Shown here: positions 1 to 64,000 of the stretch, piece by piece
Numbering within the stretch: position 1 is the first letter of the stretch
Layout of the letters: each line of letters starts with the position of its first letter
Virus record (IMG/VR): IMGVR_UViG_3300020577_010124
Span: 32,001 to 96,000 of that record
Source: a virus
Lineage: Duplodnaviria > Caudoviricetes
Direction: 5' to 3' (one strand)
Length of the DNA stretch: 64,000 bases
Position numbers and translations under genes: made by a program
Notes under the pieces: generated by a model
Told to the model about the DNA's origin: nothing
What the model saw: only the letters and a program-made list of their open reading frames with translations
The model's database searches: none

Positions 1-5
1 GACTT

Positions 6-974
6 ATGAAAATAGTTGTAACTGGCGGAGCGGGGTTTATTGGTTCAAATTTTATTCGATTACTTCTTCGCGCTGATAAATCAGTAAGAGTTGTTAATGT
101 TGATAAGCTTACTTATGCAGGAAGCCTTGCTTCGGTTTCTGATTTAGACCCCAATAGACACTCCTTAATACTTGCAGATATTTGCGATAAATCAGGAATG
201 TCTTCTATAATAGAACAAGGCGATGTTGTTGTTAATTTTGCGGCAGAAAGTCATGTAGATAATTCTATTGCAAATGCTAACGTGTTTTTAGAAACAAACA
301 TAACAGGAGTTCAAAATCTTCTTACAGTAAGTCGAGAAAAAGAAGCCGCTTTGTTTTTGCAAGTTTCTACAGACGAAGTGTATGGTTCCTTGGATTATCA
401 CCAATGCTCTTCTAAAGAAACCGATGTTCTTATTCCTTCTTCTCCTTATAGCGCTTCTAAAGCAGCAGGCGAGATGATGTGCTTTGCTGCCATGAAAACA
501 TATGGGCAACCTGTAATCATAACAAGATCCTCAAATAACTATGGACCTTATCAATATCCTGAAAAAATGATTCCTCGGTTCATAACTAATCTCATGCGAG
601 GAGAAAAAGTTCCCTTGTATGGAAACGGAAAGAACGTGCGAGATTGGATTTTTGTTGAAGATAATTGCGAAGCAATTCTGTCCGTTATCTATGATGGCGT
701 TGTTGGAGAAATTTATAACATTGGTGGCGGCAATGAGTTAATGAATTTTGAACTAACCCAAATGATTCTTGAGCATATGGGAAAGGATAGCTCGTCCATA
801 GAATATGTAAAAGACCGCCTTGGACATGATTTGCGATACTCTGTGGATTCTTCTAAGATAAAGCAGCTTGGATGGAAGCCTAAAACAGATTTTCATGAAG
901 GTTTGGCAAAAACAATACAGTGGTATAAGACAAATACAGAATGGTTGCGTCTTCTTTCTGAAAGAAACATATGA
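6..974 (+). CDS. rmlB: dTDP-glucose 4,6-dehydratase
   Basis: GGAGFIG Rossmann motif, DKLTYAG, AAESHVD, STDEVYG, YSASK catalytic YxxxK, NNYGPYQYPEK, RDWIFVED, GHDLRY. Confidence 0.96.
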   Translation: MKIVVTGGAGFIGSNFIRLLLRADKSVRVVNVDKLTYAGSLASVSDLDPNRHSLILADICDKSGMSSIIEQGDVVVNFAAESHVDNSIANANVFLETNITGVQNLLTVSREKEAALFLQVSTDEVYGSLDYHQCSSKETDVLIPSSPYSASKAAGEMMCFAAMKTYGQPVIITRSSNNYGPYQYPEKMIPRFITNLMRGEKVPLYGNGKNVRDWIFVEDNCEAILSVIYDGVVGEIYNIGGGNELMNFELTQMILEHMGKDSSSIEYVKDRLGHDLRYSVDSSKIKQLGWKPKTDFHEGLAKTIQWYKTNTEWLRLLSERNI

Positions 975-1795
975 AATACCTAATCGTTGGCAATGGATAC
1001 CTTGGAAATCAGATAGCAAAAGCTCTTGACGGAGTTGTATGTACTGAAAAAGTTACAACTCAAAGTTCAATCAGCAGCTATATTTGGAGCCATCAACCAG
1101 TTTGCGTAATCAATTGCGTTGGTAAAACTGGTAAACCAAATGTTGATTGGTGCGAAAGCAATCAAGAAGAAACGTTCTTTTCGAATGTTGTTGTTCCTAG
1201 TTACATATGGAACGCTTGTAATCAATTTAAAGTAAAGATGGTTCATATTGGTAGTGGCTGTATCTATAGTGGCGATAATGAAGGTAAAGGATATTCAGAA
1301 GAAGATGTTCCAAATTTTGACGGAAGCTATTATAGTTGGACTAAGATTGTTTCAGAGAGATTTTTGAAATCCCATGACGTACTTCAGCTTCGTATTCGTA
1401 TGCCAATGAGCGATGAATATAACCCAAGAAATCTAGTAACCAAACTGCTTGGTTACAAAAAAGTTTTGAGCGAACCAAACTCAATAACATATGTTCCTGA
1501 TATGATTGAGGTACTGCGTCAGCTTTTGGATAAAGACGCTACAGGCATTTATAACGTTGTAAATAAGGGACCAATGCTGCATCCTTCGATAATTGATACG
1601 TATAAAGCGTTGACAGGAAATACTGATTTGCTTTATGAAATCATTGGACTTCAAGAGCTTGATAGTTTGATTGTCGCAAAGAGATCAAACTGCGTGTTGT
1701 CTATAGATAAATTGGAAAAACTTGGGATATCTATGCCAGAAGCTAAAGATGCCGTTTATCGTTGTATTTCTAAATACGTAGAAAGCGAGAAGTAA
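971..1795 (+). CDS. bifunctional NDP-4-keto-6-deoxyglucose 3,5-epimerase/4-reductase (NRS/ER, UER1-like; RmlD-related SDR)
   Basis: GNGYLG, GKTGKPNVDWCES, GCIY, EEDVPNFDGSYYSWTK, LRIRMP, NPRNLVTK, PNSIT, RSNCVL: motif set of the plant UER1/NRS-ER family rather than classical RmlD. ATGA overlap with rmlB. Confidence 0.85.
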   Translation: MKYLIVGNGYLGNQIAKALDGVVCTEKVTTQSSISSYIWSHQPVCVINCVGKTGKPNVDWCESNQEETFFSNVVVPSYIWNACNQFKVKMVHIGSGCIYSGDNEGKGYSEEDVPNFDGSYYSWTKIVSERFLKSHDVLQLRIRMPMSDEYNPRNLVTKLLGYKKVLSEPNSITYVPDMIEVLRQLLDKDATGIYNVVNKGPMLHPSIIDTYKALTGNTDLLYEIIGLQELDSLIVAKRSNCVLSIDKLEKLGISMPEAKDAVYRCISKYVESEK

Positions 1796-1796
1796 T

Positions 1797-2534
1797 ATGA
1801 AGGGAGTATTGTTGGCGGGCGGCTCAGGTACTCGATTGTTGCCTCTTACAAAGGTTACAAATAAGCATCTGTTACCAGTTTATAACAAACCAATGATTTA
1901 TTATCCACTCAATACATTGAAAAGCATGGGTATTGAGGAGGTTTTGATTGTCTCGGGACGAGATCATTGCGGACATATTCTTCAGCTTCTAGGAAGCGGT
2001 AAAGAGTTTGGCATGAGCATTTCTTATGAAATCCAAGAAGAGGCAGGAGGTATTGCTCAGGCTCTAAGTCTTGCCGAAGGATTTGCAAAAGGAGATAATA
2101 TCGCAGTTATACTTGGAGATAATATCTTTGAGGATAAGTTTGATATAAGCGATTTTCAACTGCGATCAAAACAAGAAGGCGCTCGTCTTTTTTTGAAAGA
2201 GACAACTAATCCAGAGCGATTTGGAGTTGCTCAAATCGTTAAAGACGAAATTATTTGCGTTGTTGAGAAGCCTAAAACCTATGTTTCAAATCTTGCGGTT
2301 ACGGGATTGTATATTTACGATCAAAGCGTGTTTCATTTTATTAAAGAACTTCGTCCTTCTAAGAGAGGCGAGCTTGAAATAACAGATGTGAACAACCGCT
2401 ATATACAACAGGGTACGGTAAGTTTTCGCATGGTTCATGGAGAGTGGACCGACGCAGGCACGTTTGAAAGCCTTCATCGAGCTAATATTTTAGCCAAAAA
2501 CATTTCGGAACAATCTAATGAATTTGTCTCATAA
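1797..2534 (+). CDS. rmlA: glucose-1-phosphate thymidylyltransferase (short form)
   Basis: LAGGSGTRLLPLT, NKHLLPVYNKPMIYYPL, LGDNIF, VEKP, AVTGLYIYD, RGELEITD, WTDAGT. Confidence 0.94.
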   Translation: MKGVLLAGGSGTRLLPLTKVTNKHLLPVYNKPMIYYPLNTLKSMGIEEVLIVSGRDHCGHILQLLGSGKEFGMSISYEIQEEAGGIAQALSLAEGFAKGDNIAVILGDNIFEDKFDISDFQLRSKQEGARLFLKETTNPERFGVAQIVKDEIICVVEKPKTYVSNLAVTGLYIYDQSVFHFIKELRPSKRGELEITDVNNRYIQQGTVSFRMVHGEWTDAGTFESLHRANILAKNISEQSNEFVS

Positions 2535-3945
2535 GAGAATGGCATTGTGTCTATCAGGGCAAGCAAGGGCAGTCAAGGCTTGTCTTTCGTCTATTCAGGA
2601 TTGCATAATAAAACCATTTGGTCACGTTGATGTTTTTATACACACATGGTTTGTTGATAAATACTCTACTGATAAATTCAACGTTAGCGGTCTAGAGACT
2701 TCAAATGTTTTTGATTGCTCTTTGCAAGAATATCTTGATTGCTATAATCCAGCTTCAGTAGCAATAGAAGATTTTGCTCGTTCTAAATATTTTCATTGTA
2801 ATAATCTATCAGATAGAGTTAGAATTGCTTTTTATGTTATTCATAAAAGTAATCAAGTAAAAAGAGAATATGAAATAGAGAATAATCTTAATTATGATTA
2901 CGTAATTCGATGTCGAACTGATTTGAAGTTTGAAAGAAGACTTACAGAACAAGATCTTGAGTGCGTAAATGATGGTTCTATTTTGATTCCGTCTATGCTA
3001 GATTTTGGAGGAGTTAACGATCAGTTTGCTATTGGAACGCCTACAAGCATGAATAAATATGCGTCTTTGCATAATCGTTTAGACAAGTATCTATTTGTAG
3101 ACGGATTACCTTATGATCCAGAACGGCTAATGAAACATCATATTAATTCTATGAATCTTGAGCTTCATAGATTTCGTTTTGATTATAGTATAGTCAAGAA
3201 AAGTATGAAGTATCCGCCAGGAAAAGGATACATAGTAACTGACACGCCAGAAGTCAAAAAGTATTTGACAATGCAGAAAGATTCTTATGACAGTCAAGGT
3301 TCTCATTGGACAGTAAATGCTAAAGATTATGTAGTTGGTAGTTATGAAGCTCATAATCGTTGGGCAGACTATGACTTGTTATTATTCAAAGGTTTTGATA
3401 CAAAAGGCTTGGTTGCTTTGGAGTATGGATGTGGACCAGGTCGAAATCTGATTCGTTTCAAAGATCGCTTTAGTCGCATAGACGGCGTTGATATTTCTTC
3501 AGTTGTTTTGGACAAAGCAAGAGAAAACTTAGAACACGAGCATTTGCCTATACCAAATCTTGTTCTTTCAGACGGCAAAAGTATTGACAGAGATGATCAT
3601 TCTTATGACGTTGTGTTTTCTGTGATATGTATGCAGCATATATGTGTTCATGAGATTCGATACAATATTTTCAAAGAGATATATAGAGTTCTGAAGCCAG
3701 GTGGATATATGTGTATCCAGATGGGTTTTGGCGGAAAATATGTCGAAATAACATGGGCCAAGTATAAAGAAAACTGCTATGACGCAACAGCAACAAACGG
3801 TTTTTATGATGTCTCGATTGAGAATGAAGACGAGCTAAAACGAGATCTTTACGAGATAGGTTTCAAGAATTATAAGTCCGATATTGCTCAGACAGGGCCA
3901 GGCGATAATCATAGAAACTGGATTTGGTTTCAAGTACAAAAGTAA
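2518..3945 (+). CDS. putative glycosyltransferase-like domain fused to a class I SAM-dependent methyltransferase
   Basis: N-terminal ALCLSGQAR...DVFIHTW...YDYVIRCRTDL...NDQFAIG (viral GT-like family). C-terminal LEYGCGPG, GVDIS, YDVVFS, RVLKPGG methyltransferase motifs. Confidence 0.75.
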   Translation: MNLSHKRMALCLSGQARAVKACLSSIQDCIIKPFGHVDVFIHTWFVDKYSTDKFNVSGLETSNVFDCSLQEYLDCYNPASVAIEDFARSKYFHCNNLSDRVRIAFYVIHKSNQVKREYEIENNLNYDYVIRCRTDLKFERRLTEQDLECVNDGSILIPSMLDFGGVNDQFAIGTPTSMNKYASLHNRLDKYLFVDGLPYDPERLMKHHINSMNLELHRFRFDYSIVKKSMKYPPGKGYIVTDTPEVKKYLTMQKDSYDSQGSHWTVNAKDYVVGSYEAHNRWADYDLLLFKGFDTKGLVALEYGCGPGRNLIRFKDRFSRIDGVDISSVVLDKARENLEHEHLPIPNLVLSDGKSIDRDDHSYDVVFSVICMQHICVHEIRYNIFKEIYRVLKPGGYMCIQMGFGGKYVEITWAKYKENCYDATATNGFYDVSIENEDELKRDLYEIGFKNYKSDIAQTGPGDNHRNWIWFQVQK

Positions 3946-3953
3946 GGAAATGC

Positions 3954-4988
3954 ATGACTTCTCAAGTAGACGTAACAGTTGAAATATCAACAAAAGACAG
4001 ATATTACACGACCTTGCCAATCGCTCTTGTTTCAGTAGCGAATCAAACATACAAGCCTAAAAAGGTTCTTGTTTTTGACGACGGAGAGGGAAAAGATCTT
4101 AGAGAAGATCCGCTTTATTCTAGTATCTTTGCCCTATATGCTTCTAAGAATATAGATCTAGTTGTTATGTTTGGGCAAAAGAAAGGCCAAGTTCATAATC
4201 ATCAGGGCGCTATTTCTTTAGCAACAACTGAATGGATTTGGCGAATAGACGACGACGATGCGCCTGAAGCAAATGTTCTAGAAAAAATGGTTCGTCATAT
4301 TCGAGACGACGTTGGAGCTATTAGCGGTTTAGTTCTTGTTCCAGGCGAGTTTAGCGAAGATATGGGAGAAGGGTCTGGTAAGATAGAAGATATTTTTACA
4401 AAGCCTCATATCCAATGGTTCAAGTTTTCAGGGGTCAAAGAAGTTGATCATCTAAATAATACCTTTCTATTTCGCAAATCAGCAGTTAAGCATGGTTATT
4501 GCATGGAGTTATCACCCGTAGGTCATAGAGAAGAGACTATGTTTACCTATGAGATAAAACTAGCAGGATACAAGCTTCTTGTTGATTCTGAGGCGGTCAT
4601 TTGGCATCTTCGTTCTCCGAAGGGTGGTATTCGATCTTATGAGCATGCATTCTTTTGGGACCATGACGAAAGAATATTCCAAAGAAAGCTTGAGGAGTAT
4701 GGGGTCAAATCGAAGCTAGAAAAACTTATTGTTTTAGATTGCGGACTTGGAGATCATTATGCTTTCAAAATGATGCTACCAGAAGTCAAAGAAAAATACA
4801 AAGACCAAAACCTTGTTCTAGCAGTATGTTATCCAGAAGTCTTTACTGACGAGAATGTAAGACTTATCTCAATTGCTGAAGCAAAGACTCTTGAGAAGAA
4901 TATGGATAAGCATAATGTCTATAAATTTATGATGGATAGAAATTGGACAGGTCGCCTTGTAGACGCATACAGAAAGATGATACTATGA
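3954..4988 (+). CDS. GT2 glycosyltransferase with a C-terminal GT9-like N-domain
   Basis: VTVEISTKDR, VLVFDD, RIDDDD (DxD), GHREET; C-terminal LDCGLGDH motif. Start moved to ATG 3954 (AAGGA RBS at 3944-3948). Confidence 0.8.
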   Translation: MTSQVDVTVEISTKDRYYTTLPIALVSVANQTYKPKKVLVFDDGEGKDLREDPLYSSIFALYASKNIDLVVMFGQKKGQVHNHQGAISLATTEWIWRIDDDDAPEANVLEKMVRHIRDDVGAISGLVLVPGEFSEDMGEGSGKIEDIFTKPHIQWFKFSGVKEVDHLNNTFLFRKSAVKHGYCMELSPVGHREETMFTYEIKLAGYKLLVDSEAVIWHLRSPKGGIRSYEHAFFWDHDERIFQRKLEEYGVKSKLEKLIVLDCGLGDHYAFKMMLPEVKEKYKDQNLVLAVCYPEVFTDENVRLISIAEAKTLEKNMDKHNVYKFMMDRNWTGRLVDAYRKMIL

Positions 4989-5470
4989 AAAGAATAATAA
5001 TTAGCCCTTATTCAAAGAAGCTTAGAAAACTCAAGGCTTCAGATCCAGATAAAACAAATCCTAAGAACTATCCGTTTTGGAAGCTTGTTGTAGCTAAACT
5101 AAAAACCAAAGGATATCATGTTATTCAAGTTGGAGTTGCTGGCGAAGAATCAATAGGTGCAACAGAGGTTAAGCTAAATCTAAGTCTAAAAGAATTAACA
5201 GAACTTCTTATGACTTGTGATACTTGGGCTTCTGTGGATAACTTTTTTAACCATTTTGCTACTTATAATGGCAAACGAGGGGTTGTTGTTTTTGGTCGTT
5301 CAGATCCTGAAATTTACGGATATGCTGAAAACATAAATTTGCTAAAAGATAGAAGCTGTCTTCGTATGGATCAATTTGGTTTGTGGGAATCTGACGAATT
5401 CAGAAGAGATGTTTTTGTAGACTCAGATGTTGTCGTAGAGGCTATAGAAAAACTCTCAGAGCAAAAATAG
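4985..5470 (+). CDS. GT9 (heptosyltransferase-like) C-terminal domain protein
   Basis: IIISPYS...KNYPFW, LSLKELTELL..CD..ASVDN..NHFA...K..VVVFG.SDP..YGY. ATG 4985 overlaps the previous TGA (ATGA). Confidence 0.75.
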   Translation: MKRIIISPYSKKLRKLKASDPDKTNPKNYPFWKLVVAKLKTKGYHVIQVGVAGEESIGATEVKLNLSLKELTELLMTCDTWASVDNFFNHFATYNGKRGVVVFGRSDPEIYGYAENINLLKDRSCLRMDQFGLWESDEFRRDVFVDSDVVVEAIEKLSEQK

Positions 5471-5536
5471 AAGGAAAACGGATAGTTCTAGGTAAATATT
5501 AGTATCGTTTATAGGTACTTTACCTAGGAAGAATAC

Positions 5537-7381
5537 ATGCCCTTTTCAGTACGAGTCCCCGACTCTCTTACGGAACAATCAGACGTAAGTATTTTGTCCC
5601 CAACAGAGGGGCAAGGTTTGATATTTAATCAAACAACTGGCAAATGGGAAAATAGAATTGTAGCAGGAACGTCAGGCTATAGCGGCTACTCTGGATCAAG
5701 TGGTTTTTCTGGTTACAGCGGCAATTCAGGATATTCAGGTTACATTGGCATATCTGGTTATTCTGGTTATTCTGGTAGATCTGGTTTCTCTGGCTACAGT
5801 TCAGTTTCAGGTTTTTCTGGTTATAGTTCAGCTTCAGGCTTTTCAGGATATATTGGTCAAAGTGGTTTTTCTGGCTATAGCGGTAGATCAGGTTTTAGCG
5901 GCTATTCTGGTATAGGAACCTCTGGGTTCAGTGGTTATAGCTCATTATCAGGATTTAGCGGTTATTCAAGTACAAGTGGATTTAGCGGTTATAGTTCAAC
6001 CTCTGGCTTCTCTGGTTATATAGGTCTATCAGGTTTCTCAGGTTACATAGGCCTATCAGGGTTCAGTGGTTATTCTTCTACAAGTGGTTTCTCTGGATAT
6101 TCTGGTCAGTCTGGATTTTCTGGCTATATTGGAATATCAGGATTTTCAGGCTATAGTTCCATAAGTGGTTTTAGCGGCTATTCAGGACAATCAGGATTTA
6201 GTGGTTACATTGGTGTTTCAGGATTTTCTGGCTATATTGGGACAAGCGGTTTCTCAGGCTACTCTTCGGTTTCTGGTTTTTCAGGATATAGTTCTCAATC
6301 AGGATTCTCGGGATACTCAGGTAAATCAGGTTTTTCTGGTTATTCAGGATTAACTGGTCTTTCTGGTTTTAGTGGTTATAGTTCTTTGTCAGGATTTAGT
6401 GGTTATTTAGGACAGTCAGGTTTCTCTGGATATTCAGGCGCAGGTTTCTCAGGTTTTTCTGGATACTCTTCAACATCTGGATTTAGTGGTTATAGTTCGA
6501 TTTCAGGATTTTCAGGATACTCTGGAATAATAGGTAGTTCAGGATTTTCTGGATATGTTGGAACTTCAGGGTTCTCGGGATACTCAGGTTTTAGTGGATT
6601 AGATGGTAATGATGGAGCATCAATAGTTTGGAAAGGCGACTATAATAATGGTTATGCTTATTACCATATTAATGATGCTGTTTACTATCAAGGTAATGCA
6701 TATATATGTATAGGAGGAAGCGGTCTTCAAGGCATTAATCCAACAGATACTAATTTTTGGGGCTTAATGGCGTTGGGTGGAGCGTCAGGTTTTAGTGGAT
6801 ATTCTGGAAGTACGGGAACAGATGGAGGTTCAGGATTCTCTGGATACTCTTCAACATCAGGTTTTAGTGGATATTCTGGTAAGTCAGGATTCTCTGGTTA
6901 TTCTGCATCATCAGGATTTTCAGGTTACTCAGGCGCTGGATTGAGTGGCTTTTCTGGATATTCCTCAGTAGGGTTGTCGGGTTTCTCAGGATATTCAGCA
7001 ACAGGATTAAGTGGATTTAGTGGCTATTCGGCAACAGGTCAATCAGGCTTCAGTGGATATTCAGGAGCAGGTTTGAGTGGATTCTCGGGTTATAGCTCAA
7101 CTTCTGGTTTTAGTGGTTATTCAAGCGTTGGATTGAGTGGTTTTTCTGGATATTCAGGCGGTACAGGTACTGATGGAAATTCGGGATTTAGCGGATATAT
7201 TGGATTTTCAGGTTTTAGTGGATATTCTGCGATAGGAAATTCAGGATTTTCAGGGTATAGCGGTATAGGAAACTCTGGTTTCTCAGGTTTCAGTTCTATA
7301 TCAGGTTTCAGTGGTTATTCGGGCGGAGGCGGCGGTGGAGTTAGTATGGCTTTTGTAATAGCTATGGCTACAGCTTTGTGA
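5537..7381 (+). CDS. Ser/Gly-rich SGFSGY-repeat fibre protein (collagen-like/polyglycine-II candidate)
   Basis: About 45 SGFSGY units. N-terminal DVSILSPTEGQGLIFNQTTGKWEN phage-fibre motif, central WKGDY...DAVYYQGNAY...NP...FW module, C-terminal FVIAMATAL. Confidence 0.75.
   Translation: MPFSVRVPDSLTEQSDVSILSPTEGQGLIFNQTTGKWENRIVAGTSGYSGYSGSSGFSGYSGNSGYSGYIGISGYSGYSGRSGFSGYSSVSGFSGYSSASGFSGYIGQSGFSGYSGRSGFSGYSGIGTSGFSGYSSLSGFSGYSSTSGFSGYSSTSGFSGYIGLSGFSGYIGLSGFSGYSSTSGFSGYSGQSGFSGYIGISGFSGYSSISGFSGYSGQSGFSGYIGVSGFSGYIGTSGFSGYSSVSGFSGYSSQSGFSGYSGKSGFSGYSGLTGLSGFSGYSSLSGFSGYLGQSGFSGYSGAGFSGFSGYSSTSGFSGYSSISGFSGYSGIIGSSGFSGYVGTSGFSGYSGFSGLDGNDGASIVWKGDYNNGYAYYHINDAVYYQGNAYICIGGSGLQGINPTDTNFWGLMALGGASGFSGYSGSTGTDGGSGFSGYSSTSGFSGYSGKSGFSGYSASSGFSGYSGAGLSGFSGYSSVGLSGFSGYSATGLSGFSGYSATGQSGFSGYSGAGLSGFSGYSSTSGFSGYSSVGLSGFSGYSGGTGTDGNSGFSGYIGFSGFSGYSAIGNSGFSGYSGIGNSGFSGFSSISGFSGYSGGGGGGVSMAFVIAMATAL
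5670..6600 (+). repeat. coding tandem repeat block 1 (SGFSGY + 3-6 aa spacer, ~30 units)
   Basis: Mostly 27-nt periodicity with heavy synonymous codon variation. Confidence 0.95.
6785..7325 (+). repeat. coding tandem repeat block 2 (SGFSGY + 3/5/9 aa spacer, ~16 units)
   Basis: Seen directly in the translation. Confidence 0.95.
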
Positions 7382-7388
7382 GGATTAT

Positions 7389-7982
7389 ATGAAGAGATTA
7401 TTAGGAACAGATGTTAGCGGCAGTTACGCTTTTAGTGCAGCAGGTAAGACCGTGACATTTTCTGGTTTATCTTACACTATAACTTTAGCTAATATTTTAC
7501 TCATAACAAATGTTACCGCTAATACTATCATTTATAATTTTGCAGATCCAACAAACGGGGCTGCTAGTTTCAATAATAACATATTGACATTGGATTATGA
7601 TACGACTTCAATGGCTGATGGAAATGTATTACAGATATATCTTGATCTTGAAAGCAATGAAGAGAGCTTGCATGCTTTGTTAAGAAGAATGAACAAGTTG
7701 CTTGAAAGCAATGCAGTAGTCGATAGCTCTTTAAGACAAAGAGTTGTTGTTGAAGCGGCTCCAACAACTGCTGTAACTTTAGCTTCGGCTCCAACAACTG
7801 CTGTTACAAATACTACTGGTTTTGGTACAGCATATACAATAAACACCCCAACAAGCCCTTATGGACAAGTTTCATCTAACGTATTGGCTGTTTACGAAGC
7901 CCCAGTAGATCAGCGTTGGAGAATTGTTGATGCGGCAAGAACGGCCTATGCAGTTGGAATTAGACAGAATTTGACGTTTTGA
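7389..7982 (+). CDS. putative virion structural protein
   Basis: ILLITNVTANTIIYNFADP motif typical of phage structural/fibre-attachment proteins; GAGGA RBS; lies between fibre genes. Confidence 0.55.
   Translation: MKRLLGTDVSGSYAFSAAGKTVTFSGLSYTITLANILLITNVTANTIIYNFADPTNGAASFNNNILTLDYDTTSMADGNVLQIYLDLESNEESLHALLRRMNKLLESNAVVDSSLRQRVVVEAAPTTAVTLASAPTTAVTNTTGFGTAYTINTPTSPYGQVSSNVLAVYEAPVDQRWRIVDAARTAYAVGIRQNLTF
7756..7804 (+). repeat. 19-bp direct repeat (cggctccaacaactgctgt x2, 30-nt period; APTTAVT x2)
   Basis: Exact copies at 7756-7774 and 7786-7804. Confidence 0.9.
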
Positions 7983-8000
7983 TTTTGGAGAATACATTAG

Positions 8001-10847
8001 ATGGCACTTACAAATAAGCTACAAAAAATCGTTGACCTTCCAGTATTTGAATGGTTGAGGTTTGCTCCTACGGCAACAGCAGCCCCGTCTGGTCTTTGTG
8101 CAACAGACGATCTTGGCGGAAGGTTTATGTATTACTTAGTAGCCTCAACTTTTTATAGATATGATCTTTACTCAGATTCATGGCAAGTTTTGGCTCCACC
8201 GAATACGGCTCCTGCTACTTTGATGACAATGAAATATAGCAAGTATTCTGGATATAGAGGACAAGCCATTGCAGGTGGCGCTTCTACGATAACATTAGCA
8301 GGTCTACGGAATAACTTACTTGTTGGACGGACTATTAAGATACTTACTGGAACTGGTGCTGGACAATCAAGAACAATATCATCAATTGCTGAAGCTGTTA
8401 TTGCTGATTTTGGCGTTGTTACTTCAGCCGCAGTCGCAAGCATTGGTGATTCAACAAAGAGATGGAGAATTAATCAATGGGAAGGCTATCAAGTTAGACT
8501 TGTTTATAGTACAGGCCAAACTCAGATAAGAAAAATTCTCTATAATGACACGACTACTTTGTACTTTAATGATACAAACTATCAAGCAATAGATTCATTT
8601 AATAATACTGGTTTCTCGGTAGTCGCTCCTTATGCTGCTCCTATTACAACCGCTGGTTCTCAGACTCACTATGTTATTGAATCTTCTGTTGCAACTGTAA
8701 ACTCTGCTTGGGATACTCAACCTGACAATACTTCTAAGTACCTCATTCAGAGCGGCGGCATTTTTATGTTTTCTTCCGCCGCAGGCGCTCCATTTTCTTC
8801 TTTCCAATGGTACGACATTTTAGCTGATACATGGTATTCAAGAACCGCCATCGGCGGACTTCTTTTGGCTGCCTTTGGTACAGATGCAGCGTTGGATAGA
8901 ACTGGTGAAGTTGGCGGAGCTTTCTTGTCAGGAACATCTTCTGATACTGGTACTGCAAGAACTCTTATTGATTCAACGCAAACAATGACATATGATAGAT
9001 ATGCAAACTACCAAATAAGAATTACAGGCGGAACTGGAATAGGTCAAAAGAGAAGAATAGTTGCAAATAATGATACAACATTTTGGATAGAACGAACTTG
9101 GGATGTAACTCCTGATAACACTTCAACATATTCAGTATATGGAGATACTGATAAGATATGGCTTATGGGAAATGGTAGCTCATGCATGTTTCAGTATTCT
9201 GTTGATTTAGATTCTTGGGCAAGTGGTCCAATTTCTGATGGTGGTGTATGTAGAAATATGTGCGCAACTCTAGTCGGGGGAAGTTCGATTCCTCCTGAAG
9301 AGGGCATAGCTATAACTTCGATTGTTAGAACAACAAGCGGTATAGCAAGCGGCGCAGTTAACGCTGCTGGAACAAACTATATTGTAGGAGATTTGGTTAC
9401 CTGTTCAACTACTGGTACCCTTGGCAGATTTTATGTTACTGCTGTAACAACAGGTGGAGCAGTAAGTTCATTGCAACTTGCGGCATCTGGATCTGGATAT
9501 TCTAACGGTTCTTCTGCAACCACAGGCGGTACTGGATCTGGTTTAACAATAACTTTGACTGTTGGAACTACAGGCCTTGTAACAACGGCTATTAACCATA
9601 ATTTCCAGATAGGACAAACAGTTACTATATCAGGATGCGCTACAGATGTTACATGGAACGGAAACTTTACTATTACAGGAAGCGATGCTCTTACAACTTT
9701 CTCCGTTTCTGGATCGGGAACATCCGCCAGCCCTACAGCGGCAAACTCTCAATCAACTACTGTGATTGTTGATGCTTGTCAAAACTGGATAACAAATGAG
9801 CATGTAGGTAAAGTTGTAAACCTAAATACCGCAGGTGTTTCTCCTACTACTCAGTCAAGAAGAATTACTGCTAATACGGCAACAACGCTAACAGTGGCAA
9901 CTATCGTTGCAGGCGTTAACGGTACTTCAAGATATAACATACAGTCTATTCATGGATTTGGAGCCTATCAGACTAATAAGATTCCAGCAAGAGGCAACTC
10001 TGGCTGGGCAACCGCTGGTACGGGCACAACTCTTACAGATTCAACTAAGGCTTGGACTATTAACCAATGGCTTAACTGTAGAGTTAGAGTTATTTCTGGA
10101 ACTGGCGTTGGAAATGAAGCTGCAATTACGGCTAATAGTCCAACTGTTCTTACTGTTGCCTCATGGCCTAATGCAACTCCTGATACTACCTCTAAGTACG
10201 TAATTTTGGATTCATTTGGTATAGCGACTTCAGGTGCTTTGAATACAATCAATGATACTGCTAAGAACTGGACTACGAATATCCTAGCAGGTAAGAGAGT
10301 TAGAATTATTGCTGGAACAATAGCTGGCTCTGAAGCCGCTATTACGAGCAATACTGCTACAGCTATTACTACTACTATTGGTACTCCTGACGCTACATCT
10401 GCGTATGTCATATATGATCCTCCTGCTCGATCTACAGGAACTAGTTTGAACTGGTTATTTGGATTAAGTAATACTACCAACAAAGGTAAATGGATTATTT
10501 CCTCAAGAGGCGGCGGTTCAAATGCGTTTGATATTTATGATATAACAACAAACCGTTGGGATATCACGCCGTTCTTTGATACGCAGACTGAAACGCAATC
10601 AACAGGAAGCATGTATACATATGACGGCGCAGATACTTTGTATTTTACGAGAGACAATACAGGTCGTATATTTGCTTTGAGCTTGGAGAACTTTACGATA
10701 GTTCCATGCGCTACAACTCCATATGCTCAAGGTACGGCTATTATTGGAAATAGAATGGAAGTTATAGAAACCGAGGACGGTTTGCAGTATATTTATGTTA
10801 TGAGACATTCGGGACAGGAATTCTGGCGAACTCTCAAATTTTGGTAA
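8001..10847 (+). CDS. tail fibre/appendage protein with Kelch-like blades and six repeated beta modules
   Basis: YDLYSDSW, YDILADTW, YSVDLDSW, YDITTNRW blades; repeated I..GTG.GQ.R.I..N..T.L...W...PD.TS.Y; Thr/Gly/Ser rich; GGAG RBS. Confidence 0.7.
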   Translation: MALTNKLQKIVDLPVFEWLRFAPTATAAPSGLCATDDLGGRFMYYLVASTFYRYDLYSDSWQVLAPPNTAPATLMTMKYSKYSGYRGQAIAGGASTITLAGLRNNLLVGRTIKILTGTGAGQSRTISSIAEAVIADFGVVTSAAVASIGDSTKRWRINQWEGYQVRLVYSTGQTQIRKILYNDTTTLYFNDTNYQAIDSFNNTGFSVVAPYAAPITTAGSQTHYVIESSVATVNSAWDTQPDNTSKYLIQSGGIFMFSSAAGAPFSSFQWYDILADTWYSRTAIGGLLLAAFGTDAALDRTGEVGGAFLSGTSSDTGTARTLIDSTQTMTYDRYANYQIRITGGTGIGQKRRIVANNDTTFWIERTWDVTPDNTSTYSVYGDTDKIWLMGNGSSCMFQYSVDLDSWASGPISDGGVCRNMCATLVGGSSIPPEEGIAITSIVRTTSGIASGAVNAAGTNYIVGDLVTCSTTGTLGRFYVTAVTTGGAVSSLQLAASGSGYSNGSSATTGGTGSGLTITLTVGTTGLVTTAINHNFQIGQTVTISGCATDVTWNGNFTITGSDALTTFSVSGSGTSASPTAANSQSTTVIVDACQNWITNEHVGKVVNLNTAGVSPTTQSRRITANTATTLTVATIVAGVNGTSRYNIQSIHGFGAYQTNKIPARGNSGWATAGTGTTLTDSTKAWTINQWLNCRVRVISGTGVGNEAAITANSPTVLTVASWPNATPDTTSKYVILDSFGIATSGALNTINDTAKNWTTNILAGKRVRIIAGTIAGSEAAITSNTATAITTTIGTPDATSAYVIYDPPARSTGTSLNWLFGLSNTTNKGKWIISSRGGGSNAFDIYDITTNRWDITPFFDTQTETQSTGSMYTYDGADTLYFTRDNTGRIFALSLENFTIVPCATTPYAQGTAIIGNRMEVIETEDGLQYIYVMRHSGQEFWRTLKFW

Positions 10848-10859
10848 TGAGGATTAAAG

Positions 10860-11330
10860 ATGATTGTAGCAATTTATGCATATAATGAAAATGGGAAAGT
10901 ATATATATCAACAACACTTCCTCCAAATCTATCTGCGTTACCGACATTTGATTTGTATGTATCTATTCCTTGTCCTTATGTTTTTGTGGATGAGTTGATG
11001 TTCTCTTTACAGAACAATCCAAATCAGGACTATGTTTACCGACTATTGATAGACGTTCCGCTAGAAGTTATAGGTTCTTTTCCTATTGAAAATGGTAAAG
11101 TTGTTGCAAGTGTATGGCTATATCCTGAAGAATCGGGCAGTTTGAGTTTTTCTTTTACCCCAGTTGAAAGCAACAGCGTAAATACTGTTGTTGCAATTGA
11201 TCCTCCGCAACCTATTGATGTAAAAAAGCTGAAAGACTTTTCTGATATTTACTCAAACTCTGTCAAAAAACTTGGAACAGTTAACAAGATTTTGGCAATC
11301 AAAGTAATAATCAGAATAGCGGTTGGATAA
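10860..11330 (+). CDS. hypothetical protein
   Basis: 156-aa ORF with GAGGA RBS filling the gap; no motif recognised. Confidence 0.65.
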   Translation: MIVAIYAYNENGKVYISTTLPPNLSALPTFDLYVSIPCPYVFVDELMFSLQNNPNQDYVYRLLIDVPLEVIGSFPIENGKVVASVWLYPEESGSLSFSFTPVESNSVNTVVAIDPPQPIDVKKLKDFSDIYSNSVKKLGTVNKILAIKVIIRIAVG

Positions 11331-11365
11331 GAGGATTTATTGTCTATTTTCATAACAGGTGTACT

Positions 11366-11773
11366 ATGTCTTATTATACCCTTTCAACTTCTATCGCGCT
11401 AGGCACTAGTAAAACTGGATTGGTTTTAGCTGCTCAATTATTTGATACAAATGGAACTGATGTAGGAACACTTCTTACAGAAAAGTTTGTAGAAATTGGA
11501 CAAGGTAACTATCTTTGGACATATAGCTATTTCCCAGCAGGATTTAGAGGTGGTGTAAAGTTTTATAATCAAGCGGACCTTACAAAAGTTCTTGCTGCTA
11601 GCGCTATAAATCCTGAAGAAGCAGAGACTGTTAAGAATCTTGAAACAACAGTTAACTCTCCTAGACAAATATCCGTAACTGCTCCAACCATTTCTTCTGG
11701 AAACCTTACTATTACTCAAGCAAATTCTTCAGGGACATATAGTGGTATGAACTTGAAAACAGGTGTAAGATAA
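11366..11773 (+). CDS. hypothetical virion-associated beta-rich protein
   Basis: 135-aa ORF; FVEIGQGNYLW resembles the Ig-like GxY motifs of the next gene; TAATG overlap with it. Confidence 0.6.
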   Translation: MSYYTLSTSIALGTSKTGLVLAAQLFDTNGTDVGTLLTEKFVEIGQGNYLWTYSYFPAGFRGGVKFYNQADLTKVLAASAINPEEAETVKNLETTVNSPRQISVTAPTISSGNLTITQANSSGTYSGMNLKTGVR

Positions 11774-13056
11774 TGCAAAGAATCTATATTGAATATCAAA
11801 TATCTGGCGTTTATACCAATGCTTTCTCAGTAAAACTGGCTTCGGTTGACGGAACCTACGGTATCAAAAAGCAAGACGGTACAGTTATTGTAGCTAGTGG
11901 TACATCTGTATTAAATCCATCAACGGGTATTTATGAATACAGTTTTGAAGAAGATGAAAATATAACTTACACAGCTTCCTGGGAAATTGTTCCTATAGAG
12001 GGAGATCTTCCTGTATACTCAACTCAAACAGTTGGTCCATTTTCGCTAACAACTTCCGTAAAAGCTGTTGCGGATATGCGAGGAGAGTTTGTTCAAGGAA
12101 CAACAGGAACTTTATTTCTAAGCCTTGCAGACATACATAGCAATCCTATTACTGCTAGCTCAATTACAGTATCTATATCAAATGCTTCAGATGTTGTTGT
12201 TACCGAGGTATCTCCTGATTTTATCAAGTCTGGTTTTTATGCTTTTGATTGGGATGTTCCGACAACAATCGACCCAGGAGCTTATACTGTTACGTGGAGT
12301 TATACGGCAGATGGAATAAATAGCGTAGAGCTTCAAAGCATTATTGTATCTGCTCCAGGAGATTCAACATATGCTATGTCTCAAATGTATGGGGCAAGAA
12401 TAAGCGATCTTAGAACAGCTTTGACTCAGATGATTTGTTGTGCGCAAAAGATCCCTGTTTATCATGAAGAGGGAATTCCTGATGCTGATAATGTAAAGTT
12501 CAAATTTACATTCCCTCAGTGGAATCAAGCTTATGGAACTCGAATATATAGAAATAACAAACTTGTTGAGAATGGAATTTCTATTAACTACTTTCGAGGA
12601 TATGTTGTATTTGATGAAGCGGTTTCTGATTTTGATGTTATTCATGCAGATTACAATTTCCGTTGGTTCTCTGACGAAGACCTAGACAGATTTTTGTCTA
12701 ACGCATTGCATGTTATCAATTCGTATCCTGCTCAAACGCATTTCGATCTGTTCTATCTTCCAGATAACTATATTGCTGCGTTGCTTTATGGAGCAGCAAA
12801 AGACGCAATCAGAGAGTTGCTTATGTGCTTGCAGTTTCAGCAGCCTCAGCAAGTATTTGGTGGTTCAGAAGCTGCGCAAAAAGCCTTCTCAAACATGGAA
12901 ACTCTTAAGAAGAACTACGAAGAAGAATTCGTTAGACTCCTTGAAATCAAGAAGTTTGGAAAGTATCCTCGAATCAAGACCGTTACAGTGCCTGAGTTCA
13001 CTTTGCCAGGCGGACGTTCAAGATGGTTCAGATATATGTTTGGCGGCGGCTCATAA
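11773..13056 (+). CDS. putative head-tail adaptor/neck protein with N-terminal Ig-like domains
   Basis: Two beta-sandwich units (TGIYEYSF; SGFYAFDWDVP...GAYTVTWSY), then a helical FSDEDLDRFLSNAL...LLYGAA adaptor-like domain. Confidence 0.55.
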   Translation: MQRIYIEYQISGVYTNAFSVKLASVDGTYGIKKQDGTVIVASGTSVLNPSTGIYEYSFEEDENITYTASWEIVPIEGDLPVYSTQTVGPFSLTTSVKAVADMRGEFVQGTTGTLFLSLADIHSNPITASSITVSISNASDVVVTEVSPDFIKSGFYAFDWDVPTTIDPGAYTVTWSYTADGINSVELQSIIVSAPGDSTYAMSQMYGARISDLRTALTQMICCAQKIPVYHEEGIPDADNVKFKFTFPQWNQAYGTRIYRNNKLVENGISINYFRGYVVFDEAVSDFDVIHADYNFRWFSDEDLDRFLSNALHVINSYPAQTHFDLFYLPDNYIAALLYGAAKDAIRELLMCLQFQQPQQVFGGSEAAQKAFSNMETLKKNYEEEFVRLLEIKKFGKYPRIKTVTVPEFTLPGGRSRWFRYMFGGGS

Positions 13057-13073
13057 TAGCCGACAATATTGGT

Positions 13074-13451
13074 ATGGAAAACAAAAGCAAACCTACATCA
13101 AAAGAAATGCTCGAAAAGATGCGTAAGCTTGGCATAGACAAAGAGGTTGAATTCTACTTTGTTCCTTCTCAAGAATTGAGAAATAGAATTGCAAGAGGCG
13201 GAGATCCTATTCTTGATCAGCTTCCAGAATCTGCCAAGAAGATTATACTTACTTGCCCGCCAGGCAAAGGCATATCTCAATATAACCAAATGGTCTTGAA
13301 ATACATTGAGGGAACTCTTGATAAAAGAAACTCATACGTATTCGATCTTGGCGAGATTCGTGTGCAAAATGCTAACGAACTTATGATAAAATGTCTTAAC
13401 AGATCTGTCAATAACGAAATCAAAGGACTTACTTATAAACCGACCGAATAA
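13074..13451 (+). CDS. hypothetical protein
   Basis: Probable start at ATG 13074 (MENKSK...), 17 nt after the upstream stop; no RBS. Confidence 0.65.
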   Translation: MENKSKPTSKEMLEKMRKLGIDKEVEFYFVPSQELRNRIARGGDPILDQLPESAKKIILTCPPGKGISQYNQMVLKYIEGTLDKRNSYVFDLGEIRVQNANELMIKCLNRSVNNEIKGLTYKPTE

Positions 13452-13499
13452 GAAGTGCTAGGCGTACTAGTTTTATTGAGTAATTCCGAGATACATGCG

Positions 13500-13573
13500 G
13501 TGAGAAACCTTCCTGATTGCGAGTCCAATGATAGACCCGCACCCTTATAAAAAGGGTTAGGAAGGTTTTACAC
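13500..13573 (+). ncRNA. predicted three-way-junction structured RNA in the phoH leader
   Basis: P1 13500-13516/13557-13573 (17 positions, one mismatch); P2 13518-13525/13534-13541; P3 13542-13546/13552-13556. Folded by eye. Confidence 0.5.
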
Positions 13574-13610
13574 TTTAAGCATCCTCTATTTTTGTTTCAA
13601 AGGAGCGATA

Positions 13611-14426
13611 ATGGCAAGAAAATCAAAGCACAAGAAGGTCAACGATAGTTTTGTTATGGCCGAAAATAGCACTTCTAAATTGTTAGTTGCTGTCAGTGCA
13701 AGAAATGCTGGGCAGAAAAAAGCTCTTAAAGCTATTGCAGACAATCAAGTAACATTTCTATATGGAGCGCCAGGTACTGGCAAGACCCATTGTGCCGTAG
13801 GTTATGGTATTCAAGAAATGCTCAAGGGAACTTATGAGCGAGTCATTTTTACTAGACCCTATGTTGAAGCTGGTGAAAAGCTTGGATTTTTGCCAGGCGG
13901 ATTTGATAGTAAGTTTGCCCCTTTCGTTATGCCTCTATATGAAGTTGTTTCTGATTATCTTAGTCAAGATGAAATCAAAGCCATGATCGAAGATAAGCGA
14001 ATCATTGTCTATCCTCTTGCATATATGAGAGGAGCTACATTCAAAAAATCATTTATTGTTGCTGACGAAGTTCAGAACTCTACAATGCAACAGATGCGAA
14101 TGATGCTTACTCGTATCGGAGAAGGTACGAAGATTGTTTGCACGGGCGACGTAGAGCAGTCCGACCTTGGTTCAAGAGTAAATGGTTTGGCAGACGCTAT
14201 TGAGCGACTTCCTGGCGTTGAAAATCTAGAGTTTGTTGAGCTTGGTTATGATTCTTGCGTAAGAGAGAAGATTGTTTCTGATATTGACCGTAGATACAAG
14301 TCTAAGCCATTCCTTAGCGCTGACGATTTGGCTAAGATACAAGAAGAAAATCTTAAGAATAATGGTAAATATAGGTCTAATGCAGAAGAAGCTCTCGGAG
14401 ATAATGAGGGAGACGACTCAAACTGA
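13611..14426 (+). CDS. phoH: PhoH family ATPase
   Basis: GAPGTGKT Walker A, TRPYVEAGEKLGFLPG, LAYMRGATF, DEVQN, LTRIG, GDVEQSD; AAGGAG RBS. Confidence 0.96.
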   Translation: MARKSKHKKVNDSFVMAENSTSKLLVAVSARNAGQKKALKAIADNQVTFLYGAPGTGKTHCAVGYGIQEMLKGTYERVIFTRPYVEAGEKLGFLPGGFDSKFAPFVMPLYEVVSDYLSQDEIKAMIEDKRIIVYPLAYMRGATFKKSFIVADEVQNSTMQQMRMMLTRIGEGTKIVCTGDVEQSDLGSRVNGLADAIERLPGVENLEFVELGYDSCVREKIVSDIDRRYKSKPFLSADDLAKIQEENLKNNGKYRSNAEEALGDNEGDDSN

Positions 14427-14521
14427 CGATTTAAGAAAAGGCGCATTAGCCTCTCATTCCTGCAAGTCTTGAAGGAGTGAGAGCTTTTGCGTTGGAAGAG
14501 GTAGATAAGGAGAACAAGGGA

Positions 14522-17500
14522 ATGAAGGTTACTGACTTTTTCAAGCGAATCAAGGCCAGCCTATTTACGGAGGCTCAACTTCGTCGTTTTATCAACGACG
14601 ATATTCCTCTTAATCCAAAAGAGCCTTTTCCTGCAAAAACGCCGCCTGTTGTAAAAAAGCCAGCCCCTAAAGCTGTTGTTCCTTTTGCTCCAACTCCATA
14701 TGAGCCTATGCCTGCTCCTGCTAATAAACCAGCAGTCATGCCAAGTCCTCAAGTTGCTCCAATTTCGCAACCTCAACAAAGCCAACCAACAGAACAAGAG
14801 CTAACTCCTCGCCAACAACAGTTTGCGACTCTGTTGCAACGACTTTATGATAAAGAACTAAATAACGAACTCAATGGCCTTGATCCTATTGAAAAGGCTG
14901 AGTTTGATTATGACAACTTTAATCGCTCTTTCAAATCTAATGTTCTTCGAAAACTTCCGCCAGAAAACAGAGAAGACATGGTTGTTGCGATGGATGTCTT
15001 TTTGCAAAAACTCAACAAAGACCAAGGCGGTTTTAGTAAAAATGAAATCATGAGTCTTTTGAGAGACGGATATACAAATATTCTAAACTCTACAAAGCCA
15101 ACAAAAGACGGATCGCCTGATATCAAAAGCGTTCACAATAAGTTCTTGCGAGAGTTTGGAACGCAACCAACTTTCAAGCCGTATATACGAGAGTTTCTAG
15201 AGAATATTGCTAAAGAACAGATGCCAGGAGAATCTTCTCCTATTATGCGTCAAGTTGCTGTTCCTAATAAGTTCCCAGATCTAAGCGAACAAGTTGTTCG
15301 TGGTCTTATTTATTTTGAAGGCGCAGAGAAACTTCGAACATGGCCGCATTTCTTGCAAAATGAAAACAACGAGAAAATGCTCGACCGTATTGTTGAAGAT
15401 ATTGTCAAATCCGCCAACATCAATCGAGAGCAGCTTTCTACCAACTTCCTTCAATCGTATCTTGGCTTGGGCGGCGGTCAGTCTAATAACTCTCAGGCTA
15501 ACCTTCGACGCTTCTATCAGCTATTTATTGACAATAATCTGAAGGACAAGAATATTGATCCAGTAGAGATTCAGAGACGGCTCAACACCGTTGACCCTAA
15601 CTCTCCAAATCAGAGACTGGCTGTACATGATATTATCAAGTTTGTTAATAGCACTCTATTCATGCCCGACAAGTATGGCAAAGAATATATTGTCAAGTAT
15701 ATGCTTTCCAGAAAACCTGGCGAGCTACGAAAAATCCTTAAGCAAAATGGCGCAACTCCAGAAGATATCGCTTCTATTATGACGGTACAAGGGGAAGAAG
15801 GTCAAGAGCAGGTCCAGATACGCAAAGACCAAGGTATCAATACAAGCAGAAATCAACAAGTTGTTCGTCCATATTTGAAGCCAATCTCAGAATATATTGA
15901 TACTCTCATAACTTCTCAAGATGAAGACTTCTTTGATTGGTGTGCAACAGAAGCCTATCGAGATTATGGTAGAGGTATGCAATCTATAACCAGAAACGCT
16001 CCAAGAACTAAGGGAGAAAATGGCGAGGATATTGCCTACGACTTTGCAGACGAAGATCAGCATGGTTTTGGAGATGATTCTGATGATGTTGACAATGATA
16101 GAGACGAGTTTGCAGAACAAAACAGTCTTGGCGAAGACGAGGGCGAAGAAGACGTTAAGAGAGTTATGTCTAATGAAGGTCTTCCTGCCGAGGAAGTTGT
16201 TCCAGACGAAAATGCAACAGTTAAGCCAGAACAACTAACAAGTTTCTTTGACAACTACAAGAAGATTAGAGCTTTGTATGGCGATATAGCAACTGCTATG
16301 GACCGACAGTATTTGTCTTCTTTATCTAAGATGTCTGCTGCTCCTCAAGCAAAAACTGACGAGGAAGGCGGAGAGGAAGAGGGCGGCGGTAGTGTTTCTA
16401 GAGAATCATTGTTGACCATTCTGCAAAAGCAGGCACTATACAAAATGCTTTTCAGTCTTTCGGACAAGCGCATGGCTGATTTTTTCGGAACGTCACACAA
16501 TGGTATTCCTGTTACGGATACTCGTCTTCTTTCTATTATCAATCAAGATTGGAATGAACTAGTTAGACCATATGACTTGGCAAAAGAATTAGATCTAACC
16601 ATGAACAATCCGATCATCGCTCAAACTGTACAGAGAGCTTTGAATGACGGTTTAGGATTGGCTGGCGGCAAGACGCAAAGCAATACTCCCGAAGGAATGT
16701 ATCGAGCGATATTTGGAGATCCAGGCAAGCAAGACGCTGCTAATCTAACAGTCAGAATGTGGATTCGTTTGAATAACTTTGAAAACTTGTTATTGAGTCC
16801 TGAGATTGCGGGTAAACATGGAAAAGAAGCTTTGGTTTCTTTCCTTGATATGGTTGGTATGGACAAGAGAGTTATTCGCTTGGGTTCTTTGCTTTCTAAG
16901 AGTAATGCTGCTGGTATAAATGACAAGATTGAATACTTGACCGAACTTGTTAGAAGAGGTTCTATAACCGATTTTACCGAGGACCAAATAGAGAACATGA
17001 GCATAGACGAGCTTTCGTCTGTGTTTGGTCGTGTACGTAGAGAACTAGAAGGTTTCTATGGAAACTCGGCGATGAAGCGTCAGGCTATTATGGATAGTCC
17101 TACGATTACAGATCAAGATATTGCAGAAGTCGGAGCTTCGCTAGGAATACGATCTAAGAAAGATTTCCAGAATGCTCCAACTGCTAAAGCAAATGCTGTT
17201 ATCAAAGGCATATATACTTCTGACCGATACGAAAAAATCAAGATGCAAACAGAAGAAGACGAAAGCCTTCGTACATATTTGAAAAACGGAATTAAGAAGA
17301 GAAGTGAAACGGACGAGGCTATTCTTCCTAAGCTTGGACTAGATACTTACTTGGATATTGATAATCTACCAGGACGTAGAGTTCAGCAGATAGCTCAAGT
17401 CTACTATCCTGACGTTTATCAAGCTTTTAGAGCAGGGAAGCTCAAGTCCGTTGGAGAGAGCGCAAAGCCTCTAGAGAATACGTTTAAGAAGACACTTTCA

Positions 17501-18034
17501 AGCTATGTATCTGCTAATCCAAAACTACTTCAAGTATTGGGCTATCCTTCTATGGACGAGTTCAATGATTTCTTGAAGAAGTCAACGGGAGACGATCTAT
17601 CAAAGCCAATGGAGAAGATTTTGTCTCGTAGCGGCGAGCTTGAACAAATGAAGCCAGGCCCATTGCGAGAGGTTATGAATACTTACAACAGATACTTGTC
17701 TGTTAGAGACTTCTCGCAGAATCCTGACCAAGCAAGACTTGGCGTTGCTTTGAAGCATCATATCCACAACAACTTGATAAAGCCTGACGAAACAAAGGGT
17801 TCGGTTCCTACAGGAATGTTGAATCAAGCTCTTGTCTTTGCTAAGATTCTTGATCTTCCAAAGAAGCAAGTTGCGGCCAAACTCAGAATGCTTAGTTTGA
17901 AAAAGATTGCATCACAAAAGCGCTATAATGCTCTCGTTCAATTGAGGTACCGATTTGCTCAGCGTAGTGTCGATACAACTATGCTAGACCAACTGATAGC
18001 GAAAGTGCTTGAAGATGCCAGAAGATTCGACTAA
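14522..18034 (+). CDS. large hypothetical protein (1170 aa; possible internal head protein)
   Basis: Long ORF; likely start ATG 14522 after AAGGAG. Pro/Gln-rich N-terminal linker, acidic central tract, otherwise helical. Confidence 0.7.
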   Translation: MKVTDFFKRIKASLFTEAQLRRFINDDIPLNPKEPFPAKTPPVVKKPAPKAVVPFAPTPYEPMPAPANKPAVMPSPQVAPISQPQQSQPTEQELTPRQQQFATLLQRLYDKELNNELNGLDPIEKAEFDYDNFNRSFKSNVLRKLPPENREDMVVAMDVFLQKLNKDQGGFSKNEIMSLLRDGYTNILNSTKPTKDGSPDIKSVHNKFLREFGTQPTFKPYIREFLENIAKEQMPGESSPIMRQVAVPNKFPDLSEQVVRGLIYFEGAEKLRTWPHFLQNENNEKMLDRIVEDIVKSANINREQLSTNFLQSYLGLGGGQSNNSQANLRRFYQLFIDNNLKDKNIDPVEIQRRLNTVDPNSPNQRLAVHDIIKFVNSTLFMPDKYGKEYIVKYMLSRKPGELRKILKQNGATPEDIASIMTVQGEEGQEQVQIRKDQGINTSRNQQVVRPYLKPISEYIDTLITSQDEDFFDWCATEAYRDYGRGMQSITRNAPRTKGENGEDIAYDFADEDQHGFGDDSDDVDNDRDEFAEQNSLGEDEGEEDVKRVMSNEGLPAEEVVPDENATVKPEQLTSFFDNYKKIRALYGDIATAMDRQYLSSLSKMSAAPQAKTDEEGGEEEGGGSVSRESLLTILQKQALYKMLFSLSDKRMADFFGTSHNGIPVTDTRLLSIINQDWNELVRPYDLAKELDLTMNNPIIAQTVQRALNDGLGLAGGKTQSNTPEGMYRAIFGDPGKQDAANLTVRMWIRLNNFENLLLSPEIAGKHGKEALVSFLDMVGMDKRVIRLGSLLSKSNAAGINDKIEYLTELVRRGSITDFTEDQIENMSIDELSSVFGRVRRELEGFYGNSAMKRQAIMDSPTITDQDIAEVGASLGIRSKKDFQNAPTAKANAVIKGIYTSDRYEKIKMQTEEDESLRTYLKNGIKKRSETDEAILPKLGLDTYLDIDNLPGRRVQQIAQVYYPDVYQAFRAGKLKSVGESAKPLENTFKKTLSSYVSANPKLLQVLGYPSMDEFNDFLKKSTGDDLSKPMEKILSRSGELEQMKPGPLREVMNTYNRYLSVRDFSQNPDQARLGVALKHHIHNNLIKPDETKGSVPTGMLNQALVFAKILDLPKKQVAAKLRMLSLKKIASQKRYNALVQLRYRFAQRSVDTTMLDQLIAKVLEDARRFD

Positions 18035-18227
18035 GACAGAAGAGGCTCCGATACCTAGATTTGTGTTTGTCTGCGCCTTTTGCAGATCCCATGATAGCTC
18101 TCCGTCTATTGAGTTCAACTTTGGCGATGCCAAGGTTTATAGCTATTGCAAATCATGCAAGAAGATGAATGAGATGGACTTCTCAAAGACGATGCCTTCT
18201 TCATATCCAAAACCAAGGCGAATATGA
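18015..18227 (+). CDS. small zinc-ribbon protein
   Basis: CAFC...CKSC pair of CxxC motifs in 70 aa. Confidence 0.65.
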   Translation: MPEDSTKTEEAPIPRFVFVCAFCRSHDSSPSIEFNFGDAKVYSYCKSCKKMNEMDFSKTMPSSYPKPRRI

Positions 18228-18228
18228 G

Positions 18229-18822
18229 ATGTACATAATCAAAAATATATCAGCAAGCGAAGTAACACTAAATGATCTTCATATTATGCTTGGCAAGGGC
18301 GAGCAGGTAGATGTTGATATGGTTTGCTCTCGTTATATAGCTGAGCAATCCGCCATTCTCAAACAAAACATAAGATCAGGCGCTTTGAGAGTTATAATGA
18401 AGGACGACCATAGAGGTACGGTCCAGATCAAAACCGCAGAATACGCTCCTCCGCCTCCTCCAATGGTTCATAAGCAAGATAACAGCGATGTTATTGACGC
18501 GGTAAAGCAGCTTGAAGCAAAGCTTGAAAAACGATTGGAAGAGAAAGTTACGGCTGCTCAACAGCAACAGCCTCAAATAGACCCAGCTTTACTTTCTCAA
18601 GCGCTTGCAGCTATTCAAGGCCTTGTCAATCAAGCAGGAAAGGCTGTTCCTTCTAAGGAAGAAAACCCCTCGGAAGAGGTTAGCGAGAGAGTTGTAGACA
18701 TACATAAAAGAACCTTGGACAGATTGGCAGGAAATGCTCAAAGTAATGTAAAACATACAGAGCAAATATCCGATAATAGTAGTGTACAAAAGAATATTGA
18801 CGAACTCGAAGGACTGCTGTGA
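18229..18822 (+). CDS. coiled-coil protein (candidate actin partner/adaptor)
   Basis: Start ATG 18229; small N-terminal domain, PPPPP linker, heptads VIDAVKQLEAKLEKRLEEKV, C-terminal helix VQKNIDELEGLL. Confidence 0.65.
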   Translation: MYIIKNISASEVTLNDLHIMLGKGEQVDVDMVCSRYIAEQSAILKQNIRSGALRVIMKDDHRGTVQIKTAEYAPPPPPMVHKQDNSDVIDAVKQLEAKLEKRLEEKVTAAQQQQPQIDPALLSQALAAIQGLVNQAGKAVPSKEENPSEEVSERVVDIHKRTLDRLAGNAQSNVKHTEQISDNSSVQKNIDELEGLL

Positions 18823-19643
18823 AAGACGAAGAAATTTACAAACAATTAGAAGAACTATGCAAAGATCGAATAACCATAATATCTCATTGTGGATACGATA
18901 AGGAAGGCCAATTTATTAGTTGGTCTGATCTATTTAATCATTCGGTTTTTGACGGCATGATGCTTTCTGATGGATATATAGAAAAAAGATCCGAATCTAG
19001 TTCTGCAAGATTTAGATTATCTTGTAAATATGAAGAATTTGCTCGATGCTTTGCGAATTATACAGGAATAGGTAAGAATATAAATTTAGCATCACATAGT
19101 TACTCTGATAAGAGAACAAATAAAACATATACTGGATATCGTTTAGATTCTAAATCAAATTATGAATTTGTTTTGCAACATACTCGATGGTACCCGAATG
19201 GAAAGAAAATTGTGCCGAGAGACATAATTTTGGATAGAACTACGTTATTATGGTGGTATCTTGGCGACGGTCATTTGAATAAAAAGAAGGCTAGACCAAA
19301 TTATAGACGAGTTGTATTATCTACTCAAGGATTTGTTAATGAAGATATTGATTTTCTAAAATCTAAAGTTGTCGAAAAATTTGGCGAAGATTCTGTCTAC
19401 ATAGAAAACCGAAATATAATCATTGGAAGAAAAGCTCTTTGTAAATTCGCAAAAGAAATGGGCAACAAAAGTCCAGTAAATTGCTACCAGTACAAGTTTG
19501 ATTTTGGGCCATATGTTGATGAAAACTATTGGGAAAAGAGTTTTGAGGATAGACCGCTGAAGTACATAAATGAATACAGACGAAAGAATAAAGTTAGAGA
19601 GTTAAAGTATACAGAGAAAAGGGAGATTAGTCATGATAAGTAG
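18819..19643 (+). mobile_element. free-standing double-motif LAGLIDADG homing endonuclease
   Basis: Motif 1 FDGMMLSDGYI, motif 2 LLWWYLGDGHL, with WYPNGKKIVP and LSTQGF as in LAGLIDADG_2 proteins; AT-rich; overlaps both neighbours. Confidence 0.88.
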
Positions 19644-20706
19644 AGTGGTAGGAGCCGACATCGGCACGATGTTTTTTCAGGTTGCCGAGATGGAGAATGG
19701 TAACTTAAAAGTAAAGAACACAAGAAATGCTTTTGTCGAGCTTCCAAAGACAGACGACGTTGAAGATACCCTTCAGCGAAACAACTGGCAATATATCAAA
19801 GACGGAGATAGCTATTTCGTAGTCGGAGAGGACTGCGTAAAGGTTGCCAATATTTTTCCAGGCAAAGTTGAAATTCGTCGGCCAATGGCTGACGGAGTTT
19901 TGAACAAGAATGAAGATAAGAAGCTTATTGTTCTTGCTGAACTTGTAAAAGCTTCTATTGGGCAAGCTCCCGACGACAACTCATGGGTATGTACATGCGT
20001 TAGCTCTGATTCGGTAGACGGATCGGCTGATTCTACATTCCATAGAAATCGAGTTATGGCGTTGTTCACTCGTCTTGGCTGGAAGGTCAAGGTTATTGAA
20101 GAGGCTCATGCTGTTATTCTAAGCGAAAGGCCAACGATTGTTGAGGAAGACGGAACGATTGTTCCTTACTCTGGCATCGGTGTAAGTTTTGGCGCTGGAC
20201 GAGCCAACTGCTTGCTGGCCTATAAGGGCTTGCCTGTTATTGGAATGAGCGTTGCTCGAAGCGGCGATTGGATTGATAAGCAAGTCTTTGAGCAGACAGG
20301 AGTTGCTATATCGCAAATCATCTCTGCCAAGGAAAGAAAGCTTGATTTTGACGCTCTAGACGATAGCGACGACGTAGTTTTTGCTCTTAATGCATACTAT
20401 GACGCAATGATTGAATATGTCTTCAAACATTTCGGTAAAAAGTTCCAAGAAGTAAAGAGTCAGTTTAACCAACCCCTTGATATTGTAGTCGCTGGCGGAA
20501 CCTCGATGCCTAAAGGTTTTTGTCAGAAACTAGAGAAAATAGTAATGGGTCTTAATCTGCCTTTCAAAGTCAAGGAAGTCAGACACGCAAAAAGTCCAAG
20601 GAATGCCGTAGTTGAAGGTTTGCTAGCTCAAGCAATGATAACTCAAAAGAAAGAGTCGCAGAACCTTCCGCAAGCTCAAGACCCAATTGATAAACTCTTG
20701 ACTTGA
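19633..20706 (+). CDS. actin-fold ATPase, volactin-like
   Basis: Phosphate-1 GADIGT, connect-1 IEEAHA, phosphate-2 GVSFGAG, ARSGDWID, adenosine VVAGGTS, connect-2 NAVVEG; GGGAG RBS. Confidence 0.88.
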   Translation: MISRVVGADIGTMFFQVAEMENGNLKVKNTRNAFVELPKTDDVEDTLQRNNWQYIKDGDSYFVVGEDCVKVANIFPGKVEIRRPMADGVLNKNEDKKLIVLAELVKASIGQAPDDNSWVCTCVSSDSVDGSADSTFHRNRVMALFTRLGWKVKVIEEAHAVILSERPTIVEEDGTIVPYSGIGVSFGAGRANCLLAYKGLPVIGMSVARSGDWIDKQVFEQTGVAISQIISAKERKLDFDALDDSDDVVFALNAYYDAMIEYVFKHFGKKFQEVKSQFNQPLDIVVAGGTSMPKGFCQKLEKIVMGLNLPFKVKEVRHAKSPRNAVVEGLLAQAMITQKKESQNLPQAQDPIDKLLT

Positions 20707-20718
20707 CGAGAAAGCTAA

Positions 20719-21447
20719 ATGGGATATGCAACTCCACAACAAGTATACGACATCATAGCTCAGTCTCTTACCAGTGCAACTAATAGAGTCGTAAACGGGC
20801 AGCCTGTCCCCCTTGTAAATTTCGGTAGAGCCAAAGATAGCAACACTATCCCTGATAGCGTTGTCTATCAGGCTATAAGCTGGGCAAGCGACCAAATCGA
20901 CGCTGGCATAAGCGAGCTATACGTTACTCCGTTGTGCGAAAAGACAGATCTTGAAATAAGACTTCTTGCTGACATCGATCCTTATAATGACGCAATCAAT
21001 GTTACTAAGGCTACAGTCCTAAATCCTGGCGATACTTTGGTATTTATTGATTCCTTGGGAGAAGAGCGTCATATTGTCAGCGCTGTTACCGACGCAAATA
21101 CCATTGAGCTAGCCGAACCAATCTTGGGTATCTACCATAAAGAAACAACGAGGATCTTGCGAGTAAAGTTTCCTCCAAGTGTAAATCTGATGTGCGCTAG
21201 ACTTGCCGCGGCAAATCTCTACGATAAGTATTTTTCTGCGCAAGCAAATCCAGATAAGACTGAATACGGCAAGACTCTTAGAGGTTGGGCTTTGTCAGAT
21301 CTCAATTCTGTTATCAATGGTATCATTATTCTCAACGGTCAGAAGAGAATAGGGCGTAGATTCTACAATCCAAATCTTAGCGATCGTTATGGCCTACCTC
21401 CATTGGATAAGGACTTCAACATCAAGATGGACGGAGGAGATAGATGA
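20719..21447 (+). CDS. head-tail connector (Mu gp36/DUF1320-like) with an inserted beta domain
   Basis: MGYATPQQV start, AISWASDQIDA..LY..PL, PPSVNLMCARLAAANLY. Confidence 0.7.
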   Translation: MGYATPQQVYDIIAQSLTSATNRVVNGQPVPLVNFGRAKDSNTIPDSVVYQAISWASDQIDAGISELYVTPLCEKTDLEIRLLADIDPYNDAINVTKATVLNPGDTLVFIDSLGEERHIVSAVTDANTIELAEPILGIYHKETTRILRVKFPPSVNLMCARLAAANLYDKYFSAQANPDKTEYGKTLRGWALSDLNSVINGIIILNGQKRIGRRFYNPNLSDRYGLPPLDKDFNIKMDGGDR

Positions 21448-21683
21448 AAAACGATCTCTCTAAGTTTATTGGAGCTATAGACCAAGTGGCTCGGTTGAAC
21501 GGCAAGGAAATACGAGACAATATTTTTTCGCAAAAGACTGTGATTAGCAAAACTCCCGAAGAGGCCATGAAGAGAGCAGCCTACGAGGACTATCTTAAGA
21601 CAGGAAAGGCTCATTCGGTTGAGCATGCAAGAGAGATATGCGACGAGTTTATTAGAGACGTTTTGAAGAAGGCAACTGAATGA
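21444..21683 (+). CDS. hypothetical protein
   Basis: 79 aa; GGAG RBS; ATGA overlaps on both sides. Confidence 0.65.
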   Translation: MKNDLSKFIGAIDQVARLNGKEIRDNIFSQKTVISKTPEEAMKRAAYEDYLKTGKAHSVEHAREICDEFIRDVLKKATE

Positions 21684-22585
21684 TTGACATACTTGAAAGC
21701 GTAAGAAGAACGGTTTACCGTTGGGTCAATACGACTGTCCCTCTAACGACAGACGCAGCCTTTGGCGGTACTACGCTCAAAGTAACTTCTTCTAATCGCT
21801 TTCGAGTTGGCGACGAGGTTGCTTTGCATGACGGAGTAAATGGAGAGCCAGGCCTTCGTATCGCAGAGATTCCAGATCGTAATACAATCATACTAGAAAG
21901 TCCTATCAAGACGATTGCGGGTTGGAGATCTACCGCAAACGGAATGCTTACCAAGACCTATGACGGTCAGTTTATTCAAGCTATCTACATTGGCGAGCCA
22001 GACGTTATTCCAGCCTATCCAGCTATTACTATCATGGGGCAGAAGAGAACGTCCGAATGGTTTACTCTTGAAACTACCAAAGAGAGATACAGCCTACAGA
22101 TTGTTATTTATGCGCACAACGATAATCATGAAGCTGCCTACAGAATGGTTTCGCAAATCGCTAATATCATTCAGCTTGGCTTGAAAAAGAACGTTTTCCC
22201 TCTTGTTGGTCCATATGAAACGGTAAACGTTATTGCCGACGTAAACGGCGGAGACGAGTTTATCAAGGTGGCTGACTCTTCTAAGTTCCAATGCGAGAAC
22301 AAGATTCTTCTTGAGAACCGCTATCGAGCAGAAGAGCTTCGAGTAGCAGAAATTGTTGATCCAACGACTATTCGAGTTTGGCCTAATCCATACAATGACT
22401 TTCTTGTAAGCGAGCAGACTAAGGCGATTATCCTAAGTCGCTTTATCTACAATTCTTGGCCTAGCGATATTGATTACGGATTCAAGTACAAAGGTACATT
22501 GCTTCATGCAGCAAGCATTTCTTGGTTCGCGGAAGAACAGGAAATACAGACTCGTCATGGATGGTCGGACCCTCAACTCTCATAA
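21680..22585 (+). CDS. putative tail terminator/completion protein with two inserted beta modules
   Basis: IYIGEPDVIPAYPAITI...YSLQIVIY core; located between connector and tube genes. Confidence 0.6.
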   Translation: MIDILESVRRTVYRWVNTTVPLTTDAAFGGTTLKVTSSNRFRVGDEVALHDGVNGEPGLRIAEIPDRNTIILESPIKTIAGWRSTANGMLTKTYDGQFIQAIYIGEPDVIPAYPAITIMGQKRTSEWFTLETTKERYSLQIVIYAHNDNHEAAYRMVSQIANIIQLGLKKNVFPLVGPYETVNVIADVNGGDEFIKVADSSKFQCENKILLENRYRAEELRVAEIVDPTTIRVWPNPYNDFLVSEQTKAIILSRFIYNSWPSDIDYGFKYKGTLLHAASISWFAEEQEIQTRHGWSDPQLS

Positions 22586-22588
22586 ACT

Positions 22589-22891
22589 ATGTGGTACAAG
22601 CAAGCAAATCATCCTTACTTTGATATAGGGCATAAACCGTCCAAGGGTAGTCCTACTTTCTTGTGGTGGTGGAATAACGGTCTTCAAGTTCAACAAACAG
22701 AAGATCCTAACTATGGTCATTCTCAAGCAGTAGATCATGCTATTGCAAGCGCTCCTGGTTTTTGTAAAGGTCGTTACGATCCTGTAACTAATATGATTAG
22801 CATAATGGCAATACAAGGAATACCAGAAGGCTGTGCTGATGCTCTTAAGGCTAAATGGCCTGGCGCTCATATCCGAGTATTTCGTAGGTAA
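22589..22891 (+). CDS. hypothetical protein (MWYKQA N-terminus)
   Basis: 100-aa ORF starting 3 nt after the upstream stop. Confidence 0.65.
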   Translation: MWYKQANHPYFDIGHKPSKGSPTFLWWWNNGLQVQQTEDPNYGHSQAVDHAIASAPGFCKGRYDPVTNMISIMAIQGIPEGCADALKAKWPGAHIRVFRR

Positions 22892-22937
22892 TGTCGATAT
22901 CCTGTTAGCCCCGTAAGGCTATAAAGGAGACGTTCCT

Positions 22938-23387
22938 ATGCAACTATGCGAAAAATTCAATTTTGCCGCCAAGCTTCTTGTTGAAGCTAATCTCGAAAGA
23001 CAAGAAAATATTATGAGAGAGAATCCGACGCTTGGACCTAAAGCGTTGGCAAAAGAATTTTGTACAGTTAAATTATCTTCAGGTCGAAGAAGCGGAACTT
23101 CATATACAGCAATTGATTTAGCGGTTTCGTTCTTTAAGAAACCACTTATACTTTGCGCAAATGAAGCAATGGCTAAGCTTTTGAAGAAACAAATAGCTGC
23201 CAAAGATTCAAATAATTCTTATGTTGTTTGTTCTGTATTTAATAATCTTACAATGCAAGGTCTATCTCCTGATGCTGTTATCATAGATGGCGCAGGGATG
23301 GTTCCTTCATCTAGGATAGAAGATATATACGATATGTTCAAAATATCAGTTGTCAATGCTCAGGGTTGTTTTATATTTTTGGGGTAA
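22938..23387 (+). CDS. degenerate terminase-ATPase-like P-loop protein
   Basis: GRRSGTS (Walker A Lys replaced), AVIIDGA (Walker B Glu replaced); AAGGAG RBS. Confidence 0.55.
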   Translation: MQLCEKFNFAAKLLVEANLERQENIMRENPTLGPKALAKEFCTVKLSSGRRSGTSYTAIDLAVSFFKKPLILCANEAMAKLLKKQIAAKDSNNSYVVCSVFNNLTMQGLSPDAVIIDGAGMVPSSRIEDIYDMFKISVVNAQGCFIFLG

Positions 23388-24559
23388 TGATGAAAATACT
23401 TACAATTGGCGCTTCGCCTTATTTGTTTGTCCGTAATGGACGCATGCATGCAGATATTATTGAATCGCTTATAGCTGACGGTCATGAAGTATCGTCGGCT
23501 GTTTGGCATCATGACGAAAGCTATTTTATGCCTTCTGAAGAGGGCATCCATTCCTATGAAAAATACGGAAAGGCTATTTGTCAACTCTATCCGTTTACTC
23601 CTAAAACAGAAGAAGCCTCTCCTTTTGTTTACGAGCTAATGAAAGTAGTCCATCCAGAGATTGTTATAACCGTTGGCGACTATAAGGATACGAATTTCAT
23701 TTTTGCTATCAAGGCAATGTATCCAACGCTGTTCAAGTGGGTAGCTATTTATACTTTTGATTGTCCTGGTATTACTCAGAGCGCTAAAGAAGCTTTTGAG
23801 TATACGGACTATTGTATTTCTACGTCTCCGTTTGGCTTGAAAGAGCTTATGTCTTTTGCGAATGTAGAAGGCGAGTATTTCCCTTATGGGCCTGACCATA
23901 GCAAGTTTTTTGCTACTAAGCCCATATCCGAAAGAGATTCGGTTCTTTGTAGCTCAAGGAACGCTCAATCGAGCAATATCCCAGCCTTTGTAAATGCTAT
24001 AGCTAAACAAGACGTAAAAGCGGTTATTCATACAAATATGTACGATGTTGGCGATTACAACCTTGAAGCGGTCAAAGCTCGCTATGGGGCAAATAAAGTC
24101 GTATTGCCAGAATACTATTGTTCTATAAAGGAAGGCTTGACCGAAAATGGCATGACCGATCTATATAACAACAGTAAAATTATAGTAGATTGTTCTATTA
24201 AATCAGCTACAGGACTTTCCTTGCTGGAAGGCATGGCATGCGGTTGTATTCCAGTCGGTCCTGCATATGGTATGATTGGGGAAATAATATCTCATATGCC
24301 AGAGGAATTTAAGTGCGCTATACCGTATAATATCTTTGTAGGACAAAACGAAGAGGAATTTGCAATAATTTCTCCCACAAACTTGTATTCAGTTTTGTCT
24401 TTTATACTACGATATGATCCACAAACCATGATTAGGGCAAGTAACGCCGCCATAGATGTATCGAAGAAATTCTCGAATACAGCTTTTATTGACAACCTAA
24501 AAAGAGTTCTTGAAAGAGTTCGTTCTGCCAAGCAAACATTGGTTCTAGATTCCCTGTAA
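23387..24559 (+). CDS. GT4 (GT-B) glycosyltransferase
   Basis: MKILTIG, L...GHEV, YGPDHSKF, TGLSLLEGMACGCIPV. Start at ATG 23387 or 23390. Confidence 0.8.
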   Translation: MMKILTIGASPYLFVRNGRMHADIIESLIADGHEVSSAVWHHDESYFMPSEEGIHSYEKYGKAICQLYPFTPKTEEASPFVYELMKVVHPEIVITVGDYKDTNFIFAIKAMYPTLFKWVAIYTFDCPGITQSAKEAFEYTDYCISTSPFGLKELMSFANVEGEYFPYGPDHSKFFATKPISERDSVLCSSRNAQSSNIPAFVNAIAKQDVKAVIHTNMYDVGDYNLEAVKARYGANKVVLPEYYCSIKEGLTENGMTDLYNNSKIIVDCSIKSATGLSLLEGMACGCIPVGPAYGMIGEIISHMPEEFKCAIPYNIFVGQNEEEFAIISPTNLYSVLSFILRYDPQTMIRASNAAIDVSKKFSNTAFIDNLKRVLERVRSAKQTLVLDSL

Positions 24560-24685
24560 AATATACCGCCCGTAGAAGGAGTTTAGAAAGCCCTATTGAA
24601 CAAAGAGGGAGACTTCGCATTGTTATTGAAGTTAATCTTTAAGAACAAGGCATTGGACACAGTTTAGAACGAGGAGTCAACAACA

Positions 24686-25117
24686 ATGGCGCTTTCTAGC
24701 AACGTAATTAGCGGACAAGATTATTTGAGTATTGCGACATATTACGCCAATGCGCGCGCAAGCAACCTTGGCTCTGTCGAGTACATCTATGACGCTGTGT
24801 ATAAGATTGTTCTTTCGACGCAATTCTATCCAACTATTGACTTGATCAATGAGTTTTGGACGAGCTACCAGATTAATGCAGACATTTACCGTTCCCCGTC
24901 TACATATCTAAGCGCCGTAAGAGCTATCAACAACCACGTAGTAAATCGAGCAGGATCGACTGTAGAAGATTTGAATGACTATCTAGCAGACGAATCTCTA
25001 CAAGTACCTCTTGGTTGGGCAGAACTATGCAAATCTACAGGCGTTCTCGTATGTAGAGCATATATTCAGGGACATCCTACGGCATATGGCGACGGTACGG
25101 CTACGCCAGTTTGCTAA
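24686..25117 (+). CDS. hypothetical virion protein upstream of the tail tube gene
   Basis: 143 aa; strong GAGGAG RBS. Confidence 0.7.
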   Translation: MALSSNVISGQDYLSIATYYANARASNLGSVEYIYDAVYKIVLSTQFYPTIDLINEFWTSYQINADIYRSPSTYLSAVRAINNHVVNRAGSTVEDLNDYLADESLQVPLGWAELCKSTGVLVCRAYIQGHPTAYGDGTATPVC

Positions 25118-25156
25118 TGTCTATTTCGCTTACTGTTTATAGGAGTTTAAGGTAAT

Positions 25157-26221
25157 ATGCCTATTCCAACCGCATCAATGGGCTTTATGGGTTCCGTCCG
25201 TTTTAACGGCGGTACTATAGGCCAGGAAATTCTCGTAAGAGCCTTATCTTGCGATATTAGAGCAAAGCAAGATATTGATTATCCAGACGTTGTTGATAGT
25301 CGTATTGACAATACTCTATATCAAATTAAGCCAAGAATCGTTGAAGGCAACTGCGAACTCCCCCTCGTTCATGAAGGCATCGCCACTGGAACAAGCAAGG
25401 CTTGCAACCCAGCAAATAATCTAGCTAAGAGACTTTGGGAAATTGCGGCAAAGAGAGATCAAACAGGTAGACTTGTAAATCAATTCAACGTTGACGTTCG
25501 TTATACAGACAATACAGCGTACAGATATCCAAATTGCATCATAAACTCAATGAAGGTCAGCATTACCCAATCTGACTTCGTTAAGATCAACTTCAATGTT
25601 ATGGGTGGAGCTAACGTCACCGACAGCGTTCGAGAGGCCTTGACAACTGACCGCGACCCAACTTTCCTAGCACCTGCTCGTATCGTTACATGGAATGACT
25701 TTAGAATAAACGTTTTCATTCAAGAAGCGGGAATTACCCTTCCAGGTTCATATATACGTTCCTTTGATGTTGAACTTAACAACAATGCAGATCGTTTCTA
25801 TACCTTGAACGGCAAACTAGTTCCACAGGATATTACTGCTCGTAAGAGAACCATATCGGGCAACCTTGCTCTTATGGGTTTCTCTGCTAAGCAGTTCCAC
25901 GATTTCATTTATAACAATCAGTCCCGCTATACTTCTCAATCTAAGATTGCATTTGGTTATACGCTTGGAAGCGCTACCATCCCATATTGGGCTACGGCGC
26001 TTTGGGGCGTTATCTTCCAAATCGAGGAAGTCCAAATTGGTAACGATATAATCGAAACCAGAATACCATTTAGAGCGCTTGGAGACTGCGAGAACGATTA
26101 CGAAGCAATCTCACTCGGAGCGGACAACCAGAGCGTAGATACTGCCCCAACCAACGGTTCGTTTGGCGGTCCTACTGCTCCAACTTACTTCCGCCCACTT
26201 ACATCTTTCAATCCGCTATAA
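25157..26221 (+). CDS. major tail tube protein
   Basis: Two beta-rich halves (RIVEGNCEL; IRSFDVELNNN...RTISGNLAL); AGGAG RBS; lies upstream of the chaperones and tape measure. Confidence 0.8.
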   Translation: MPIPTASMGFMGSVRFNGGTIGQEILVRALSCDIRAKQDIDYPDVVDSRIDNTLYQIKPRIVEGNCELPLVHEGIATGTSKACNPANNLAKRLWEIAAKRDQTGRLVNQFNVDVRYTDNTAYRYPNCIINSMKVSITQSDFVKINFNVMGGANVTDSVREALTTDRDPTFLAPARIVTWNDFRINVFIQEAGITLPGSYIRSFDVELNNNADRFYTLNGKLVPQDITARKRTISGNLALMGFSAKQFHDFIYNNQSRYTSQSKIAFGYTLGSATIPYWATALWGVIFQIEEVQIGNDIIETRIPFRALGDCENDYEAISLGADNQSVDTAPTNGSFGGPTAPTYFRPLTSFNPL

Positions 26222-26258
26222 TCTAAGCGGACAATAATCAAAAAGACGATATGTACAT

Positions 26259-26301
26259 AGAGCATAGCCATCGCCAGCGCGGTGGCTTATGTTCTTGTTT
26301 T
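26259..26301 (+). terminator. GC-rich hairpin with a weak U-tract after the tail tube gene
   Basis: agagcatagccatcgc-cagc-gcggtggcttatgttct followed by tgtttt. Confidence 0.55.
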
Positions 26302-26318
26302 CCTCAAAGGAGAAGTTA

Positions 26319-26774
26319 ATGGCAAAATCATTGCTAGTAAAGGGCGACGAACTAGTAACTATTACCGTATTCTATCAGTCCAAACAGAATAAGTTTGGCA
26401 TACGGCAATTCAAAATTCTAGAAGAGCAAGCAGCCAAGGATTTGCTCGCAAAAGGATCGACCGACATAGACTCTATTACTACAAAATGGACTGTTCCAAC
26501 TTGGCATACCAACAACTATTTAGTTCGCTCTTCAACGTTTTATAGCCCCAGCGAAGGCTTAAATAAGCTTGATTTCTCTAAATATCAAGACAACCTATTC
26601 AAGACTTGTTTGAAGGAATGGGATATTGAAGACGATGAAGGCAAGATAGTTTCTCTCAATCCAGATACCATAGGATCATTGCCAACCGTAATAGCTAATG
26701 CTCTATTGGATAAGTATGATAACTGCCTCAGACTTGAGGATGATGATAAAAAAAAATCATTGACGATGCCGTAA
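26319..26774 (+). CDS. tail assembly chaperone (gpG-like, 151 aa)
   Basis: AAGGAG RBS then ATG 26319; LKEWDIEDDEGKIVSLNPDTIGSLP motif; between tube and tape measure; ends in an A9 slippery run. Confidence 0.8.
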   Translation: MAKSLLVKGDELVTITVFYQSKQNKFGIRQFKILEEQAAKDLLAKGSTDIDSITTKWTVPTWHTNNYLVRSSTFYSPSEGLNKLDFSKYQDNLFKTCLKEWDIEDDEGKIVSLNPDTIGSLPTVIANALLDKYDNCLRLEDDDKKKSLTMP

Positions 26775-26992
26775 AATATTTTACTGGCAAATATGAATCA
26801 ACAGAAGGTTTTCATGAGTCAATATACGAGCATATCTTAATGTCAGAATACAAATGCTCAGTTGAATATGTAAAGCAACTCCCTATCAAAAAGTTTACTG
26901 AACATATTTTGATATGCATGACTAAGAATAAGATAAATATGAAACAAATGGAAGTATTTGCGGGCGCAGGAATGATTAGGAGCATGGTATGA
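26319..26992 (+). CDS. tail assembly chaperone gpGT-like (-1 frameshift product, ~224 aa)
   Basis: A9 at 26748-26756. The -1 frame is open for 78 codons (IIDDAVKYF...IRSMV) to TGA 26990-26992, which overlaps the next ATG. Confidence 0.85.
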
Positions 26993-27399
26993 ATGTTTTT
27001 GTAAATAAGAATGCAGAAATAGTTGTCACGATATTTACCTACCAAGACCCTAGCGGAAAGATCTCTGCTTGGACAAAGAACCTGCCAGAAATGCAACCAA
27101 AAGAAGTCGATTCTACGCTGGTTTCAAAAAATGAGGTAGTGTTCAAAGTGCCTGGCTACAAAGAAAACTCTGAACTTTTGGATTCTGCGGTAGAGTTTGA
27201 TCAGTCAGGTAAAATGCGAATCGTTTCAAGTGCTTTGACTTTCAACAGGTTTACCAAATTGTTGAAGAGATGGGATTTCAAAGACCAGGACGGAGCTATC
27301 GTGCCTGCCAATTCTGAAAATGTGGCTTTGCTGGAAACGGTTGTAGCTCAGATTATCGCCCGAGATCTGGAAGCACAGCTTGTATCTCAAAGCGCATAA
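26989..27399 (+). CDS. second tail assembly chaperone-like paralogue
   Basis: LKRWDFKDQDGAIVPANSENVALLETVVAQII aligns with LKEWDIEDDEGKIVSLNPDTIGSLPTVIANAL of the previous gene; AGGAG RBS. Confidence 0.7.
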   Translation: MNVFVNKNAEIVVTIFTYQDPSGKISAWTKNLPEMQPKEVDSTLVSKNEVVFKVPGYKENSELLDSAVEFDQSGKMRIVSSALTFNRFTKLLKRWDFKDQDGAIVPANSENVALLETVVAQIIARDLEAQLVSQSA

Positions 27400-27532
27400 C
27401 GACTGGATTTGCCGTCCGTTAGGGTTTTCCGAGCGGAGCGAGACTAGTCTTTGGGTTTGATTCCGTGGGATGTAGGACTTGGCCGTTTTTTGAGCTAGAC
27501 TTTGCCAAGCCTTCCATCAAAGGAGTCAACCA

Positions 27533-28006
27533 ATGCTTGCCGAATCCATTATGCGAAGCTCGTCCATGCCAATGCCTGTCCGAAAGGCGGCTTCTACCTA
27601 CGTTTTCGCTGACATCATGCTCGACATGGCTTTCTGGGGTATGTCGCTGATTACGGCTGGAATAGCTCTTATTTACGGAAGCGCCGTAATGGGATTTGTT
27701 GAGGGGTTGTTCTGTTTCGGCTTCTATTCTCTTGGTCTTGGCATTATCTGGTTTGCCATCAATGTTCTTTCGTTGATTGGCCTCCCCAGAGTGTTTGTCA
27801 AGGGATTTGGATGTTTTATCGTTTTCTTGCTGATGACTTCGGTTTTCTCAACCGTCAAAAGCGTTGATGCATGGCACCATGCTCCTGGTAGCGTCTACTT
27901 CAAGACCGAACAGCAGAAAATTGACGATTATGATAATTGGTGTCGTTCTCAAGGTATGCATGTTTACACAATCGAAGAGATGAGAGGCGGACCCATCAAG
28001 AAGTAA
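27533..28006 (+). CDS. membrane protein (moron-like)
   Basis: About three hydrophobic segments; AAGGAG RBS; own 133-nt leader and downstream terminator. Confidence 0.75.
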   Translation: MLAESIMRSSSMPMPVRKAASTYVFADIMLDMAFWGMSLITAGIALIYGSAVMGFVEGLFCFGFYSLGLGIIWFAINVLSLIGLPRVFVKGFGCFIVFLLMTSVFSTVKSVDAWHHAPGSVYFKTEQQKIDDYDNWCRSQGMHVYTIEEMRGGPIKK

Positions 28007-28030
28007 GCTGACATTTCAGGTAAATCTGAA

Positions 28031-28066
28031 AAGGCCGCCCTCTGATAAAGGGTGGCCTTATTTTTT
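28031..28066 (+). terminator. rho-independent terminator
   Basis: aaggccgccct / agggtggcctt 11-bp stem followed by atttttt. Confidence 0.85.
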
Positions 28067-28103
28067 GGCGTAATTTAGAAAGGAACCCCTATAAGGTAAA
28101 TAC

Positions 28104-31100
28104 ATGGCTGAAGGCGTATCAAAAGACCAATTCAAGTACGTACTCGATCTTCTCGTCCAAGTCGGCGTTATCAATGCAGATCAAGCAAAAACGGCGATAA
28201 AGAACGTTGGAGATTCTGTAAAAGACACTGACCAGAAAATGGGCAAGTGGCAGGCGACCATTACAACGGTCAACTCTGCTCTTGGACAGATGGGACAGGT
28301 TGTAGGTAAGGTAGGAGCGGTCTTCGGCGCAGAAGGTTTGAGTATTGGAAATGCTGTTTCCATTCATTACAAATACAACCAGGCTATTACCACAACTTAT
28401 AACCAGATGCAGAAGTTTGGTTATACTGTTCAAAACTATGAAGGCCTCATAACAAAACTTCGTTCAAGTTATAAGGGAACATACGAACAGACTATTCAGC
28501 TAGCTGCTGCTTTTGAGAAAGGCTTTTCTTTTACTGGCCCCCAAAAGATGGCTGGTATATTGAGTTCAGTTAGAGATGTAACAGGCAACAATGTTGAGGC
28601 TATGGCTTCCTTTGTTGGAGAGTTGCAAGGTATTGCTTCGGCAAACCCTCTCTTTGAAAAACTACTCAATAACTTTGATACAGACGTTATTGCAGAGCGT
28701 AATAAGGATATCAAGTCCTTTGCTCTTGATATGGCTCTTGCTGGCAAGCTAAGCGATCAGCAGATCAAAGCCCTTCAAGTCTTTGTCAATGGACGACCAA
28801 AAGATAAAGAGTCCTCAGATCGTTTGGACGCGATGAACTCGGAAAATCTTGCTGTTCGTAAAATCCGTAACGAATGGGAAAACATAAATATGGAAGTTGG
28901 CAATAAGCTAGCTCCATATCTAGTTCAAATAGGTGATTATCTAGAAAAGCATAGCGCTCTTGTTACTGCCATTGGCGCAGGATTCATGGTAGTATCAGCA
29001 GGAGTAGGCCTTATATCAGGCGGCTTGTCTACGGCTCTTGCGATGGGTACTCGTCTTGCTGAACTTAAGAAACTTTGGCAAACTCAATCAGCGGTAGGTC
29101 AAGCTGTTTCGGCTGGCGGAAAATACGCTGGTTTTGGTCAAATGGCAGGCACTGGCCTTCGAGCAGGCGCGGGCGGGTTGGCTGCTTGGGGTGCAGGCTC
29201 TTTATATGATAACTTTGCTGGCGCAAGACATGAAGGTTATTCTGATGATAGTTATTTTGGCGGAGTTGCTAATGAGCTAGGAAGAACTGGAACACAAATA
29301 GGAGCGGGCGCTGCTGTTGGCGGTGTGCCTGGCGCAATTGCTGGCGGAGCTTTGAACTTAGCTTCTAGTATTCCTGAAGTATTCAAGAGAGAATGGGATA
29401 TTGGTAAGAATGTTGGCGGAAACTTGATGGAAGAAAGCCGCCAGCGTAGCGCCGTTAATAGAGTAGACGGAAATGGTATTAAATTTGAACTCGCCAAACA
29501 GTCTCAAAAAGTAGCAGACGCTGACCATTGGTGGGTAAGTTCCAAAACTCTTGAAACCGAGAAGCAAAAGCTTGTTGTTCTTACTGAGCAATATCATCAA
29601 AGCTCAGAGTTTGGCGAGACTCTGAAAAGAAACAAAGCTTATGAAGATCAAGTAACAACTGCTATAACTGAACAAGTAAAAAAGCAAGAGCAAGAAACAA
29701 AGACTACAAAAGATATGGCCGATTTCTTGATCCGAGTAAATCAAGAAATGAAGAGCTATAATCAACAGTTGGAAATAGCTTCGACTCTTACTAGAACATC
29801 TAACGAACTGCTTAAGGCAAGAGCTAATCTTATTGGTGCGTCTGGCGGTAGCGCTATCGGCGTTCAAGACGAAGCTTCTAAGGCAAAGGCTAGACTAGAA
29901 TCTGAAATGTCTATAAATGCTCAGATCATTCAGAGAACAAGAGCATTACAAGAAGAGGGCGAAAGCAAGTTTGGTTCTGGAAAGAATATCTCAGCAGGCG
30001 AAAGAGCAGCCGCGGAAAAAGTAAGAGAGGACGCTTTGGCTTCTCTTAGTCCAGACGACACTTCTGCTGGTGAGAAGTATAGTAAGATCATGAATGACTA
30101 CTTTAGTAAGGTTGGCTATAGCGCTGATTATACGGCTGCAAAGATCGACCAGCTTACGACGAGTCAAACCGAAAAGTATAAGAAGCTTGCTGATATAAAT
30201 ATCGAAGTCGCCGAAACGAATAAGCCTCAGATTGAAACGCAAGAGAAGATAAACTCGGCTCTTGAAGCTCAGATATCTTTGGTTGATAGCGCAGGTATGG
30301 GTTTGAAGGCTCAAGTTGGCGCTCGCAAGCAGCTAATGGATCAGATTGGTCAAGAGATAGGTTTGCTCAATGAGCAAGCTTCTTTGTTCCAGCAGGCTCT
30401 TAGAGACGCGCAGCAAAAAGAGAAGTTTGCCAAGAGCGAAGAAGAGGCCCGACAAGCAAGAGCGGAAGAAAGACAGTACGGAAACAAGCTTCTAGATTTG
30501 GACGTAAAGAGAACTCAGCTAATGCAGAAGCAAGCCGAAATCAGCAAGTCTATGAGAGAAGGATGGATTAGCGCTATCTCTGCTATGACGACGGGCGCTG
30601 GCGTATTTACAAGAATCGTTATAGACCAAAATAAGAGACTTGGTAATCTTCAGTTTGCGGCTCCTGATAGACTAGCAACTCTTCGAGGCGGCGGTATTCT
30701 AGGCGGTCGAAGCGAGTCGGCTCAATGGTCGCCTGGCGGTTTTAGAGAAGGCGCAGCAGGCGGATATGAGAAGAACGTACTAAGCAAGTATGGAATGGCT
30801 CCTGGCAATACTATACAGGATATGGCTAAGGGTGTAATGAACTATCAAACAACGGTTGGTTCTCAAATGTCACCAGCCGCTGCTACTATCAATGTTGGAC
30901 CTCAAGGAACGGCAGAAATAACAACTGCCATTACTGAAGGCTTTGCTAAGGCTGGCGAAAAGCAAAAGGAAGCTAGCCGCAGTTCGACTCAGAGTTTTAT
31001 GTTTGATAAGTCTCAAATAGACGAGATAAAGAAGTCCCTTACCGACGCTCTTGTTGCAGCAGCAAAAGAAGCAAAGGCCGCAGCTATCAAAGAAATAAAC

Positions 31101-31112
31101 TCAGGACGATAA
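28104..31112 (+). CDS. tape measure protein
   Basis: 1002 aa, Ala/Gly/Gln-rich helical protein with central hydrophobic Gly-rich segments and coiled coils; downstream of the tube and frameshifted chaperone. Confidence 0.85.
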   Translation: MAEGVSKDQFKYVLDLLVQVGVINADQAKTAIKNVGDSVKDTDQKMGKWQATITTVNSALGQMGQVVGKVGAVFGAEGLSIGNAVSIHYKYNQAITTTYNQMQKFGYTVQNYEGLITKLRSSYKGTYEQTIQLAAAFEKGFSFTGPQKMAGILSSVRDVTGNNVEAMASFVGELQGIASANPLFEKLLNNFDTDVIAERNKDIKSFALDMALAGKLSDQQIKALQVFVNGRPKDKESSDRLDAMNSENLAVRKIRNEWENINMEVGNKLAPYLVQIGDYLEKHSALVTAIGAGFMVVSAGVGLISGGLSTALAMGTRLAELKKLWQTQSAVGQAVSAGGKYAGFGQMAGTGLRAGAGGLAAWGAGSLYDNFAGARHEGYSDDSYFGGVANELGRTGTQIGAGAAVGGVPGAIAGGALNLASSIPEVFKREWDIGKNVGGNLMEESRQRSAVNRVDGNGIKFELAKQSQKVADADHWWVSSKTLETEKQKLVVLTEQYHQSSEFGETLKRNKAYEDQVTTAITEQVKKQEQETKTTKDMADFLIRVNQEMKSYNQQLEIASTLTRTSNELLKARANLIGASGGSAIGVQDEASKAKARLESEMSINAQIIQRTRALQEEGESKFGSGKNISAGERAAAEKVREDALASLSPDDTSAGEKYSKIMNDYFSKVGYSADYTAAKIDQLTTSQTEKYKKLADINIEVAETNKPQIETQEKINSALEAQISLVDSAGMGLKAQVGARKQLMDQIGQEIGLLNEQASLFQQALRDAQQKEKFAKSEEEARQARAEERQYGNKLLDLDVKRTQLMQKQAEISKSMREGWISAISAMTTGAGVFTRIVIDQNKRLGNLQFAAPDRLATLRGGGILGGRSESAQWSPGGFREGAAGGYEKNVLSKYGMAPGNTIQDMAKGVMNYQTTVGSQMSPAAATINVGPQGTAEITTAITEGFAKAGEKQKEASRSSTQSFMFDKSQIDEIKKSLTDALVAAAKEAKAAAIKEINSGR

Positions 31113-31113
31113 A

Positions 31114-34100
31114 ATGGCTAATATATGCTTAGGTAATTTACTTCCAAGCAGCGTTCTTGCCTACGACAATATAGATCTAATACCCAATGGATTTATACCC
31201 GAAGTCGGCGTTACGGCAAGACATGCGCCCGCCTCTCAGACAGGCCAAATTACTGAGCGCGAAAAGATAAAGCTTCTTCCCGCAGATCGTTTGTATGCTG
31301 AGTTTTGGTTTGGAGTAAGAACTAGAATAACAGGCACGAACTTGGGAGACGCAGGGCAAGGAGCTTTTGCTGCCCTTGGCTTTCTTGGAGGAGGAGCAGG
31401 CGCTGTTATTGGAAGCGCTTTGGCTTGTTCTCTTACGGGAGACGCAGAGCGAACAATATCAAAGTTTGTTTTCCATGTCTGCGATTCCGAGTCTCGTCTT
31501 AATAGAGAAATCGTTCTTACCGCAGATAATATAAAGACAAAGACAATAACTCTTCCAGATTATGTTATAGCTGTTTTGGGAGTCACGAAGGCTCCAATTG
31601 AGTTTGTTACGCCTACTACCCCTCTTTCTCAAGCGCAGATAGACCAAGCCAAGGCTATACCGCCAGACGAAATAGAGCAGAGGTTGGGTCGAAGAGTTGA
31701 TCCAGATAAACTTACAGATAGCGATATGCGGGTATTGCTCAATATACAAGAGTTGAATGAGTTGGAAAACCTAGGCAACTCGCATAGAGCCATTCGAGGA
31801 TGGGCGCATAGCGCAGACGGACAGATTCAAGCGACATTCAAAAACTTTAGCTACTCTGACGCTGGTAATCTTTTTGAGAAGATCGTAAGAGATCCTCGTA
31901 AGAATAAGTATCGAGCAGATAACGAGTTTGATAGAGATAAGGGAAACTGTTTTTGGAACGGCAGCACCGACGATCTAACAGACAAAACCATAAGCTTTGT
32001 TCTAAGCGAAAAAACAACGCCTCCTACTGACGGTTCTACTCCTCCAACCCCTACTCTTCTCAAAGCAGGAGACAAGGTGTATGTTTCATATGTTGCGGCA
32101 ACAAATCCAATGTTTCGTCATGCAAGCGAGAACATAACAAACTTCTTCTTGTTCCCTTCGCAAGACGCATATCAGTTGCCTCCTCTTGATTTGGTCAAGG
32201 GCTGGAACTTCAAGAAGCATAAGTTCAAAGTTCGCAAGAACGAAGCTCAAAGAGCTATTATAGCTGACCTAGATACGGACGCAGCAATTCAAAAGCTTAT
32301 CAATGATACGCAATCGGATAGCTCTCTGAATGCTGCGCAAAAAGCAACAAGAGTTGCCGAGCTTCAAGCAACCTTTCTTTTGGAAGAGATTGAAAGTCAA
32401 CGGCTTATAGAAACTAAGCAAGAGCGAGCCAATCGAATACCTTTTATCAAAGGTTGTTATTTTGCTGATTCAAGAGGTATTTGTAAGGTTGAGCTAGTCG
32501 GCGTTGGAACGGCTCAGGTTATAGTTCCAAGATCTCAAATCAAGGATCAAGCTTGGTTCGACCAGTTGCTGTTAGACTTGCAAGCGGACCCTGTTGGTCA
32601 AGCCAATGGAGTCTTTGACGACAACGGTATACTGAATGTTGCTCAGGCAAATAGTTTCTTCTTTGACGATTTTTTGTTTGACATTAGCGATCATGTCAAT
32701 ATGGTTTGCTATGATAATGAGAAGTATGGATATGAAAGAAGATTTGCTAAAGCTATAGCCAAATGCAAAATTTTTAACGAGAGCGATCCAACAAGCGGAG
32801 TAGGCGCTCCAAATCTTGATTTCTTATTGAATGGCTCTCTCGATAGAGATCGTTTTGATTTGACAAGCGCAAAGTTTGATACGGTTCCAATGCAGGGGCC
32901 TGCTCATCTATTTAGCTGTAACGTTACTTTTACCTATGACTTTGGCTTCTGTACTAAGGGAACAATCAATGCGGATATGATTCTAAGAACTCCGACGTTC
33001 TTCCAACAGCTTACTAAGAAGTCAAGAATTTATGTTGAAAGATTCAGTCCTCAGTTTCCGCTAAGACCAGACGGCGGTATTTGGGTTGGAACAAAACCAG
33101 CATTTCAGGATAACTATGCGGTTACGACAAACCCATTCAATTACTTTGGATATATAGTCAGCCCAGACGCTACGACGGGAACGACAAACTATAGAGTGTT
33201 TGAAGACGCTATAGTAAATCAAGAACTTGAAAATCTAAGCTATGACGCAACAACAGCAAGTCATTCATTGCCTGCTGTAGACGGTACTTTGACCGAGAAT
33301 AAAATCAAATACGTAGGCTTTGATAATATTCTAGGGGACCAACCTGGCTATTCTCGCGGAATAGAAATAACAACAGAAAACGCCCTACTTGTAATGAACA
33401 AGATCCCAAAAACTACAGTAAAAAGAGAAAAGTTGCAGTTTACGGTAAATGAAGAAACAGGCAGAGTAAACGTCTCAAGCTCGTCTGCTAAGAAAATACG
33501 CAAGATAGATTTCACATATGTTCCAAACAGCAGAGAGTTTTTGAACGAAAAGGACCGTTTGCTTTCTATTGTGTTTTCTAGTACCAAAACTGTTATAGAC
33601 AATGTTGCTCTACCATATCAAGGATTGTTCTCTACTAAAGAGCGAAAGGTGTCTGTTGATACAAGATATGTTTCTAGCGAAGGCTTTTTTATGGACGGAA
33701 ACATAATGAAGCTAATAACTATAACATCTGTAGAAATAGAGTATCTTGACGAAGTAGATTATGACAAGTACAAGTTTCAATCTTCCATTGTTTCAACGTG
33801 TTTTGATCCTTCTGGTAACTGGCTTATCTTTTATGAAGATCAAGACGGAGCCAATGGAGATACGAGCAAGAATGGATTCAATGCTGATGGTTCTCATTTA
33901 GTTGGACCTTTAGATTCGGGAGCTTTGCCTGGATTGCAAGATAGTACAGCCATAGAAATTTCTTGTTTGTATTCACAAGATTATGGCATTACATGGTTTA
34001 ATCATAAGGCAATAGTTAGAACGGTAGCAGGAGAAACGGTTAGTTCTCCTTATGCGGTAACAGACTATCGCTCGGGTAAAGTTCATTTGTTCTATGTTCT

Positions 34101-34986
34101 TAATGATACTTTGATGCACAAAGTTATCAATACTCATCTGCTAAAATATGAAGATGCTTTTCTTGGATACAAGCGACCTTTGGCATTGAATGAATCAACA
34201 AGCCTAGGTTATGGATTGTATCATTTTTCTGTGGCAGGACAGCGAATAAGAGAATCGCCAAGTAGCATTGTTATTGGAAATCTGGACGGAGATTATCTAA
34301 CCAAACAATTAGCTATAACTAAGAATCTTATTGCTAAGCAACGTAGCGACTATCGCTTCTTGGTTTCAGGAGATCTTGCCAACTATAGCGAGGGTTTTCC
34401 TGCGATTGATTTTGCTGTTTACAAAGATGTTGCAGGTTTGCTTAAGGTCATGTTTACAGCTAATGGAAAACTGTATTGTAGAGCTAGCGGAAACGAAGGA
34501 ACTTCTTGGTTTGACGTAATAAAGGATGGTATGCTTATTCATAAGAATAGTAATGTGCAAGAGCTAAAGTCTATAAATACTCTTGGCATAACTTTTGACC
34601 ATAAAACAAATAATAGCTATTTGACATATCAAGTAGACGGCATGCTTTTCCTGAGACGATTTGAGGCAGGTAATTCTATTGGTAATGATAAGAAAATTAG
34701 AGAAGTCTTGGGGCCAGATTCAAAATCTTCTAAGCCTATGTTTGTTATTGGTTCTCTAACAACAGAAGCAAAAACTGCCATTACTAATAAAGAAACGCCT
34801 ATTGCGTTTCCATATGACGACGTAGATTTCTTTGGAGAGGCTTTATCTATATCGCAAGTTCCATGTTTGGGATATGTAACAGCTAGCGGTATTCCGAGAT
34901 TTTTCTACAAAGACGCGCAAGGAACTTTTAGAGCATTCTCTTATCAAACAGTACCTATTCTTGATATAGGTTATAGCAAGGTGTAA
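31114..34986 (+). CDS. large tail-tip protein with Asp-box motifs
   Basis: 1290 aa immediately after the tape measure; SQDYGITW and SGNEGTSW Asp-box-like motifs. Confidence 0.6.
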   Translation: MANICLGNLLPSSVLAYDNIDLIPNGFIPEVGVTARHAPASQTGQITEREKIKLLPADRLYAEFWFGVRTRITGTNLGDAGQGAFAALGFLGGGAGAVIGSALACSLTGDAERTISKFVFHVCDSESRLNREIVLTADNIKTKTITLPDYVIAVLGVTKAPIEFVTPTTPLSQAQIDQAKAIPPDEIEQRLGRRVDPDKLTDSDMRVLLNIQELNELENLGNSHRAIRGWAHSADGQIQATFKNFSYSDAGNLFEKIVRDPRKNKYRADNEFDRDKGNCFWNGSTDDLTDKTISFVLSEKTTPPTDGSTPPTPTLLKAGDKVYVSYVAATNPMFRHASENITNFFLFPSQDAYQLPPLDLVKGWNFKKHKFKVRKNEAQRAIIADLDTDAAIQKLINDTQSDSSLNAAQKATRVAELQATFLLEEIESQRLIETKQERANRIPFIKGCYFADSRGICKVELVGVGTAQVIVPRSQIKDQAWFDQLLLDLQADPVGQANGVFDDNGILNVAQANSFFFDDFLFDISDHVNMVCYDNEKYGYERRFAKAIAKCKIFNESDPTSGVGAPNLDFLLNGSLDRDRFDLTSAKFDTVPMQGPAHLFSCNVTFTYDFGFCTKGTINADMILRTPTFFQQLTKKSRIYVERFSPQFPLRPDGGIWVGTKPAFQDNYAVTTNPFNYFGYIVSPDATTGTTNYRVFEDAIVNQELENLSYDATTASHSLPAVDGTLTENKIKYVGFDNILGDQPGYSRGIEITTENALLVMNKIPKTTVKREKLQFTVNEETGRVNVSSSSAKKIRKIDFTYVPNSREFLNEKDRLLSIVFSSTKTVIDNVALPYQGLFSTKERKVSVDTRYVSSEGFFMDGNIMKLITITSVEIEYLDEVDYDKYKFQSSIVSTCFDPSGNWLIFYEDQDGANGDTSKNGFNADGSHLVGPLDSGALPGLQDSTAIEISCLYSQDYGITWFNHKAIVRTVAGETVSSPYAVTDYRSGKVHLFYVLNDTLMHKVINTHLLKYEDAFLGYKRPLALNESTSLGYGLYHFSVAGQRIRESPSSIVIGNLDGDYLTKQLAITKNLIAKQRSDYRFLVSGDLANYSEGFPAIDFAVYKDVAGLLKVMFTANGKLYCRASGNEGTSWFDVIKDGMLIHKNSNVQELKSINTLGITFDHKTNNSYLTYQVDGMLFLRRFEAGNSIGNDKKIREVLGPDSKSSKPMFVIGSLTTEAKTAITNKETPIAFPYDDVDFFGEALSISQVPCLGYVTASGIPRFFYKDAQGTFRAFSYQTVPILDIGYSKV

Positions 34987-34988
34987 TA

Positions 34989-37900
34989 ATGTCTGACGGA
35001 TGTAAAGTACCAGCTTTTGCTTCTCCTGGGTGGCCAGGCAAGCTTAAGTTTAAGTGTATTCTTTGGCCTAACTGTCCTTTATACGAAAGAATCAGACAAG
35101 ATCAGACCTTCATCTTTTCTCCTGAAACTCTTACGTATGCGCCTCAAAAACTGAGAGACAAGATTGTTTCTATTGCTGGTGTTGACGGTGGGTTTTTGCG
35201 TCCTCGTCCTAACTTCTATCTACATAATTTTCTTTGCTTCCTCAAGCGAGGAGAATACCAATTCCAGCCTGGCGAAAAAGAAAATATAAATAGTCCGTAT
35301 TTTAAAAACATACCGTCATTGCCTAATCTTGAGTTCTTGGGTCTTGAAGACGCTCTTACTGCAAATGAACTTGTCTTGGAAGGAAACTCGGCTGTAAGCA
35401 GTTCAGCTATGGCTTCGCATCAAACGTGGCTGGCGGACGGAAGCTTGTATTGTACAGACAATGTTTTGCCTTCTGAATATGGTTCATCCCTTGTAAGTAG
35501 AGGCATAAATAATACAGCGAGAGCCGTTAGAGAGTATTTCTGTACAGGATGGGAATACATAACCCAGAAAGTTAGCAACCCTGTAGGTACCAATGGTAGT
35601 AGCGTTTTAACTACTAATGAAACTAAACTAACATCTGTTCATATGCCTTCTGTTACAGGAATAGCCAGTTCTGATGATCCTGTGCAGGTTATGAAAGATA
35701 ACAACATTGAAGACGTATTCAAAGTTTCTGGAAGCGAAAACACATACCGAAATATTAACCCAGGACTTCATTGGAGAGTTGTTAAAAGAACGCCACTATT
35801 CCAAGGCGAAGATTTTGTTATTGAGTTTAGAAAAACAGCTACTGAGGGAGTCTCTAGCGTTAGTTCTACGGCTAAGTTTAGAATGCTCGATAGGTTCAAA
35901 TATCTTGACGTATATACCTTTAATCAACAACTGTTGTGCGGTTCTCTGAATAATGAAGGCTTCATAGATTTTGATAAGAAACAGCAGATTATCGAAGATA
36001 CTCGTAAGGTTTTCGATTTTAGCCGTCAGATTTATTACATGATCGAAATAGGTAAAGACGACCCTGATCATCATTATCTCATAATCATTGCCGAAAACTC
36101 ATTCCCTATATTTTGTCATATAGGCAAGACTCCTTATCTAAGATGTACGCTAAGCTTTACTGGATCTAATTCTAACCCTCCGCCTGCTCCATCTAGAGAT
36201 GCCTCGTCTCCAAGAGATTGCGCAGAATCTACAGACCAAGCGAAACCAGGCGCTAGTACGGATAATGGACGATTGGGAGAGTTTCTTGTTGTAGAAAACC
36301 CTGAAGATCTTGTTCTTCGTAAGCTTGGAACTTATGACGGAGCAAGTTCGTTGACTTTGCTCAAGCAAGACAAGCTTAGGGTATCTATCCGTCAGCATGG
36401 CGGAAACATGATTGTTACTTTTTCTGGACACGAGGATAATCCTTGGGTTGTAAGTCGCAAAGATCTAGACCCAAACTCTACGCCTTCAGGACAACCTGTA
36501 ACAGAAAGCCAAGTTGCTTATAACGTTATCAGAATGCAGATTCCTGAAGCGCAAATAGCAATCATGGGCGGTAACATAAAGACTGCTTTCTCGTTTGTTC
36601 CTCAGCTTTATGATCGAATCGACAACTACACAATGCCTCAGCCTTTTTCTATTGGCGGTCCTGTTAACGTTGACGAGGTTCAGTTTCTATGGAGAGATAA
36701 GGCTATTAGCCAGAATCCAGAAGTGTCTATCAATCAAACGAAGAAATGGCACTACACGAATGAAGCTGGCGAGTATATTGAAATTGCAGTTGACGACGGA
36801 AGAGGAACTCCTGTTGGTATATCTTCTAGCGGTTCCTTTGAAAGAACGGCAGCAAAGCCAGTTCAGATATTGGCTACAGAAGTTCAACCAGAATGGGTTT
36901 TCAAGTATGGTAAAGCTCCTGATATGGTTGATAGTCAAGAAGCTCGCAAAAATGGAATACAACCGTCTGCTTTGATTGTCAATGCATCAGAATGTACGAC
37001 AAGCGCAGGCTCTGTAGCAAATACAAGTAAGCTTATGCAGGCTTCTATATCTGTTGTGCCTGGCGGGTATTTGTTCTACGCTATTGACGGAGGAGAACCG
37101 TGGGCTTTGCAGGGTTGCGTTACTCCAATCGTTTACAATCTACGTTTATATGTTCCGCCGAAAGGATGCGTTTTCAACAAGAGTCCTATAGACGTAAGCC
37201 AGCATGTTCTTACATTTAGCGATGAATGGTCAGAAACAGATTTTCAAAAGCTTGAACATCAAGGTTCTATTTCGTTCCTTATCAGTCAAGGAATGAAGTT
37301 CCCTAATAACCAATCAAACTATTTGTCTCAGCTAAACGGTAGAGCATTCTATCTTCAGATAAGCATGTGGTGGGAAGATGGTATTATGCCTCGTCCTATA
37401 GACGAACAGGATAAGATCATTTTCACTGGATTCTGTGCTGGTGGAGTTATTGCAACTGAAACGAATAAGAAAATACTTGAATGCAAGCTATGCGACTATT
37501 CAAAGATTCTGAAAGATCAAATGTTCTTTAACTCTCCTTACTTTGATAGAATGAGAGATGTTAATGCTATACGAGAAATACTTCAGCTTTCAGGATTGAG
37601 AGACGGAGAGGATAATCAATCAACATTTGAGCCAGGTTCTCTTGTAAGGATTCTTGCAGACTCTGATCCCAAAGACGAATGGTATACGCTGTTCTTTAAT
37701 GGAGAGAAGTTAATAACTAGAGAGTTTGCATTGCCAGGCTCTTATGATATTCTTCAGTCTCCATTCTTACGATTTACTGACGGTCAACCATATTGGGATG
37801 CTATTGAAAAGATAGCCTTGCTTGCTAATAAGGTAGCTTACTTTGACAGATTTGGAGTTTTCAATTTCACTGCATTGCCATACGATCAAGAACTCTTTGG

Positions 37901-38528
37901 CGGACAACAGGGTTCAGAAACTAATTGGGACGTTCAGGATTGGGGAGAGCTAAGCAAGGCTGACTTCTTCGCAACTCCAAAGGGCGCTTTGAATTCAGAC
38001 GGTATGCAGCTAAATAGACAGATCGTTGGAGATTATAAAGTTGAGAGAATCGTCTCTGATGTTGTAAACGAGATTAAAGTTATATCAACGTCTCCTAATG
38101 GAGAAATCTTGATTGCAGGGCATGTCAACTACGCTTCTTTGCATGATCCTGATTCTCCAGGCTTCTTGGGTTATAGAAAGCCATTCTTGCAGATGGATGG
38201 TATCTTTGGTAGCGAAGCAAACGTTAAGTGGATGGTCAAAAACTATACAAGAATGTTTATTCCGCCGCTAAGGGTAACATTTAGAGCAATTGGTAGAAAC
38301 AATATCAAGGCTTTGGATGTTATAACTTTTCAGCCTCTTGGTTCAAGGGAAAAGCAGCCTTTGATTGTAAGTTCTATAAAGAGCGAAGTAAACGCGGAGA
38401 ACGGTACTTGGTTCCAAGACTTTGAGTGCCTATGGCTCTATCCAAGACAGAATGTTGATTGGGGTTCTACTAATGAGGTTGGAATGGGTCTTGATGGTTC
38501 TATATCAGGAAATAACGTAGGAGGATAA
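34989..38528 (+). CDS. putative baseplate hub/Tal-like tail protein
   Basis: C-terminal IIFTGF...LECKLCDYSKILK...WDAIEKIA....AYFDRFGVFNF...VNEIKV...IKALDVI...IVSSIKSE pattern of hub proteins. Confidence 0.6.
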   Translation: MSDGCKVPAFASPGWPGKLKFKCILWPNCPLYERIRQDQTFIFSPETLTYAPQKLRDKIVSIAGVDGGFLRPRPNFYLHNFLCFLKRGEYQFQPGEKENINSPYFKNIPSLPNLEFLGLEDALTANELVLEGNSAVSSSAMASHQTWLADGSLYCTDNVLPSEYGSSLVSRGINNTARAVREYFCTGWEYITQKVSNPVGTNGSSVLTTNETKLTSVHMPSVTGIASSDDPVQVMKDNNIEDVFKVSGSENTYRNINPGLHWRVVKRTPLFQGEDFVIEFRKTATEGVSSVSSTAKFRMLDRFKYLDVYTFNQQLLCGSLNNEGFIDFDKKQQIIEDTRKVFDFSRQIYYMIEIGKDDPDHHYLIIIAENSFPIFCHIGKTPYLRCTLSFTGSNSNPPPAPSRDASSPRDCAESTDQAKPGASTDNGRLGEFLVVENPEDLVLRKLGTYDGASSLTLLKQDKLRVSIRQHGGNMIVTFSGHEDNPWVVSRKDLDPNSTPSGQPVTESQVAYNVIRMQIPEAQIAIMGGNIKTAFSFVPQLYDRIDNYTMPQPFSIGGPVNVDEVQFLWRDKAISQNPEVSINQTKKWHYTNEAGEYIEIAVDDGRGTPVGISSSGSFERTAAKPVQILATEVQPEWVFKYGKAPDMVDSQEARKNGIQPSALIVNASECTTSAGSVANTSKLMQASISVVPGGYLFYAIDGGEPWALQGCVTPIVYNLRLYVPPKGCVFNKSPIDVSQHVLTFSDEWSETDFQKLEHQGSISFLISQGMKFPNNQSNYLSQLNGRAFYLQISMWWEDGIMPRPIDEQDKIIFTGFCAGGVIATETNKKILECKLCDYSKILKDQMFFNSPYFDRMRDVNAIREILQLSGLRDGEDNQSTFEPGSLVRILADSDPKDEWYTLFFNGEKLITREFALPGSYDILQSPFLRFTDGQPYWDAIEKIALLANKVAYFDRFGVFNFTALPYDQELFGGQQGSETNWDVQDWGELSKADFFATPKGALNSDGMQLNRQIVGDYKVERIVSDVVNEIKVISTSPNGEILIAGHVNYASLHDPDSPGFLGYRKPFLQMDGIFGSEANVKWMVKNYTRMFIPPLRVTFRAIGRNNIKALDVITFQPLGSREKQPLIVSSIKSEVNAENGTWFQDFECLWLYPRQNVDWGSTNEVGMGLDGSISGNNVGG

Positions 38529-38529
38529 G

Positions 38530-38730
38530 ATGTCAAAGAACGCAGCTTCTAGTTTGTGGAATAATGTTAGAAAAGAGATTGATAAAAGTCGTAGCGCAAA
38601 CGAATCATTCTTGGCGATTAGAAATAACCGACAAGGCTATAGAAGCATGGGTATGTATCAGCTTTCTAAGAATAGCGCTTCGGAAGGCGTATTGGTCGTT
38701 GGCGTAACAAGAGGCGGAAAAGTAGGATAA
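38530..38730 (+). CDS. small basic hypothetical protein
   Basis: 66 aa; GGAGG RBS; fills the gap between two tail genes. Confidence 0.6.
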   Translation: MSKNAASSLWNNVRKEIDKSRSANESFLAIRNNRQGYRSMGMYQLSKNSASEGVLVVGVTRGGKVG

Positions 38731-38733
38731 TAA

Positions 38734-41700
38734 ATGGCTGGACTAACCCCATTTTACGGATTGAGTTACTTTACCTTTGGCGACGAGCTAGGCGACGGTA
38801 TCAATGTTCAGCGAGAGATTGATAGATTTCTCGTCATTGATAAACAGCTATATGGCTTGTACGCTATCTTTGGTAATGGAGCCATAAGCGGATGGGATCT
38901 ATCTTTACGAGACGATTTTGGTCAAAACACAATTTCTCTAAATGTAAGTCCTGGTATTGGTATCATCAATTCTCTTGCAGTTCAAACTTCAACAACTAGT
39001 CAAGTTGAGGATCTTCCTCCTAACGAAACAGTTGGAGTTTATGCCATATTGACAAGCGGAACAGTCCGAACGAGAGACGTTCTATTTGCTTGGAGTCGAA
39101 CCATACCTAGCGGTAATGCAGTTCTTTTGGCAAACGTTACAGTTGGAGAGGCTTCTGTAACGAGTATTGATACTTCGGTTCGTCAAGAAATCGGTTTCCT
39201 AGAACTGATTAAGCAAGAAGTCGCTAATCATAAGCATAGAGGAAGTCCATCTAAGATTGATCTTCAAACAGAAACCAGAAATCAGCTTCCTGGCGCTCGT
39301 CTTGAAGATATTGATACTGCAAAAATCACAAGCGGTAGACTCAATCCAGAAAGAATACCTCAGCTTGAGCATGGCGATTTGGCAAACACGGGGCTACTCC
39401 CTCATGCTGCTCTTGATTCATTTACTAGGTTAATAACATCTGGAAATAGACAACTACTAGGCGAAGTAACTTCCGTAGATGTTATGAAGTTGATAACTGC
39501 TCAGTATTATGTTGCTGATAAGCTAAATCTAAACCTCAGCGATCTTGTCGATTTCCCAAACTTGCTTGTATGCTATCCTGGTATTACTCCAAATACCATA
39601 ATGGACTTGGACGCTTCTACAGCCGCCATAGACCTTGTTACAAATTGTATTTCAGGCAAACCCGTAAAGCAAGGTTCTATTTCTTCTATTCTTTGGAAAA
39701 CCAATTCCGCATTCTTTTCAGCATATGATAGAAGTAACGTAAGCATTGCTCTTAATACAGTTACTCTCACTAGAGGCGGCGGCAGTTCTACTGAGATTGA
39801 AGACTTTGAGCAAGTTCCAAGAGCAGGAGTCCCTATTCCTGGCTTCTCAACTGAAGTTCAAGTTGTTACAGACGACGTTGCGGTTACTTCTGAAGACGTT
39901 GCCAGCTTTAGGACTGAAGGTTTTTACAGCGGAAGGTTTGACACGAATCGAGAGTACAGACTTCTTTATACCAGAACTCTAACCCAAAACAAGGATTGGA
40001 GTATTTATGACGAGCTTATCCTTGACGTAAAGAGTATAGCGATCTCTCACGGCGCTGTTTATATGTACTTCATCAATGGAGAAGGGGATACGGCAACGAA
40101 ATCCCAATCATACCTTGTTCTTGGACAAGATGAGATAACAGACAACGTAGATCCTCTTTTGAACAGCTTTGAAAGACGAGTCTTTGATATATCTAAAGAA
40201 ACAAAAAACGATGTTCGAAAGATCGTTTTCTATACAGACGACTCGATAACAAAGCAAGTTTTCTGGGTTGACAACATCTTTGTAAGAAATCAGAATCTAT
40301 TCCCACCAAGCGGATATATTCGTTTCAGATATTCCAGCAGCGTTCCAGTTACGTTCAACTCGATTAACTACGAATCTATTATACCTGATGGTTGCGATGT
40401 TAGAATAAGAATACGAGTCGCCAACTCTTCTGCTTTATTGACAAGAGCGATCTTTACTCCTAATCTACGATCTGGCGATGTCTTCGCTATGCAAGGCACG
40501 GACGCTGAGATTGATGTTATTCTAACCTCAAATACTACAAGAGATAAAACTCCAACGCTTAAGAGTTTGGAACTACAAATCATAGTTGATTCTTCGGTAA
40601 CAGGCTTTACGATTGGTACTGCTGAGGAATGGGACCGTGGTGAGTATATAAATGAACAGCAGAAAAAGGACGACTTCAATCCGTTCATTTCTAACATACT
40701 TCTTCAAGATCCAATCTCTGTAGGAGATCTCTATTACATTTATCAAAATGGCGTAAACGAGAATAGTCCAACAGGAGACGCTGTTTATGGCTTCAGAGGA
40801 TTGTTGTTCAAAGAACTTCTTTCTCCATTGCAAGCTATCAATGTTGCTAACGTTGATTTTGCTCCTGGTTTCAAAAACCCATTTTCTGTATATAGACTTG
40901 AAAATAGAAACTTCATTGTTGCTGATACTGTTAATGATCGAGTCATTGAAACAACTCCTACTGGCGAGTTTGTTCGAGGCATAGGCGGTCATAACGCAAC
41001 CGACTCTGCTTATTTCTATCCGCTTACGGCTGTTTACAATACTCGCAAGGGTACGCTAACGATTTGTTTCAGCCAGTCGATTCAAGTTGACAAGATAGAT
41101 ATAACCAAAATCAAGATATGGATAGGTTCAGCAGGATTGTTGCTTGGTAGTCAAGACACAATACTAGACAATGGAAAGAATGACAAGATACTTGAAATCC
41201 TATTGACTAACGATAAAATAGACCAACTAACAAATCCAGACTTTGACGTAAATGTTGATTTGCTAGCGGGCTTCCTTCCAACTCCATTTAGTTTCCCTGC
41301 GAGCGCAGCAAGACTGATTGGTTCTAAAGGTTTGGCGGTCTTCCTTGGCGACTTTATTTATATGAATGAGATCAATAGACCAATCTATTCAAATGTTCTT
41401 GCAAATGGAAACTGGATGATTGGAAACTCAAGCATAGTTGAGGATTCTGTTTCTCAAGGTTCAACCACTAATATAACGATTGCTGTTGGAGATAGTACAA
41501 CTTTTACAGTAACGGTCGATCCTCCAACCGAAGGTTATCAGCTAACGTGGGAAACAACGATCCCTGCTGAGCTTCAGCAGATAATTACGTTCGATACTCC
41601 ACTGCCAGGAAATCAGGGTACTGTTCATATAAACTCGCCAACAGAAAGTCAGATCAGAACATGGCAAGTTCTATTTACAGCAGTATATGTTGAAACCGCT

Positions 41701-42273
41701 ACAGGACTAACAGTTGGAACGACAGTCAATACCGTAGTTGTCAATATCATTGCAGCAACAGACAGCACAACGGATACTCCATCAACGTTCCCTTCTACTG
41801 TTGAGATTGATTTCAATACAGAGAGCGTAGCGTTCAGTTATAGCGCTCTTAGTTTCTCCGATTTTACTCTTGGCGCAATAAATGAAATTGATTCAGATAA
41901 GATTATGATTAGCGGATTGCTAAAAGAAAGCGATCCTCTTCCTGCTCCTCAGGGCGGAGACACTGACGAAACCTACGAAGAGCAAGCTGTTCGAAAACTA
42001 GAAGGCTATCGAGGAAAGACTATTATTCTCAACAAGAAAGATAGATCTATAACGTTTGAATATATAGCGTCTGATAATTCTTATCCTTCTGACGCTATCA
42101 TGGATAGTAGAGGGTATGTCGTTATTGCTGAAACATCGTTTATTGGCAACTCGGGAAGAGTCATCAAAGTCGATAATGAGGGTAATATCGTTTGGCAAAT
42201 TGGCGGCGGACTACTAAGTAAAGTCAACGACGTTCGAGCAAGGCTAAACGGCCACGTTATTGTAAGCACATGA
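38734..42273 (+). CDS. large tail protein with carbohydrate-binding-like and NHL-type propeller regions
   Basis: ITSGRLNPERIP fibre motif; KDWSIYDELILDV...FWVDNIFV CBM-like segment; FIVADTVNDRVIE and GRVIKVDNEGNIVWQ NHL-like blades. Confidence 0.6.
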   Translation: MAGLTPFYGLSYFTFGDELGDGINVQREIDRFLVIDKQLYGLYAIFGNGAISGWDLSLRDDFGQNTISLNVSPGIGIINSLAVQTSTTSQVEDLPPNETVGVYAILTSGTVRTRDVLFAWSRTIPSGNAVLLANVTVGEASVTSIDTSVRQEIGFLELIKQEVANHKHRGSPSKIDLQTETRNQLPGARLEDIDTAKITSGRLNPERIPQLEHGDLANTGLLPHAALDSFTRLITSGNRQLLGEVTSVDVMKLITAQYYVADKLNLNLSDLVDFPNLLVCYPGITPNTIMDLDASTAAIDLVTNCISGKPVKQGSISSILWKTNSAFFSAYDRSNVSIALNTVTLTRGGGSSTEIEDFEQVPRAGVPIPGFSTEVQVVTDDVAVTSEDVASFRTEGFYSGRFDTNREYRLLYTRTLTQNKDWSIYDELILDVKSIAISHGAVYMYFINGEGDTATKSQSYLVLGQDEITDNVDPLLNSFERRVFDISKETKNDVRKIVFYTDDSITKQVFWVDNIFVRNQNLFPPSGYIRFRYSSSVPVTFNSINYESIIPDGCDVRIRIRVANSSALLTRAIFTPNLRSGDVFAMQGTDAEIDVILTSNTTRDKTPTLKSLELQIIVDSSVTGFTIGTAEEWDRGEYINEQQKKDDFNPFISNILLQDPISVGDLYYIYQNGVNENSPTGDAVYGFRGLLFKELLSPLQAINVANVDFAPGFKNPFSVYRLENRNFIVADTVNDRVIETTPTGEFVRGIGGHNATDSAYFYPLTAVYNTRKGTLTICFSQSIQVDKIDITKIKIWIGSAGLLLGSQDTILDNGKNDKILEILLTNDKIDQLTNPDFDVNVDLLAGFLPTPFSFPASAARLIGSKGLAVFLGDFIYMNEINRPIYSNVLANGNWMIGNSSIVEDSVSQGSTTNITIAVGDSTTFTVTVDPPTEGYQLTWETTIPAELQQIITFDTPLPGNQGTVHINSPTESQIRTWQVLFTAVYVETATGLTVGTTVNTVVVNIIAATDSTTDTPSTFPSTVEIDFNTESVAFSYSALSFSDFTLGAINEIDSDKIMISGLLKESDPLPAPQGGDTDETYEEQAVRKLEGYRGKTIILNKKDRSITFEYIASDNSYPSDAIMDSRGYVVIAETSFIGNSGRVIKVDNEGNIVWQIGGGLLSKVNDVRARLNGHVIVST

Positions 42274-43367
42274 TACCGCTTGAATACATAGCCTTCATGA
42301 ATGAAACAGGGTATGGTCAGGCTGCGTTCGATTTGATTTCGGCGCTTGAAGAAACATCCAAATATGATATTAGGCTAGTTTCCTTGAATGGAACGGTTTC
42401 TCGTAATTTCTTGTGCAAGCAAAGCTATGTCAAGATGGATTCTTTGGTCAAAAAGCCAATCAATCATAAAGCCATTCAGATCTATCATTGTATACCGCCT
42501 ATGCAGATGAGGCTTCCTAGAACAGAAAAATCCCTTGGCTTTGCGACTTTTGAGACATTCGAGCCTCCTCAAAAATGGATTGATATGCTCAATCGTCTTG
42601 ACGGAGTTGTTTGTCCTTCAGAGTTCAACTATAAGGTGTTTGCTCATGCAGGCGTTAAACGACCGCTTTTCCGCATTCCCCATTGCTATAACCCAGTCGT
42701 TTGGAATGATCGAGTAAAGCCATTGAACAAGTTTGAACGCTATACATTCTTATTTATAGGGACTTGGCGAAGACGCAAGGGGTGGCCCGAGCTTATAGAG
42801 GCTTATCTTAGAGAGTTTAGCGAAACAGATCCAGTTCAGTTGATAATCAAAACTGATAAAATGCAGCTTGCAAGTCAAGATATAGAAAAGATTAAGACAA
42901 ATATTGGAGTAAAAAAGAACTATCCTCATATAGCATTCGAACGTAGAGTTTTTGACGATCTAAGCCTCCCTATGTTTTATAAATCAACGGATTGTTTGAT
43001 TATGCCTACATTGGGTGAAGGATTTGGGCTTCCAGCGCTGCAATGTATGGCTATAAAGATTCCTGTTATTGTAACAAACTTTTCTGGTTGCCAGGAATAT
43101 GCTTCGGAAGAAAGATGTACGTTGATTGAGCCTTCTGGCTTTATGCTCCATTCGAGCATGGACCAAATAGTTCAGTTTGCAAATAAGAAGTGGCCGCATA
43201 TAACCATTCAATCAGTACAGAATGCTATGCGAAGCGTTTTTTCTAAAAAAGACGAGGCTAAAATCAAAGCCGATAAAGCATATGAATATGTCAATCAAAA
43301 CTTCACATATAAAGTCGCAGCAAATAGCTTTCACAAGATGATGGAGAGTATTTACGGTGTCAATTAA
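42270..43367 (+). CDS. GT4 (GT-B) glycosyltransferase
   Basis: TGYGQAA, TFET, VCPSEFN, FLFIG....RKG, PTLGEGFGLPALQCMAIKIPVIVTNFSG. Confidence 0.9.
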   Translation: MIPLEYIAFMNETGYGQAAFDLISALEETSKYDIRLVSLNGTVSRNFLCKQSYVKMDSLVKKPINHKAIQIYHCIPPMQMRLPRTEKSLGFATFETFEPPQKWIDMLNRLDGVVCPSEFNYKVFAHAGVKRPLFRIPHCYNPVVWNDRVKPLNKFERYTFLFIGTWRRRKGWPELIEAYLREFSETDPVQLIIKTDKMQLASQDIEKIKTNIGVKKNYPHIAFERRVFDDLSLPMFYKSTDCLIMPTLGEGFGLPALQCMAIKIPVIVTNFSGCQEYASEERCTLIEPSGFMLHSSMDQIVQFANKKWPHITIQSVQNAMRSVFSKKDEAKIKADKAYEYVNQNFTYKVAANSFHKMMESIYGVN

Positions 43368-46300
43368 ACTTAAGCTACAACCATTCAGCGCTTCAATCAC
43401 TAACACGAAATCAATTTCGTTCAAGCTATCAAACTTGAAGAGAGACAAGAGCTATCGTATATCTTTTGAGAATGCCACTCTTAATCGAGCAATAAGAGTT
43501 GTCTCGTCTAGTAATGGAACATTTGCTGGGGATAAGATCTTCATTCAGAATGTAGAAGAGGTTGAAGGTAAGATTGACCTTTCTCTATACGAATCAGACG
43601 CTATTAGCGTTGTGTCTATTTACGCAAATATAGAAGAAAAGAATGACAGTGATATATGGAAGCTATCTGATATAGCAGCTTTTTCTTTTCAGATAGAAAA
43701 CTCTAAGGCAAGCGGAACCGAGAAGGTTTCCGTATATCCTCCGTTTGTTGGTCCAGAAGACAAAGCAACAGTAATCGTACAAACTGATCCAAACTCGAAT
43801 CTTCAAGTTGTAATTAACAATAAGAGATTCGTTGTCAAGGCAAACTTTAGCGGACAGGGATCTATCTCTTTTAGGCCTATAGATGTTTTTAGCGGTAGTC
43901 CAGCGTCTGCTTCTGCATTGCAGAAATACCCAGTCTACTATAGTAAGTCTAAAGACAACTATACAGAGTTGTATGATTCTGGGGTTTTTGTGCATTTCGT
44001 GCCAGAATCAATGAAAGCTTTACAGGCGACTAACGATCCAGGCGCTCCTGCTTGCGCTATTATTGATCCAACACCAGGCCAAGGCCTAACCATTAACAAG
44101 CTTGATGATTTTTGTATAGACGGATCGGTTGTTGGCCCTCTTTCGATTTTTGATACCGACAGCGAAGACTCTAACTTCTATAACTCGCAAGTTGGATTTT
44201 GCGAAGACATTCAAAAAATCTATCCTGTAGAAGACCAAGAGAGCGTCTGCCGTATATTCAACTCAACATCTTCAACGATTCTTCCTAATGGATCAGCCCT
44301 CGTTGCTTTTGCCTCGCAAGAGACTTTTGCCAATGATCCTTATACAATTCCTACTCTTTCAAGTCGAATATTTGTAGCTCATATCCCTACGTCCCTTAAG
44401 TACAGTGGCAATTTGGTTCGAGACGGTACGGTTATCAAGCCGCCAGCCTTTTATCATACAGCAACTCCATTGGGCATTTCAGACGGAGAGAAATATAGTC
44501 TTACCTTCAGATTTGAGGATGGCTCGTTGTTTGAGGTTCAGCATGAAACAACTAGCAGTTCTATATCTGAGTTTGTTCAATACTTTGTTCAAACAATCAA
44601 TGATAATGAAACCCTTAGTCTTGAAGGCGTTAAGGCAGTTGACCAGGGAACGTTCATTGAACTAAAGTCTGATTTTAGATTTACTATTCGAACAGAAGTC
44701 TTGTCTGGCGACGGAACGTTTACGGCAAAGCTTAGAATAAACAAGACTCTTGATATTTTTACGGACTCGTCTGCAATCTTGGATCAAGGTAATACCCTTG
44801 TGTTCTTGTTCCCAAGATTGGGCTATCAGTCTCATACTATTGTTTCTAGAGATACTGTAAACAATATCATTAGAATAGAAGTGCCAAACGGATTCAATAA
44901 CGATATTGGACCAAATATAGTTTCAAACTTGTATTGCCAACAGTTTGTCATTGTAGACACAGAAACAGATCAGCCAGTTACAGATTTGGTTGAGGTCAGT
45001 CCTTTACCATACATATATGATATCTTCACAAGAGAAGTTTCAGCTATTTATCCTGTCATAACAACTAGAACACTAGAATCAACAGGAGAAACTATAGCCT
45101 ATGTTGTTTGTCAGTCTCCTGTTAATGGCGTGTATCAGTTGTTCTATTATTCATTCAGAGTTGGTAGCGCCGCAGAAACTCCTGGTTGGAAACAACTAAC
45201 AAGTACAAAAGAAAACAAGAATGCTCGTATTAAATGCGATAGCATTGGTAATCTTCATATAGTTTGGGAATCAGATAGATTCGGCGCTACACAAATATAC
45301 TATGGCATACTTGGACCTTCTTCAAGAATAATCAATAATCAAGCATTGATTTCGGCAATAGATAAATCTTCGGAAGCTACGCTATCTACTCCAATTCTCA
45401 GTATTTCAACACCTACCGCTATTCAAAGCTCTTGGACTCGTTTGATAACAAATGCAGGCAAGGTTTCAGTTCCTTCTACCAATAAGGTTGTTGTAGACGG
45501 AAATCCGTTTACAGACGGCGCTATGGCTTTGTATAGATTGACAACTGACGAGTTTGGCAAAGCATTCCCTCATCATTTTGGGCAGATTAGTTTTCAAGTT
45601 TCTTTTGATTTCAAAGTAGACGGAGTAACTTCTAGCGTTTTGGGCGAAGACGATATTAAGAAAGAATTTGAAGATTGGGTTGGACAGTTTGCCCCAGCAG
45701 GCGACAATAAGTATTCAAGAGACAACAATCTCTATACTCTTGATCAATATGCGTCATATTTTGATAGCATGATTCCTATTTTGGGATCATACAAGATACC
45801 GTCTTCTTCAGTGAACATTGTTACAGGCGGCGCTACTGTTACAGGATACAACAACATAAGCGGTAATACTCATGGAGAAATGGGCAGTCCTGCTACCGCT
45901 GCTCACCCAGCGAATATCCGCCATTATATGCTTGCAGTAATGCCAGAAAAGATAAAGTTCAGAGCAAAGAATGCTGAAGCCTATTTCCAGTATTGCGAAA
46001 GAGTCGGAGCAAACTGTGATGGATATATTAATGAGATAGAAGATATCATCTATACAGGTCGTTTCAAGTTAGCTCTTGTTTTGGCAACGAGCGAAAATGA
46101 AGGCACGGGACAAGTTGCTAAGAAGCAGTTCTCTGTTACAAGATTGTTCGGAGACTTTATTGATTTTAGAGCATTCAAGAATATCAAGGTTGCGGTACAC
46201 TATGCAAAGATGTCGCTAGATCAAATCAACGGAGTTCTAAAGCGAGACAAGGAAGTTTTTGAGAATGAGATACGATTCCATAGTAATATAATCGTTACTG

Positions 46301-49300
46301 TTGATAATGAAGCCGTCCTAGGGCAGTCGTTTTTTGCTGATTTTACCGACCAATATGGACAGTTTGACATAGGACTTGGTATGCCTTATGGCGATGGGTT
46401 TGTAACAAATGAATCTATTCCATATCAAGGTAATCTATATGAAGACAAAAAAGTAAGACTCATATTCAATAGTGTAGCTATTGGTCCTCACTCTATTCGG
46501 GTAAATAATAACTATGTTGATGTGTCTTCTTTTGATCGCAATACTAAGCAGATGTGCGTTCATGAAAATACAAGTAACATTCTTACAAACTCTAGTTTTG
46601 ATACGTCAATTTTGCCATATGCAATCGAGACAGCGTTGTTTGACGGATATGCGGCTGTAACCGATTGGACCGTAATAAACGGAGCAATATACAGAAAAGC
46701 CTCAGGAAACTATACTGCTTCTCCTTATACGGGCTTTAGACCAACGGACGGTGAGGCTTGGATAGAATTGACGGGTAGAACTTCGGGAGCTACTGTTTTC
46801 AAGGGCGGTATTTCTCATACTTTCCAAACAAGCATTGGTAAGTCATACTATGTTTCATTTGATCTTTCTAACAATCCAAATAGCTATCTTCAAGGTTCTA
46901 CAGTAACAAAGAAAGTAAAAGTTACCGCTGCTGCGCAATCGGAAACTTTCTCTACAACATTGTCTTCAACCGTTGCTTCTAGCATGAACTGGAAGACGCA
47001 GAACTTCATTTTTGTAGCAACGTCGTCGTCTACAACTCTTGTTTTTGAGAATGCTTCAAATCAATACGGAGATAGTCGAGACATTACTTATGGTCCTCAA
47101 ATTGATAGAGTTCTCATTGTTGTTGGCGAAGATTTGAATACAGAATACGCTTCTTATTCAACAGCGGAAAACTTGGGCATAGATCAAAACGAGTTTGATT
47201 TGAATTATAGTCTCAATGCAACCGACACTTTCTCTCAGATTCCTGTTACGCTCTCCAATACTCTAAGTAATAAAAAAGCTGATCTATGCATAGACAAGAT
47301 AGATAAGGTTCATATCGCTTGGCAGTCTAATAGAAACAACTATTGGGATATTTATTATGCTGGATCTCGTATAAGAAACATTCCTTTCCGTTTTGAAACA
47401 CGAATAACAGGAGCTAACAGCAATAGCATAAACCCTTCTATCAGCGTTGATTCTAAGGGTCGTAGATTTATTGCATGGCAAGATAATCGAAATGGCAACT
47501 TCCAAATATACTCAGCAGTTTCTAAAGTCCAAGACGACATGCTAAGGGATTCTTGTAAGCAAGACGAAGTTGACGAGTTTATATATGAATGGAACTCTAC
47601 ACTTGATCCAACTATTGAACCTTACACAAGCTCTATTTCTCAGTTGAACTGCGGTGTTGAGTTTGAGTTTATCGCTCCGTCAACAGGTTCTTTCCATTTC
47701 CATTTGCTTTTCTATGAAGATCGAGAATATACAAGTCTTTATAAAGCCATAACATCTTCAGACAATCTAGACGGATGGAGAGTCAATGACGAGCAGTTGA
47801 CATATAATGGTCTATCAGCAACTCAAGACGCTTCATATGCAATAAGCTATGTGCCATCATATGAAGATGGTTTGTCTGGAAAAGTTCTGTATGTTGTTGT
47901 TCAATATCAATTGAATGCAAATCCAATAGATCTATCTAAGTCAACCAATGTTCAAGTTGTTCAACCTTATAGCGGTCTTAATTTGCAGACAGGACATTTT
48001 GAGGCTAGCACTCTTGTAAGAGCTATGTTGGAGTTTGATGATATTTCTCCTGTAAGCGTTCGAAAGCAAAGCGCCAGCGATCTAAATGTTTCTCCGTTTA
48101 CGGGAATGTCATTTGTTTCGCCGCTTACTCGTCTTTCTGGCGTTGTTAAGGGAGATAGAGTAAAGAGTATTCTTCTACACTTTGACCCTGTAGGTACGTC
48201 AGGAACTATAACTGCTAAGGTTGCATTTACGTCCCCAATTGCTGCCGTATTTGTAAGCGGTTCTAATCTTGTTCTTAGTCAAAAATACTATGGCTTCCCA
48301 GGCGTTAAGTATTTGGAAACAAGCGCTGCTGGGCTTGAAGCATTTGATACCGTTAGTATTTCTGCGGACAGAAAGACATTAACGGTTCATATGGTTGTAA
48401 ATCCATCCGTGGACGAGATGAGAGTTTTGCTTGAAGACGATACGACAACTATTGGAGAAAATCAGTTTGTATATTACTGTCCAACTGAGCAATCCTCTCG
48501 TTGTGACGCAAACTGTTTGTTTGTCAATAATCAGTCGATTTCCAAGAGCGCCCATTTTAGAGTAACATTCTATGCTGACGCTCAAAGAACAACGCCAATA
48601 ACCTCGTCGTTTACTAAGCTTGACACTTTCGGATGGAAGGCTGGCCCTGGCTCATTCCCAACCAACGGTATAACTGTTCTTTCTGGGCAAAGAGTAAACG
48701 TAGCTTATATTCCAGAAGTTTTGCCGTTTGAGTTGTATGAATCCCAAAGTAAAACAGAAGATAGTAGCACTTTGAGACAGCCTCTTGTATGCGGAGTTAC
48801 ATATCATGTAACTATTGAGAGCTATGTCAATGATACATTTGCGGTAGAGTCTCAGTTTGAGTTCTTATGCCCTTGCAATAGAACTAATGTAGATTTCTGG
48901 AATACGGACAGAGATTCGCAAAACTGGATATGTAGCGGTCAGGGTTTTGAGGATTACAGAATAACCGAAACAGATAATCAATGCTTGTTCCCTATTGTAA
49001 ATGTAACAAGTTTTGATATGTTCTATATTGTTTGGCAAGATTTTAGATTTACTAGAATGCTCCCAACACAGCCAGCAGTATCTCCTGATTATTTTGTAGG
49101 ATTGTATGATGCTTCGGAAGACGTATTCAAATGCTCAGGACAGGGTGGGTATGATCGAAGATTGACGGTCTTTGCAGAAGGTGGAGTTGGAGTTCTTTAT
49201 GACGCTTCTGTTGTTATTGATCCATTCCAAAATATCAATATGATCGTTCACAATGGTAGTGATTTGTATGTTCAAAGATGCAGCTTTGGTTGCAAGATTT

Positions 49301-50478
49301 CGGCAACAAATAAGGATCTCATATTGCCATGCATGTTTACTGATTCTACTGATTCGAGTTTCTTTGTGTTGCCAGATAGCCCCGATAGAGATACTGGGCA
49401 GTATCAGAAAATACGAATAAGTAATAAGTATGTAGCATTCTCTACTTACATGGATCTTCAATCCCCAATAACAGTTATAAATGACTGCTTCATTGAATTG
49501 GAAATTGTTGGAGTTCCTGGCACGTATGCGTATCGTCTTAAGAATGAGAATGACGAAGATTGGACTGAATGGTTGCCTATCGGTCCAGACCTTCCTGCTC
49601 AAACTCAAACAGATACAGAAGCGTCAAAGCCTGAACGAGACTTCTTTAGAGCATACTTCACCGAGAGAGATAAGTTTGTTGCTCCTTGGGTTGCATCCGC
49701 TGGCAATGGTTCAAAAAGAATATGTTGCGAGATTTTGACATTCTTTGGTAAGACAGAAGCTTTCTGTCTTGACTTTATGGCTATATATAATAACCTAGAA
49801 TATAAGGTTGATCTATTCTTTGATGAGGGTTTCCAAAATCCAGTATCTAAGTTCAAAAACTATATGGTTGTAAGCGAGTTCAAAACCGAGACTCCAATAG
49901 ATGATTCTAACTTGACTTCTATAAATGAAGAAGCAACAAAGATAACGACAATCTATGCTAGAGTTGAGTTCAAAGACAAGCAAAAGATACAGCTTGTAGA
50001 AAAACTCCAAAACGTTGAACGGATGGGTATTTCTAACAAAATAACAATGAGCGTTTACCAGCAAGGAATAAATGATCAAATAGGCCTGCAAATGACGAAA
50101 ATAGAAGATGGTATCTATAAGAGTTCGTTCACGGTTGAAGCCAACGATGGCGTAATAAACATTGATGGTCTTGCGGTTATTGTTATTGATGTTCCAGGTC
50201 AATGCAAGCCAGTAACGTTTGCAGATCTTAGCAATAGAATTGGCAGTATTCTTGAAAGTAGAAACTTGGACCAAAAAGTATCAGTCTTTAATAACTTCAC
50301 GGTATTCAGAGAGAAATATCTAGCTGATGATATAAGAGGGTCTTTTGGTTCTCCTGATTACTATAAAATAAGAACATTTGGAGTAGGTGGAAAGAACGCA
50401 GGGAATTTTGATAATACTGAATGGACAGGAGGCGGCGACGGCCCCCTGAACAATAATACAGGATATAAAACTCCCTAA
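43357..50478 (+). CDS. giant mosaic tail/adhesin protein (2373 aa) with propeller blades and a DUF642-like domain
   Basis: GTG start with GGAG RBS; blades HIVWESDR..QIYY, HIAWQSNR..DIYY, FIAWQDNR..QIYS; galactose-binding-like domain at about 46576-47120. Confidence 0.7.
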   Translation: MSIKLKLQPFSASITNTKSISFKLSNLKRDKSYRISFENATLNRAIRVVSSSNGTFAGDKIFIQNVEEVEGKIDLSLYESDAISVVSIYANIEEKNDSDIWKLSDIAAFSFQIENSKASGTEKVSVYPPFVGPEDKATVIVQTDPNSNLQVVINNKRFVVKANFSGQGSISFRPIDVFSGSPASASALQKYPVYYSKSKDNYTELYDSGVFVHFVPESMKALQATNDPGAPACAIIDPTPGQGLTINKLDDFCIDGSVVGPLSIFDTDSEDSNFYNSQVGFCEDIQKIYPVEDQESVCRIFNSTSSTILPNGSALVAFASQETFANDPYTIPTLSSRIFVAHIPTSLKYSGNLVRDGTVIKPPAFYHTATPLGISDGEKYSLTFRFEDGSLFEVQHETTSSSISEFVQYFVQTINDNETLSLEGVKAVDQGTFIELKSDFRFTIRTEVLSGDGTFTAKLRINKTLDIFTDSSAILDQGNTLVFLFPRLGYQSHTIVSRDTVNNIIRIEVPNGFNNDIGPNIVSNLYCQQFVIVDTETDQPVTDLVEVSPLPYIYDIFTREVSAIYPVITTRTLESTGETIAYVVCQSPVNGVYQLFYYSFRVGSAAETPGWKQLTSTKENKNARIKCDSIGNLHIVWESDRFGATQIYYGILGPSSRIINNQALISAIDKSSEATLSTPILSISTPTAIQSSWTRLITNAGKVSVPSTNKVVVDGNPFTDGAMALYRLTTDEFGKAFPHHFGQISFQVSFDFKVDGVTSSVLGEDDIKKEFEDWVGQFAPAGDNKYSRDNNLYTLDQYASYFDSMIPILGSYKIPSSSVNIVTGGATVTGYNNISGNTHGEMGSPATAAHPANIRHYMLAVMPEKIKFRAKNAEAYFQYCERVGANCDGYINEIEDIIYTGRFKLALVLATSENEGTGQVAKKQFSVTRLFGDFIDFRAFKNIKVAVHYAKMSLDQINGVLKRDKEVFENEIRFHSNIIVTVDNEAVLGQSFFADFTDQYGQFDIGLGMPYGDGFVTNESIPYQGNLYEDKKVRLIFNSVAIGPHSIRVNNNYVDVSSFDRNTKQMCVHENTSNILTNSSFDTSILPYAIETALFDGYAAVTDWTVINGAIYRKASGNYTASPYTGFRPTDGEAWIELTGRTSGATVFKGGISHTFQTSIGKSYYVSFDLSNNPNSYLQGSTVTKKVKVTAAAQSETFSTTLSSTVASSMNWKTQNFIFVATSSSTTLVFENASNQYGDSRDITYGPQIDRVLIVVGEDLNTEYASYSTAENLGIDQNEFDLNYSLNATDTFSQIPVTLSNTLSNKKADLCIDKIDKVHIAWQSNRNNYWDIYYAGSRIRNIPFRFETRITGANSNSINPSISVDSKGRRFIAWQDNRNGNFQIYSAVSKVQDDMLRDSCKQDEVDEFIYEWNSTLDPTIEPYTSSISQLNCGVEFEFIAPSTGSFHFHLLFYEDREYTSLYKAITSSDNLDGWRVNDEQLTYNGLSATQDASYAISYVPSYEDGLSGKVLYVVVQYQLNANPIDLSKSTNVQVVQPYSGLNLQTGHFEASTLVRAMLEFDDISPVSVRKQSASDLNVSPFTGMSFVSPLTRLSGVVKGDRVKSILLHFDPVGTSGTITAKVAFTSPIAAVFVSGSNLVLSQKYYGFPGVKYLETSAAGLEAFDTVSISADRKTLTVHMVVNPSVDEMRVLLEDDTTTIGENQFVYYCPTEQSSRCDANCLFVNNQSISKSAHFRVTFYADAQRTTPITSSFTKLDTFGWKAGPGSFPTNGITVLSGQRVNVAYIPEVLPFELYESQSKTEDSSTLRQPLVCGVTYHVTIESYVNDTFAVESQFEFLCPCNRTNVDFWNTDRDSQNWICSGQGFEDYRITETDNQCLFPIVNVTSFDMFYIVWQDFRFTRMLPTQPAVSPDYFVGLYDASEDVFKCSGQGGYDRRLTVFAEGGVGVLYDASVVIDPFQNINMIVHNGSDLYVQRCSFGCKISATNKDLILPCMFTDSTDSSFFVLPDSPDRDTGQYQKIRISNKYVAFSTYMDLQSPITVINDCFIELEIVGVPGTYAYRLKNENDEDWTEWLPIGPDLPAQTQTDTEASKPERDFFRAYFTERDKFVAPWVASAGNGSKRICCEILTFFGKTEAFCLDFMAIYNNLEYKVDLFFDEGFQNPVSKFKNYMVVSEFKTETPIDDSNLTSINEEATKITTIYARVEFKDKQKIQLVEKLQNVERMGISNKITMSVYQQGINDQIGLQMTKIEDGIYKSSFTVEANDGVINIDGLAVIVIDVPGQCKPVTFADLSNRIGSILESRNLDQKVSVFNNFTVFREKYLADDIRGSFGSPDYYKIRTFGVGGKNAGNFDNTEWTGGGDGPLNNNTGYKTP

Positions 50479-50493
50479 CTAGAGGTAAGATAG

Positions 50494-52095
50494 ATGTCTA
50501 CACTTGTAACATATATTGGGAATTATGCCACCTATTTGGGTTCTTCTGCGCCTGCATATGCTGCATGGAATAGACCAGAAAGAATTCTTAATAGAAAGAT
50601 GAACGAAACGGTTTCTACGTCAGCAAGTAGTACCGTTGATGAGTTTAGTACGCATATTTTTGATGCTTGGGCAGCGGGCGATTTATCTTTTCTTTTCAAC
50701 TCTTTTATTATTAGCGTCCAAATTCGAGTTAGATGGGAGTTTATAAAAGAAAATGGAAATGATGAAGCTCATGCAACTCTAGTAGATCCTTTGCTTAGCC
50801 AGGGCGGTGGTATCTTTAGCTTTTCTCCTTCTAACACTGATAACGGTACGCTGAGAGCAAATGATGGTCCACAAATTACAACACTTAATTACACAGGAAG
50901 CAACGTTCCTGATGCAACGCTATTCGGACCAGGAAATCCTATTGGTGAAAATGATCTTGATTTTGCTTGCGCTTTTAATTACAAATCAAATGGCGGCGAC
51001 GGCGGAGATTTGAAAACCATTAAACTCTATAACGTAGAGTTTACGGTTACATATGCTATAGCAGGTATACAGGTAACGTATACTGGAAATTCCATAAGCA
51101 ACAATAACGGTTCTAGAAATATAGGAACATTCGTTCAAAATAGTACACAATCGGTTAATCTCGTTGTTCAAAACAATGGAGATTCTCCATCGACTTTGTA
51201 TATTTATCAGAATGGTATAACAGTAACTGGAAAAGGAAATTTGTCTTCAAATCCTGTTGCTTCTGCTGGTTTTACAATTGCAAAGCCTGGCGGAGCTTCT
51301 TTGAATATTCCAATCACTGTAAATACAGGAACGTTGGGAAGTAATTCAATATCAGTAACTATTGTTAATAATGCTTCTTTTTGTTCGTTTACTTTAGTCT
51401 TTACAGTTTCAGCGGCGGATAGTTTATCGCCAGGTATAAAGCTAACATACGGGGCTTCTTCTATTACAAATGGAGCTTCTGTAAATCTTGGAAACTTTGG
51501 TCAATCAGTAAATAATGATGTAACATTTAGTATTGGAAATACAGGAAGCCCAACGCTTGTTGTGGCTAATAATGGTATTTCTGTAACTAGCTCTGGTAGC
51601 GGCGCTCAGCTTACAACTAATCCTGTAAGCAGTTCAAGCGCTAACGTTGTTACAAATGCTACGATATCTTTTGTCATTCGACTTGATTCAGCATCGCTTG
51701 GTCACAAGACTGCTGTAGTTGTTGTTTCATCCAATGATACAGCGAATTCTCCATTTGTGTTTACGCTTTCTTATAATATCTCATCAGCCTATAATCTACT
51801 TGTTAAAGAAGATGCTATGGAAGTTTCAGAAAATGACATAGTAAATCTTGGATCATTTAATAAGAAAGCAACAATCCTAAAAACAATTTCGTTGAGTAAC
51901 AATGGGATTACTTACAATATTAGAGTTCTTGGGATAACAGCATCAGGTGATCTAACTATAGAAAATATTCCAGCATTGCCATTTGTACTTCAAACGAATG
52001 AAGCAAACGTATCACAGCTTACCGCTAAGCTTTCGTCCGCTGTTCTTGGAAATAGAACGGGCGGAATCACAGTTCAGTGGGAACCTATAAATTAA
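50494..52095 (+). CDS. adhesin-like protein with three ASH/choice-of-anchor D Ig-like repeats
   Basis: Repeats of the type LG.F......I.N.G...L.V..I..SG...SND..SPF.F. Confidence 0.7.
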   Translation: MSTLVTYIGNYATYLGSSAPAYAAWNRPERILNRKMNETVSTSASSTVDEFSTHIFDAWAAGDLSFLFNSFIISVQIRVRWEFIKENGNDEAHATLVDPLLSQGGGIFSFSPSNTDNGTLRANDGPQITTLNYTGSNVPDATLFGPGNPIGENDLDFACAFNYKSNGGDGGDLKTIKLYNVEFTVTYAIAGIQVTYTGNSISNNNGSRNIGTFVQNSTQSVNLVVQNNGDSPSTLYIYQNGITVTGKGNLSSNPVASAGFTIAKPGGASLNIPITVNTGTLGSNSISVTIVNNASFCSFTLVFTVSAADSLSPGIKLTYGASSITNGASVNLGNFGQSVNNDVTFSIGNTGSPTLVVANNGISVTSSGSGAQLTTNPVSSSSANVVTNATISFVIRLDSASLGHKTAVVVVSSNDTANSPFVFTLSYNISSAYNLLVKEDAMEVSENDIVNLGSFNKKATILKTISLSNNGITYNIRVLGITASGDLTIENIPALPFVLQTNEANVSQLTAKLSSAVLGNRTGGITVQWEPIN

Positions 52096-52106
52096 TGGAG
52101 CAATAA

Positions 52107-53684
52107 GTGAGTGTTATTCGTTACATCCAGTCTGTACAACAAGATGAGAAAGCAAATTATGTTTTTGACAAGCTTTCAGATCTTGTTGCAGCAACAGATA
52201 CAACTAATCATGCCACGGCTTTGATTTCAGATGATAATTCTTTTACAACTTCATTAATTACAGCAACATCTCAGATTTTTTCAAATGCCTTTGAAGATGC
52301 TGATGTTATAACAAAAACTGAGGTTCGTGTTTTTTGGAAACTTCAAAAGGGAACAGAAAAGCTTGGTAGCGCAAATATCGGTGATACTAAGTTGTATGTG
52401 GGAGGAGCCGAGTGGTTTCCAAGCTTTTCTCAGAATACAAAATATAATCTAGAAACTGAAGAAGAAGACTATGTTTTAGAGAGTCTTTTTATATTTGATT
52501 CTGATAATGGACCTTCAACTGCTCTTTTGCGAGAAGCAGAAGATAGCGGTAGATTTATGAAGTTTGACTTCGATTTCTATGCCAAAGATGAAGATCAGTT
52601 TATAAAAAATACTTCTATATATGTCTATTATGTAGAATATACTATCTATTTGAATGATTTAGAATCTCAAATGGTAGTAAGATATAACAAAGATGAAATT
52701 TCTTCTGAACGAACCATTTCTTTGGGTTCTATAAGAAGAAATACTTCAAGCGCTTTTGATATTAGTCTAGAAAATACGGGTAGTAATAAACTAACTCTTG
52801 AAAGAATTTCTGCTACTACAGTAACTCTTCAAAATAATCCAACAAGCTCAGGCAATTATAGCATAGATGTTGGACAGACTTATGTTTTAGTCTTTAGCAT
52901 TCCTACTTCTACAGTTGGAAATTTTAGATCTGAAATAAGCATACAATCAGATGATCCTGGTAATGAAAGATTTAGGTTTTATGTAACATATTCAATAGAA
53001 GAAACTGCCGTAGCATCTCCTATTCTAACAGTTTTGCAAAATAGTTCTGCGATAACTAATGGTAAAGTTTTGACCATTCCTGCGGTAGTTGTATCTTCTT
53101 CATCAACTGTTGATATAACAATCAAAAATACAGGAACTACCAATTTAGCTATTAGCGGAGCTAGTATTTCAGGAGACGGAACCGTTAGCGGTCTATCAAC
53201 CTTTGGCAATAATATAAGCATAGCGCCTTCAGAAACCAAAATACTAAAACTTGTTCTAAATACATCAACCGAAGGCAACAAGATAATTTCATATGCAATA
53301 AACTCTAATGATAGCTCTCATAATCCTTTTACTTTTAGAATATCTTACATGGTTTCTAAAGCTCATGATATAAAGCTTAGAAATAATGACAGTTCTATAA
53401 AACCATCAGAAGCTATTCTTGAAAATGGAAGTACAGTAAGTGTAGGATTGATTAATGATTCATATACAAAGAGTTATACCATACAAAATGATGGAATAGC
53501 TACAGATATAATAGTCAATTCTGTTACGGCAACAGGCTCTTTGGTTGTTTCTAGTACCCCTTCTATGCCGTTTACCCTAAGAGCGTCAGCAGCAAATTCA
53601 TTAACATTTTTGATAACATTCAAAACAGAAAGTAGCGGAGATAAGACAGGCGATATAGTCATAGATTGGAGTGCGGCTTCTTGA
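52107..53684 (+). CDS. adhesin-like protein with three ASH/choice-of-anchor D Ig-like repeats (paralogue)
   Basis: ISLENTGSNKLTL...SDDP, IKNTGTTNLAISG...SNDSSHNPFTF, IQNDG; GTG start with GGAG RBS. Confidence 0.7.
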   Translation: MSVIRYIQSVQQDEKANYVFDKLSDLVAATDTTNHATALISDDNSFTTSLITATSQIFSNAFEDADVITKTEVRVFWKLQKGTEKLGSANIGDTKLYVGGAEWFPSFSQNTKYNLETEEEDYVLESLFIFDSDNGPSTALLREAEDSGRFMKFDFDFYAKDEDQFIKNTSIYVYYVEYTIYLNDLESQMVVRYNKDEISSERTISLGSIRRNTSSAFDISLENTGSNKLTLERISATTVTLQNNPTSSGNYSIDVGQTYVLVFSIPTSTVGNFRSEISIQSDDPGNERFRFYVTYSIEETAVASPILTVLQNSSAITNGKVLTIPAVVVSSSSTVDITIKNTGTTNLAISGASISGDGTVSGLSTFGNNISIAPSETKILKLVLNTSTEGNKIISYAINSNDSSHNPFTFRISYMVSKAHDIKLRNNDSSIKPSEAILENGSTVSVGLINDSYTKSYTIQNDGIATDIIVNSVTATGSLVVSSTPSMPFTLRASAANSLTFLITFKTESSGDKTGDIVIDWSAAS

Positions 53685-55249
53685 GTCAATTAATCATTCA
53701 CTATACTTGGACAGTTCCTAATTCATTTGAATTCAATTTCACTTGGAAGATTGTAACTCCGCCACCGCCACCTTCAGTTCCCACAGTTCTTACTTCTGGA
53801 CCGCAAAACGCAATCAACCGACCAACCCTTCTTTTCCCGAATGGCAACGAAGATATTCTAACTAGAGAGATAGAGATTTCATGGCAAGAGCCGTCTCCGA
53901 CTTCTACGGATAATTTGACTATTTGGTATGAACTATACTTTACGGAAAACTACGATTATTTCAACGAGCCAGATTGGAAGATGATTGCTTCTGTTCCTGC
54001 TGGTATAAATCGTTTCCTTTGGAAAGTTGGAAACAGCATAAAGAGCAAGAACGTTCGAGTAGGCGTTAGGGCTGTAAATACAAGAGGCGAGCGTAGCGAC
54101 CTATCCATTTCTGCCGCCTCATTTGCCATTCGTAAATCCTTGCCTGTAACGCCCGCCGTAATATCTCCCGTTCCAAATCAGCGATATGGAACAAATATAC
54201 AGTTTGTCTTTGACGACAGCGCTGTACTAAATTCTTTCGCGCAAAGAGCAAAATACTACATCTACTTTAGCTCTAACAAGGCAAACGTTCCATTTACCCC
54301 AGTCGCTCAAAAGTTGCCTGTTGGTAATGGTCCTTTAGTTTGGGATACGTCTTTGCTTCCTCCTTCGGACGACTATGTTGTTACGATTTATCTAGCAGAC
54401 GACGACGGCAATAAGTCTGAAGAAGTAAATATTCGAAACCTATCCATAATACAAGAAGGCTTCTTCTTGATAGATACTAAGGCTCCAAGCGGATATGTTC
54501 AAATAAATAACGCAGATCAATTTACAAGAGACGAGAATGTTTCTGTTAGATTGTATTCCTATGACGAAACAACAGGAGTGCATTCAATGCAGTTTATTGA
54601 GTCTGACGACACCGATATTGAAGGACCGCCAGAATCATTTGCCAATGTTAAATATTGGAAACTAACTGAGAACGACGGTACTAAAACTCTAAAGGTTAGA
54701 TTTCAGGACTATGGAGCAAATAGAACTTCTCAAGAGACACAAACGTTTAGGGTCTTGTTTGAGATCAACAATGACGACATTGCGGATATTGCTCTAGATC
54801 CATCTACTCCGCCAGTTGTTTGGCTTGGTAAAAACGGAGAGTCTCCTGCTATCTATAAGTTTAGCCCAAATAACAGCTTTATAACCAATGTCAACGAGAA
54901 GATCAATGCTTTGGCCGTTTATGGAGGAGTGCTTTATATCTCTGCCCAAACGTCTGATTCAACAGCCTTAATATATCGCTGGACAGGATTTGTTCTTGAA
55001 GAAGCAATAAGCTTCAGCGATATTGATTCAGAAGTTATTTCTATGTGTTCATTTAGAGATAAGCTGTATTTTGGATTGAAGAACGGTAACTTGTTTAGCT
55101 ATGATGGAAGTTCTTCTACTATAGTCAAGGTGTTTGCATCTCCAATTCAAAAACTATATTCCGATAATTCCTTGTTATATGTTGTACTTCGCAATAGTAA
55201 AACTATGACGGTCTATGACGGACAAAACTTCTCTGAGGTTGTAGTATGA
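53681..55249 (+). CDS. virion protein with FN3/Ig-like domains and a C-terminal beta-propeller
   Basis: ISWQEP...YELYF...VRAVNTRGERSDLS FN3-like; IDTKAPSGYVQIN. Likely TTG start at 53681 (GGAG RBS, TTGA overlap). Confidence 0.65.
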   Translation: MSQLIIHYTWTVPNSFEFNFTWKIVTPPPPPSVPTVLTSGPQNAINRPTLLFPNGNEDILTREIEISWQEPSPTSTDNLTIWYELYFTENYDYFNEPDWKMIASVPAGINRFLWKVGNSIKSKNVRVGVRAVNTRGERSDLSISAASFAIRKSLPVTPAVISPVPNQRYGTNIQFVFDDSAVLNSFAQRAKYYIYFSSNKANVPFTPVAQKLPVGNGPLVWDTSLLPPSDDYVVTIYLADDDGNKSEEVNIRNLSIIQEGFFLIDTKAPSGYVQINNADQFTRDENVSVRLYSYDETTGVHSMQFIESDDTDIEGPPESFANVKYWKLTENDGTKTLKVRFQDYGANRTSQETQTFRVLFEINNDDIADIALDPSTPPVVWLGKNGESPAIYKFSPNNSFITNVNEKINALAVYGGVLYISAQTSDSTALIYRWTGFVLEEAISFSDIDSEVISMCSFRDKLYFGLKNGNLFSYDGSSSTIVKVFASPIQKLYSDNSLLYVVLRNSKTMTVYDGQNFSEVVV

Positions 55250-56655
55250 GTTCAATTGACAAAGTATCAATAAAAGGAACCTATCCTGTTACGTCAACGG
55301 TAGCTCCTTCATATACGGCTTCGGATACGAGCGCTTTTCGCGTTCAGTTTTTCAAGGATATCAATTCAGCAAATCCATTTTCTTCTGCCAAGTTTGGAGT
55401 TATTCTTGCTGAAGGTATAAAGATCTTTGTTGGCGTGTTTACTAGCGATAACGGAATGGATACTACTTTTATCCAAATACCGCTTATAGGGCAGAGTATT
55501 AATGATTTGGTTTCTAAGCTAAATAATTATGCAGATGTTATTGCAGAGACTACAAACTCAAGCAACTTCATTTCAACTGATTCGATAAATCAAACCGCCC
55601 TTGGAGACGGTTCAAATAAGTGGTTGTATTTTGAAGTTCCAAGTATTGAAGTAAACTCAACGTACTCTACATTGAATCGAGATCTTAGATTTTTCCTTAC
55701 AACTCCTCAGCCTATTTCTGCGCAAAACAATATTTTGCAATCCCTGGGCGGATTTGTTAGTCAAAGCGAAATCTATAGCTCGGCGCTCTTGGCTTCATCA
55801 TTGTCAGTATATGATACTACCTTGTATATCAATCCTGATAGTTTTAGTTCTTCTTTGTCTGTAAATGATTTGAATAAAAGTCCGTTTTTGCAAATCAACG
55901 ACGAAATAGTACAGGTCAATAGATGGGAAGAGTTTAGCGTGTATCTAACCCAAAGAAATATGTTTGATACTCCTCTTAGATATCATCCTAAAAACTCAGT
56001 GGTTAGAGAGTTGGCAAAGAATGACTTCTTTGATAGAAACCTAAGCGAAGACGGGGAGCAATATCGCTGCCTAGCTATAAAGAATACCAACTTGACAGAA
56101 ATAGCGAAAGATTTGAAGGTCTTTTTCAAACTTCCTAGTAGAAATAACCTATCCTCAATGAAGCTTGCTATTGAGCTTCCAAAAAGTGATTATTATAGCG
56201 ATACGGTAACTTCAGGAGGTTTTACAGCCTTCACTGTAACGTCATTGATTAACAAATTTCCGAATGATTATTTTGTAACTTCTCCAATTGTTTTTACTTC
56301 TGGTCCAAATGCGGGTCAGGTTAGAATCGTAAAATCATATATAGCAAATAGCGGAACTATTATTGTGGATAGTAGACTTCCAAACTCAGTATCTACGGGA
56401 AACGAATTTTACATTGATACGGCTCCTGCTCAAAGAATAAAGTCAGGCACGAAAGTTCCAACTGGATTGCAATTTTATGACGCAAGCAATGAGGCCTCAG
56501 CCGTGTCAATAAATGTATCAAACACAAGAATTAGTGGAAATAATCTAAAACCACAAGAAACTATTTATGTTTGGATAAAGCGGTCAATATCAGAAACGAA
56601 TGATGAATTTTCTAACAATAGGTCCATGCTAAGTTTGATATACAGTAAAGTCTAA
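55246..56655 (+). CDS. putative tail/baseplate structural protein
   Basis: SLGGFVS, QYRCLAIKN, IYVWIKRSI motifs; contains the FTSGPNAGQVRIV module shared with 8001-10847. Confidence 0.55.
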   Translation: MSSIDKVSIKGTYPVTSTVAPSYTASDTSAFRVQFFKDINSANPFSSAKFGVILAEGIKIFVGVFTSDNGMDTTFIQIPLIGQSINDLVSKLNNYADVIAETTNSSNFISTDSINQTALGDGSNKWLYFEVPSIEVNSTYSTLNRDLRFFLTTPQPISAQNNILQSLGGFVSQSEIYSSALLASSLSVYDTTLYINPDSFSSSLSVNDLNKSPFLQINDEIVQVNRWEEFSVYLTQRNMFDTPLRYHPKNSVVRELAKNDFFDRNLSEDGEQYRCLAIKNTNLTEIAKDLKVFFKLPSRNNLSSMKLAIELPKSDYYSDTVTSGGFTAFTVTSLINKFPNDYFVTSPIVFTSGPNAGQVRIVKSYIANSGTIIVDSRLPNSVSTGNEFYIDTAPAQRIKSGTKVPTGLQFYDASNEASAVSINVSNTRISGNNLKPQETIYVWIKRSISETNDEFSNNRSMLSLIYSKV

Positions 56656-56657
56656 CA

Positions 56658-57728
56658 ATGCAACAAGTATCCATAAATATAGATCTATCTAGTTATGTCA
56701 AAAATGTTATAAACACTAAAGTAAAGTTGTTTATGAAGTTTGAGGGGCTGCCAATCATTGACGAGATTAGCGGTCAAGCTGTGCAGATACTTAACGATCA
56801 GCCTCCTTTTATTGAAGAAGCCATCTTTGGTAATGGTCTTAGAATGAGGCCTAGATCCACTATATCTGTTCCGTTGTTGTTTGATAATCCTGCGGAGTTC
56901 TCTATTGGATTTTGGCTTCATCCAGCTTGGATTTCTCCGACTATTAGCCCGCTAACTAATCTTCCAGTTTACTACAGAATGAGTCTAATGGATAAGTCTT
57001 CTTATCTTTACACAAGTGCAACTGGATTTATTGGTGCAACAGATACAACCTTTAGCATATATGAAGAGTCTATAGAGAACAAGTTTAACATTTTGAAAGT
57101 TCTTCTACAAGCTACAGACGGCACTCAGATAACGGTAAAAACTGAAGCATACACAACCGAAAAACCTCATCATTTTTGGATATCTTATTATGGACCAACC
57201 AGAAAACTAGATATTTTCATTGATGGTAGTCCAGTTCAAGTATTTTCTGAGGACGGATTAAGTATCCCTCAATCGCTCAATAACTCTCCTTCGGTTCCTT
57301 TTAGAATCAACTCTTCTGCCGTTGGGTATGGATCTTTGGTTAGAAATAACTTCGGACTATTGGACGAGGTAGTTCTAATCAATCAAGCTATCTCAGATTC
57401 TTCTGTTATAGCTAGAGTTATCAACCTAGGCGTAGAATATGCCATAGATCAATCCCTTAGCTATAAAGAGATTGTATCCAATGCATTTGCCTTTGACGAT
57501 CCAACCGCATTAGGCGTAACGTCGGTTATGAGTAATGGTAAAAACTTCTATGCAGGTCGAAATGACGGCGCAGTATTTAGGGGCGACAGAACGATGTGGC
57601 AAGTTAGAAGGGATTTTGCGAGCGAGGATGAAATCAAGTTTATCAAAAAGAATACCTTTTCTGCCGATTCTTCTATTACAGTAGAGAATGGTTCGCTGAA
57701 ACTATATAAAGCATCGGTTAGGATATAA
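56658..57728 (+). CDS. LamG/concanavalin A-like domain protein
   Basis: FGNGL, FSIGFWL, HHFWISY...LDIFIDG, GLLDEVVL. Confidence 0.75.
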   Translation: MQQVSINIDLSSYVKNVINTKVKLFMKFEGLPIIDEISGQAVQILNDQPPFIEEAIFGNGLRMRPRSTISVPLLFDNPAEFSIGFWLHPAWISPTISPLTNLPVYYRMSLMDKSSYLYTSATGFIGATDTTFSIYEESIENKFNILKVLLQATDGTQITVKTEAYTTEKPHHFWISYYGPTRKLDIFIDGSPVQVFSEDGLSIPQSLNNSPSVPFRINSSAVGYGSLVRNNFGLLDEVVLINQAISDSSVIARVINLGVEYAIDQSLSYKEIVSNAFAFDDPTALGVTSVMSNGKNFYAGRNDGAVFRGDRTMWQVRRDFASEDEIKFIKKNTFSADSSITVENGSLKLYKASVRI

Positions 57729-60700
57729 ATGGCTATTACCATCACAAAAGTTAGAGTAAATAACAAAGTCGCCGACTCAGGCGGTGCTGTTACTGTTCCA
57801 TTTGATTCACCAATCATAACATGGGATATCAATACAACTTCTCCTGCGATCAAGCAGCTTTCTTATGAAATAAGAATAGCTAAAAATACTGTCAACTGGG
57901 GAACAGCCTCTTTTATCTCAGACGTTATTCGTCAGCCCTATGCCCGAGATAGAGCGCAATATTGGCGCGTAAAGAACAAACTTATTCAAAGAGGTCAGAT
58001 TTATTACGGGCAGATTCGAGCTAAAGACACCACGGGCGAAGAAAGCGAATGGGTTCAGTTTAGCTTTATGGTCAATAGACTTCCGTTTATTACTTCAATA
58101 AGCATATCTCCTAATCAACCCTCTGAAACAACAGATCTTGAATTGAATGTAGGCGCAAGCTCTGAAGAAGCTTCGATTAGAATAAAGTGGTTCCGTAATG
58201 GAGTCCATTTTACGCAGTTCGATAACTACCAAAAAATCTCAAGAGAATATCTGAGATACGGAGACGTTTGGTATGCAGACGCAACTCCTGACGACGGAAT
58301 TGAACTTGGTCCAACCGTAACAGCAAGAGCCGTTACTATTTCCAAGCTAGCTCCTGTTGCAGATAGTTTGCAGGTATTGCCTCTAAATCCTAATGTCAAT
58401 GATATTCTAGAAGCAAGTTATCTTATCAATGATCCAAATACAGGAACTATTCTTCTTGAAGATAAAAGTCTTATTAAGTGGTACATCAATAACGAAATCA
58501 TAACTCAGGCTAATAATGAGAAGTTTGTTCGTTTTGCTCTAAAGCCTAATGACCAAGTGTATTTCACTATTACTCCTAGCGACGGGATATTCGTTGGTAA
58601 TACAATAGCTTCTAGAACAGTAACTATACAAGAAGCTGGTTTCCGAACCGTCAATGTAAGAGTTGATGGTCTTACCGAAAACCTAAGCGTTAATGGCGTA
58701 AATCCAACGATTGAGTGGGACGTTATTCAGCCATTTAATAAGAGCAGCCGATACGCTAAGATTTCCGTAGGTACAGCCCCAGGTTCAAACAATAGCTTTG
58801 AAACCATTACCGAAACATTTGATAACAAGTTTACTATACCTAACAACGTTGTTAGAAGAGGAACTGATTACTATGTTTCTGTTGCCTCAAGCGACAGTCA
58901 AGATGTTTTCAATAATCCTGAAACAAGTCGTTTCCGAGTGGCTGGAAATCTTTGGGAAAAAGAAGTAAGTAATAGCAAGGGTTGGACGGTTGAGTTTTCT
59001 CTGAGCGTCCAAGGAGAAACGGGATATCAACGCTTCTCCATCGCTGACGGTACCGCATTTGCGGAGATTCGCTTCTATACTAATAAAGTTCAGTTGTTGC
59101 TAGGCAAAAGCAATATAAAGACCTTTGATCTAGATATGACTGTCCCTCACAATATTATCGTTGTAGGAAAGAACAGCGATATTCGAGTGTTTGCAGAAAA
59201 CTCTTTGATTCTTGATGGTTCAACATTCTTTACAGAAAGCGCTACAGATAGATTCATTGAAATAGGATCGAATGCTGATTCAACTGTTACAGGATTCGTA
59301 AAGAGAATTGTCTATAATGTTGATTCAGATTATCCGCCTGGGTCTTCTGCATATTCAAACATAAGACTAGAAAAGTTTGTAGATTTGGTAGGCCTTGGCG
59401 TATCAGATATAGCAGAGCATGAAGGAAATGTTCTTGTCGCTGCTAATCCACTGAATCCTTCCGAAAGCGGTCAGATATTCAAGATAGTAGAAACGGAACG
59501 TCCTGTTATTGCTTCAACAGAAAATGTTGATTCATTTGGGTTGAAAATCAATAATCTTTCTGTTTCGCCAGACGAGAAAATCCTATACATTGGTCATACT
59601 AAAGGCGCTAGTTCTTTTGAGAACTATTTTATACCCAAGTATGATAACAAATCTTTGTTCACGGTAGGCTTTGATCCAAAGCTCGATCTATGGGAGTTGG
59701 TCAAGACAACTCCATTCAATGCGACAAGCTACATAAGCGAAGGGCTTGTTATTGATACTACCATTGCTAATAGACAAACATCAGATTTTAGCAACATTGC
59801 AGTTGTTACTTCAACGGTAGCAGCAATCAATTTTATATCTCTGTATGATTCGATATTTAGCTATGATTTTGATATTGAAATAACCAGTAGCGATGTTCTA
59901 AATATTTATCTCAAGGATACAGAGACTAAGGCATATTCCACAAGTCTTAAGAGCAAAAGTCTAAACCAAGTTGTTGAAGAACTTCAGTCGCTTACTGAAT
60001 CAGATAACTATTTCTTCGCTTTGTTTTATGATATATTCGTTGTTAACAATGTTGGCACGCAAGCAGCAGACAGATTGAACGATGTCTCTAAGAGAGGTTT
60101 GTTTCCAAGTCAAGAGTTGAAGGGTTTGTATGAGATTACTGATCCATATAATCCAAATCCATACGGAACTCTTTCTACTGGAAAGTGGTTCTATTCTCAT
60201 AGAAAGAATGGAACGCCGTGGTTTGAGCGAGTAGATAACGATAAAGGTTGGACAGTCGATTTTGATTTCCGTATTGACACGATTGAGGATAGCGACACTC
60301 CTGCGAATACAGACCGACCAAAAGGCTTGGGCCTTTATGTCAACGATGGTAAATGCGCAGAGAATCTTTGGTTCTTGCCTCAAGAGATTATGTTTGAAAG
60401 TTCAAACAAGTCATTTGTTTACGATACGACTTCTTTGACTAGCTATAGACTTATTGGAAAAAAGAACAAAGTAAGATTGTATGGTAAGAAATCTACAGAC
60501 AAGGCATATAATCTAATTGCTGAATCTCCAATATCAAGCGATGCAACGAATCAAGGAAACGCAGGCAGACCTTCGGTTGCTGTTGATTCAGATAACAACC
60601 TTCATGCTGTTTGGCATGACGACGGAAGAGGGAGAAATAGACGGCAAATCTATTATTCTAAGCATGATTCAGTAAACGGCTGGTCGCAACCAGAACTAAT

Positions 60701-63700
60701 AGTTTCTGACGAGTTTAGCGCCGCAAATCCTGATATCGCTATAAACTCTCTTAATCAGATTTGCGTTGTATATGAAACAACTCGCTCTGATTATACAGAT
60801 ATTTCTGTTATCACTAAGAATTCTGAGGGATGGTCTGAGCCTTATTTGCTGACATCTAATCTATATGATTCCTTTAATCCTAAAGTAACTATTGACTTTA
60901 GAAATAATACACATGTTATTTGGGAAGATTATAGAATTGATCAGCCTCAGATTTATTACTGTCGTCGCAATGCGGCTAACGGTCAATGGGAGAGCGCTGT
61001 ATTCGGCGGTTCTGATACTCAAATAACTTCAGAACCAGTTGGAGCAAAGCGACCTTCTATAACTACTCAAAACATGAACGTCTATGTTTCTTGGACTGCG
61101 TTCAAGCAAGACGGTTCAACGTCTATAAAGATGGCAATGTATGACGGTGGACAAAAAGCATGGAACTCTAGCGGCCAAGGCGGAATTGATTTTGACGTTT
61201 CAGGACTCAACTCGAATCGAGCAGATAACTCAGACATCATTATTGATCTTAAGGGTCAAGTAGTTGTTGTATGGAACGACATTGTTGGATTCAACTATCA
61301 GCTATTCAGCAGATTCGTAAACTCAAGACTGGTATTTGCTAGCAAGGTTCTACAGCTAACGACAGGTACGTTTGATTCTCGCCATGCTCGTTGCGGTTTG
61401 AATAGTTTGACTGGCGATATTTATGTTGTATTTGAAAAAGAGCAAGAAAAAATCATATCAACATATGATCCTTATTTTGTTCGAGAAAGCGATGTTGGCT
61501 TTAAGAGTCCGTCTGTCTACCTATTGAAATGGGACGCTCATAGACAAGTTTGGGAAAGTAGTAATCAAGACCGTCCAGGCAATATGTCTTTTAGCTTTGA
61601 CGTTGAGTTTGATTTTGGATTGCCTCGACAATCTTATAGACCAGTTATTTCGGATAAGTTTAGCGGTCCTCTTCATATATTGTTTGAAAGCTCCGTTGTA
61701 AGCCCTCAACAACAAGTAATCCTAAGCAAAGATGTATTTACTCAAATACGAGATATTGTTTATGATCTTGTTTTTGAACCAGTTTATAATGTTGCAAGTC
61801 ATACCACCTATGAAGACGGAGAGCTTTCTCTCGATGGTGGTTTGAGCAGAAAAGAAATACGCTTTGGAGACTTTTCAGATAATCTTTCGTGCAGAATGGT
61901 CATAGGAAGTCTAAGCTATTATCTTTCAGACGCAGTTGATCCATTCTACATAAATCTTGTTTCGTCTGCTACAACTAATATGCCAAATACGGAAGTCTTT
62001 GCTGTTGCATCAAATAACAACGGAGACGCTTGGCTAGGTACTCAGTTGGGACTGTTCTTTTATCAGAAAGAAAGTAATCAAGCATACTTGCTTGACTCCG
62101 ATCTTTACAACATAAAGGACATAGCCGTTTATGATATTTCTTTTGGCAACAAAGGCAATATGTACTTGGCTACTTCAAATGGGTTGTATGCAAGCTCTGA
62201 TCATACTTATTTCTTTAGGCTAACAGGCAACCTTCCGTCTAATCCTAAGTCAATAGATTTTGATAGCAACAACCAGCTATTTGTCGCAGCTAGCGACGGA
62301 CTTTACATTATAGACGTAAATTCCATTTCTAATAGACTAATCGTTACTAAAGAAATCGTTTCAAACACTGATCGAACTATCGCTATACCTGCTGGGGATA
62401 TCAAGAAGATAACTACAAATGAAGGTCTTCCAAGTAATACCACAAACGTAGTAAAAGTAGACGCAAACAACGTTGCTTGGGTTGGAACCGACAACGGGCT
62501 TGTTCGATATGGCTCGGGAGAAGTTAGCGTTTTCAACACCAAGAATGGTTTGAACTCTAATAAGGTTAATGATATAGCCATTAGAAATACAGCCATACGT
62601 TATATTGCTACTACGGCTGGTATAAACAAGATGACGGGCGTTTCTGTTTCTCCGCTTAATTTTGATAATGCAAACTCGCCACCAGCTTCTATAAATCAAG
62701 TTGGAACAGGCGATATTTTGATACCTGTCTTCAACAATACTAGAGCTATAAGATGGAAAGACCCAAATATTCTTTGGGTAGCATCTAACTATAACCTTTA
62801 TCAGATAACTTTCGTTGAAGAAGGTTTCACGACAGAGAAGACTGAGATCACTAAGTTCTCAAGCGGAGACTATACTCTAAGTCCTGTTGTTACAGAAAGA
62901 AATGATGATCTAAGAACTTTCCGATTGATTGGTTTGGAAAACAGAACTATCCCAAGAAATGCTTTGTTTGAAGTTTCAATTAATGGAAACAAGATTACAA
63001 GGGGATATAGATTCTCTCCTGATAAGCAGCTTATACGCTTTGACTACCCTCTTTCAGAATCAGACATTGTAAAAATCAATGTTCGTTTTGATATTGAGCG
63101 ACTTGGAGACTTTGCTCAGAATAAGGCTCAAAAAATCGCTATTGGCAATAAGACAACAACGATTGATAAGCTTATATCTGCAAGCGGAAGCATTTATGCT
63201 CTCACAGGTGGAGATATCAATACTCTTCAGATAAACGACGAAACAACAGATCTTCCATTCGATAGAATCATCCTCGACAAGACTCCGCCAAGAGGCAAAA
63301 TTCATATTGGAAACCGTAGAGAAAGAACAACCTTCGAGGTTACTGTTACTCCTCTAGAGGATGATCCTTATGGAGTGTTTGACGACACTTCTGGAATAGA
63401 TAAGATGTTCGTTTCTAATTTTACGAACTTCACAAGCGACGGAGAAACGCCGCTTGAGCCTATGGTCTTTACAAGATTCTTGCTTCATAACATAGGCGAT
63501 ATTTTTGATACTGTAACTAAGCAATATCAGTTCACTAGCGGAATCGGTAGAAGATTGTTGCAGTATGAGCCAGTCGGAGGAGATCCAGTTATGATAGCTG
63601 GAACTGCTCAGCCTGCAAATATGTACAAGTTCAATCCTATAACTCAAGTTTGGGAAAAGATTGATACTCTAGACGTAATAGGCGGAGTTGCAAACCCTAA

Positions 63701-64000
63701 TGCCTCGGTCGAATTTATTGTTCAGTTTCAAGGAAGAGTTTATGTAGGAACGGGCAGTCCTAACGGATCTGGAAAGATTTGGATAATGAATAATCAAACG
63801 TTCAAGTTTGATTTGTTGAGAACACTGCCTGTAAATACGCATGCCTATTGCGCTGTTGAGTTTGATGACGTTCTTTACTTCGGAGGAGGTGGAGGCGGAT
63901 ACGGCGCTCTTTATTCCTATGACGGAACGACTACCAAAGAAGTCTTCAAGAACGTTAGCGGAGCAATCTACTCTCTTGTTGAATCAAACAGAGAGCTATA
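57729..64000 (+). CDS. giant virion protein (>2090 aa, runs off the window) with Ig-like, lectin-like and propeller domains
   Basis: ATG at 57729 directly after TAA 57726-57728 (MAITITKVRVNNKVADSGG...). Frame checked at 62409 (ITTNEGLPSN) and at the window end (...GAIYSLVESNREL). Absent from the ORF track, consistent with no stop inside the window. Confidence 0.88.
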   Translation, partial: MAITITKVRVNNKVADSGGAVTVPFDSPIITWDINTTSPAIKQLSYEIRIAKNTVNWGTASFISDVIRQPYARDRAQYWRVKNKLIQRGQIYYGQIRAKDTTGEESEWVQFSFMVNRLPFITSISISPNQPSETTDLELNVGASSEEASIRIKWFRNGVHFTQFDNYQKISREYLRYGDVWYADATPDDGIELGPTVTARAVTISKLAPVADSLQVLPLNPNVNDILEASYLINDPNTGTILLEDKSLIKWYINNEIITQANNEKFVRFALKPNDQVYFTITPSDGIFVGNTIASRTVTIQEAGFRTVNVRVDGLTENLSVNGVNPTIEWDVIQPFNKSSRYAKISVGTAPGSNNSFETITETFDNKFTIPNNVVRRGTDYYVSVASSDSQDVFNNPETSRFRVAGNLWEKEVSNSKGWTVEFSLSVQGETGYQRFSIADGTAFAEIRFYTNKVQLLLGKSNIKTFDLDMTVPHNIIVVGKNSDIRVFAENSLILDGSTFFTESATDRFIEIGSNADSTVTGFVKRIVYNVDSDYPPGSSAYSNIRLEKFVDLVGLGVSDIAEHEGNVLVAANPLNPSESGQIFKIVETERPVIASTENVDSFGLKINNLSVSPDEKILYIGHTKGASSFENYFIPKYDNKSLFTVGFDPKLDLWELVKTTPFNATSYISEGLVIDTTIANRQTSDFSNIAVVTSTVAAINFISLYDSIFSYDFDIEITSSDVLNIYLKDTETKAYSTSLKSKSLNQVVEELQSLTESDNYFFALFYDIFVVNNVGTQAADRLNDVSKRGLFPSQELKGLYEITDPYNPNPYGTLSTGKWFYSHRKNGTPWFERVDNDKGWTVDFDFRIDTIEDSDTPANTDRPKGLGLYVNDGKCAENLWFLPQEIMFESSNKSFVYDTTSLTSYRLIGKKNKVRLYGKKSTDKAYNLIAESPISSDATNQGNAGRPSVAVDSDNNLHAVWHDDGRGRNRRQIYYSKHDSVNGWSQPELIVSDEFSAANPDIAINSLNQICVVYETTRSDYTDISVITKNSEGWSEPYLLTSNLYDSFNPKVTIDFRNNTHVIWEDYRIDQPQIYYCRRNAANGQWESAVFGGSDTQITSEPVGAKRPSITTQNMNVYVSWTAFKQDGSTSIKMAMYDGGQKAWNSSGQGGIDFDVSGLNSNRADNSDIIIDLKGQVVVVWNDIVGFNYQLFSRFVNSRLVFASKVLQLTTGTFDSRHARCGLNSLTGDIYVVFEKEQEKIISTYDPYFVRESDVGFKSPSVYLLKWDAHRQVWESSNQDRPGNMSFSFDVEFDFGLPRQSYRPVISDKFSGPLHILFESSVVSPQQQVILSKDVFTQIRDIVYDLVFEPVYNVASHTTYEDGELSLDGGLSRKEIRFGDFSDNLSCRMVIGSLSYYLSDAVDPFYINLVSSATTNMPNTEVFAVASNNNGDAWLGTQLGLFFYQKESNQAYLLDSDLYNIKDIAVYDISFGNKGNMYLATSNGLYASSDHTYFFRLTGNLPSNPKSIDFDSNNQLFVAASDGLYIIDVNSISNRLIVTKEIVSNTDRTIAIPAGDIKKITTNEGLPSNTTNVVKVDANNVAWVGTDNGLVRYGSGEVSVFNTKNGLNSNKVNDIAIRNTAIRYIATTAGINKMTGVSVSPLNFDNANSPPASINQVGTGDILIPVFNNTRAIRWKDPNILWVASNYNLYQITFVEEGFTTEKTEITKFSSGDYTLSPVVTERNDDLRTFRLIGLENRTIPRNALFEVSINGNKITRGYRFSPDKQLIRFDYPLSESDIVKINVRFDIERLGDFAQNKAQKIAIGNKTTTIDKLISASGSIYALTGGDINTLQINDETTDLPFDRIILDKTPPRGKIHIGNRRERTTFEVTVTPLEDDPYGVFDDTSGIDKMFVSNFTNFTSDGETPLEPMVFTRFLLHNIGDIFDTVTKQYQFTSGIGRRLLQYEPVGGDPVMIAGTAQPANMYKFNPITQVWEKIDTLDVIGGVANPNASVEFIVQFQGRVYVGTGSPNGSGKIWIMNNQTFKFDLLRTLPVNTHAYCAVEFDDVLYFGGGGGGYGALYSYDGTTTKEVFKNVSGAIYSLVESNREL

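Follow-up and report, generated by a model that had tools for sequence, protein, structure and literature searches.

A probable fibre-glycosylation gene cluster in a giant uncultured freshwater phage

Can a tailed phage encode the enzymes that decorate its own fibres with sugars? The question is raised by IMGVR_UViG_3300020577_010124, a giant uncultured freshwater phage, in which genes for sugar-nucleotide synthesis, glycosyltransferases (GTs) and a methyltransferase (MTase) lie next to a gene for a serine-rich fibre. The original prediction was that these genes form a self-contained system that builds a rhamnose-based glycan coat, in the manner of giant viruses. Coordinates given below are those of the window, the whole 64,000-nt stretch of DNA analysed. 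The fragment examined was 170 kb and only about 34% complete, and so absences from it are weak evidence.

Gene cluster and its setting

The six abutting or coupled sugar-enzyme genes that had been predicted were all found on the + strand, in positions 6 to 5470, from RmlB to a GT9-type half protein. The features of the window discussed here are as follows.

6..974, +: RmlB, dTDP-glucose 4,6-dehydratase, 322 aa (TIGR01181 426 bits, cut-off 365)
971..1795, +: NRS/ER (UGER)-type NDP-4-keto-6-deoxyglucose 3,5-epimerase/4-reductase, 274 aa (PDB matches)
1797..2534, +: RmlA, short-form glucose-1-phosphate thymidylyltransferase, 245 aa (PF00483 1.2e-54)
2518..3945, +: DUF7796 GT-A-like domain (aa 4-236) plus class I SAM methyltransferase (aa 295-400) (PF25072, PF13649)
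3954..4988, +: GT2 (GT-A, aa 7-250) plus small alpha/beta C-terminal domain (aa 256-344) (PF00535 4e-13)
4985..5470, +: stand-alone C-terminal (nucleotide-sugar-binding) half of a GT9-type GT-B, 161 aa (PF01075 in relatives)
5488..5527, +: hairpin with a 9-bp stem (CTAGGTAAA ... TTTACCTAG), from reading of the sequence of the 66-nt spacer
5537..7381, +: collagen-like fibre, 614 aa, proposed O-glycan acceptor (PF01391 1.8e-43)
7389..7982, +: 197-aa protein, likely virion component (phrog_5838 'virion structural protein' 1.8e-10)
23366..24559, +: weak GT4-like gene (PF13692 2.1e-5, below cut-off; phrog_2170 glycosyltransferase 5e-4)
42270..43367, +: GT4 glycosyltransferase (PF13692 55.6 bits, PF00534 48 bits, both above cut-offs)

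The RmlB and NRS/ER genes overlap by 4 nt, the gap between the NRS/ER and RmlA genes is 1 nt, and the fibre gene begins 66 nt after the GT9-half gene (5470 to 5537), as predicted. The 3′ arm of the hairpin in this spacer extends into the fibre gene's ribosome-binding site, and each arm is present only once in the 170-kb fragment. Contrary to what had been supposed, base 6 is not the start of the cluster: the RmlB start overlaps the 3′ end of a 253-aa GT-A-like ORF, and the cluster also includes an upstream gene for a 2990-aa multi-GT/MTase protein. The whole system is about 15 kb, with its downstream half in the window, and the enzyme genes are flanked by three G-X-Ser collagen-like fibre genes, the 614-aa one and two more. 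The cluster genes are co-oriented and coupled within a head-to-tail morphogenesis block, the fibre genes lying between capsid and neck genes. Homologues of the 197-aa protein (65-71% identity) occupy the same position, directly after the fibre gene, in the related lineages L014 and L171. Genome positions 30501-40000 were matched without any difference by contigs from two other studies (a single contig covering all of this region in one, and several contigs covering most of it in the other), which means that neither the gene order nor the repeat gene is an assembly artefact.

Rhamnose route and multi-domain enzymes

The closest PDB structure to RmlB was 6bi4 (1.4e-98), whereas Mimivirus R141 (6vlo) reached only 1.7e-64. 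For RmlA the top structure was the 269-aa thymidylyltransferase 3hl3 (1.2e-80), with a TIGR01207 score of 242 bits, under the equivalog cut-off of 360. The predicted NRS/ER identity held up, with matches to Arabidopsis NRS/ER (4qqr, 2.9e-44) and Mimivirus L780 (7jid, 1.8e-37), and residues C97 and K158, invariant in the family alignment, align with Cys108 and Lys175, the catalytic residues of L780 (PMC9614988). Its nearest named relatives are in DPANN archaea and Patescibacteria, not eukaryotes. True RmlD structures matched no more strongly than 5e-7, and the RmlD equivalog score was 53.8 bits against a cut-off of 224. No RmlC (PF00908) was found in the 170-kb fragment, and the bifunctional enzyme is predicted to stand in for both RmlC and RmlD. 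As judged by their sequences, RmlA, RmlB and the NRS/ER enzyme make up a three-enzyme path from glucose-1-phosphate to dTDP-L-rhamnose that dispenses with RmlC and RmlD.

This is the sole sugar-nucleotide route encoded in the 170-kb fragment. The claim of a self-contained, host-independent system was thus overstated, because the domains of the GT17, GT4 and GT9 types depend on donors other than this one.

The 2990-aa protein contains 12 recognised catalytic domains (six GT2, three GT17 and three MTase), the MTase domains being of the FkbM and Methyltransf_24 types, together with weak sub-threshold matches to O-methyltransferase and TylF families and a weak match to a TET-associated GT (E 3e-4, under cut-off). 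The gene at 2518..3945 (alternative start 2539) encodes a DUF7796-MTase fusion. An AF2 model of its DUF7796 domain (aa 1-260, pLDDT 87.7) gave retaining GT6 GT-A enzymes as the top Foldseek matches (E about 1e-6, TM 0.43-0.46). Most relatives are free-standing proteins about 245 aa long, which indicates that the fusion is lineage-specific; the syntenic relatives L004-L009 lack the gene. Two GT4 genes had been placed among the tail genes, and the one at 42270..43367, located between giant structural genes, is well supported, whereas the one at 23366..24559, immediately upstream of the tail-tube gene, is a weak match. A further GT (phrog_2170, 1.6e-26) lies directly 3′ of the major head protein gene.

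Because the classic phage GTs are DNA glucosyltransferases (PMC9614988), and given the TET-associated match, it might be proposed that these enzymes hypermodify phage DNA with sugars as a defence against restriction. We consider this very improbable: hydroxymethyl-pyrimidine synthesis genes are absent next to the cluster, the MTase domains and the weak O-methyltransferase and TylF matches point to sugar methylation, the nine GT domains are indicative of an oligosaccharide and not of one sugar attached to DNA, the genes are in a late structural block, and a linkage to fibre genes would be unexplained.

A second alternative is that the cluster makes or alters a host surface polysaccharide (LPS, capsule or wall glycan), for example in receptor masking or phage exclusion; if so, masked receptors would spare progeny from being trapped. 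O-antigen and core synthesis typically employs rhamnose, GT2, GT4 and GT9 enzymes, the usual GT9 target is the LPS core, and Atlas neighbours of DUF7796 are auto-named 'capsular polysaccharide biosynthesis protein'. The cluster enzymes, however, have no TM segments, and neither an initiating phosphotransferase (Bac_transf) nor a lipid-carrier or flippase (Wzx) gene was found in the 170-kb fragment, which argues against host LPS as the target. Location in a co-oriented, coupled morphogenesis block, the near absence from cellular genomes of the GT pair described below, and the otherwise unexplained linkage to G-X-S fibres also make this reading rather improbable.

The transferase pair and its linkage to collagen-like fibres

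The best start of the GT2 gene is the ATG at 3954, and that of the GT9-half gene is the ATG at 4985, in an ATGA overlap indicating translational coupling. The AF2 model of GT2 (pLDDT 90) matched generic GT-A enzymes in Foldseek (ppGalNAc-T, TarP, RmlT); the family retains DD, RVDDD and HREE motifs and has a conserved C-terminal domain with an invariant L-x(2)-G-x-G-D (consensus LDCGLGDH). The original GT9 call was right as to family but not as to a complete enzyme, only the C-terminal half being present: although the protein here scores 20.3 bits with PF01075, under the Pfam cut-off of 22, 17 of 19 family members match (best 1.3e-9), and the family profile aligns to WaaC residues 180-294 (6e-5). 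The similarity to TibC is too weak (E 0.2) to be evidence of homology.

The GT9-half was found at more than 572 viral loci, with GT2 directly upstream in 79 of the best 80, compared to only six MAG contigs in a cellular set of 185,579 prokaryote genomes. The pair is essentially virus-only. In this comparison it is the GT2/GT9-half pair that forms the conserved core; the rhamnose genes do not, being missing from the close relative L171 and from all the small phages.

The 614-aa protein is indeed rich in Ser (27.7%), but it is not merely a Ser-rich fibre: it is a proline-poor, collagen-like G-X-Y protein (Gly 27.5%, only 4 Pro). It has an N-terminal module of about 40 aa, two G-X-Y blocks around a non-repeat insert of about 60 aa, and a short hydrophobic tail. 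Its 53 nonamers have the form G-F-S-G-Y-S-(G/S)-x-S, with the Y residue of the three triplets being Ser in 53, 43 and 37 of the 53 units, and with Ser or Ala at the third-triplet Gly position in 21. The 37 copies of SGFSGYS are encoded by about 35 different DNA strings, and thus the repeat is maintained at the protein level. The N-terminal module is common to a 617-aa fibre (49% identity) and to the gene at the equal position in relatives.

Synteny was seen in four megaphage lineages (L004, L005-8, L009 and L014), in the order giant GT, RmlB, NRS/ER, RmlA, GT2, GT9-half and then a protein with the N-terminal module; in the L005 lineage this last gene has the module but no collagen repeat. SGFSGY fibres were present in all four syntenic megaphage records searched (three lineages, the 4.7-kb L004 record being left out). 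In a fibre-seeded search, GT2 was beside the fibre in 47/74 loci (22/40 clusters), and in five further records GT2 lies at another site of the contig. GT2 is present in each of the five records from this search with a completeness of at least 90% (three of these were already known positives), and it was found elsewhere in the sole near-complete record lacking it near the fibre and in one 97% record.

Whether GT clusters accompany the repeat protein in relatives had been proposed as a check on the original prediction, and the result was strongly positive. A collagen-like gene was present in 32/60 dereplicated GT9-half-seeded clusters, on the same strand in 31 of the 32 and abutting GT9-half in 14, compared to 2/73 control loci (Fisher p = 5e-12); the controls were NRS/ER-seeded loci on other large-virus contigs, irrespective of structural genes. 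The Y position of these collagen-like genes is Ser in 74% and Thr in 12%, whereas X varies freely. Lineages L208 and L211 have G-P-T triplets adjoining the same GT pair. A minimal module is found in the cultured phage P19250A: the run is J protein (tail tip), tail fibre, a 1201-aa G-X-S fibre, SAM MTase, GT2 and GT9-half.

About 40% of the longer GT-pair loci have no collagen-like gene within 10 kb, and two large incomplete GT-pair records (200 kb at 58% and 62 kb at 77%) gave zero collagen-like genes with the query used, and so the pair may have other acceptors. The transferases could instead glycosylate other virion proteins (capsid, tail tube or giant adhesins), with the collagen genes being mere neighbours in a structural operon. 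The loci without collagen genes, the phrog_2170 GT after the major head protein gene and the GT4 genes among tail and adhesin genes agree with this, as do mycobacteriophage virion glycans, which, according to Freeman et al. 2023 (Cell Host Microbe) as quoted in PMC12619734, are attached to the C-terminal tails of the capsid and the tail-tube subunits. We nevertheless regard it as unlikely, because the collagen-like gene, where found, abuts the GT pair or is within a few kb, a hydroxy amino acid is at Y in 86% of triplets with X free, and collagen genes are so rare in the control loci. Glycosylation of other virion proteins and of fibres are compatible, not exclusive.

Proposed mechanism and known systems

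From gene linkage and homology, we infer that the phage probably encodes a protein O-glycosylation system acting on its own collagen-like fibres. In the infected-cell cytoplasm, the GT2/GT9-half pair would attach the first sugar or sugars to Y-position Ser hydroxyls of G-X-S triplets. The 2990-aa enzyme and the GT-A-MTase would then lengthen the chains, adding rhamnose as well as other sugars, and close them with O-methyl caps. A probable role of the glycan is to stabilise or hydrate a putative triple helix that lacks proline or charge pairs, as a parallel to the glycosylated Thr of BclA, and it would also provide the virion with a glycan surface.

In Bacillus, bclA is adjoined by an rml operon and transferases. 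BclA is a glycosylated collagen-like protein of the B. anthracis/cereus exosporium, with rhamnose-containing, partly methylated oligosaccharides O-linked to Thr of GPT triplets (PMC8968730, PMC6947953). The phage system resembles it in the collagen-type repeat, where Y is a hydroxy amino acid, in the dTDP-rhamnose supply, transferases and methyltransferase encoded beside the structural gene, in RmlA and RmlB closest to solved bacterial dTDP-type enzymes, in the G-P-T triplets of L208 and L211, and in a hair-like surface fibre, which is predicted for the phage. It differs in being viral rather than cellular, in having Ser instead of Thr at Y and Tyr, Phe or Ile instead of Pro at X, in a third triplet that often begins with Ser instead of Gly, and in one NRS/ER enzyme in place of RmlC and RmlD.

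Because the proposed acceptor is a collagen-type repeat, BclA is a closer parallel to the phage system than are giant-virus capsid glycans. Mimivirus R141 and L780 form a UDP-L-rhamnose pathway and L230 glucosylates collagen, whereas chlorovirus PBCV-1 A064R combines two rhamnosyltransferase domains with a rhamnose 2-O-methyltransferase (PMC9614988). Common to these viruses and the phage are a viral sugar-nucleotide route with a bifunctional epimerase-reductase that has the same catalytic Cys and Lys, soluble multi-domain GT and MTase enzymes (here the GT-A plus MTase of 2518-3945), and collagen-like virion proteins alongside glycosylation enzymes. In contrast, the phage is tailed with a prokaryotic host, its dehydratase and nucleotidyltransferase are of the bacterial dTDP type, its nearest named NRS/ER relatives are not eukaryotic, it gave no sequence match to A064R, and its linkage is likely O-Ser on G-X-S rather than the hydroxylysine of L230 or the N-glycans of the PBCV-1 capsid.

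Mycobacteriophage-encoded GTs reportedly modify the phages' own virion proteins; the likeness is in GTs within a structural operon that are aimed, here by proposal, at virion proteins. The differences are that no sugar-nucleotide synthesis is known to be encoded there, compared to the rhamnose pathway of the megaphages, and that the candidate acceptor here is a long collagen-type repeat served by a dedicated, virus-restricted GT2/GT9-half pair. TibC and AAH are bacterial GT9-type autotransporter heptosyltransferases that O-heptosylate Ser in repeat passengers, and they resemble the phage system in a GT9-type nucleotide-sugar-binding domain and in the proposed use of Ser of a repetitive surface protein; TibC, however, is a complete two-domain GT-B, whereas the phage gene encodes the C-terminal half alone.

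We found no paper describing a phage module for fibre self-glycosylation. If the proposed explanation is true, self-glycosylated collagen-like fibres would be a previously undescribed feature of tailed phages.

Rhamnose-route enzymes and transferases of the cluster

The six abutting genes of the original prediction were confirmed on the + strand at window positions 6-5470, and they are identified as follows.

Genes of the cluster (window coordinates) and the matches that identify them
6-974, + strand: RmlB (TIGR01181, 426 bits against a cut-off of 365)
971-1795, + strand: NRS/ER by structure matches, RmlD-like by Pfam (4qqr, 2.9e-44; 7jid, 1.8e-37)
1797-2534, + strand: RmlA, short form (PF00483, 1.2e-54; best PDB match 3hl3, 1.2e-80, full length)
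2518-3945, + strand: DUF7796 fused to a class I SAM methyltransferase (Pfam)
3954-4988, + strand: GT2 (Pfam)
4985-5470, + strand: GT9-like protein of 161 aa (PF01075, WaaC profile match)

Two enzymes of the canonical RmlA-B-C-D dTDP-L-rhamnose pathway, RmlA and RmlB, were found, the score of RmlA with TIGR01207 (242) being lower than the equivalog cut-off of 360 because it is the short form of the enzyme. A search for RmlC (PF00908) gave no match at E <= 1 in the 170-kb record, which is about 34% complete, and the control search was positive in 11 of 14 genomes. The protein encoded at 971-1795 is not an RmlD equivalog (53.8 bits with TIGR01214, against a cut-off of 224), and true RmlD structures match it at only 5e-7 or weaker. 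Its closest solved relatives, over the full length, are the NRS/ER enzymes (bifunctional 3,5-epimerase/4-reductases) of Arabidopsis (4qqr) and Mimivirus (L780, 7jid). In the alignment to 7jid, residues C97 and K158 fell on Cys108 and Lys175, the catalytic residues of L780 (PMC9614988), and C97, K158, Y121 and K125, which include the SDR Y-x3-K motif, were all invariant in an alignment of 15 sequences. Because RmlB and NRS/ER are the only SDR sugar-nucleotide enzymes in 170 kb, the host independence that had been proposed for the glycan holds at most for rhamnose and not beyond it. A tblastn search of GenBank phages with the NRS/ER protein gave three weak gut-phage matches only; for viral NRS/ER loci, a single-protein search gave nothing and an alignment-based search succeeded. 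The closest relative was a 17.9-kb contig with 75-79% identity.

The AF2 model of DUF7796 (pLDDT 87.7) was found to be most like retaining GT-A enzymes of family GT6 (E about 1e-6, TM 0.43-0.46), so the earlier "GT-like" label for this protein is fair. The 161-aa protein spans only positions 119-221 of the 247 in the PF01075 profile, which is matched by 17 of 19 of its relatives, and the profile of its family covers WaaC residues 180-294. It does not have the two Rossmann-like domains per chain that are the hallmark of GT9 and, judged by these alignments, it corresponds to no more than the C-terminal half of a GT9, the half that binds the nucleotide sugar (hereafter GT9-half). At the C-terminus of the GT2 protein is a small alpha/beta domain in which an L-x(2)-G-x-G-D motif is invariant (consensus LDCGLGDH); a profile of this domain (aa 250-344) gave no significant match in the PDB and matched no solved GT9 N-domain. 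The GT2 C-terminal domain and the GT9-half may together form a split GT-B and, as no solved GT9 was matched by the domain profile, the basis of this reading is the motif and the gene linkage. A weak GT4 at window 23366-24559 was also considered as kin of the head-proximal GT, and no clear similarity was seen.

The cluster is larger than originally stated and extends upstream of its six genes. Directly upstream of RmlB is a GT-A-like ORF of 253 aa that is weakly similar to GT2 domains and matched nothing in Pfam at E <= 1, and upstream of that is an ORF of 2990 aa in which Pfam tiling gave six GT2, three GT17, two Methyltransf_24 and one FkbM domains. The 2990-aa ORF stops two codons after a run of nine A residues (TTC AAA AAA AAA CAC TTG TAA) at genome 31205-31213 (L003:15205-15213), some 790 nt ahead of the first base of the window. 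Slippage by -1 on A-AAA-AAA would carry translation straight into ...KKTLVIGRNWKF..., which would supply the first beta-strand that the 253-aa ORF lacks; the only start of this ORF without a slip is a TTG inside its fold. No indel call at the A9 run was found in three metagenome assemblies, and contigs from all three span the run without gaps. Either the run acts through programmed frameshifting or transcriptional slippage to add one more GT domain, or the 253-aa ORF encodes a truncated GT.

A cluster of this kind might also act on host LPS. No membrane segments were found in any cluster enzyme, and neither an initiating phosphotransferase nor a Wzx flippase was found in the 170-kb fragment; action on host LPS was ranked low.

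Genome setting and collagen-like fibres

The IMG/VR virus record, of which the window covers bases 32001-96000, is 170,562 bp long and is estimated by CheckV to be 34% complete, which implies a phage of roughly half a megabase. Its + strand holds almost all of the long ORFs, and the GT genes are located, all on one strand, between and around the major head protein and the tail tube.

Morphogenesis genes used to place the cluster
Genome 3482-4384: major head protein (phrog_2522, 3e-65)
Window 20719: weak Mu gp36-like match (E 5.5e-4, below cut-off)
Window 25157-26221, + strand: tail tube

These positions place the cluster inside the morphogenesis block, and GT genes inside a structural operon are also a feature of virion glycosylation of the actinophage type. 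The block additionally contains a volactin-family actin-like protein (PF25216, 1.9e-62) at window 19633-20706, preceded by a LAGLIDADG homing endonuclease gene at 18819-19643, and a PhoH-like ATPase (phrog_170, 1.6e-68) is encoded among the structural genes at 13611-14426. Promoter-like sites were not above chance, and terminator-like sites, 10 compared to 4.2 expected from shuffles, were somewhat commoner and positioned inside genes.

Near-identical DNA was found in runs from two other studies, one of them of river metagenomes, and in a wastewater run that is possibly the source. Genome 30501-40000 showed zero differences relative to one 25-kb contig and several river contigs; assembly artefacts can therefore be discounted for both the gene order and the repeat gene. 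No RNA runs containing the sequence were listed among public runs, and megablast of window 1-12000 against GenBank phages gave no match.

The 614-aa fibre protein encoded downstream of the cluster (5537-7381) matched Pfam Collagen (PF01391) at 1.8e-43 and consists of 53 nonamers of the form G-F-S-G-Y-S-(G/S/A)-x-S, and Ser fills the three Y positions in 53, 43 and 37 of them, respectively. Every third triplet begins with Gly in 32 of the 53 units, with Ser in 17 and with Ala in 4; the register is kept throughout, and the longest pure G-X-Y run is 15 triplets. The 37 copies of SGFSGYS are written in about 35 different DNA spellings, which indicates that selection acts on the protein. With 4 Pro and 20 charged residues, the fibre does not have the known triple-helix stabilisers (Pro/Hyp and charge pairs); in bacterial collagens, Pro averages 19% at X and Thr 31.6% at Y (PMC8968730). 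The non-repeat insert of the fibre gave only a sub-threshold Collagen match at its edge in Pfam (E 0.57), and a suspected resemblance of the insert (aa ~375-430) to CBM5/12 chitin-binding modules was unsupported by Pfam.

Two further G-X-S fibres are encoded in the same record, of 2562 aa (genome 8176-15864) and 617 aa (at genome 18204). In the 2562-aa fibre, the G-X-S blocks alternate with globular "bead" domains of some 110 aa, which are related to one another and number at least six, and a bead domain is also present in the 617-aa fibre. Pfam gave nothing at E <= 1 for the bead domain or for the C-terminal domain of the 617-aa fibre.

The GT9-half and 614-aa fibre genes are separated by a 66-nt spacer. 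Within it, at 5488-5527, is an inverted repeat with perfectly matched 9-bp arms (CTAGGTAAA/TTTACCTAG) around a 22-nt loop, which is unique in 170 kb and the 3' arm of which abuts an AGGAAG ribosome-binding site.

Linkage of the GT pair and fibre genes across viruses

Among the viral loci seeded with NRS/ER are contigs of 187-494 kb from four related megaphage lineages, in which the order giant GT, RmlB, NRS/ER, RmlA, GT2, GT9-half and a protein with the fibre N-terminal module is kept; in one lineage this downstream protein has the N-terminal module without the collagen repeat. The DUF7796-methyltransferase gene is not conserved in these lineages. SGFSGY fibres were found within about 20 kb of the cluster in all of the syntenic megaphage genomes searched. 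One record (L014, IMGVR_UViG_3300045125_000158) was used for gene order only because of its many broken frames: nearly every gene is split into two or three frames, with RmlB in three pieces, a pattern more suggestive of an assembly prone to homopolymer errors than of real pseudogenes.

The co-occurrence of fibre and GT genes in relatives, on which the original prediction depended, was borne out by searches from both sides. The search seeded with the fibre gave 74 viral loci (40 clusters after dereplication); in 47 of these loci and 22 of these clusters, a GT2 homologue was directly beside the fibre gene, usually together with a GT9-half and a further GT2, and many of these were small phages, including complete genomes of 72-93 kb. 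Five records without GT2 in the fibre flank carry one elsewhere on the contig, all five of the records in this search that are at least 90% complete have GT2 (three of them already known positives), and absences of GT2 were confined to fragments. When seeded with the GT9-half, more than 572 viral loci were obtained, from 38-kb siphoviruses to half-megabase phages, and GT2 was directly upstream in 79 of the best 80. A collagen-like ORF was present in the flanks of 32 of 60 dereplicated GT9-half clusters, on the same strand in 31 of the 32 and within 70 nt in 14, relative to 2 of 73 control loci from large viruses without the pair (Fisher p = 5e-12). Of the triplets in these ORFs, 74% carry Ser and 12% Thr at Y, and X varies (Y, F, I, T, W, E, P). 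The linkage is asymmetric, in that no collagen gene is nearby in about 40% of the longer GT-pair loci; a more distant one was present in only 2 of 10 such records. Cellular genomes almost entirely lack the GT9-half, which was seen in six short MAG contigs among 185,579 species.

Glycosyltransferases of related freshwater phages have been read as DNA or cell-wall modifiers, in papers that mention them and collagen-like proteins separately (PMC10202952), and we found no paper linking phage collagen-like fibres with glycosyltransferases. Modification of phage DNA by the transferases was ranked low here.

One 170-kb record (L171, IMGVR_UViG_3300033067_002502) comes from a relative of the phage, with identities to the window proteins of 71-73% for the two downstream proteins and 55-58% for GT2 and GT9-half. 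It contains a 722-aa GT fusion, a GT9-half and a G-X-S fibre of 737 aa. No rhamnose genes or giant enzyme were found in the ~10 kb of upstream flank covered, which indicates that those genes are add-ons to a conserved core and behave as an insertable accessory. In two other loci (L208 and L211, 3535-7515), a BclA-like G-P-T collagen-like protein of 1326 aa, with Pro at X in 199 triplets and Thr at Y in 267, is beside the same GT-pair homologues in place of the G-X-S type. In G010, G021, G022, G008 and G011 (the records behind L139, L146, L149, L105 and L150), which are phages of ~72-75 kb (two with terminal repeats and therefore complete) and two fragments, the GT2 homologue is contained in ORFs of 1592-2041 aa, at their C-terminal end or elsewhere, and so very large multi-GT proteins are not restricted to megaphages.

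The pair also occurs in a cultured Methylophilaceae phage, P19250A (38.7 kb, KX815270.1), in the gene run host-specificity protein J, tail fibre, gp21, gp22, gp23, gp24, gp25 and gp26. Here gp24 is a SAM methyltransferase, gp25 a GT2 and gp26 a GT9-half, all three deposited as "hypothetical protein". Of the 281 G-X-Y triplets in the gp23 protein (L250:7750-11355; 1201 aa), 225 have Ser at Y, and the protein is a G-X-S collagen-like fibre; it is annotated as "tail length tape-measure protein", and a real tape measure is unlikely because gp23 is located after the J gene. Kinship between the window methyltransferase and gp24 was considered, and the similarity is that of class I enzymes generally.

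A proposed mechanism and its meaning

Beyond the genes, their coupling and their linkage, we infer a mechanism in which, in the cytoplasm, the soluble pair of GT2 and GT9-half would initiate O-glycans at the Ser residues in the Y positions of the fibre, and the multi-domain enzymes would extend and O-methylate them, using phage-made dTDP-L-rhamnose plus host donors. Proline-free triplets lack hydration, which glycan on the hydroxyls at Y could provide, a role thought to hold for BclA, the glycosylated collagen-like Bacillus exosporium protein (PMC8968730). BclA-type fibres are the closest known system, with a hydroxy amino acid at Y and adjacent sugar-synthesis, transferase and methyltransferase genes, as are found here. 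The interpretation originally offered is partly supported and sharpened, and we tentatively advance, as a possibility we consider rather doubtful at present, a "glyco-collagen" in which proline-free G-X-Ser fibres fold or stay stable only once Ser-O-glycosylated by a virus-restricted two-gene enzyme (GT2 with its small domain and a free GT9-half, maybe a split GT-B), the counterpart of animal prolyl hydroxylase; the module would be widespread, and in megaphages would have grown to a 15-kb glycan factory with a hybrid bacterial/NRS-ER rhamnose pathway.

Giant eukaryotic viruses and, as a recent addition, mycobacteriophages are established cases of virion self-glycosylation by virus enzymes. Among viruses, Mimivirus R141/L780 and L230 and chlorovirus A064R offer the nearest parallels (PMC9614988), and the closest phage precedent is mycobacteriophage virion glycosylation, as quoted in a passage of PMC12619734. 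On sequence grounds, the present system appears to be a variant of virus-encoded virion glycosylation. If confirmed, it would be a third and much more widespread case, for which the repeat acceptor is defined, a phage-specific enzyme pair can serve as genomic marker and P19250A on strain IMCC19250 is available as a cultured model. It would also correct routine mis-annotation, both of the P19250A tape measure and hypothetical proteins and of GTs read as DNA or cell-wall modifiers, and glyco-engineering would gain a three-enzyme route to rhamnose together with multi-domain glycosyltransferases that are soluble. Confirmation would likewise explain the existence of collagen-like fibres without proline and would reveal a hidden glycan layer in the host recognition and immunogenicity of abundant freshwater and marine phages.

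What the first reader, a model, noticed from the sequence alone, without database searches (positions are those of the whole stretch)
18015..20706. Phage-encoded volactin-like actin with a coiled-coil partner and Zn-ribbon gene inside the morphogenesis region
Seen: a full actin-fold ATPase with an atypical phosphate-2 loop (SFGAG instead of DxGxG) plus RNAFVE, VVGED, ANIF, RRPM.DG, ARSGDWID and GGTS.P.GF motifs. From memory, this motif set matches the haloarchaeal disk-shape actin volactin better than MreB, ParM or FtsA. It follows a Zn-ribbon gene and a coiled-coil gene and directly precedes head-tail connector genes. Established: jumbo phages use tubulin PhuZ, and some phages use the actin AlpC, to position DNA or capsids. 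Inference: an undescribed actin-based positioning or transport system for capsids or viral factories, with 18229-18822 as the adaptor.
Basis: partly seen in the sequence, partly recalled or inferred. Interest (0 to 1): 0.8.

Follow-up and report, generated by a model that had tools for sequence, protein, structure and literature searches.

The report
Megaphage volactin-type actin with partner
A fragment of a roughly half-megabase uncultured phage related to Bacillus phage G carries, between its head and neck genes, its own actin-like protein of the "volactin" family and a dedicated partner protein, so these giant phages probably build actin filaments while they assemble virions; I found no paper that describes this.

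Summary
ORF 19633-20706 (357 aa) is a full-length member of Pfam Volactin (212 bits; MreB 21 bits, below its cut-off). Its model (pLDDT 95) is closest to filament-forming actins (MamK Z 29, BeeR, MreB). "SFGAG" is not atypical: it is the family hallmark and is also present in a Haloferax volactin ortholog.

It is present in only 6 of 18 related loci.

The order Zn-ribbon, 197-aa partner, actin, head-tail adaptor recurs in about 20 related huge-phage contigs. The partner's N-terminal domain also lies just upstream of the actin in a second, deeply diverged phage clade (hhalign 94.6%; 42 of 81 loci, never downstream). The actin is the most conserved gene of the module, and relatives carry inteins at three or more sites in its nucleotide-binding loops.

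Filament formation and cargo are inferred, not shown. Capsid or virion-intermediate positioning is my leading guess. Bacterial family members lie in gas-vesicle clusters, which fits a MamK-like positioning role.

This scan has already noted the same system on other DNA (136 notes, at least 114 genomes). I found no description in the literature.

The parts
19633..20706 (+). Volactin-family actin-fold ATPase (357 aa), the core of the system
   Evidence: It matches Pfam PF25216 at E 1.9e-62 over the full length. The AF2 model has pLDDT 95.2 and pTM 0.92. The best structural matches are MamK at Z 29.0 (rmsd 2.7 A over 297 residues) and BeeR at Z 28.4. It falls in a phage-only clade with 100* support inside the family. 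It is the most conserved gene of the module, with mean identity 74%.
18229..18822 (+). 197-aa partner or adaptor candidate. It has an N-terminal alpha/beta domain (1-60), a disordered Pro-rich linker (61-84), four helices and a conserved C-terminal ...ELEGLL.
   Evidence: The AF2 model has pLDDT above 90 for residues 1-60 and helices at 85-112, 119-137, 150-171 and 183-196. A homolog lies directly upstream of the actin in all related loci and in L101 and L103 (E 6e-17 and 5e-13). The N-domain matches the -1 partner family of a second phage clade (hhalign Prob 94.6, E 6.8e-8). A joint HMM finds the domain only upstream of the actin, in 42 of 81 loci.
18015..18227 (+). Small Zn-ribbon protein (70-72 aa), a conserved companion of unknown role
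   Evidence: The CxxC...CxxC pattern is invariant, and the gene is found in 16 of 17 related loci immediately upstream of the partner gene. It has only a weak hit to Zn_ribbon_Elf1.
18819..19643 (+). Free-standing LAGLIDADG homing endonuclease (274 aa). It is a mobile insertion between the partner and actin genes and is not part of the system.
   Evidence: It matches PF03161 at E 6e-18 and phrog_11023 at E 2e-20. It is present in the window, L002, L003, L005, L006 and L014 and absent from the other loci, where partner and actin are about 15 nt apart. Its GTG start overlaps the partner's stop codon, and its 3' end carries the actin gene's ribosome-binding site AAGGGAG.
20719..21447 (+). 242-aa probable head-tail adaptor, starting 12 nt after the actin gene
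   Evidence: Eight of 12 family members hit phrog_195 'head-tail adaptor' (best E 7e-6). There is a weak hit to Phage_Mu_Gp36. The gene is syntenic in all relatives.
14477..18034 (+). 1185-aa conserved upstream protein of unknown function. It diverges fast and its end overlaps the Zn-ribbon gene's start.
   Evidence: It has no Pfam, PHROG, NCBIfam or Atlas match. It is 24-32% identical in relatives whose actin is about 80% identical.
13611..14426 (+). PhoH-like ATPase, the conserved left border of the module
   Evidence: It matches PF02562 at E 2.3e-66 and is syntenic in the relatives and in L103.
21680..22585 (+). 301-aa conserved neck-region protein of unknown family
   Evidence: It is syntenic in all relatives at 41-79% identity and has no family match.
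25157..26221 (+). Tail tube protein, which marks the module as virion morphogenesis
   Evidence: It matches PF18906 Phage_tube_2 at E 5.8e-13 and phrog_290 at E 1.3e-13. The same family lies a few genes downstream of the actin in the distant phages L101, L103 and L104.

Best explanation
Shown:
- The window is part of a phage-G-like megaphage of roughly 500 kb.
- It encodes an intact volactin-family actin with the family's complete nucleotide-binding signature.
- The actin gene abuts or overlaps the genes around it in a same-strand block that runs into the neck and tail genes.
- A 197-aa protein is always encoded just upstream. Its N-terminal domain is tied to phage volactin genes across deep divergence.

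Inferred:
- Late in infection the actin binds ATP and polymerises into dynamic filaments, as haloarchaeal volactin does in vivo and as its nearest structural relatives MamK, MreB and BeeR do.
- The 197-aa protein, probably as a coiled-coil dimer, links the filament to a phage-specific target. One end would hold the actin and the other the target.
- I cannot say which end does which. In the rest of the family the actin-side element appears to be the partner's C-terminal helix.

Most likely purpose (the weakest step): positioning or moving very large, poorly diffusing assembly intermediates, such as capsids of about 0.5-Mb genomes. This would be a MamK/MamJ-like or PhuZ-like job done with an actin.

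The Zn-ribbon protein is a constant companion of unknown role. The LAGLIDADG gene is a selfish insertion.
For: Family membership and fold:
- establish the Volactin hit, the conserved motifs and the fold.
- The family separates from MreB and a MamK-like outgroup with 99* support. The window lies in a phage-only clade with 100* support.
- Volactin forms dynamic filaments in vivo (PMC10869688, read).

Selection:
- The actin is the most conserved gene of the module: 74% mean identity against 62% for the tail tube.
- Inteins sit at three or more sites in the phosphate-2 and GDWID loops of relatives. Inteins are typical of indispensable, conserved sites (own knowledge).

Gene linkage:
- Synteny holds in 17 + 2 related contigs.
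- It also holds in L101, L103 and L104, whose actins are 36-45% identical, with the adaptor and tail tube downstream.
- The partner's N-domain is conserved next to the actin in a second phage clade (Prob 94.6; 42 of 81 loci; always upstream).
- A partner gene upstream of the actin with a conserved C-terminal helix is family-wide. It is seen as the haloarchaeal CdpA-like neighbour in 62 loci, as bacterial upstream ORFs, and in the phage 222-aa family (PMC12126565).

Co-expression:
- Genes abut or overlap from 14477 to 22585, and no intergenic terminator was found before 26266.

Positioning analogy:
- Bacterial family members lie in gas-vesicle gene clusters.
- MamK is the closest solved structure.

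Distribution:
- At least 570 IMG/VR contigs carry the family.
Against: - No experiment exists for any phage member. Polymerisation, ATPase activity and partner binding are all inferred.
- The phosphate-2 Asp and the Thr of the GGGT motif are replaced (S185, R/M190, N192), so hydrolysis chemistry may differ from that of MreB and actin.
- The window's 197-aa protein does not carry the strict family-typical C-terminal motif D..A..AL(K/R).L(R/K). Its similarity to the haloarchaeal tail is only P 0.014.
- Within the phage-G-like clade every neighbouring gene is syntenic, so adjacency alone does not single out the partner.
- The cargo is unknown.
- The cultured relative, phage G, has no detectable homolog, so the system is not universal among these phages.
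- Late timing is inferred from gene position only.
Confidence: 0.6

Rival explanations
1. DNA positioning or segregation system of the ParM/ParR or AlpC/AlpA type. The actin filaments would move or anchor phage genomes, either replication factories or a pseudolysogenic episome. The Zn-ribbon and/or the 197-aa protein would be the DNA-binding adaptor.
For: - Known phage and plasmid actins do this: AlpC/AlpA of prophage CGP3 (PMC4446434, listed), and ParMRC and salactin (PMC10869688).
- A Planctomycetota family member is fused to a ParB-type HTH (P0058).
- A Zn-ribbon protein is a constant neighbour here. A different Zn_ribbon_8 protein is a constant neighbour in the LR745208-type cassette.
Against: - No centromere-like iterated repeats lie anywhere in 13000-21500.
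- The genes are tightly packed inside the late structural block rather than forming a stand-alone cassette.
- No DNA-binding domain was detected in the 197-aa protein.
Confidence: 0.17
2. Host-cell remodelling. The phage actin would reshape or enlarge the infected cell or its envelope, in line with volactin's role in cell shape, for example to make room for very large virions or to organise lysis.
For: - The founding member acts in cell-shape transition (PMC10869688).
- The haloarchaeal partner is a membrane protein, the CdpA-like HVO_2016 (PMC12126565).
- Other phage clades have small single-TM proteins at -1.
- A bacterial member is fused to a Wzz/GNVR/BY-kinase envelope module (P0089).
Against: - In this clade the partner has no transmembrane segment. 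Its anchor is a soluble 58-aa domain.
- The gene sits with neck and tail genes rather than with lysis or host-takeover genes.
Confidence: 0.13
3. A non-polymerising actin-fold ATPase that works as an assembly chaperone for head-tail joining, like the Hsp70 homologs of closteroviruses. The 197-aa protein would be an unrelated morphogenesis factor, for example a scaffold or chaperone.
For: - The gene sits immediately before the head-tail adaptor across distant phages.
- The altered phosphate-2 loop might change ATPase behaviour.
- Viral Hsp70 homologs appear among the BFVD fold matches.
- The 197-aa protein has a scaffold-like helical build.
Against: - The best sequence and fold matches are all polymer-forming actins: MamK Z 29, BeeR, MreB and actin.
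- It has no substrate-binding domain.
- The same loop occurs in volactin, which polymerises.
- The partner-actin pair persists in a second clade where the other neighbours are not homologous.
Confidence: 0.08

Closest known systems
Volactin (VolA, HVO_2015) of Haloferax volcanii; Pfam PF25216 (Schiller et al. 2024, PMC10869688)
   Same: - Same Pfam family, matched full length at 212 bits.
- Same signature motifs, including S-F-G-A-G-x-x-N, GDWID and GGTSxPxGF.
- A dedicated partner gene lies directly upstream of the actin.
   Different: - About 30% identity. The window lies in a separate phage-only clade, not nested among the haloarchaeal sequences.
- It is encoded by a phage-G-like megaphage inside the neck/tail operon.
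- The partner is soluble (58-aa N-domain plus helices) rather than a 4-TM CdpA-like protein.
- Its role is unlikely to be cell shape.
MamK with its adaptor MamJ (magnetosome chain positioning)
   Same: - MamK is the closest solved structure (5ljv Z 29.0, rmsd 2.7 A over 297 residues; profile E 1.3e-14).
- The logic is the same: an actin plus an adaptor that positions a large body.
- Bacterial volactin homologs lie in gas-vesicle clusters, which suggests a similar job.
   Different: - It is not a MamK family member. NCBIfam MamK scores 21.9 bits against a cut-off of 400.
- The adaptor is different.
- The phosphate-2 loop lacks the Asp.
AlpC/AlpA of Corynebacterium glutamicum prophage CGP3 (Donovan et al. 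2015, PMC4446434)
   Same: Both are a phage-encoded actin-like protein with a small adaptor encoded beside it.
   Different: - AlpC serves viral DNA replication and transport, through an adaptor that binds DNA.
- Here no centromere-like repeats or DNA-binding domain were found, and the genes are in the structural module.
- The Volactin profile did not ring in the C. glutamicum control genome. I do not know whether that control strain carries CGP3.
PhuZ tubulin of nucleus-forming jumbo phages (PMC4244570, PMC9067925)
   Same: Both are cytoskeletal polymers encoded by very large phages. PhuZ positions the replication compartment and delivers capsids, which is the functional precedent for the proposed role.
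   Different: - PhuZ has the tubulin/FtsZ fold, not the actin fold, and is a GTPase.
- It occurs in a different phage lineage (Chimalliviridae).
- No partner gene of this kind is known for it.
ParM/ParR/parC type II plasmid partition
   Same: Both have an actin-like ATPase plus an adaptor. ParR's C-terminal helix plugs into the ParM filament end (own knowledge), which is a model for how the partner's conserved helix could work.
   Different: - There are no parC-like repeats.
- The gene order is reversed, with the partner upstream.
- The actin belongs to a different family.
- The genes are embedded in a late operon.

Membership tests
Volactin family (Pfam PF25216) | Full-length match to the family profile above the curated cut-off (35 bits) | tested here: met
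   The match scores 212.1 bits (E 1.9e-62) over profile positions 3-321 of 321. Whole-contig search gives 211.8 bits.
Volactin family (Pfam PF25216) | Family signature residues: D-x-G-T (phosphate 1), S-F-G-A-G-x-x-N (phosphate 2), E157 in INE(A/G), GDWID, KE and GGTSxPxGF | tested here: met
   All are present. D9, G11, H137, G187, G189, K233, G288 and G289 are invariant in 90 members. S185 is found in 88 of 90 and N192 in 89 of 90. The Haloferax gibbonsii ortholog has the same motifs.
Volactin family (Pfam PF25216) | Four-subdomain actin fold, closest to filament-forming actins | tested here: met
   The AF2 model has pLDDT 95.2. The top matches are MamK Z 29.0, BeeR 28.4, MreB 26-28 and actin about 26, and all 50 top matches are polymer-forming actins.
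Volactin family (Pfam PF25216) | Groups with volactins rather than MreB or MamK in a tree | tested here: met
   The family separates from four MreB sequences and a MamK-like sequence with 99* support. This was a quick LG+G4 tree of 91 rows.
Volactin family (Pfam PF25216) | Orthology with haloarchaeal VolA (same clade, and hence the cell-shape role) | tested here: not met
   The window lies in a phage-only clade (14 rows, 100*). Haloarchaeal sequences lie in a separate 55-row clade (100*).
Volactin family (Pfam PF25216) | Dynamic ATP-dependent polymerisation | not testable with these tools
   This is known only for H. volcanii volactin in vivo (PMC10869688). No multimer prediction or biochemistry was available here.
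Volactin family (Pfam PF25216) | Upstream partner gene ending in the helix motif D..A..AL(K/R).L(R/K). This is a feature I derived here; it is not a published definition. | tested here: inconclusive
   A partner gene is present upstream. The strict motif is seen in haloarchaeal, bacterial and 222-aa phage partners. It is not seen in the window's 197-aa protein, which has VDIHKRTLDRL and ...ELEGLL. hhalign against the haloarchaeal tail gives P 0.014.
MreB (PF06723) | Profile score above the gathering cut-off (27 bits) | tested here: not met
   The score is 21.2 bits. NCBIfam MreB PRK13927 scores 15.1 bits against a cut-off of 293.
MamK (NCBIfam NF040964) | Profile score above the cut-off (400 bits) | tested here: not met
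   The score is 21.9 bits. MamK is the structural nearest neighbour only.
ParMRC-type partition system | Centromere of iterated repeats next to the operon | tested here: not met
   Only short two- or three-copy chance-level repeats occur in 13000-21500.
ParMRC-type partition system | DNA-binding adaptor (RHH or HTH) | tested here: inconclusive
   The 197-aa protein has no Pfam, PHROG or NCBIfam domain. The fold search was uninformative (Z 4.5 or below). The Zn-ribbon could bind nucleic acid, but this was not tested.
AlpC/AlpA (CGP3 prophage actin) | Sequence membership in the AlpC family | not tested
   No AlpC reference sequence was available through the tools. The only indirect hint is that the Volactin profile did not ring in the C. 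glutamicum control genome.

The most novel reading that the evidence does not exclude
Volactin-type actins may be a general prokaryotic system for positioning large protein-shelled bodies. In bacteria the bodies would be gas vesicles. In huge phages they would be capsids or other virion intermediates, which the phage's own actin filaments would actively move or array through a modular adaptor. The adaptor would have a variable anchor domain, a linker and an actin-binding helix. This would be the first actin-based virion-assembly cytoskeleton in bacteria, parallel to PhuZ but widespread (at least 570 viral contigs).
Probability: 0.3. Interest if true: 0.85.

Novelty: new variant of a known kind. 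Interest (0 to 1): 0.7.

Why it matters
Phage-built cytoskeletons are so far known mainly from the PhuZ tubulin of nucleus-forming jumbo phages and from one prophage actin, AlpC. Here an actin family with one characterised member, from a haloarchaeon, turns out to be common in huge phages. At least 570 IMG/VR contigs carry it, as do hundreds of protein clusters.

Three further features stand out:
- The actin is the most conserved gene of its module.
- Its nucleotide-binding loops are targeted by inteins and homing endonucleases.
- It always travels with a modular partner protein.

If the filaments position capsids or assembly sites, this would explain how virions too large to diffuse in bacterial cytoplasm get assembled. 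It would also give a simple two-protein system to reconstitute.

The partner's architecture across archaea, bacteria and phages also suggests a testable general rule for how volactins are coupled to their cargo.

Tried and rejected
- **Actin as a capsid-gene replacement.** I considered this because the gene occupies the slot just before the adaptor. I rejected it because the major capsid protein is elsewhere, at contig 3482-4384 (phrog_2522 E 3e-65; 52% identical to phage G gp27).
- **Homolog in phage G or another cultured phage.** tblastn against 50,697 phage records found none, even at E below 1. Only the two uncultured huge phages LR745208 and LR756511 matched, at 27-28% identity.
- **Fold of the 197-aa partner.** The PDB-wide search gave only generic helices (Z 4.5 or below). 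The weak N-domain matches (YqbF 2hjq and a ribosomal protein, both Z 4.0) are not usable. The Atlas gave only viral hypothetical clusters.
hhalign gave P 0.13 and 0.3, and the N-domain HMM hits only the partner itself in the 170-kb contig, with the glycosyltransferase at E 2.9.
- **BLASTP of the partner against the LR745208 upstream protein.** This found nothing. Profile-profile comparison against the whole family was needed.
- **The 1185-aa protein.** It has no match in Pfam, PHROGs, NCBIfam or the Atlas.
- **Homology between the free-standing LAGLIDADG and the endonuclease domains of the inteins.** None was found (best E 0.21).
- **Neighbours in the LR745208-type cassette (464, 189 and 401 aa).** They have no family annotation and no profile similarity to the window's adaptor or 301-aa protein.
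- **First genome scan with the 90-sequence alignment.** It failed because no stretch was conserved enough. Taxon names are not accepted as search centres.
- **Context of three further representatives.** The contigs were too short to be informative.

Full report
**What is there.** All long ORFs of the window lie on the + strand. The window is bases 32001-96000 of a 170,562-bp IMG/VR virus record. CheckV rates the record 34% complete, which implies a genome near 500 kb. Its major capsid protein lies 47 kb upstream of the actin, at contig 3482-4384. It matches phrog_2522 (E 3e-65) and is 52% identical to gp27 of Bacillus phage G, a 497.5-kb phage. The element is therefore a phage-G-like megaphage.

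The gene order in the finding is as follows:

| Coordinates | Product |
|---|---|
| 13611-14426 | PhoH |
| 14477-18034 | 1185-aa protein of unknown function |
| 18015-18227 | Zn-ribbon protein |
| 18229-18822 | 197-aa protein |
| 18819-19643 | LAGLIDADG homing endonuclease |
| 19633-20706 | actin |
| 20719-21447 | 242-aa probable head-tail adaptor |
| 21444-21683 | 79-aa protein |
| 21680-22585 | 301-aa protein |
| 25157-26221 | tail tube (after several further genes) |

Neighbouring genes abut or overlap. The consensus scan found no intergenic terminator on the + strand before 26266. The block looks like one late transcription unit, but this is inferred from layout only.

**The actin.** The 357-aa product matches Pfam Volactin over its whole length (E 1.9e-62, 212 bits). 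MreB_Mbl reaches 21 bits, below its cut-off. NCBIfam MamK and MreB models are far below theirs. No PHROG matches.

An alignment of 90 family members shows invariant D9, G11, H137, G187, G189, K233, G288 and G289. It also shows near-invariant T12, R83-P84, E157, S185, N192, G211-D212, D215 and E234. Ser is present in 88 of 90 members, and a Haloferax gibbonsii volactin ortholog reads GVSFGAGMTN.

The AlphaFold model is confident (pLDDT 95.2, pTM 0.92). By VIA-align it is closest to the following:
- the MamK filament subunit (Z 29.0, rmsd 2.7 A over 297 residues);
- BeeR (Z 28.4);
- Mbl/MreB (Z 26-28);
- eukaryotic actin (Z about 26).

No sugar kinase or Hsp70 appears among the top 50. A family profile finds MamK as the best solved relative by sequence (E 1.3e-14).

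**Where the family occurs.**
- A full HMMER scan of 1.84 billion representatives gave 810 clusters at E below 1e-3 and 202 below 1e-30.
- The closest relatives are unnamed metagenomic proteins on contigs up to 467 kb.
- Pattern scans found 17 close loci in IMG/VR on contigs up to 498 kb.
- In cellular genomes there were at least 554 hits. Most are Halobacteria. The rest are scattered bacterial MAGs: Omnitrophota, Acidobacteriota, Patescibacteria, Chloroflexota, Aerophobota, Nitrospirota and Clostridia.
- Among 50,697 GenBank phage records, only two uncultured huge phages carry it (LR745208 and LR756511, 27-28% identity). Phage G does not.

A quick maximum-likelihood tree of 91 rows separates the family from MreB and a MamK-like sequence with 99* support. 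The window falls in a phage-only clade (14 rows, 100*). The bacterial clade (98*), the archaeal clade (98*) and the LR745208/LR756511 phages fall in a separate 55-row clade (100*). The protein is a family member but not an ortholog of haloarchaeal VolA.

**Conserved context.** In all 17 close loci, and in 2 more found through the partner, the order is PhoH, large protein, Zn-ribbon, partner, actin, adaptor, 301-aa protein, GT4, tail tube. The Zn-ribbon gene was detected in 16 of the first 17 loci.

In three much more distant phages, whose actins are 45%, 40% and 36% identical, the actin again directly precedes a protein of about 240 aa, with Phage_tube_2 a few genes on. One of these phages reads TAG as Gln.

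The actin is the most conserved gene of the block. Mean identities over ten loci are given below:

| Gene | Mean identity |
|---|---|
| Actin | 74% |
| Tail tube | 62% |
| 301-aa protein | 62% |
| Adaptor | 58% |
| Zn-ribbon | 52% |
| Partner | 39% |
| 1185-aa protein | 27% |

**The partner.** The 197-aa protein is predicted to have the following parts:
- a well-folded alpha/beta domain (1-60, pLDDT above 90);
- a disordered Pro-rich linker (61-84);
- four helices.

Two segments are strongly conserved: VDIHKRTLDRL and the C-terminal ...(D/E)ELEGLL. It has no known family and no informative fold match. Homologs lie immediately upstream of the actin in L101 (E 6e-17) and L103 (E 5e-13).

I clustered the neighbours of 81 phage loci. 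The LR745208-type phages have their own conserved cassette: 464 aa, 189 aa, a partner of about 222 aa, the actin, an unrelated gene, 401 aa, then a Zn_ribbon_8 protein.

Only one of those neighbours is related to anything in the window. The 222-aa family shares the N-terminal domain of the 197-aa protein (hhalign Prob 94.6%, E 6.8e-8, residues 2-58). A joint HMM of that domain hits 42 of 81 loci. The hits are always upstream on the same strand (31 at -1, 8 at -2, 2 at -3, 1 at -5) and never downstream. In the window's own 170-kb contig it hits only this gene.

This partner-actin pair persists while everything else changes. That is the best evidence that the two proteins work together.

**A family-wide partner rule (a lead, partly tested).**
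- In H. volcanii, volactin lies next to HVO_2016, a CdpA-like protein with four TM segments, a linker and a small C-terminal domain (PMC12126565).
- I found that neighbour in 62 haloarchaeal loci. It has the conserved tail VDDQTAALxELR.
- Bacterial upstream ORFs end in DVHKAIQALKNLR, DIAEAVAALRKLK, DVQQAIRALKSLR and DNAVEALKKAQK.
- The phage 222-aa family ends in DDAASALKALRK, and a small single-TM family ends in ETAKLSSLKKKKG.
- The haloarchaeal tail against the 222-aa phage tail gives hhalign P 8e-5.
- A strict regular expression hits 16 of 81 ORFs at -1 and 3 of 77 at -2, against 2 of about 750 other ORFs.

The partner therefore looks modular: a variable anchor (four TM, one TM or a soluble domain), a linker and a probable actin-binding helix. 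The window's partner fits the architecture but not the strict motif (P 0.014 against the haloarchaeal tail). Which of its ends touches the actin stays open.

**Selfish elements.** It is present in 6 of 18 loci. Where it is absent, partner and actin are 15 nt apart. Where it is present, its start overlaps the partner's stop codon and its end supplies the actin gene's ribosome-binding site.

Many relatives of 700-800 aa are actins split by inteins (Intein_splicing/Hint plus LAGLIDADG or HNH domains). The inteins occupy at least three sites:
- after S185;
- after GAGMxN;
- before GDWID.

The inteins and the free-standing endonuclease are unrelated to each other. Inteins usually sit in conserved sites of indispensable proteins (own knowledge), which fits the strong conservation of this actin.

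**Function.** Family membership, the intact signature, strong purifying selection, the partner linkage and the position in the morphogenesis block are shown. Polymerisation is inferred from the family's one studied member and from the nearest structural relatives.

The purpose is the weakest step. I favour positioning or transport of large assembly intermediates, for three reasons:
- The cassette keeps its place next to the neck genes in distant phages.
- There are no centromere-like repeats.
- Bacterial family members sit inside gas-vesicle gene clusters (GvpA, GvpL/F), which suggests a MamK-like positioning role for large protein-shelled bodies.

The rivals are DNA positioning (ParB-HTH fusion P0058; Zn-ribbon neighbours), host envelope or shape remodelling (membrane-anchored partners elsewhere; Wzz/BY-kinase fusion P0089) and a non-polymerising chaperone.

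**Novelty.** Searches of the paper library for volactin, and for actin with megaphage, huge phage or jumbo phage, found no description of a phage volactin. The kind of system is known: phage-built cytoskeletons (PhuZ, AlpC) and actin-plus-adaptor systems. This family in phages, its adaptor and its place in the virion module are new.

This scan has already recorded the same system many times on other DNA (136 notes in at least 114 genomes). Those notes agree with my reading, but they are not independent evidence.

Noticed in passing
window 18819-19643: A free-standing LAGLIDADG homing endonuclease is inserted exactly between the partner and actin genes. It overlaps both and carries the actin gene's ribosome-binding site. 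It is present in only 6 of 18 related loci, so it is a mobile element.
   Followed up: yes
relatives P0001, P0003, P0004, P0009, P0013-P0015, P0030, P0042, P0044, P0047, P0050, P0060, P0064, P0074, P0096, P0136, P0149: Phage volactin genes are split by inteins (with LAGLIDADG or HNH domains) at three or more different sites in the nucleotide-binding loops: after S185, after GAGMxN and before GDWID. I know of no inteins reported in actin-family proteins (own knowledge).
   Followed up: partly
L022, L024, L026, L030 (bacterial MAG loci): Bacterial volactin-family genes lie inside gas-vesicle gene clusters, next to GvpA (PF00741), GvpL/GvpF (PF06386, some fused to DnaJ) and DnaK-like genes. This suggests an actin that positions gas vesicles.
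   Followed up: partly
L027-L098 (haloarchaea), L023/L024/L026/L057 (bacteria), L146-L189 (phages): The gene just upstream of volactin-family actins ends in a shared helix motif D..A..AL(K/R).L(R/K), while its N-terminal anchor varies: four TM segments, one TM segment or a soluble domain. This may be the family's actin-binding peptide.
   Followed up: partly
L101 and L102 (NCBI GCA_040384165.1 contig; Logan SRR26324621): A relative with a 45% identical actin and the same cassette translates correctly only with TAG read as Gln, so it is a recoded megaphage.
   Followed up: no
P0016, P0052, P0058, P0083, P0089: The family shows unusual architectures. P0016 has two Volactin-profile matches in tandem. 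By BLAST, P0052 also shows two actin-like stretches, while only one was seen in P0083. P0058 is a ParB-HTH plus volactin fusion from a Planctomycetota MAG. P0089 is a volactin plus Wzz/GNVR/ParA-like BY-kinase fusion from a Planctomycetota MAG.
   Followed up: no
window 20650-20706 and 18790-18822: In the window and some relatives the actin ends in an acidic-hydrophobic tail (DPIDKLLT) that resembles the partner's tail (IDELEGLL). In L101 the two tails are GIDDII and DIEDII. They may compete for, or share, a docking site.
   Followed up: partly
contig 3482-4384 (L106), outside the window: The major capsid protein is 52% identical to Bacillus phage G gp27. About 47 kb of glycosylation and fibre genes separate the head genes from the neck genes. 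Phage G itself has no detectable volactin homolog, although its Gp506 has an actin-like fold (BFVD match, TM 0.56).
   Followed up: partly
L099 9107-9547 and 20 other loci at +2 to +5: In the LR745208-type cassette a Zn_ribbon_8 (FmdB-like) protein is a conserved downstream neighbour. In the window's clade a different Zn-ribbon lies upstream. The recurrence may or may not be meaningful.
   Followed up: no
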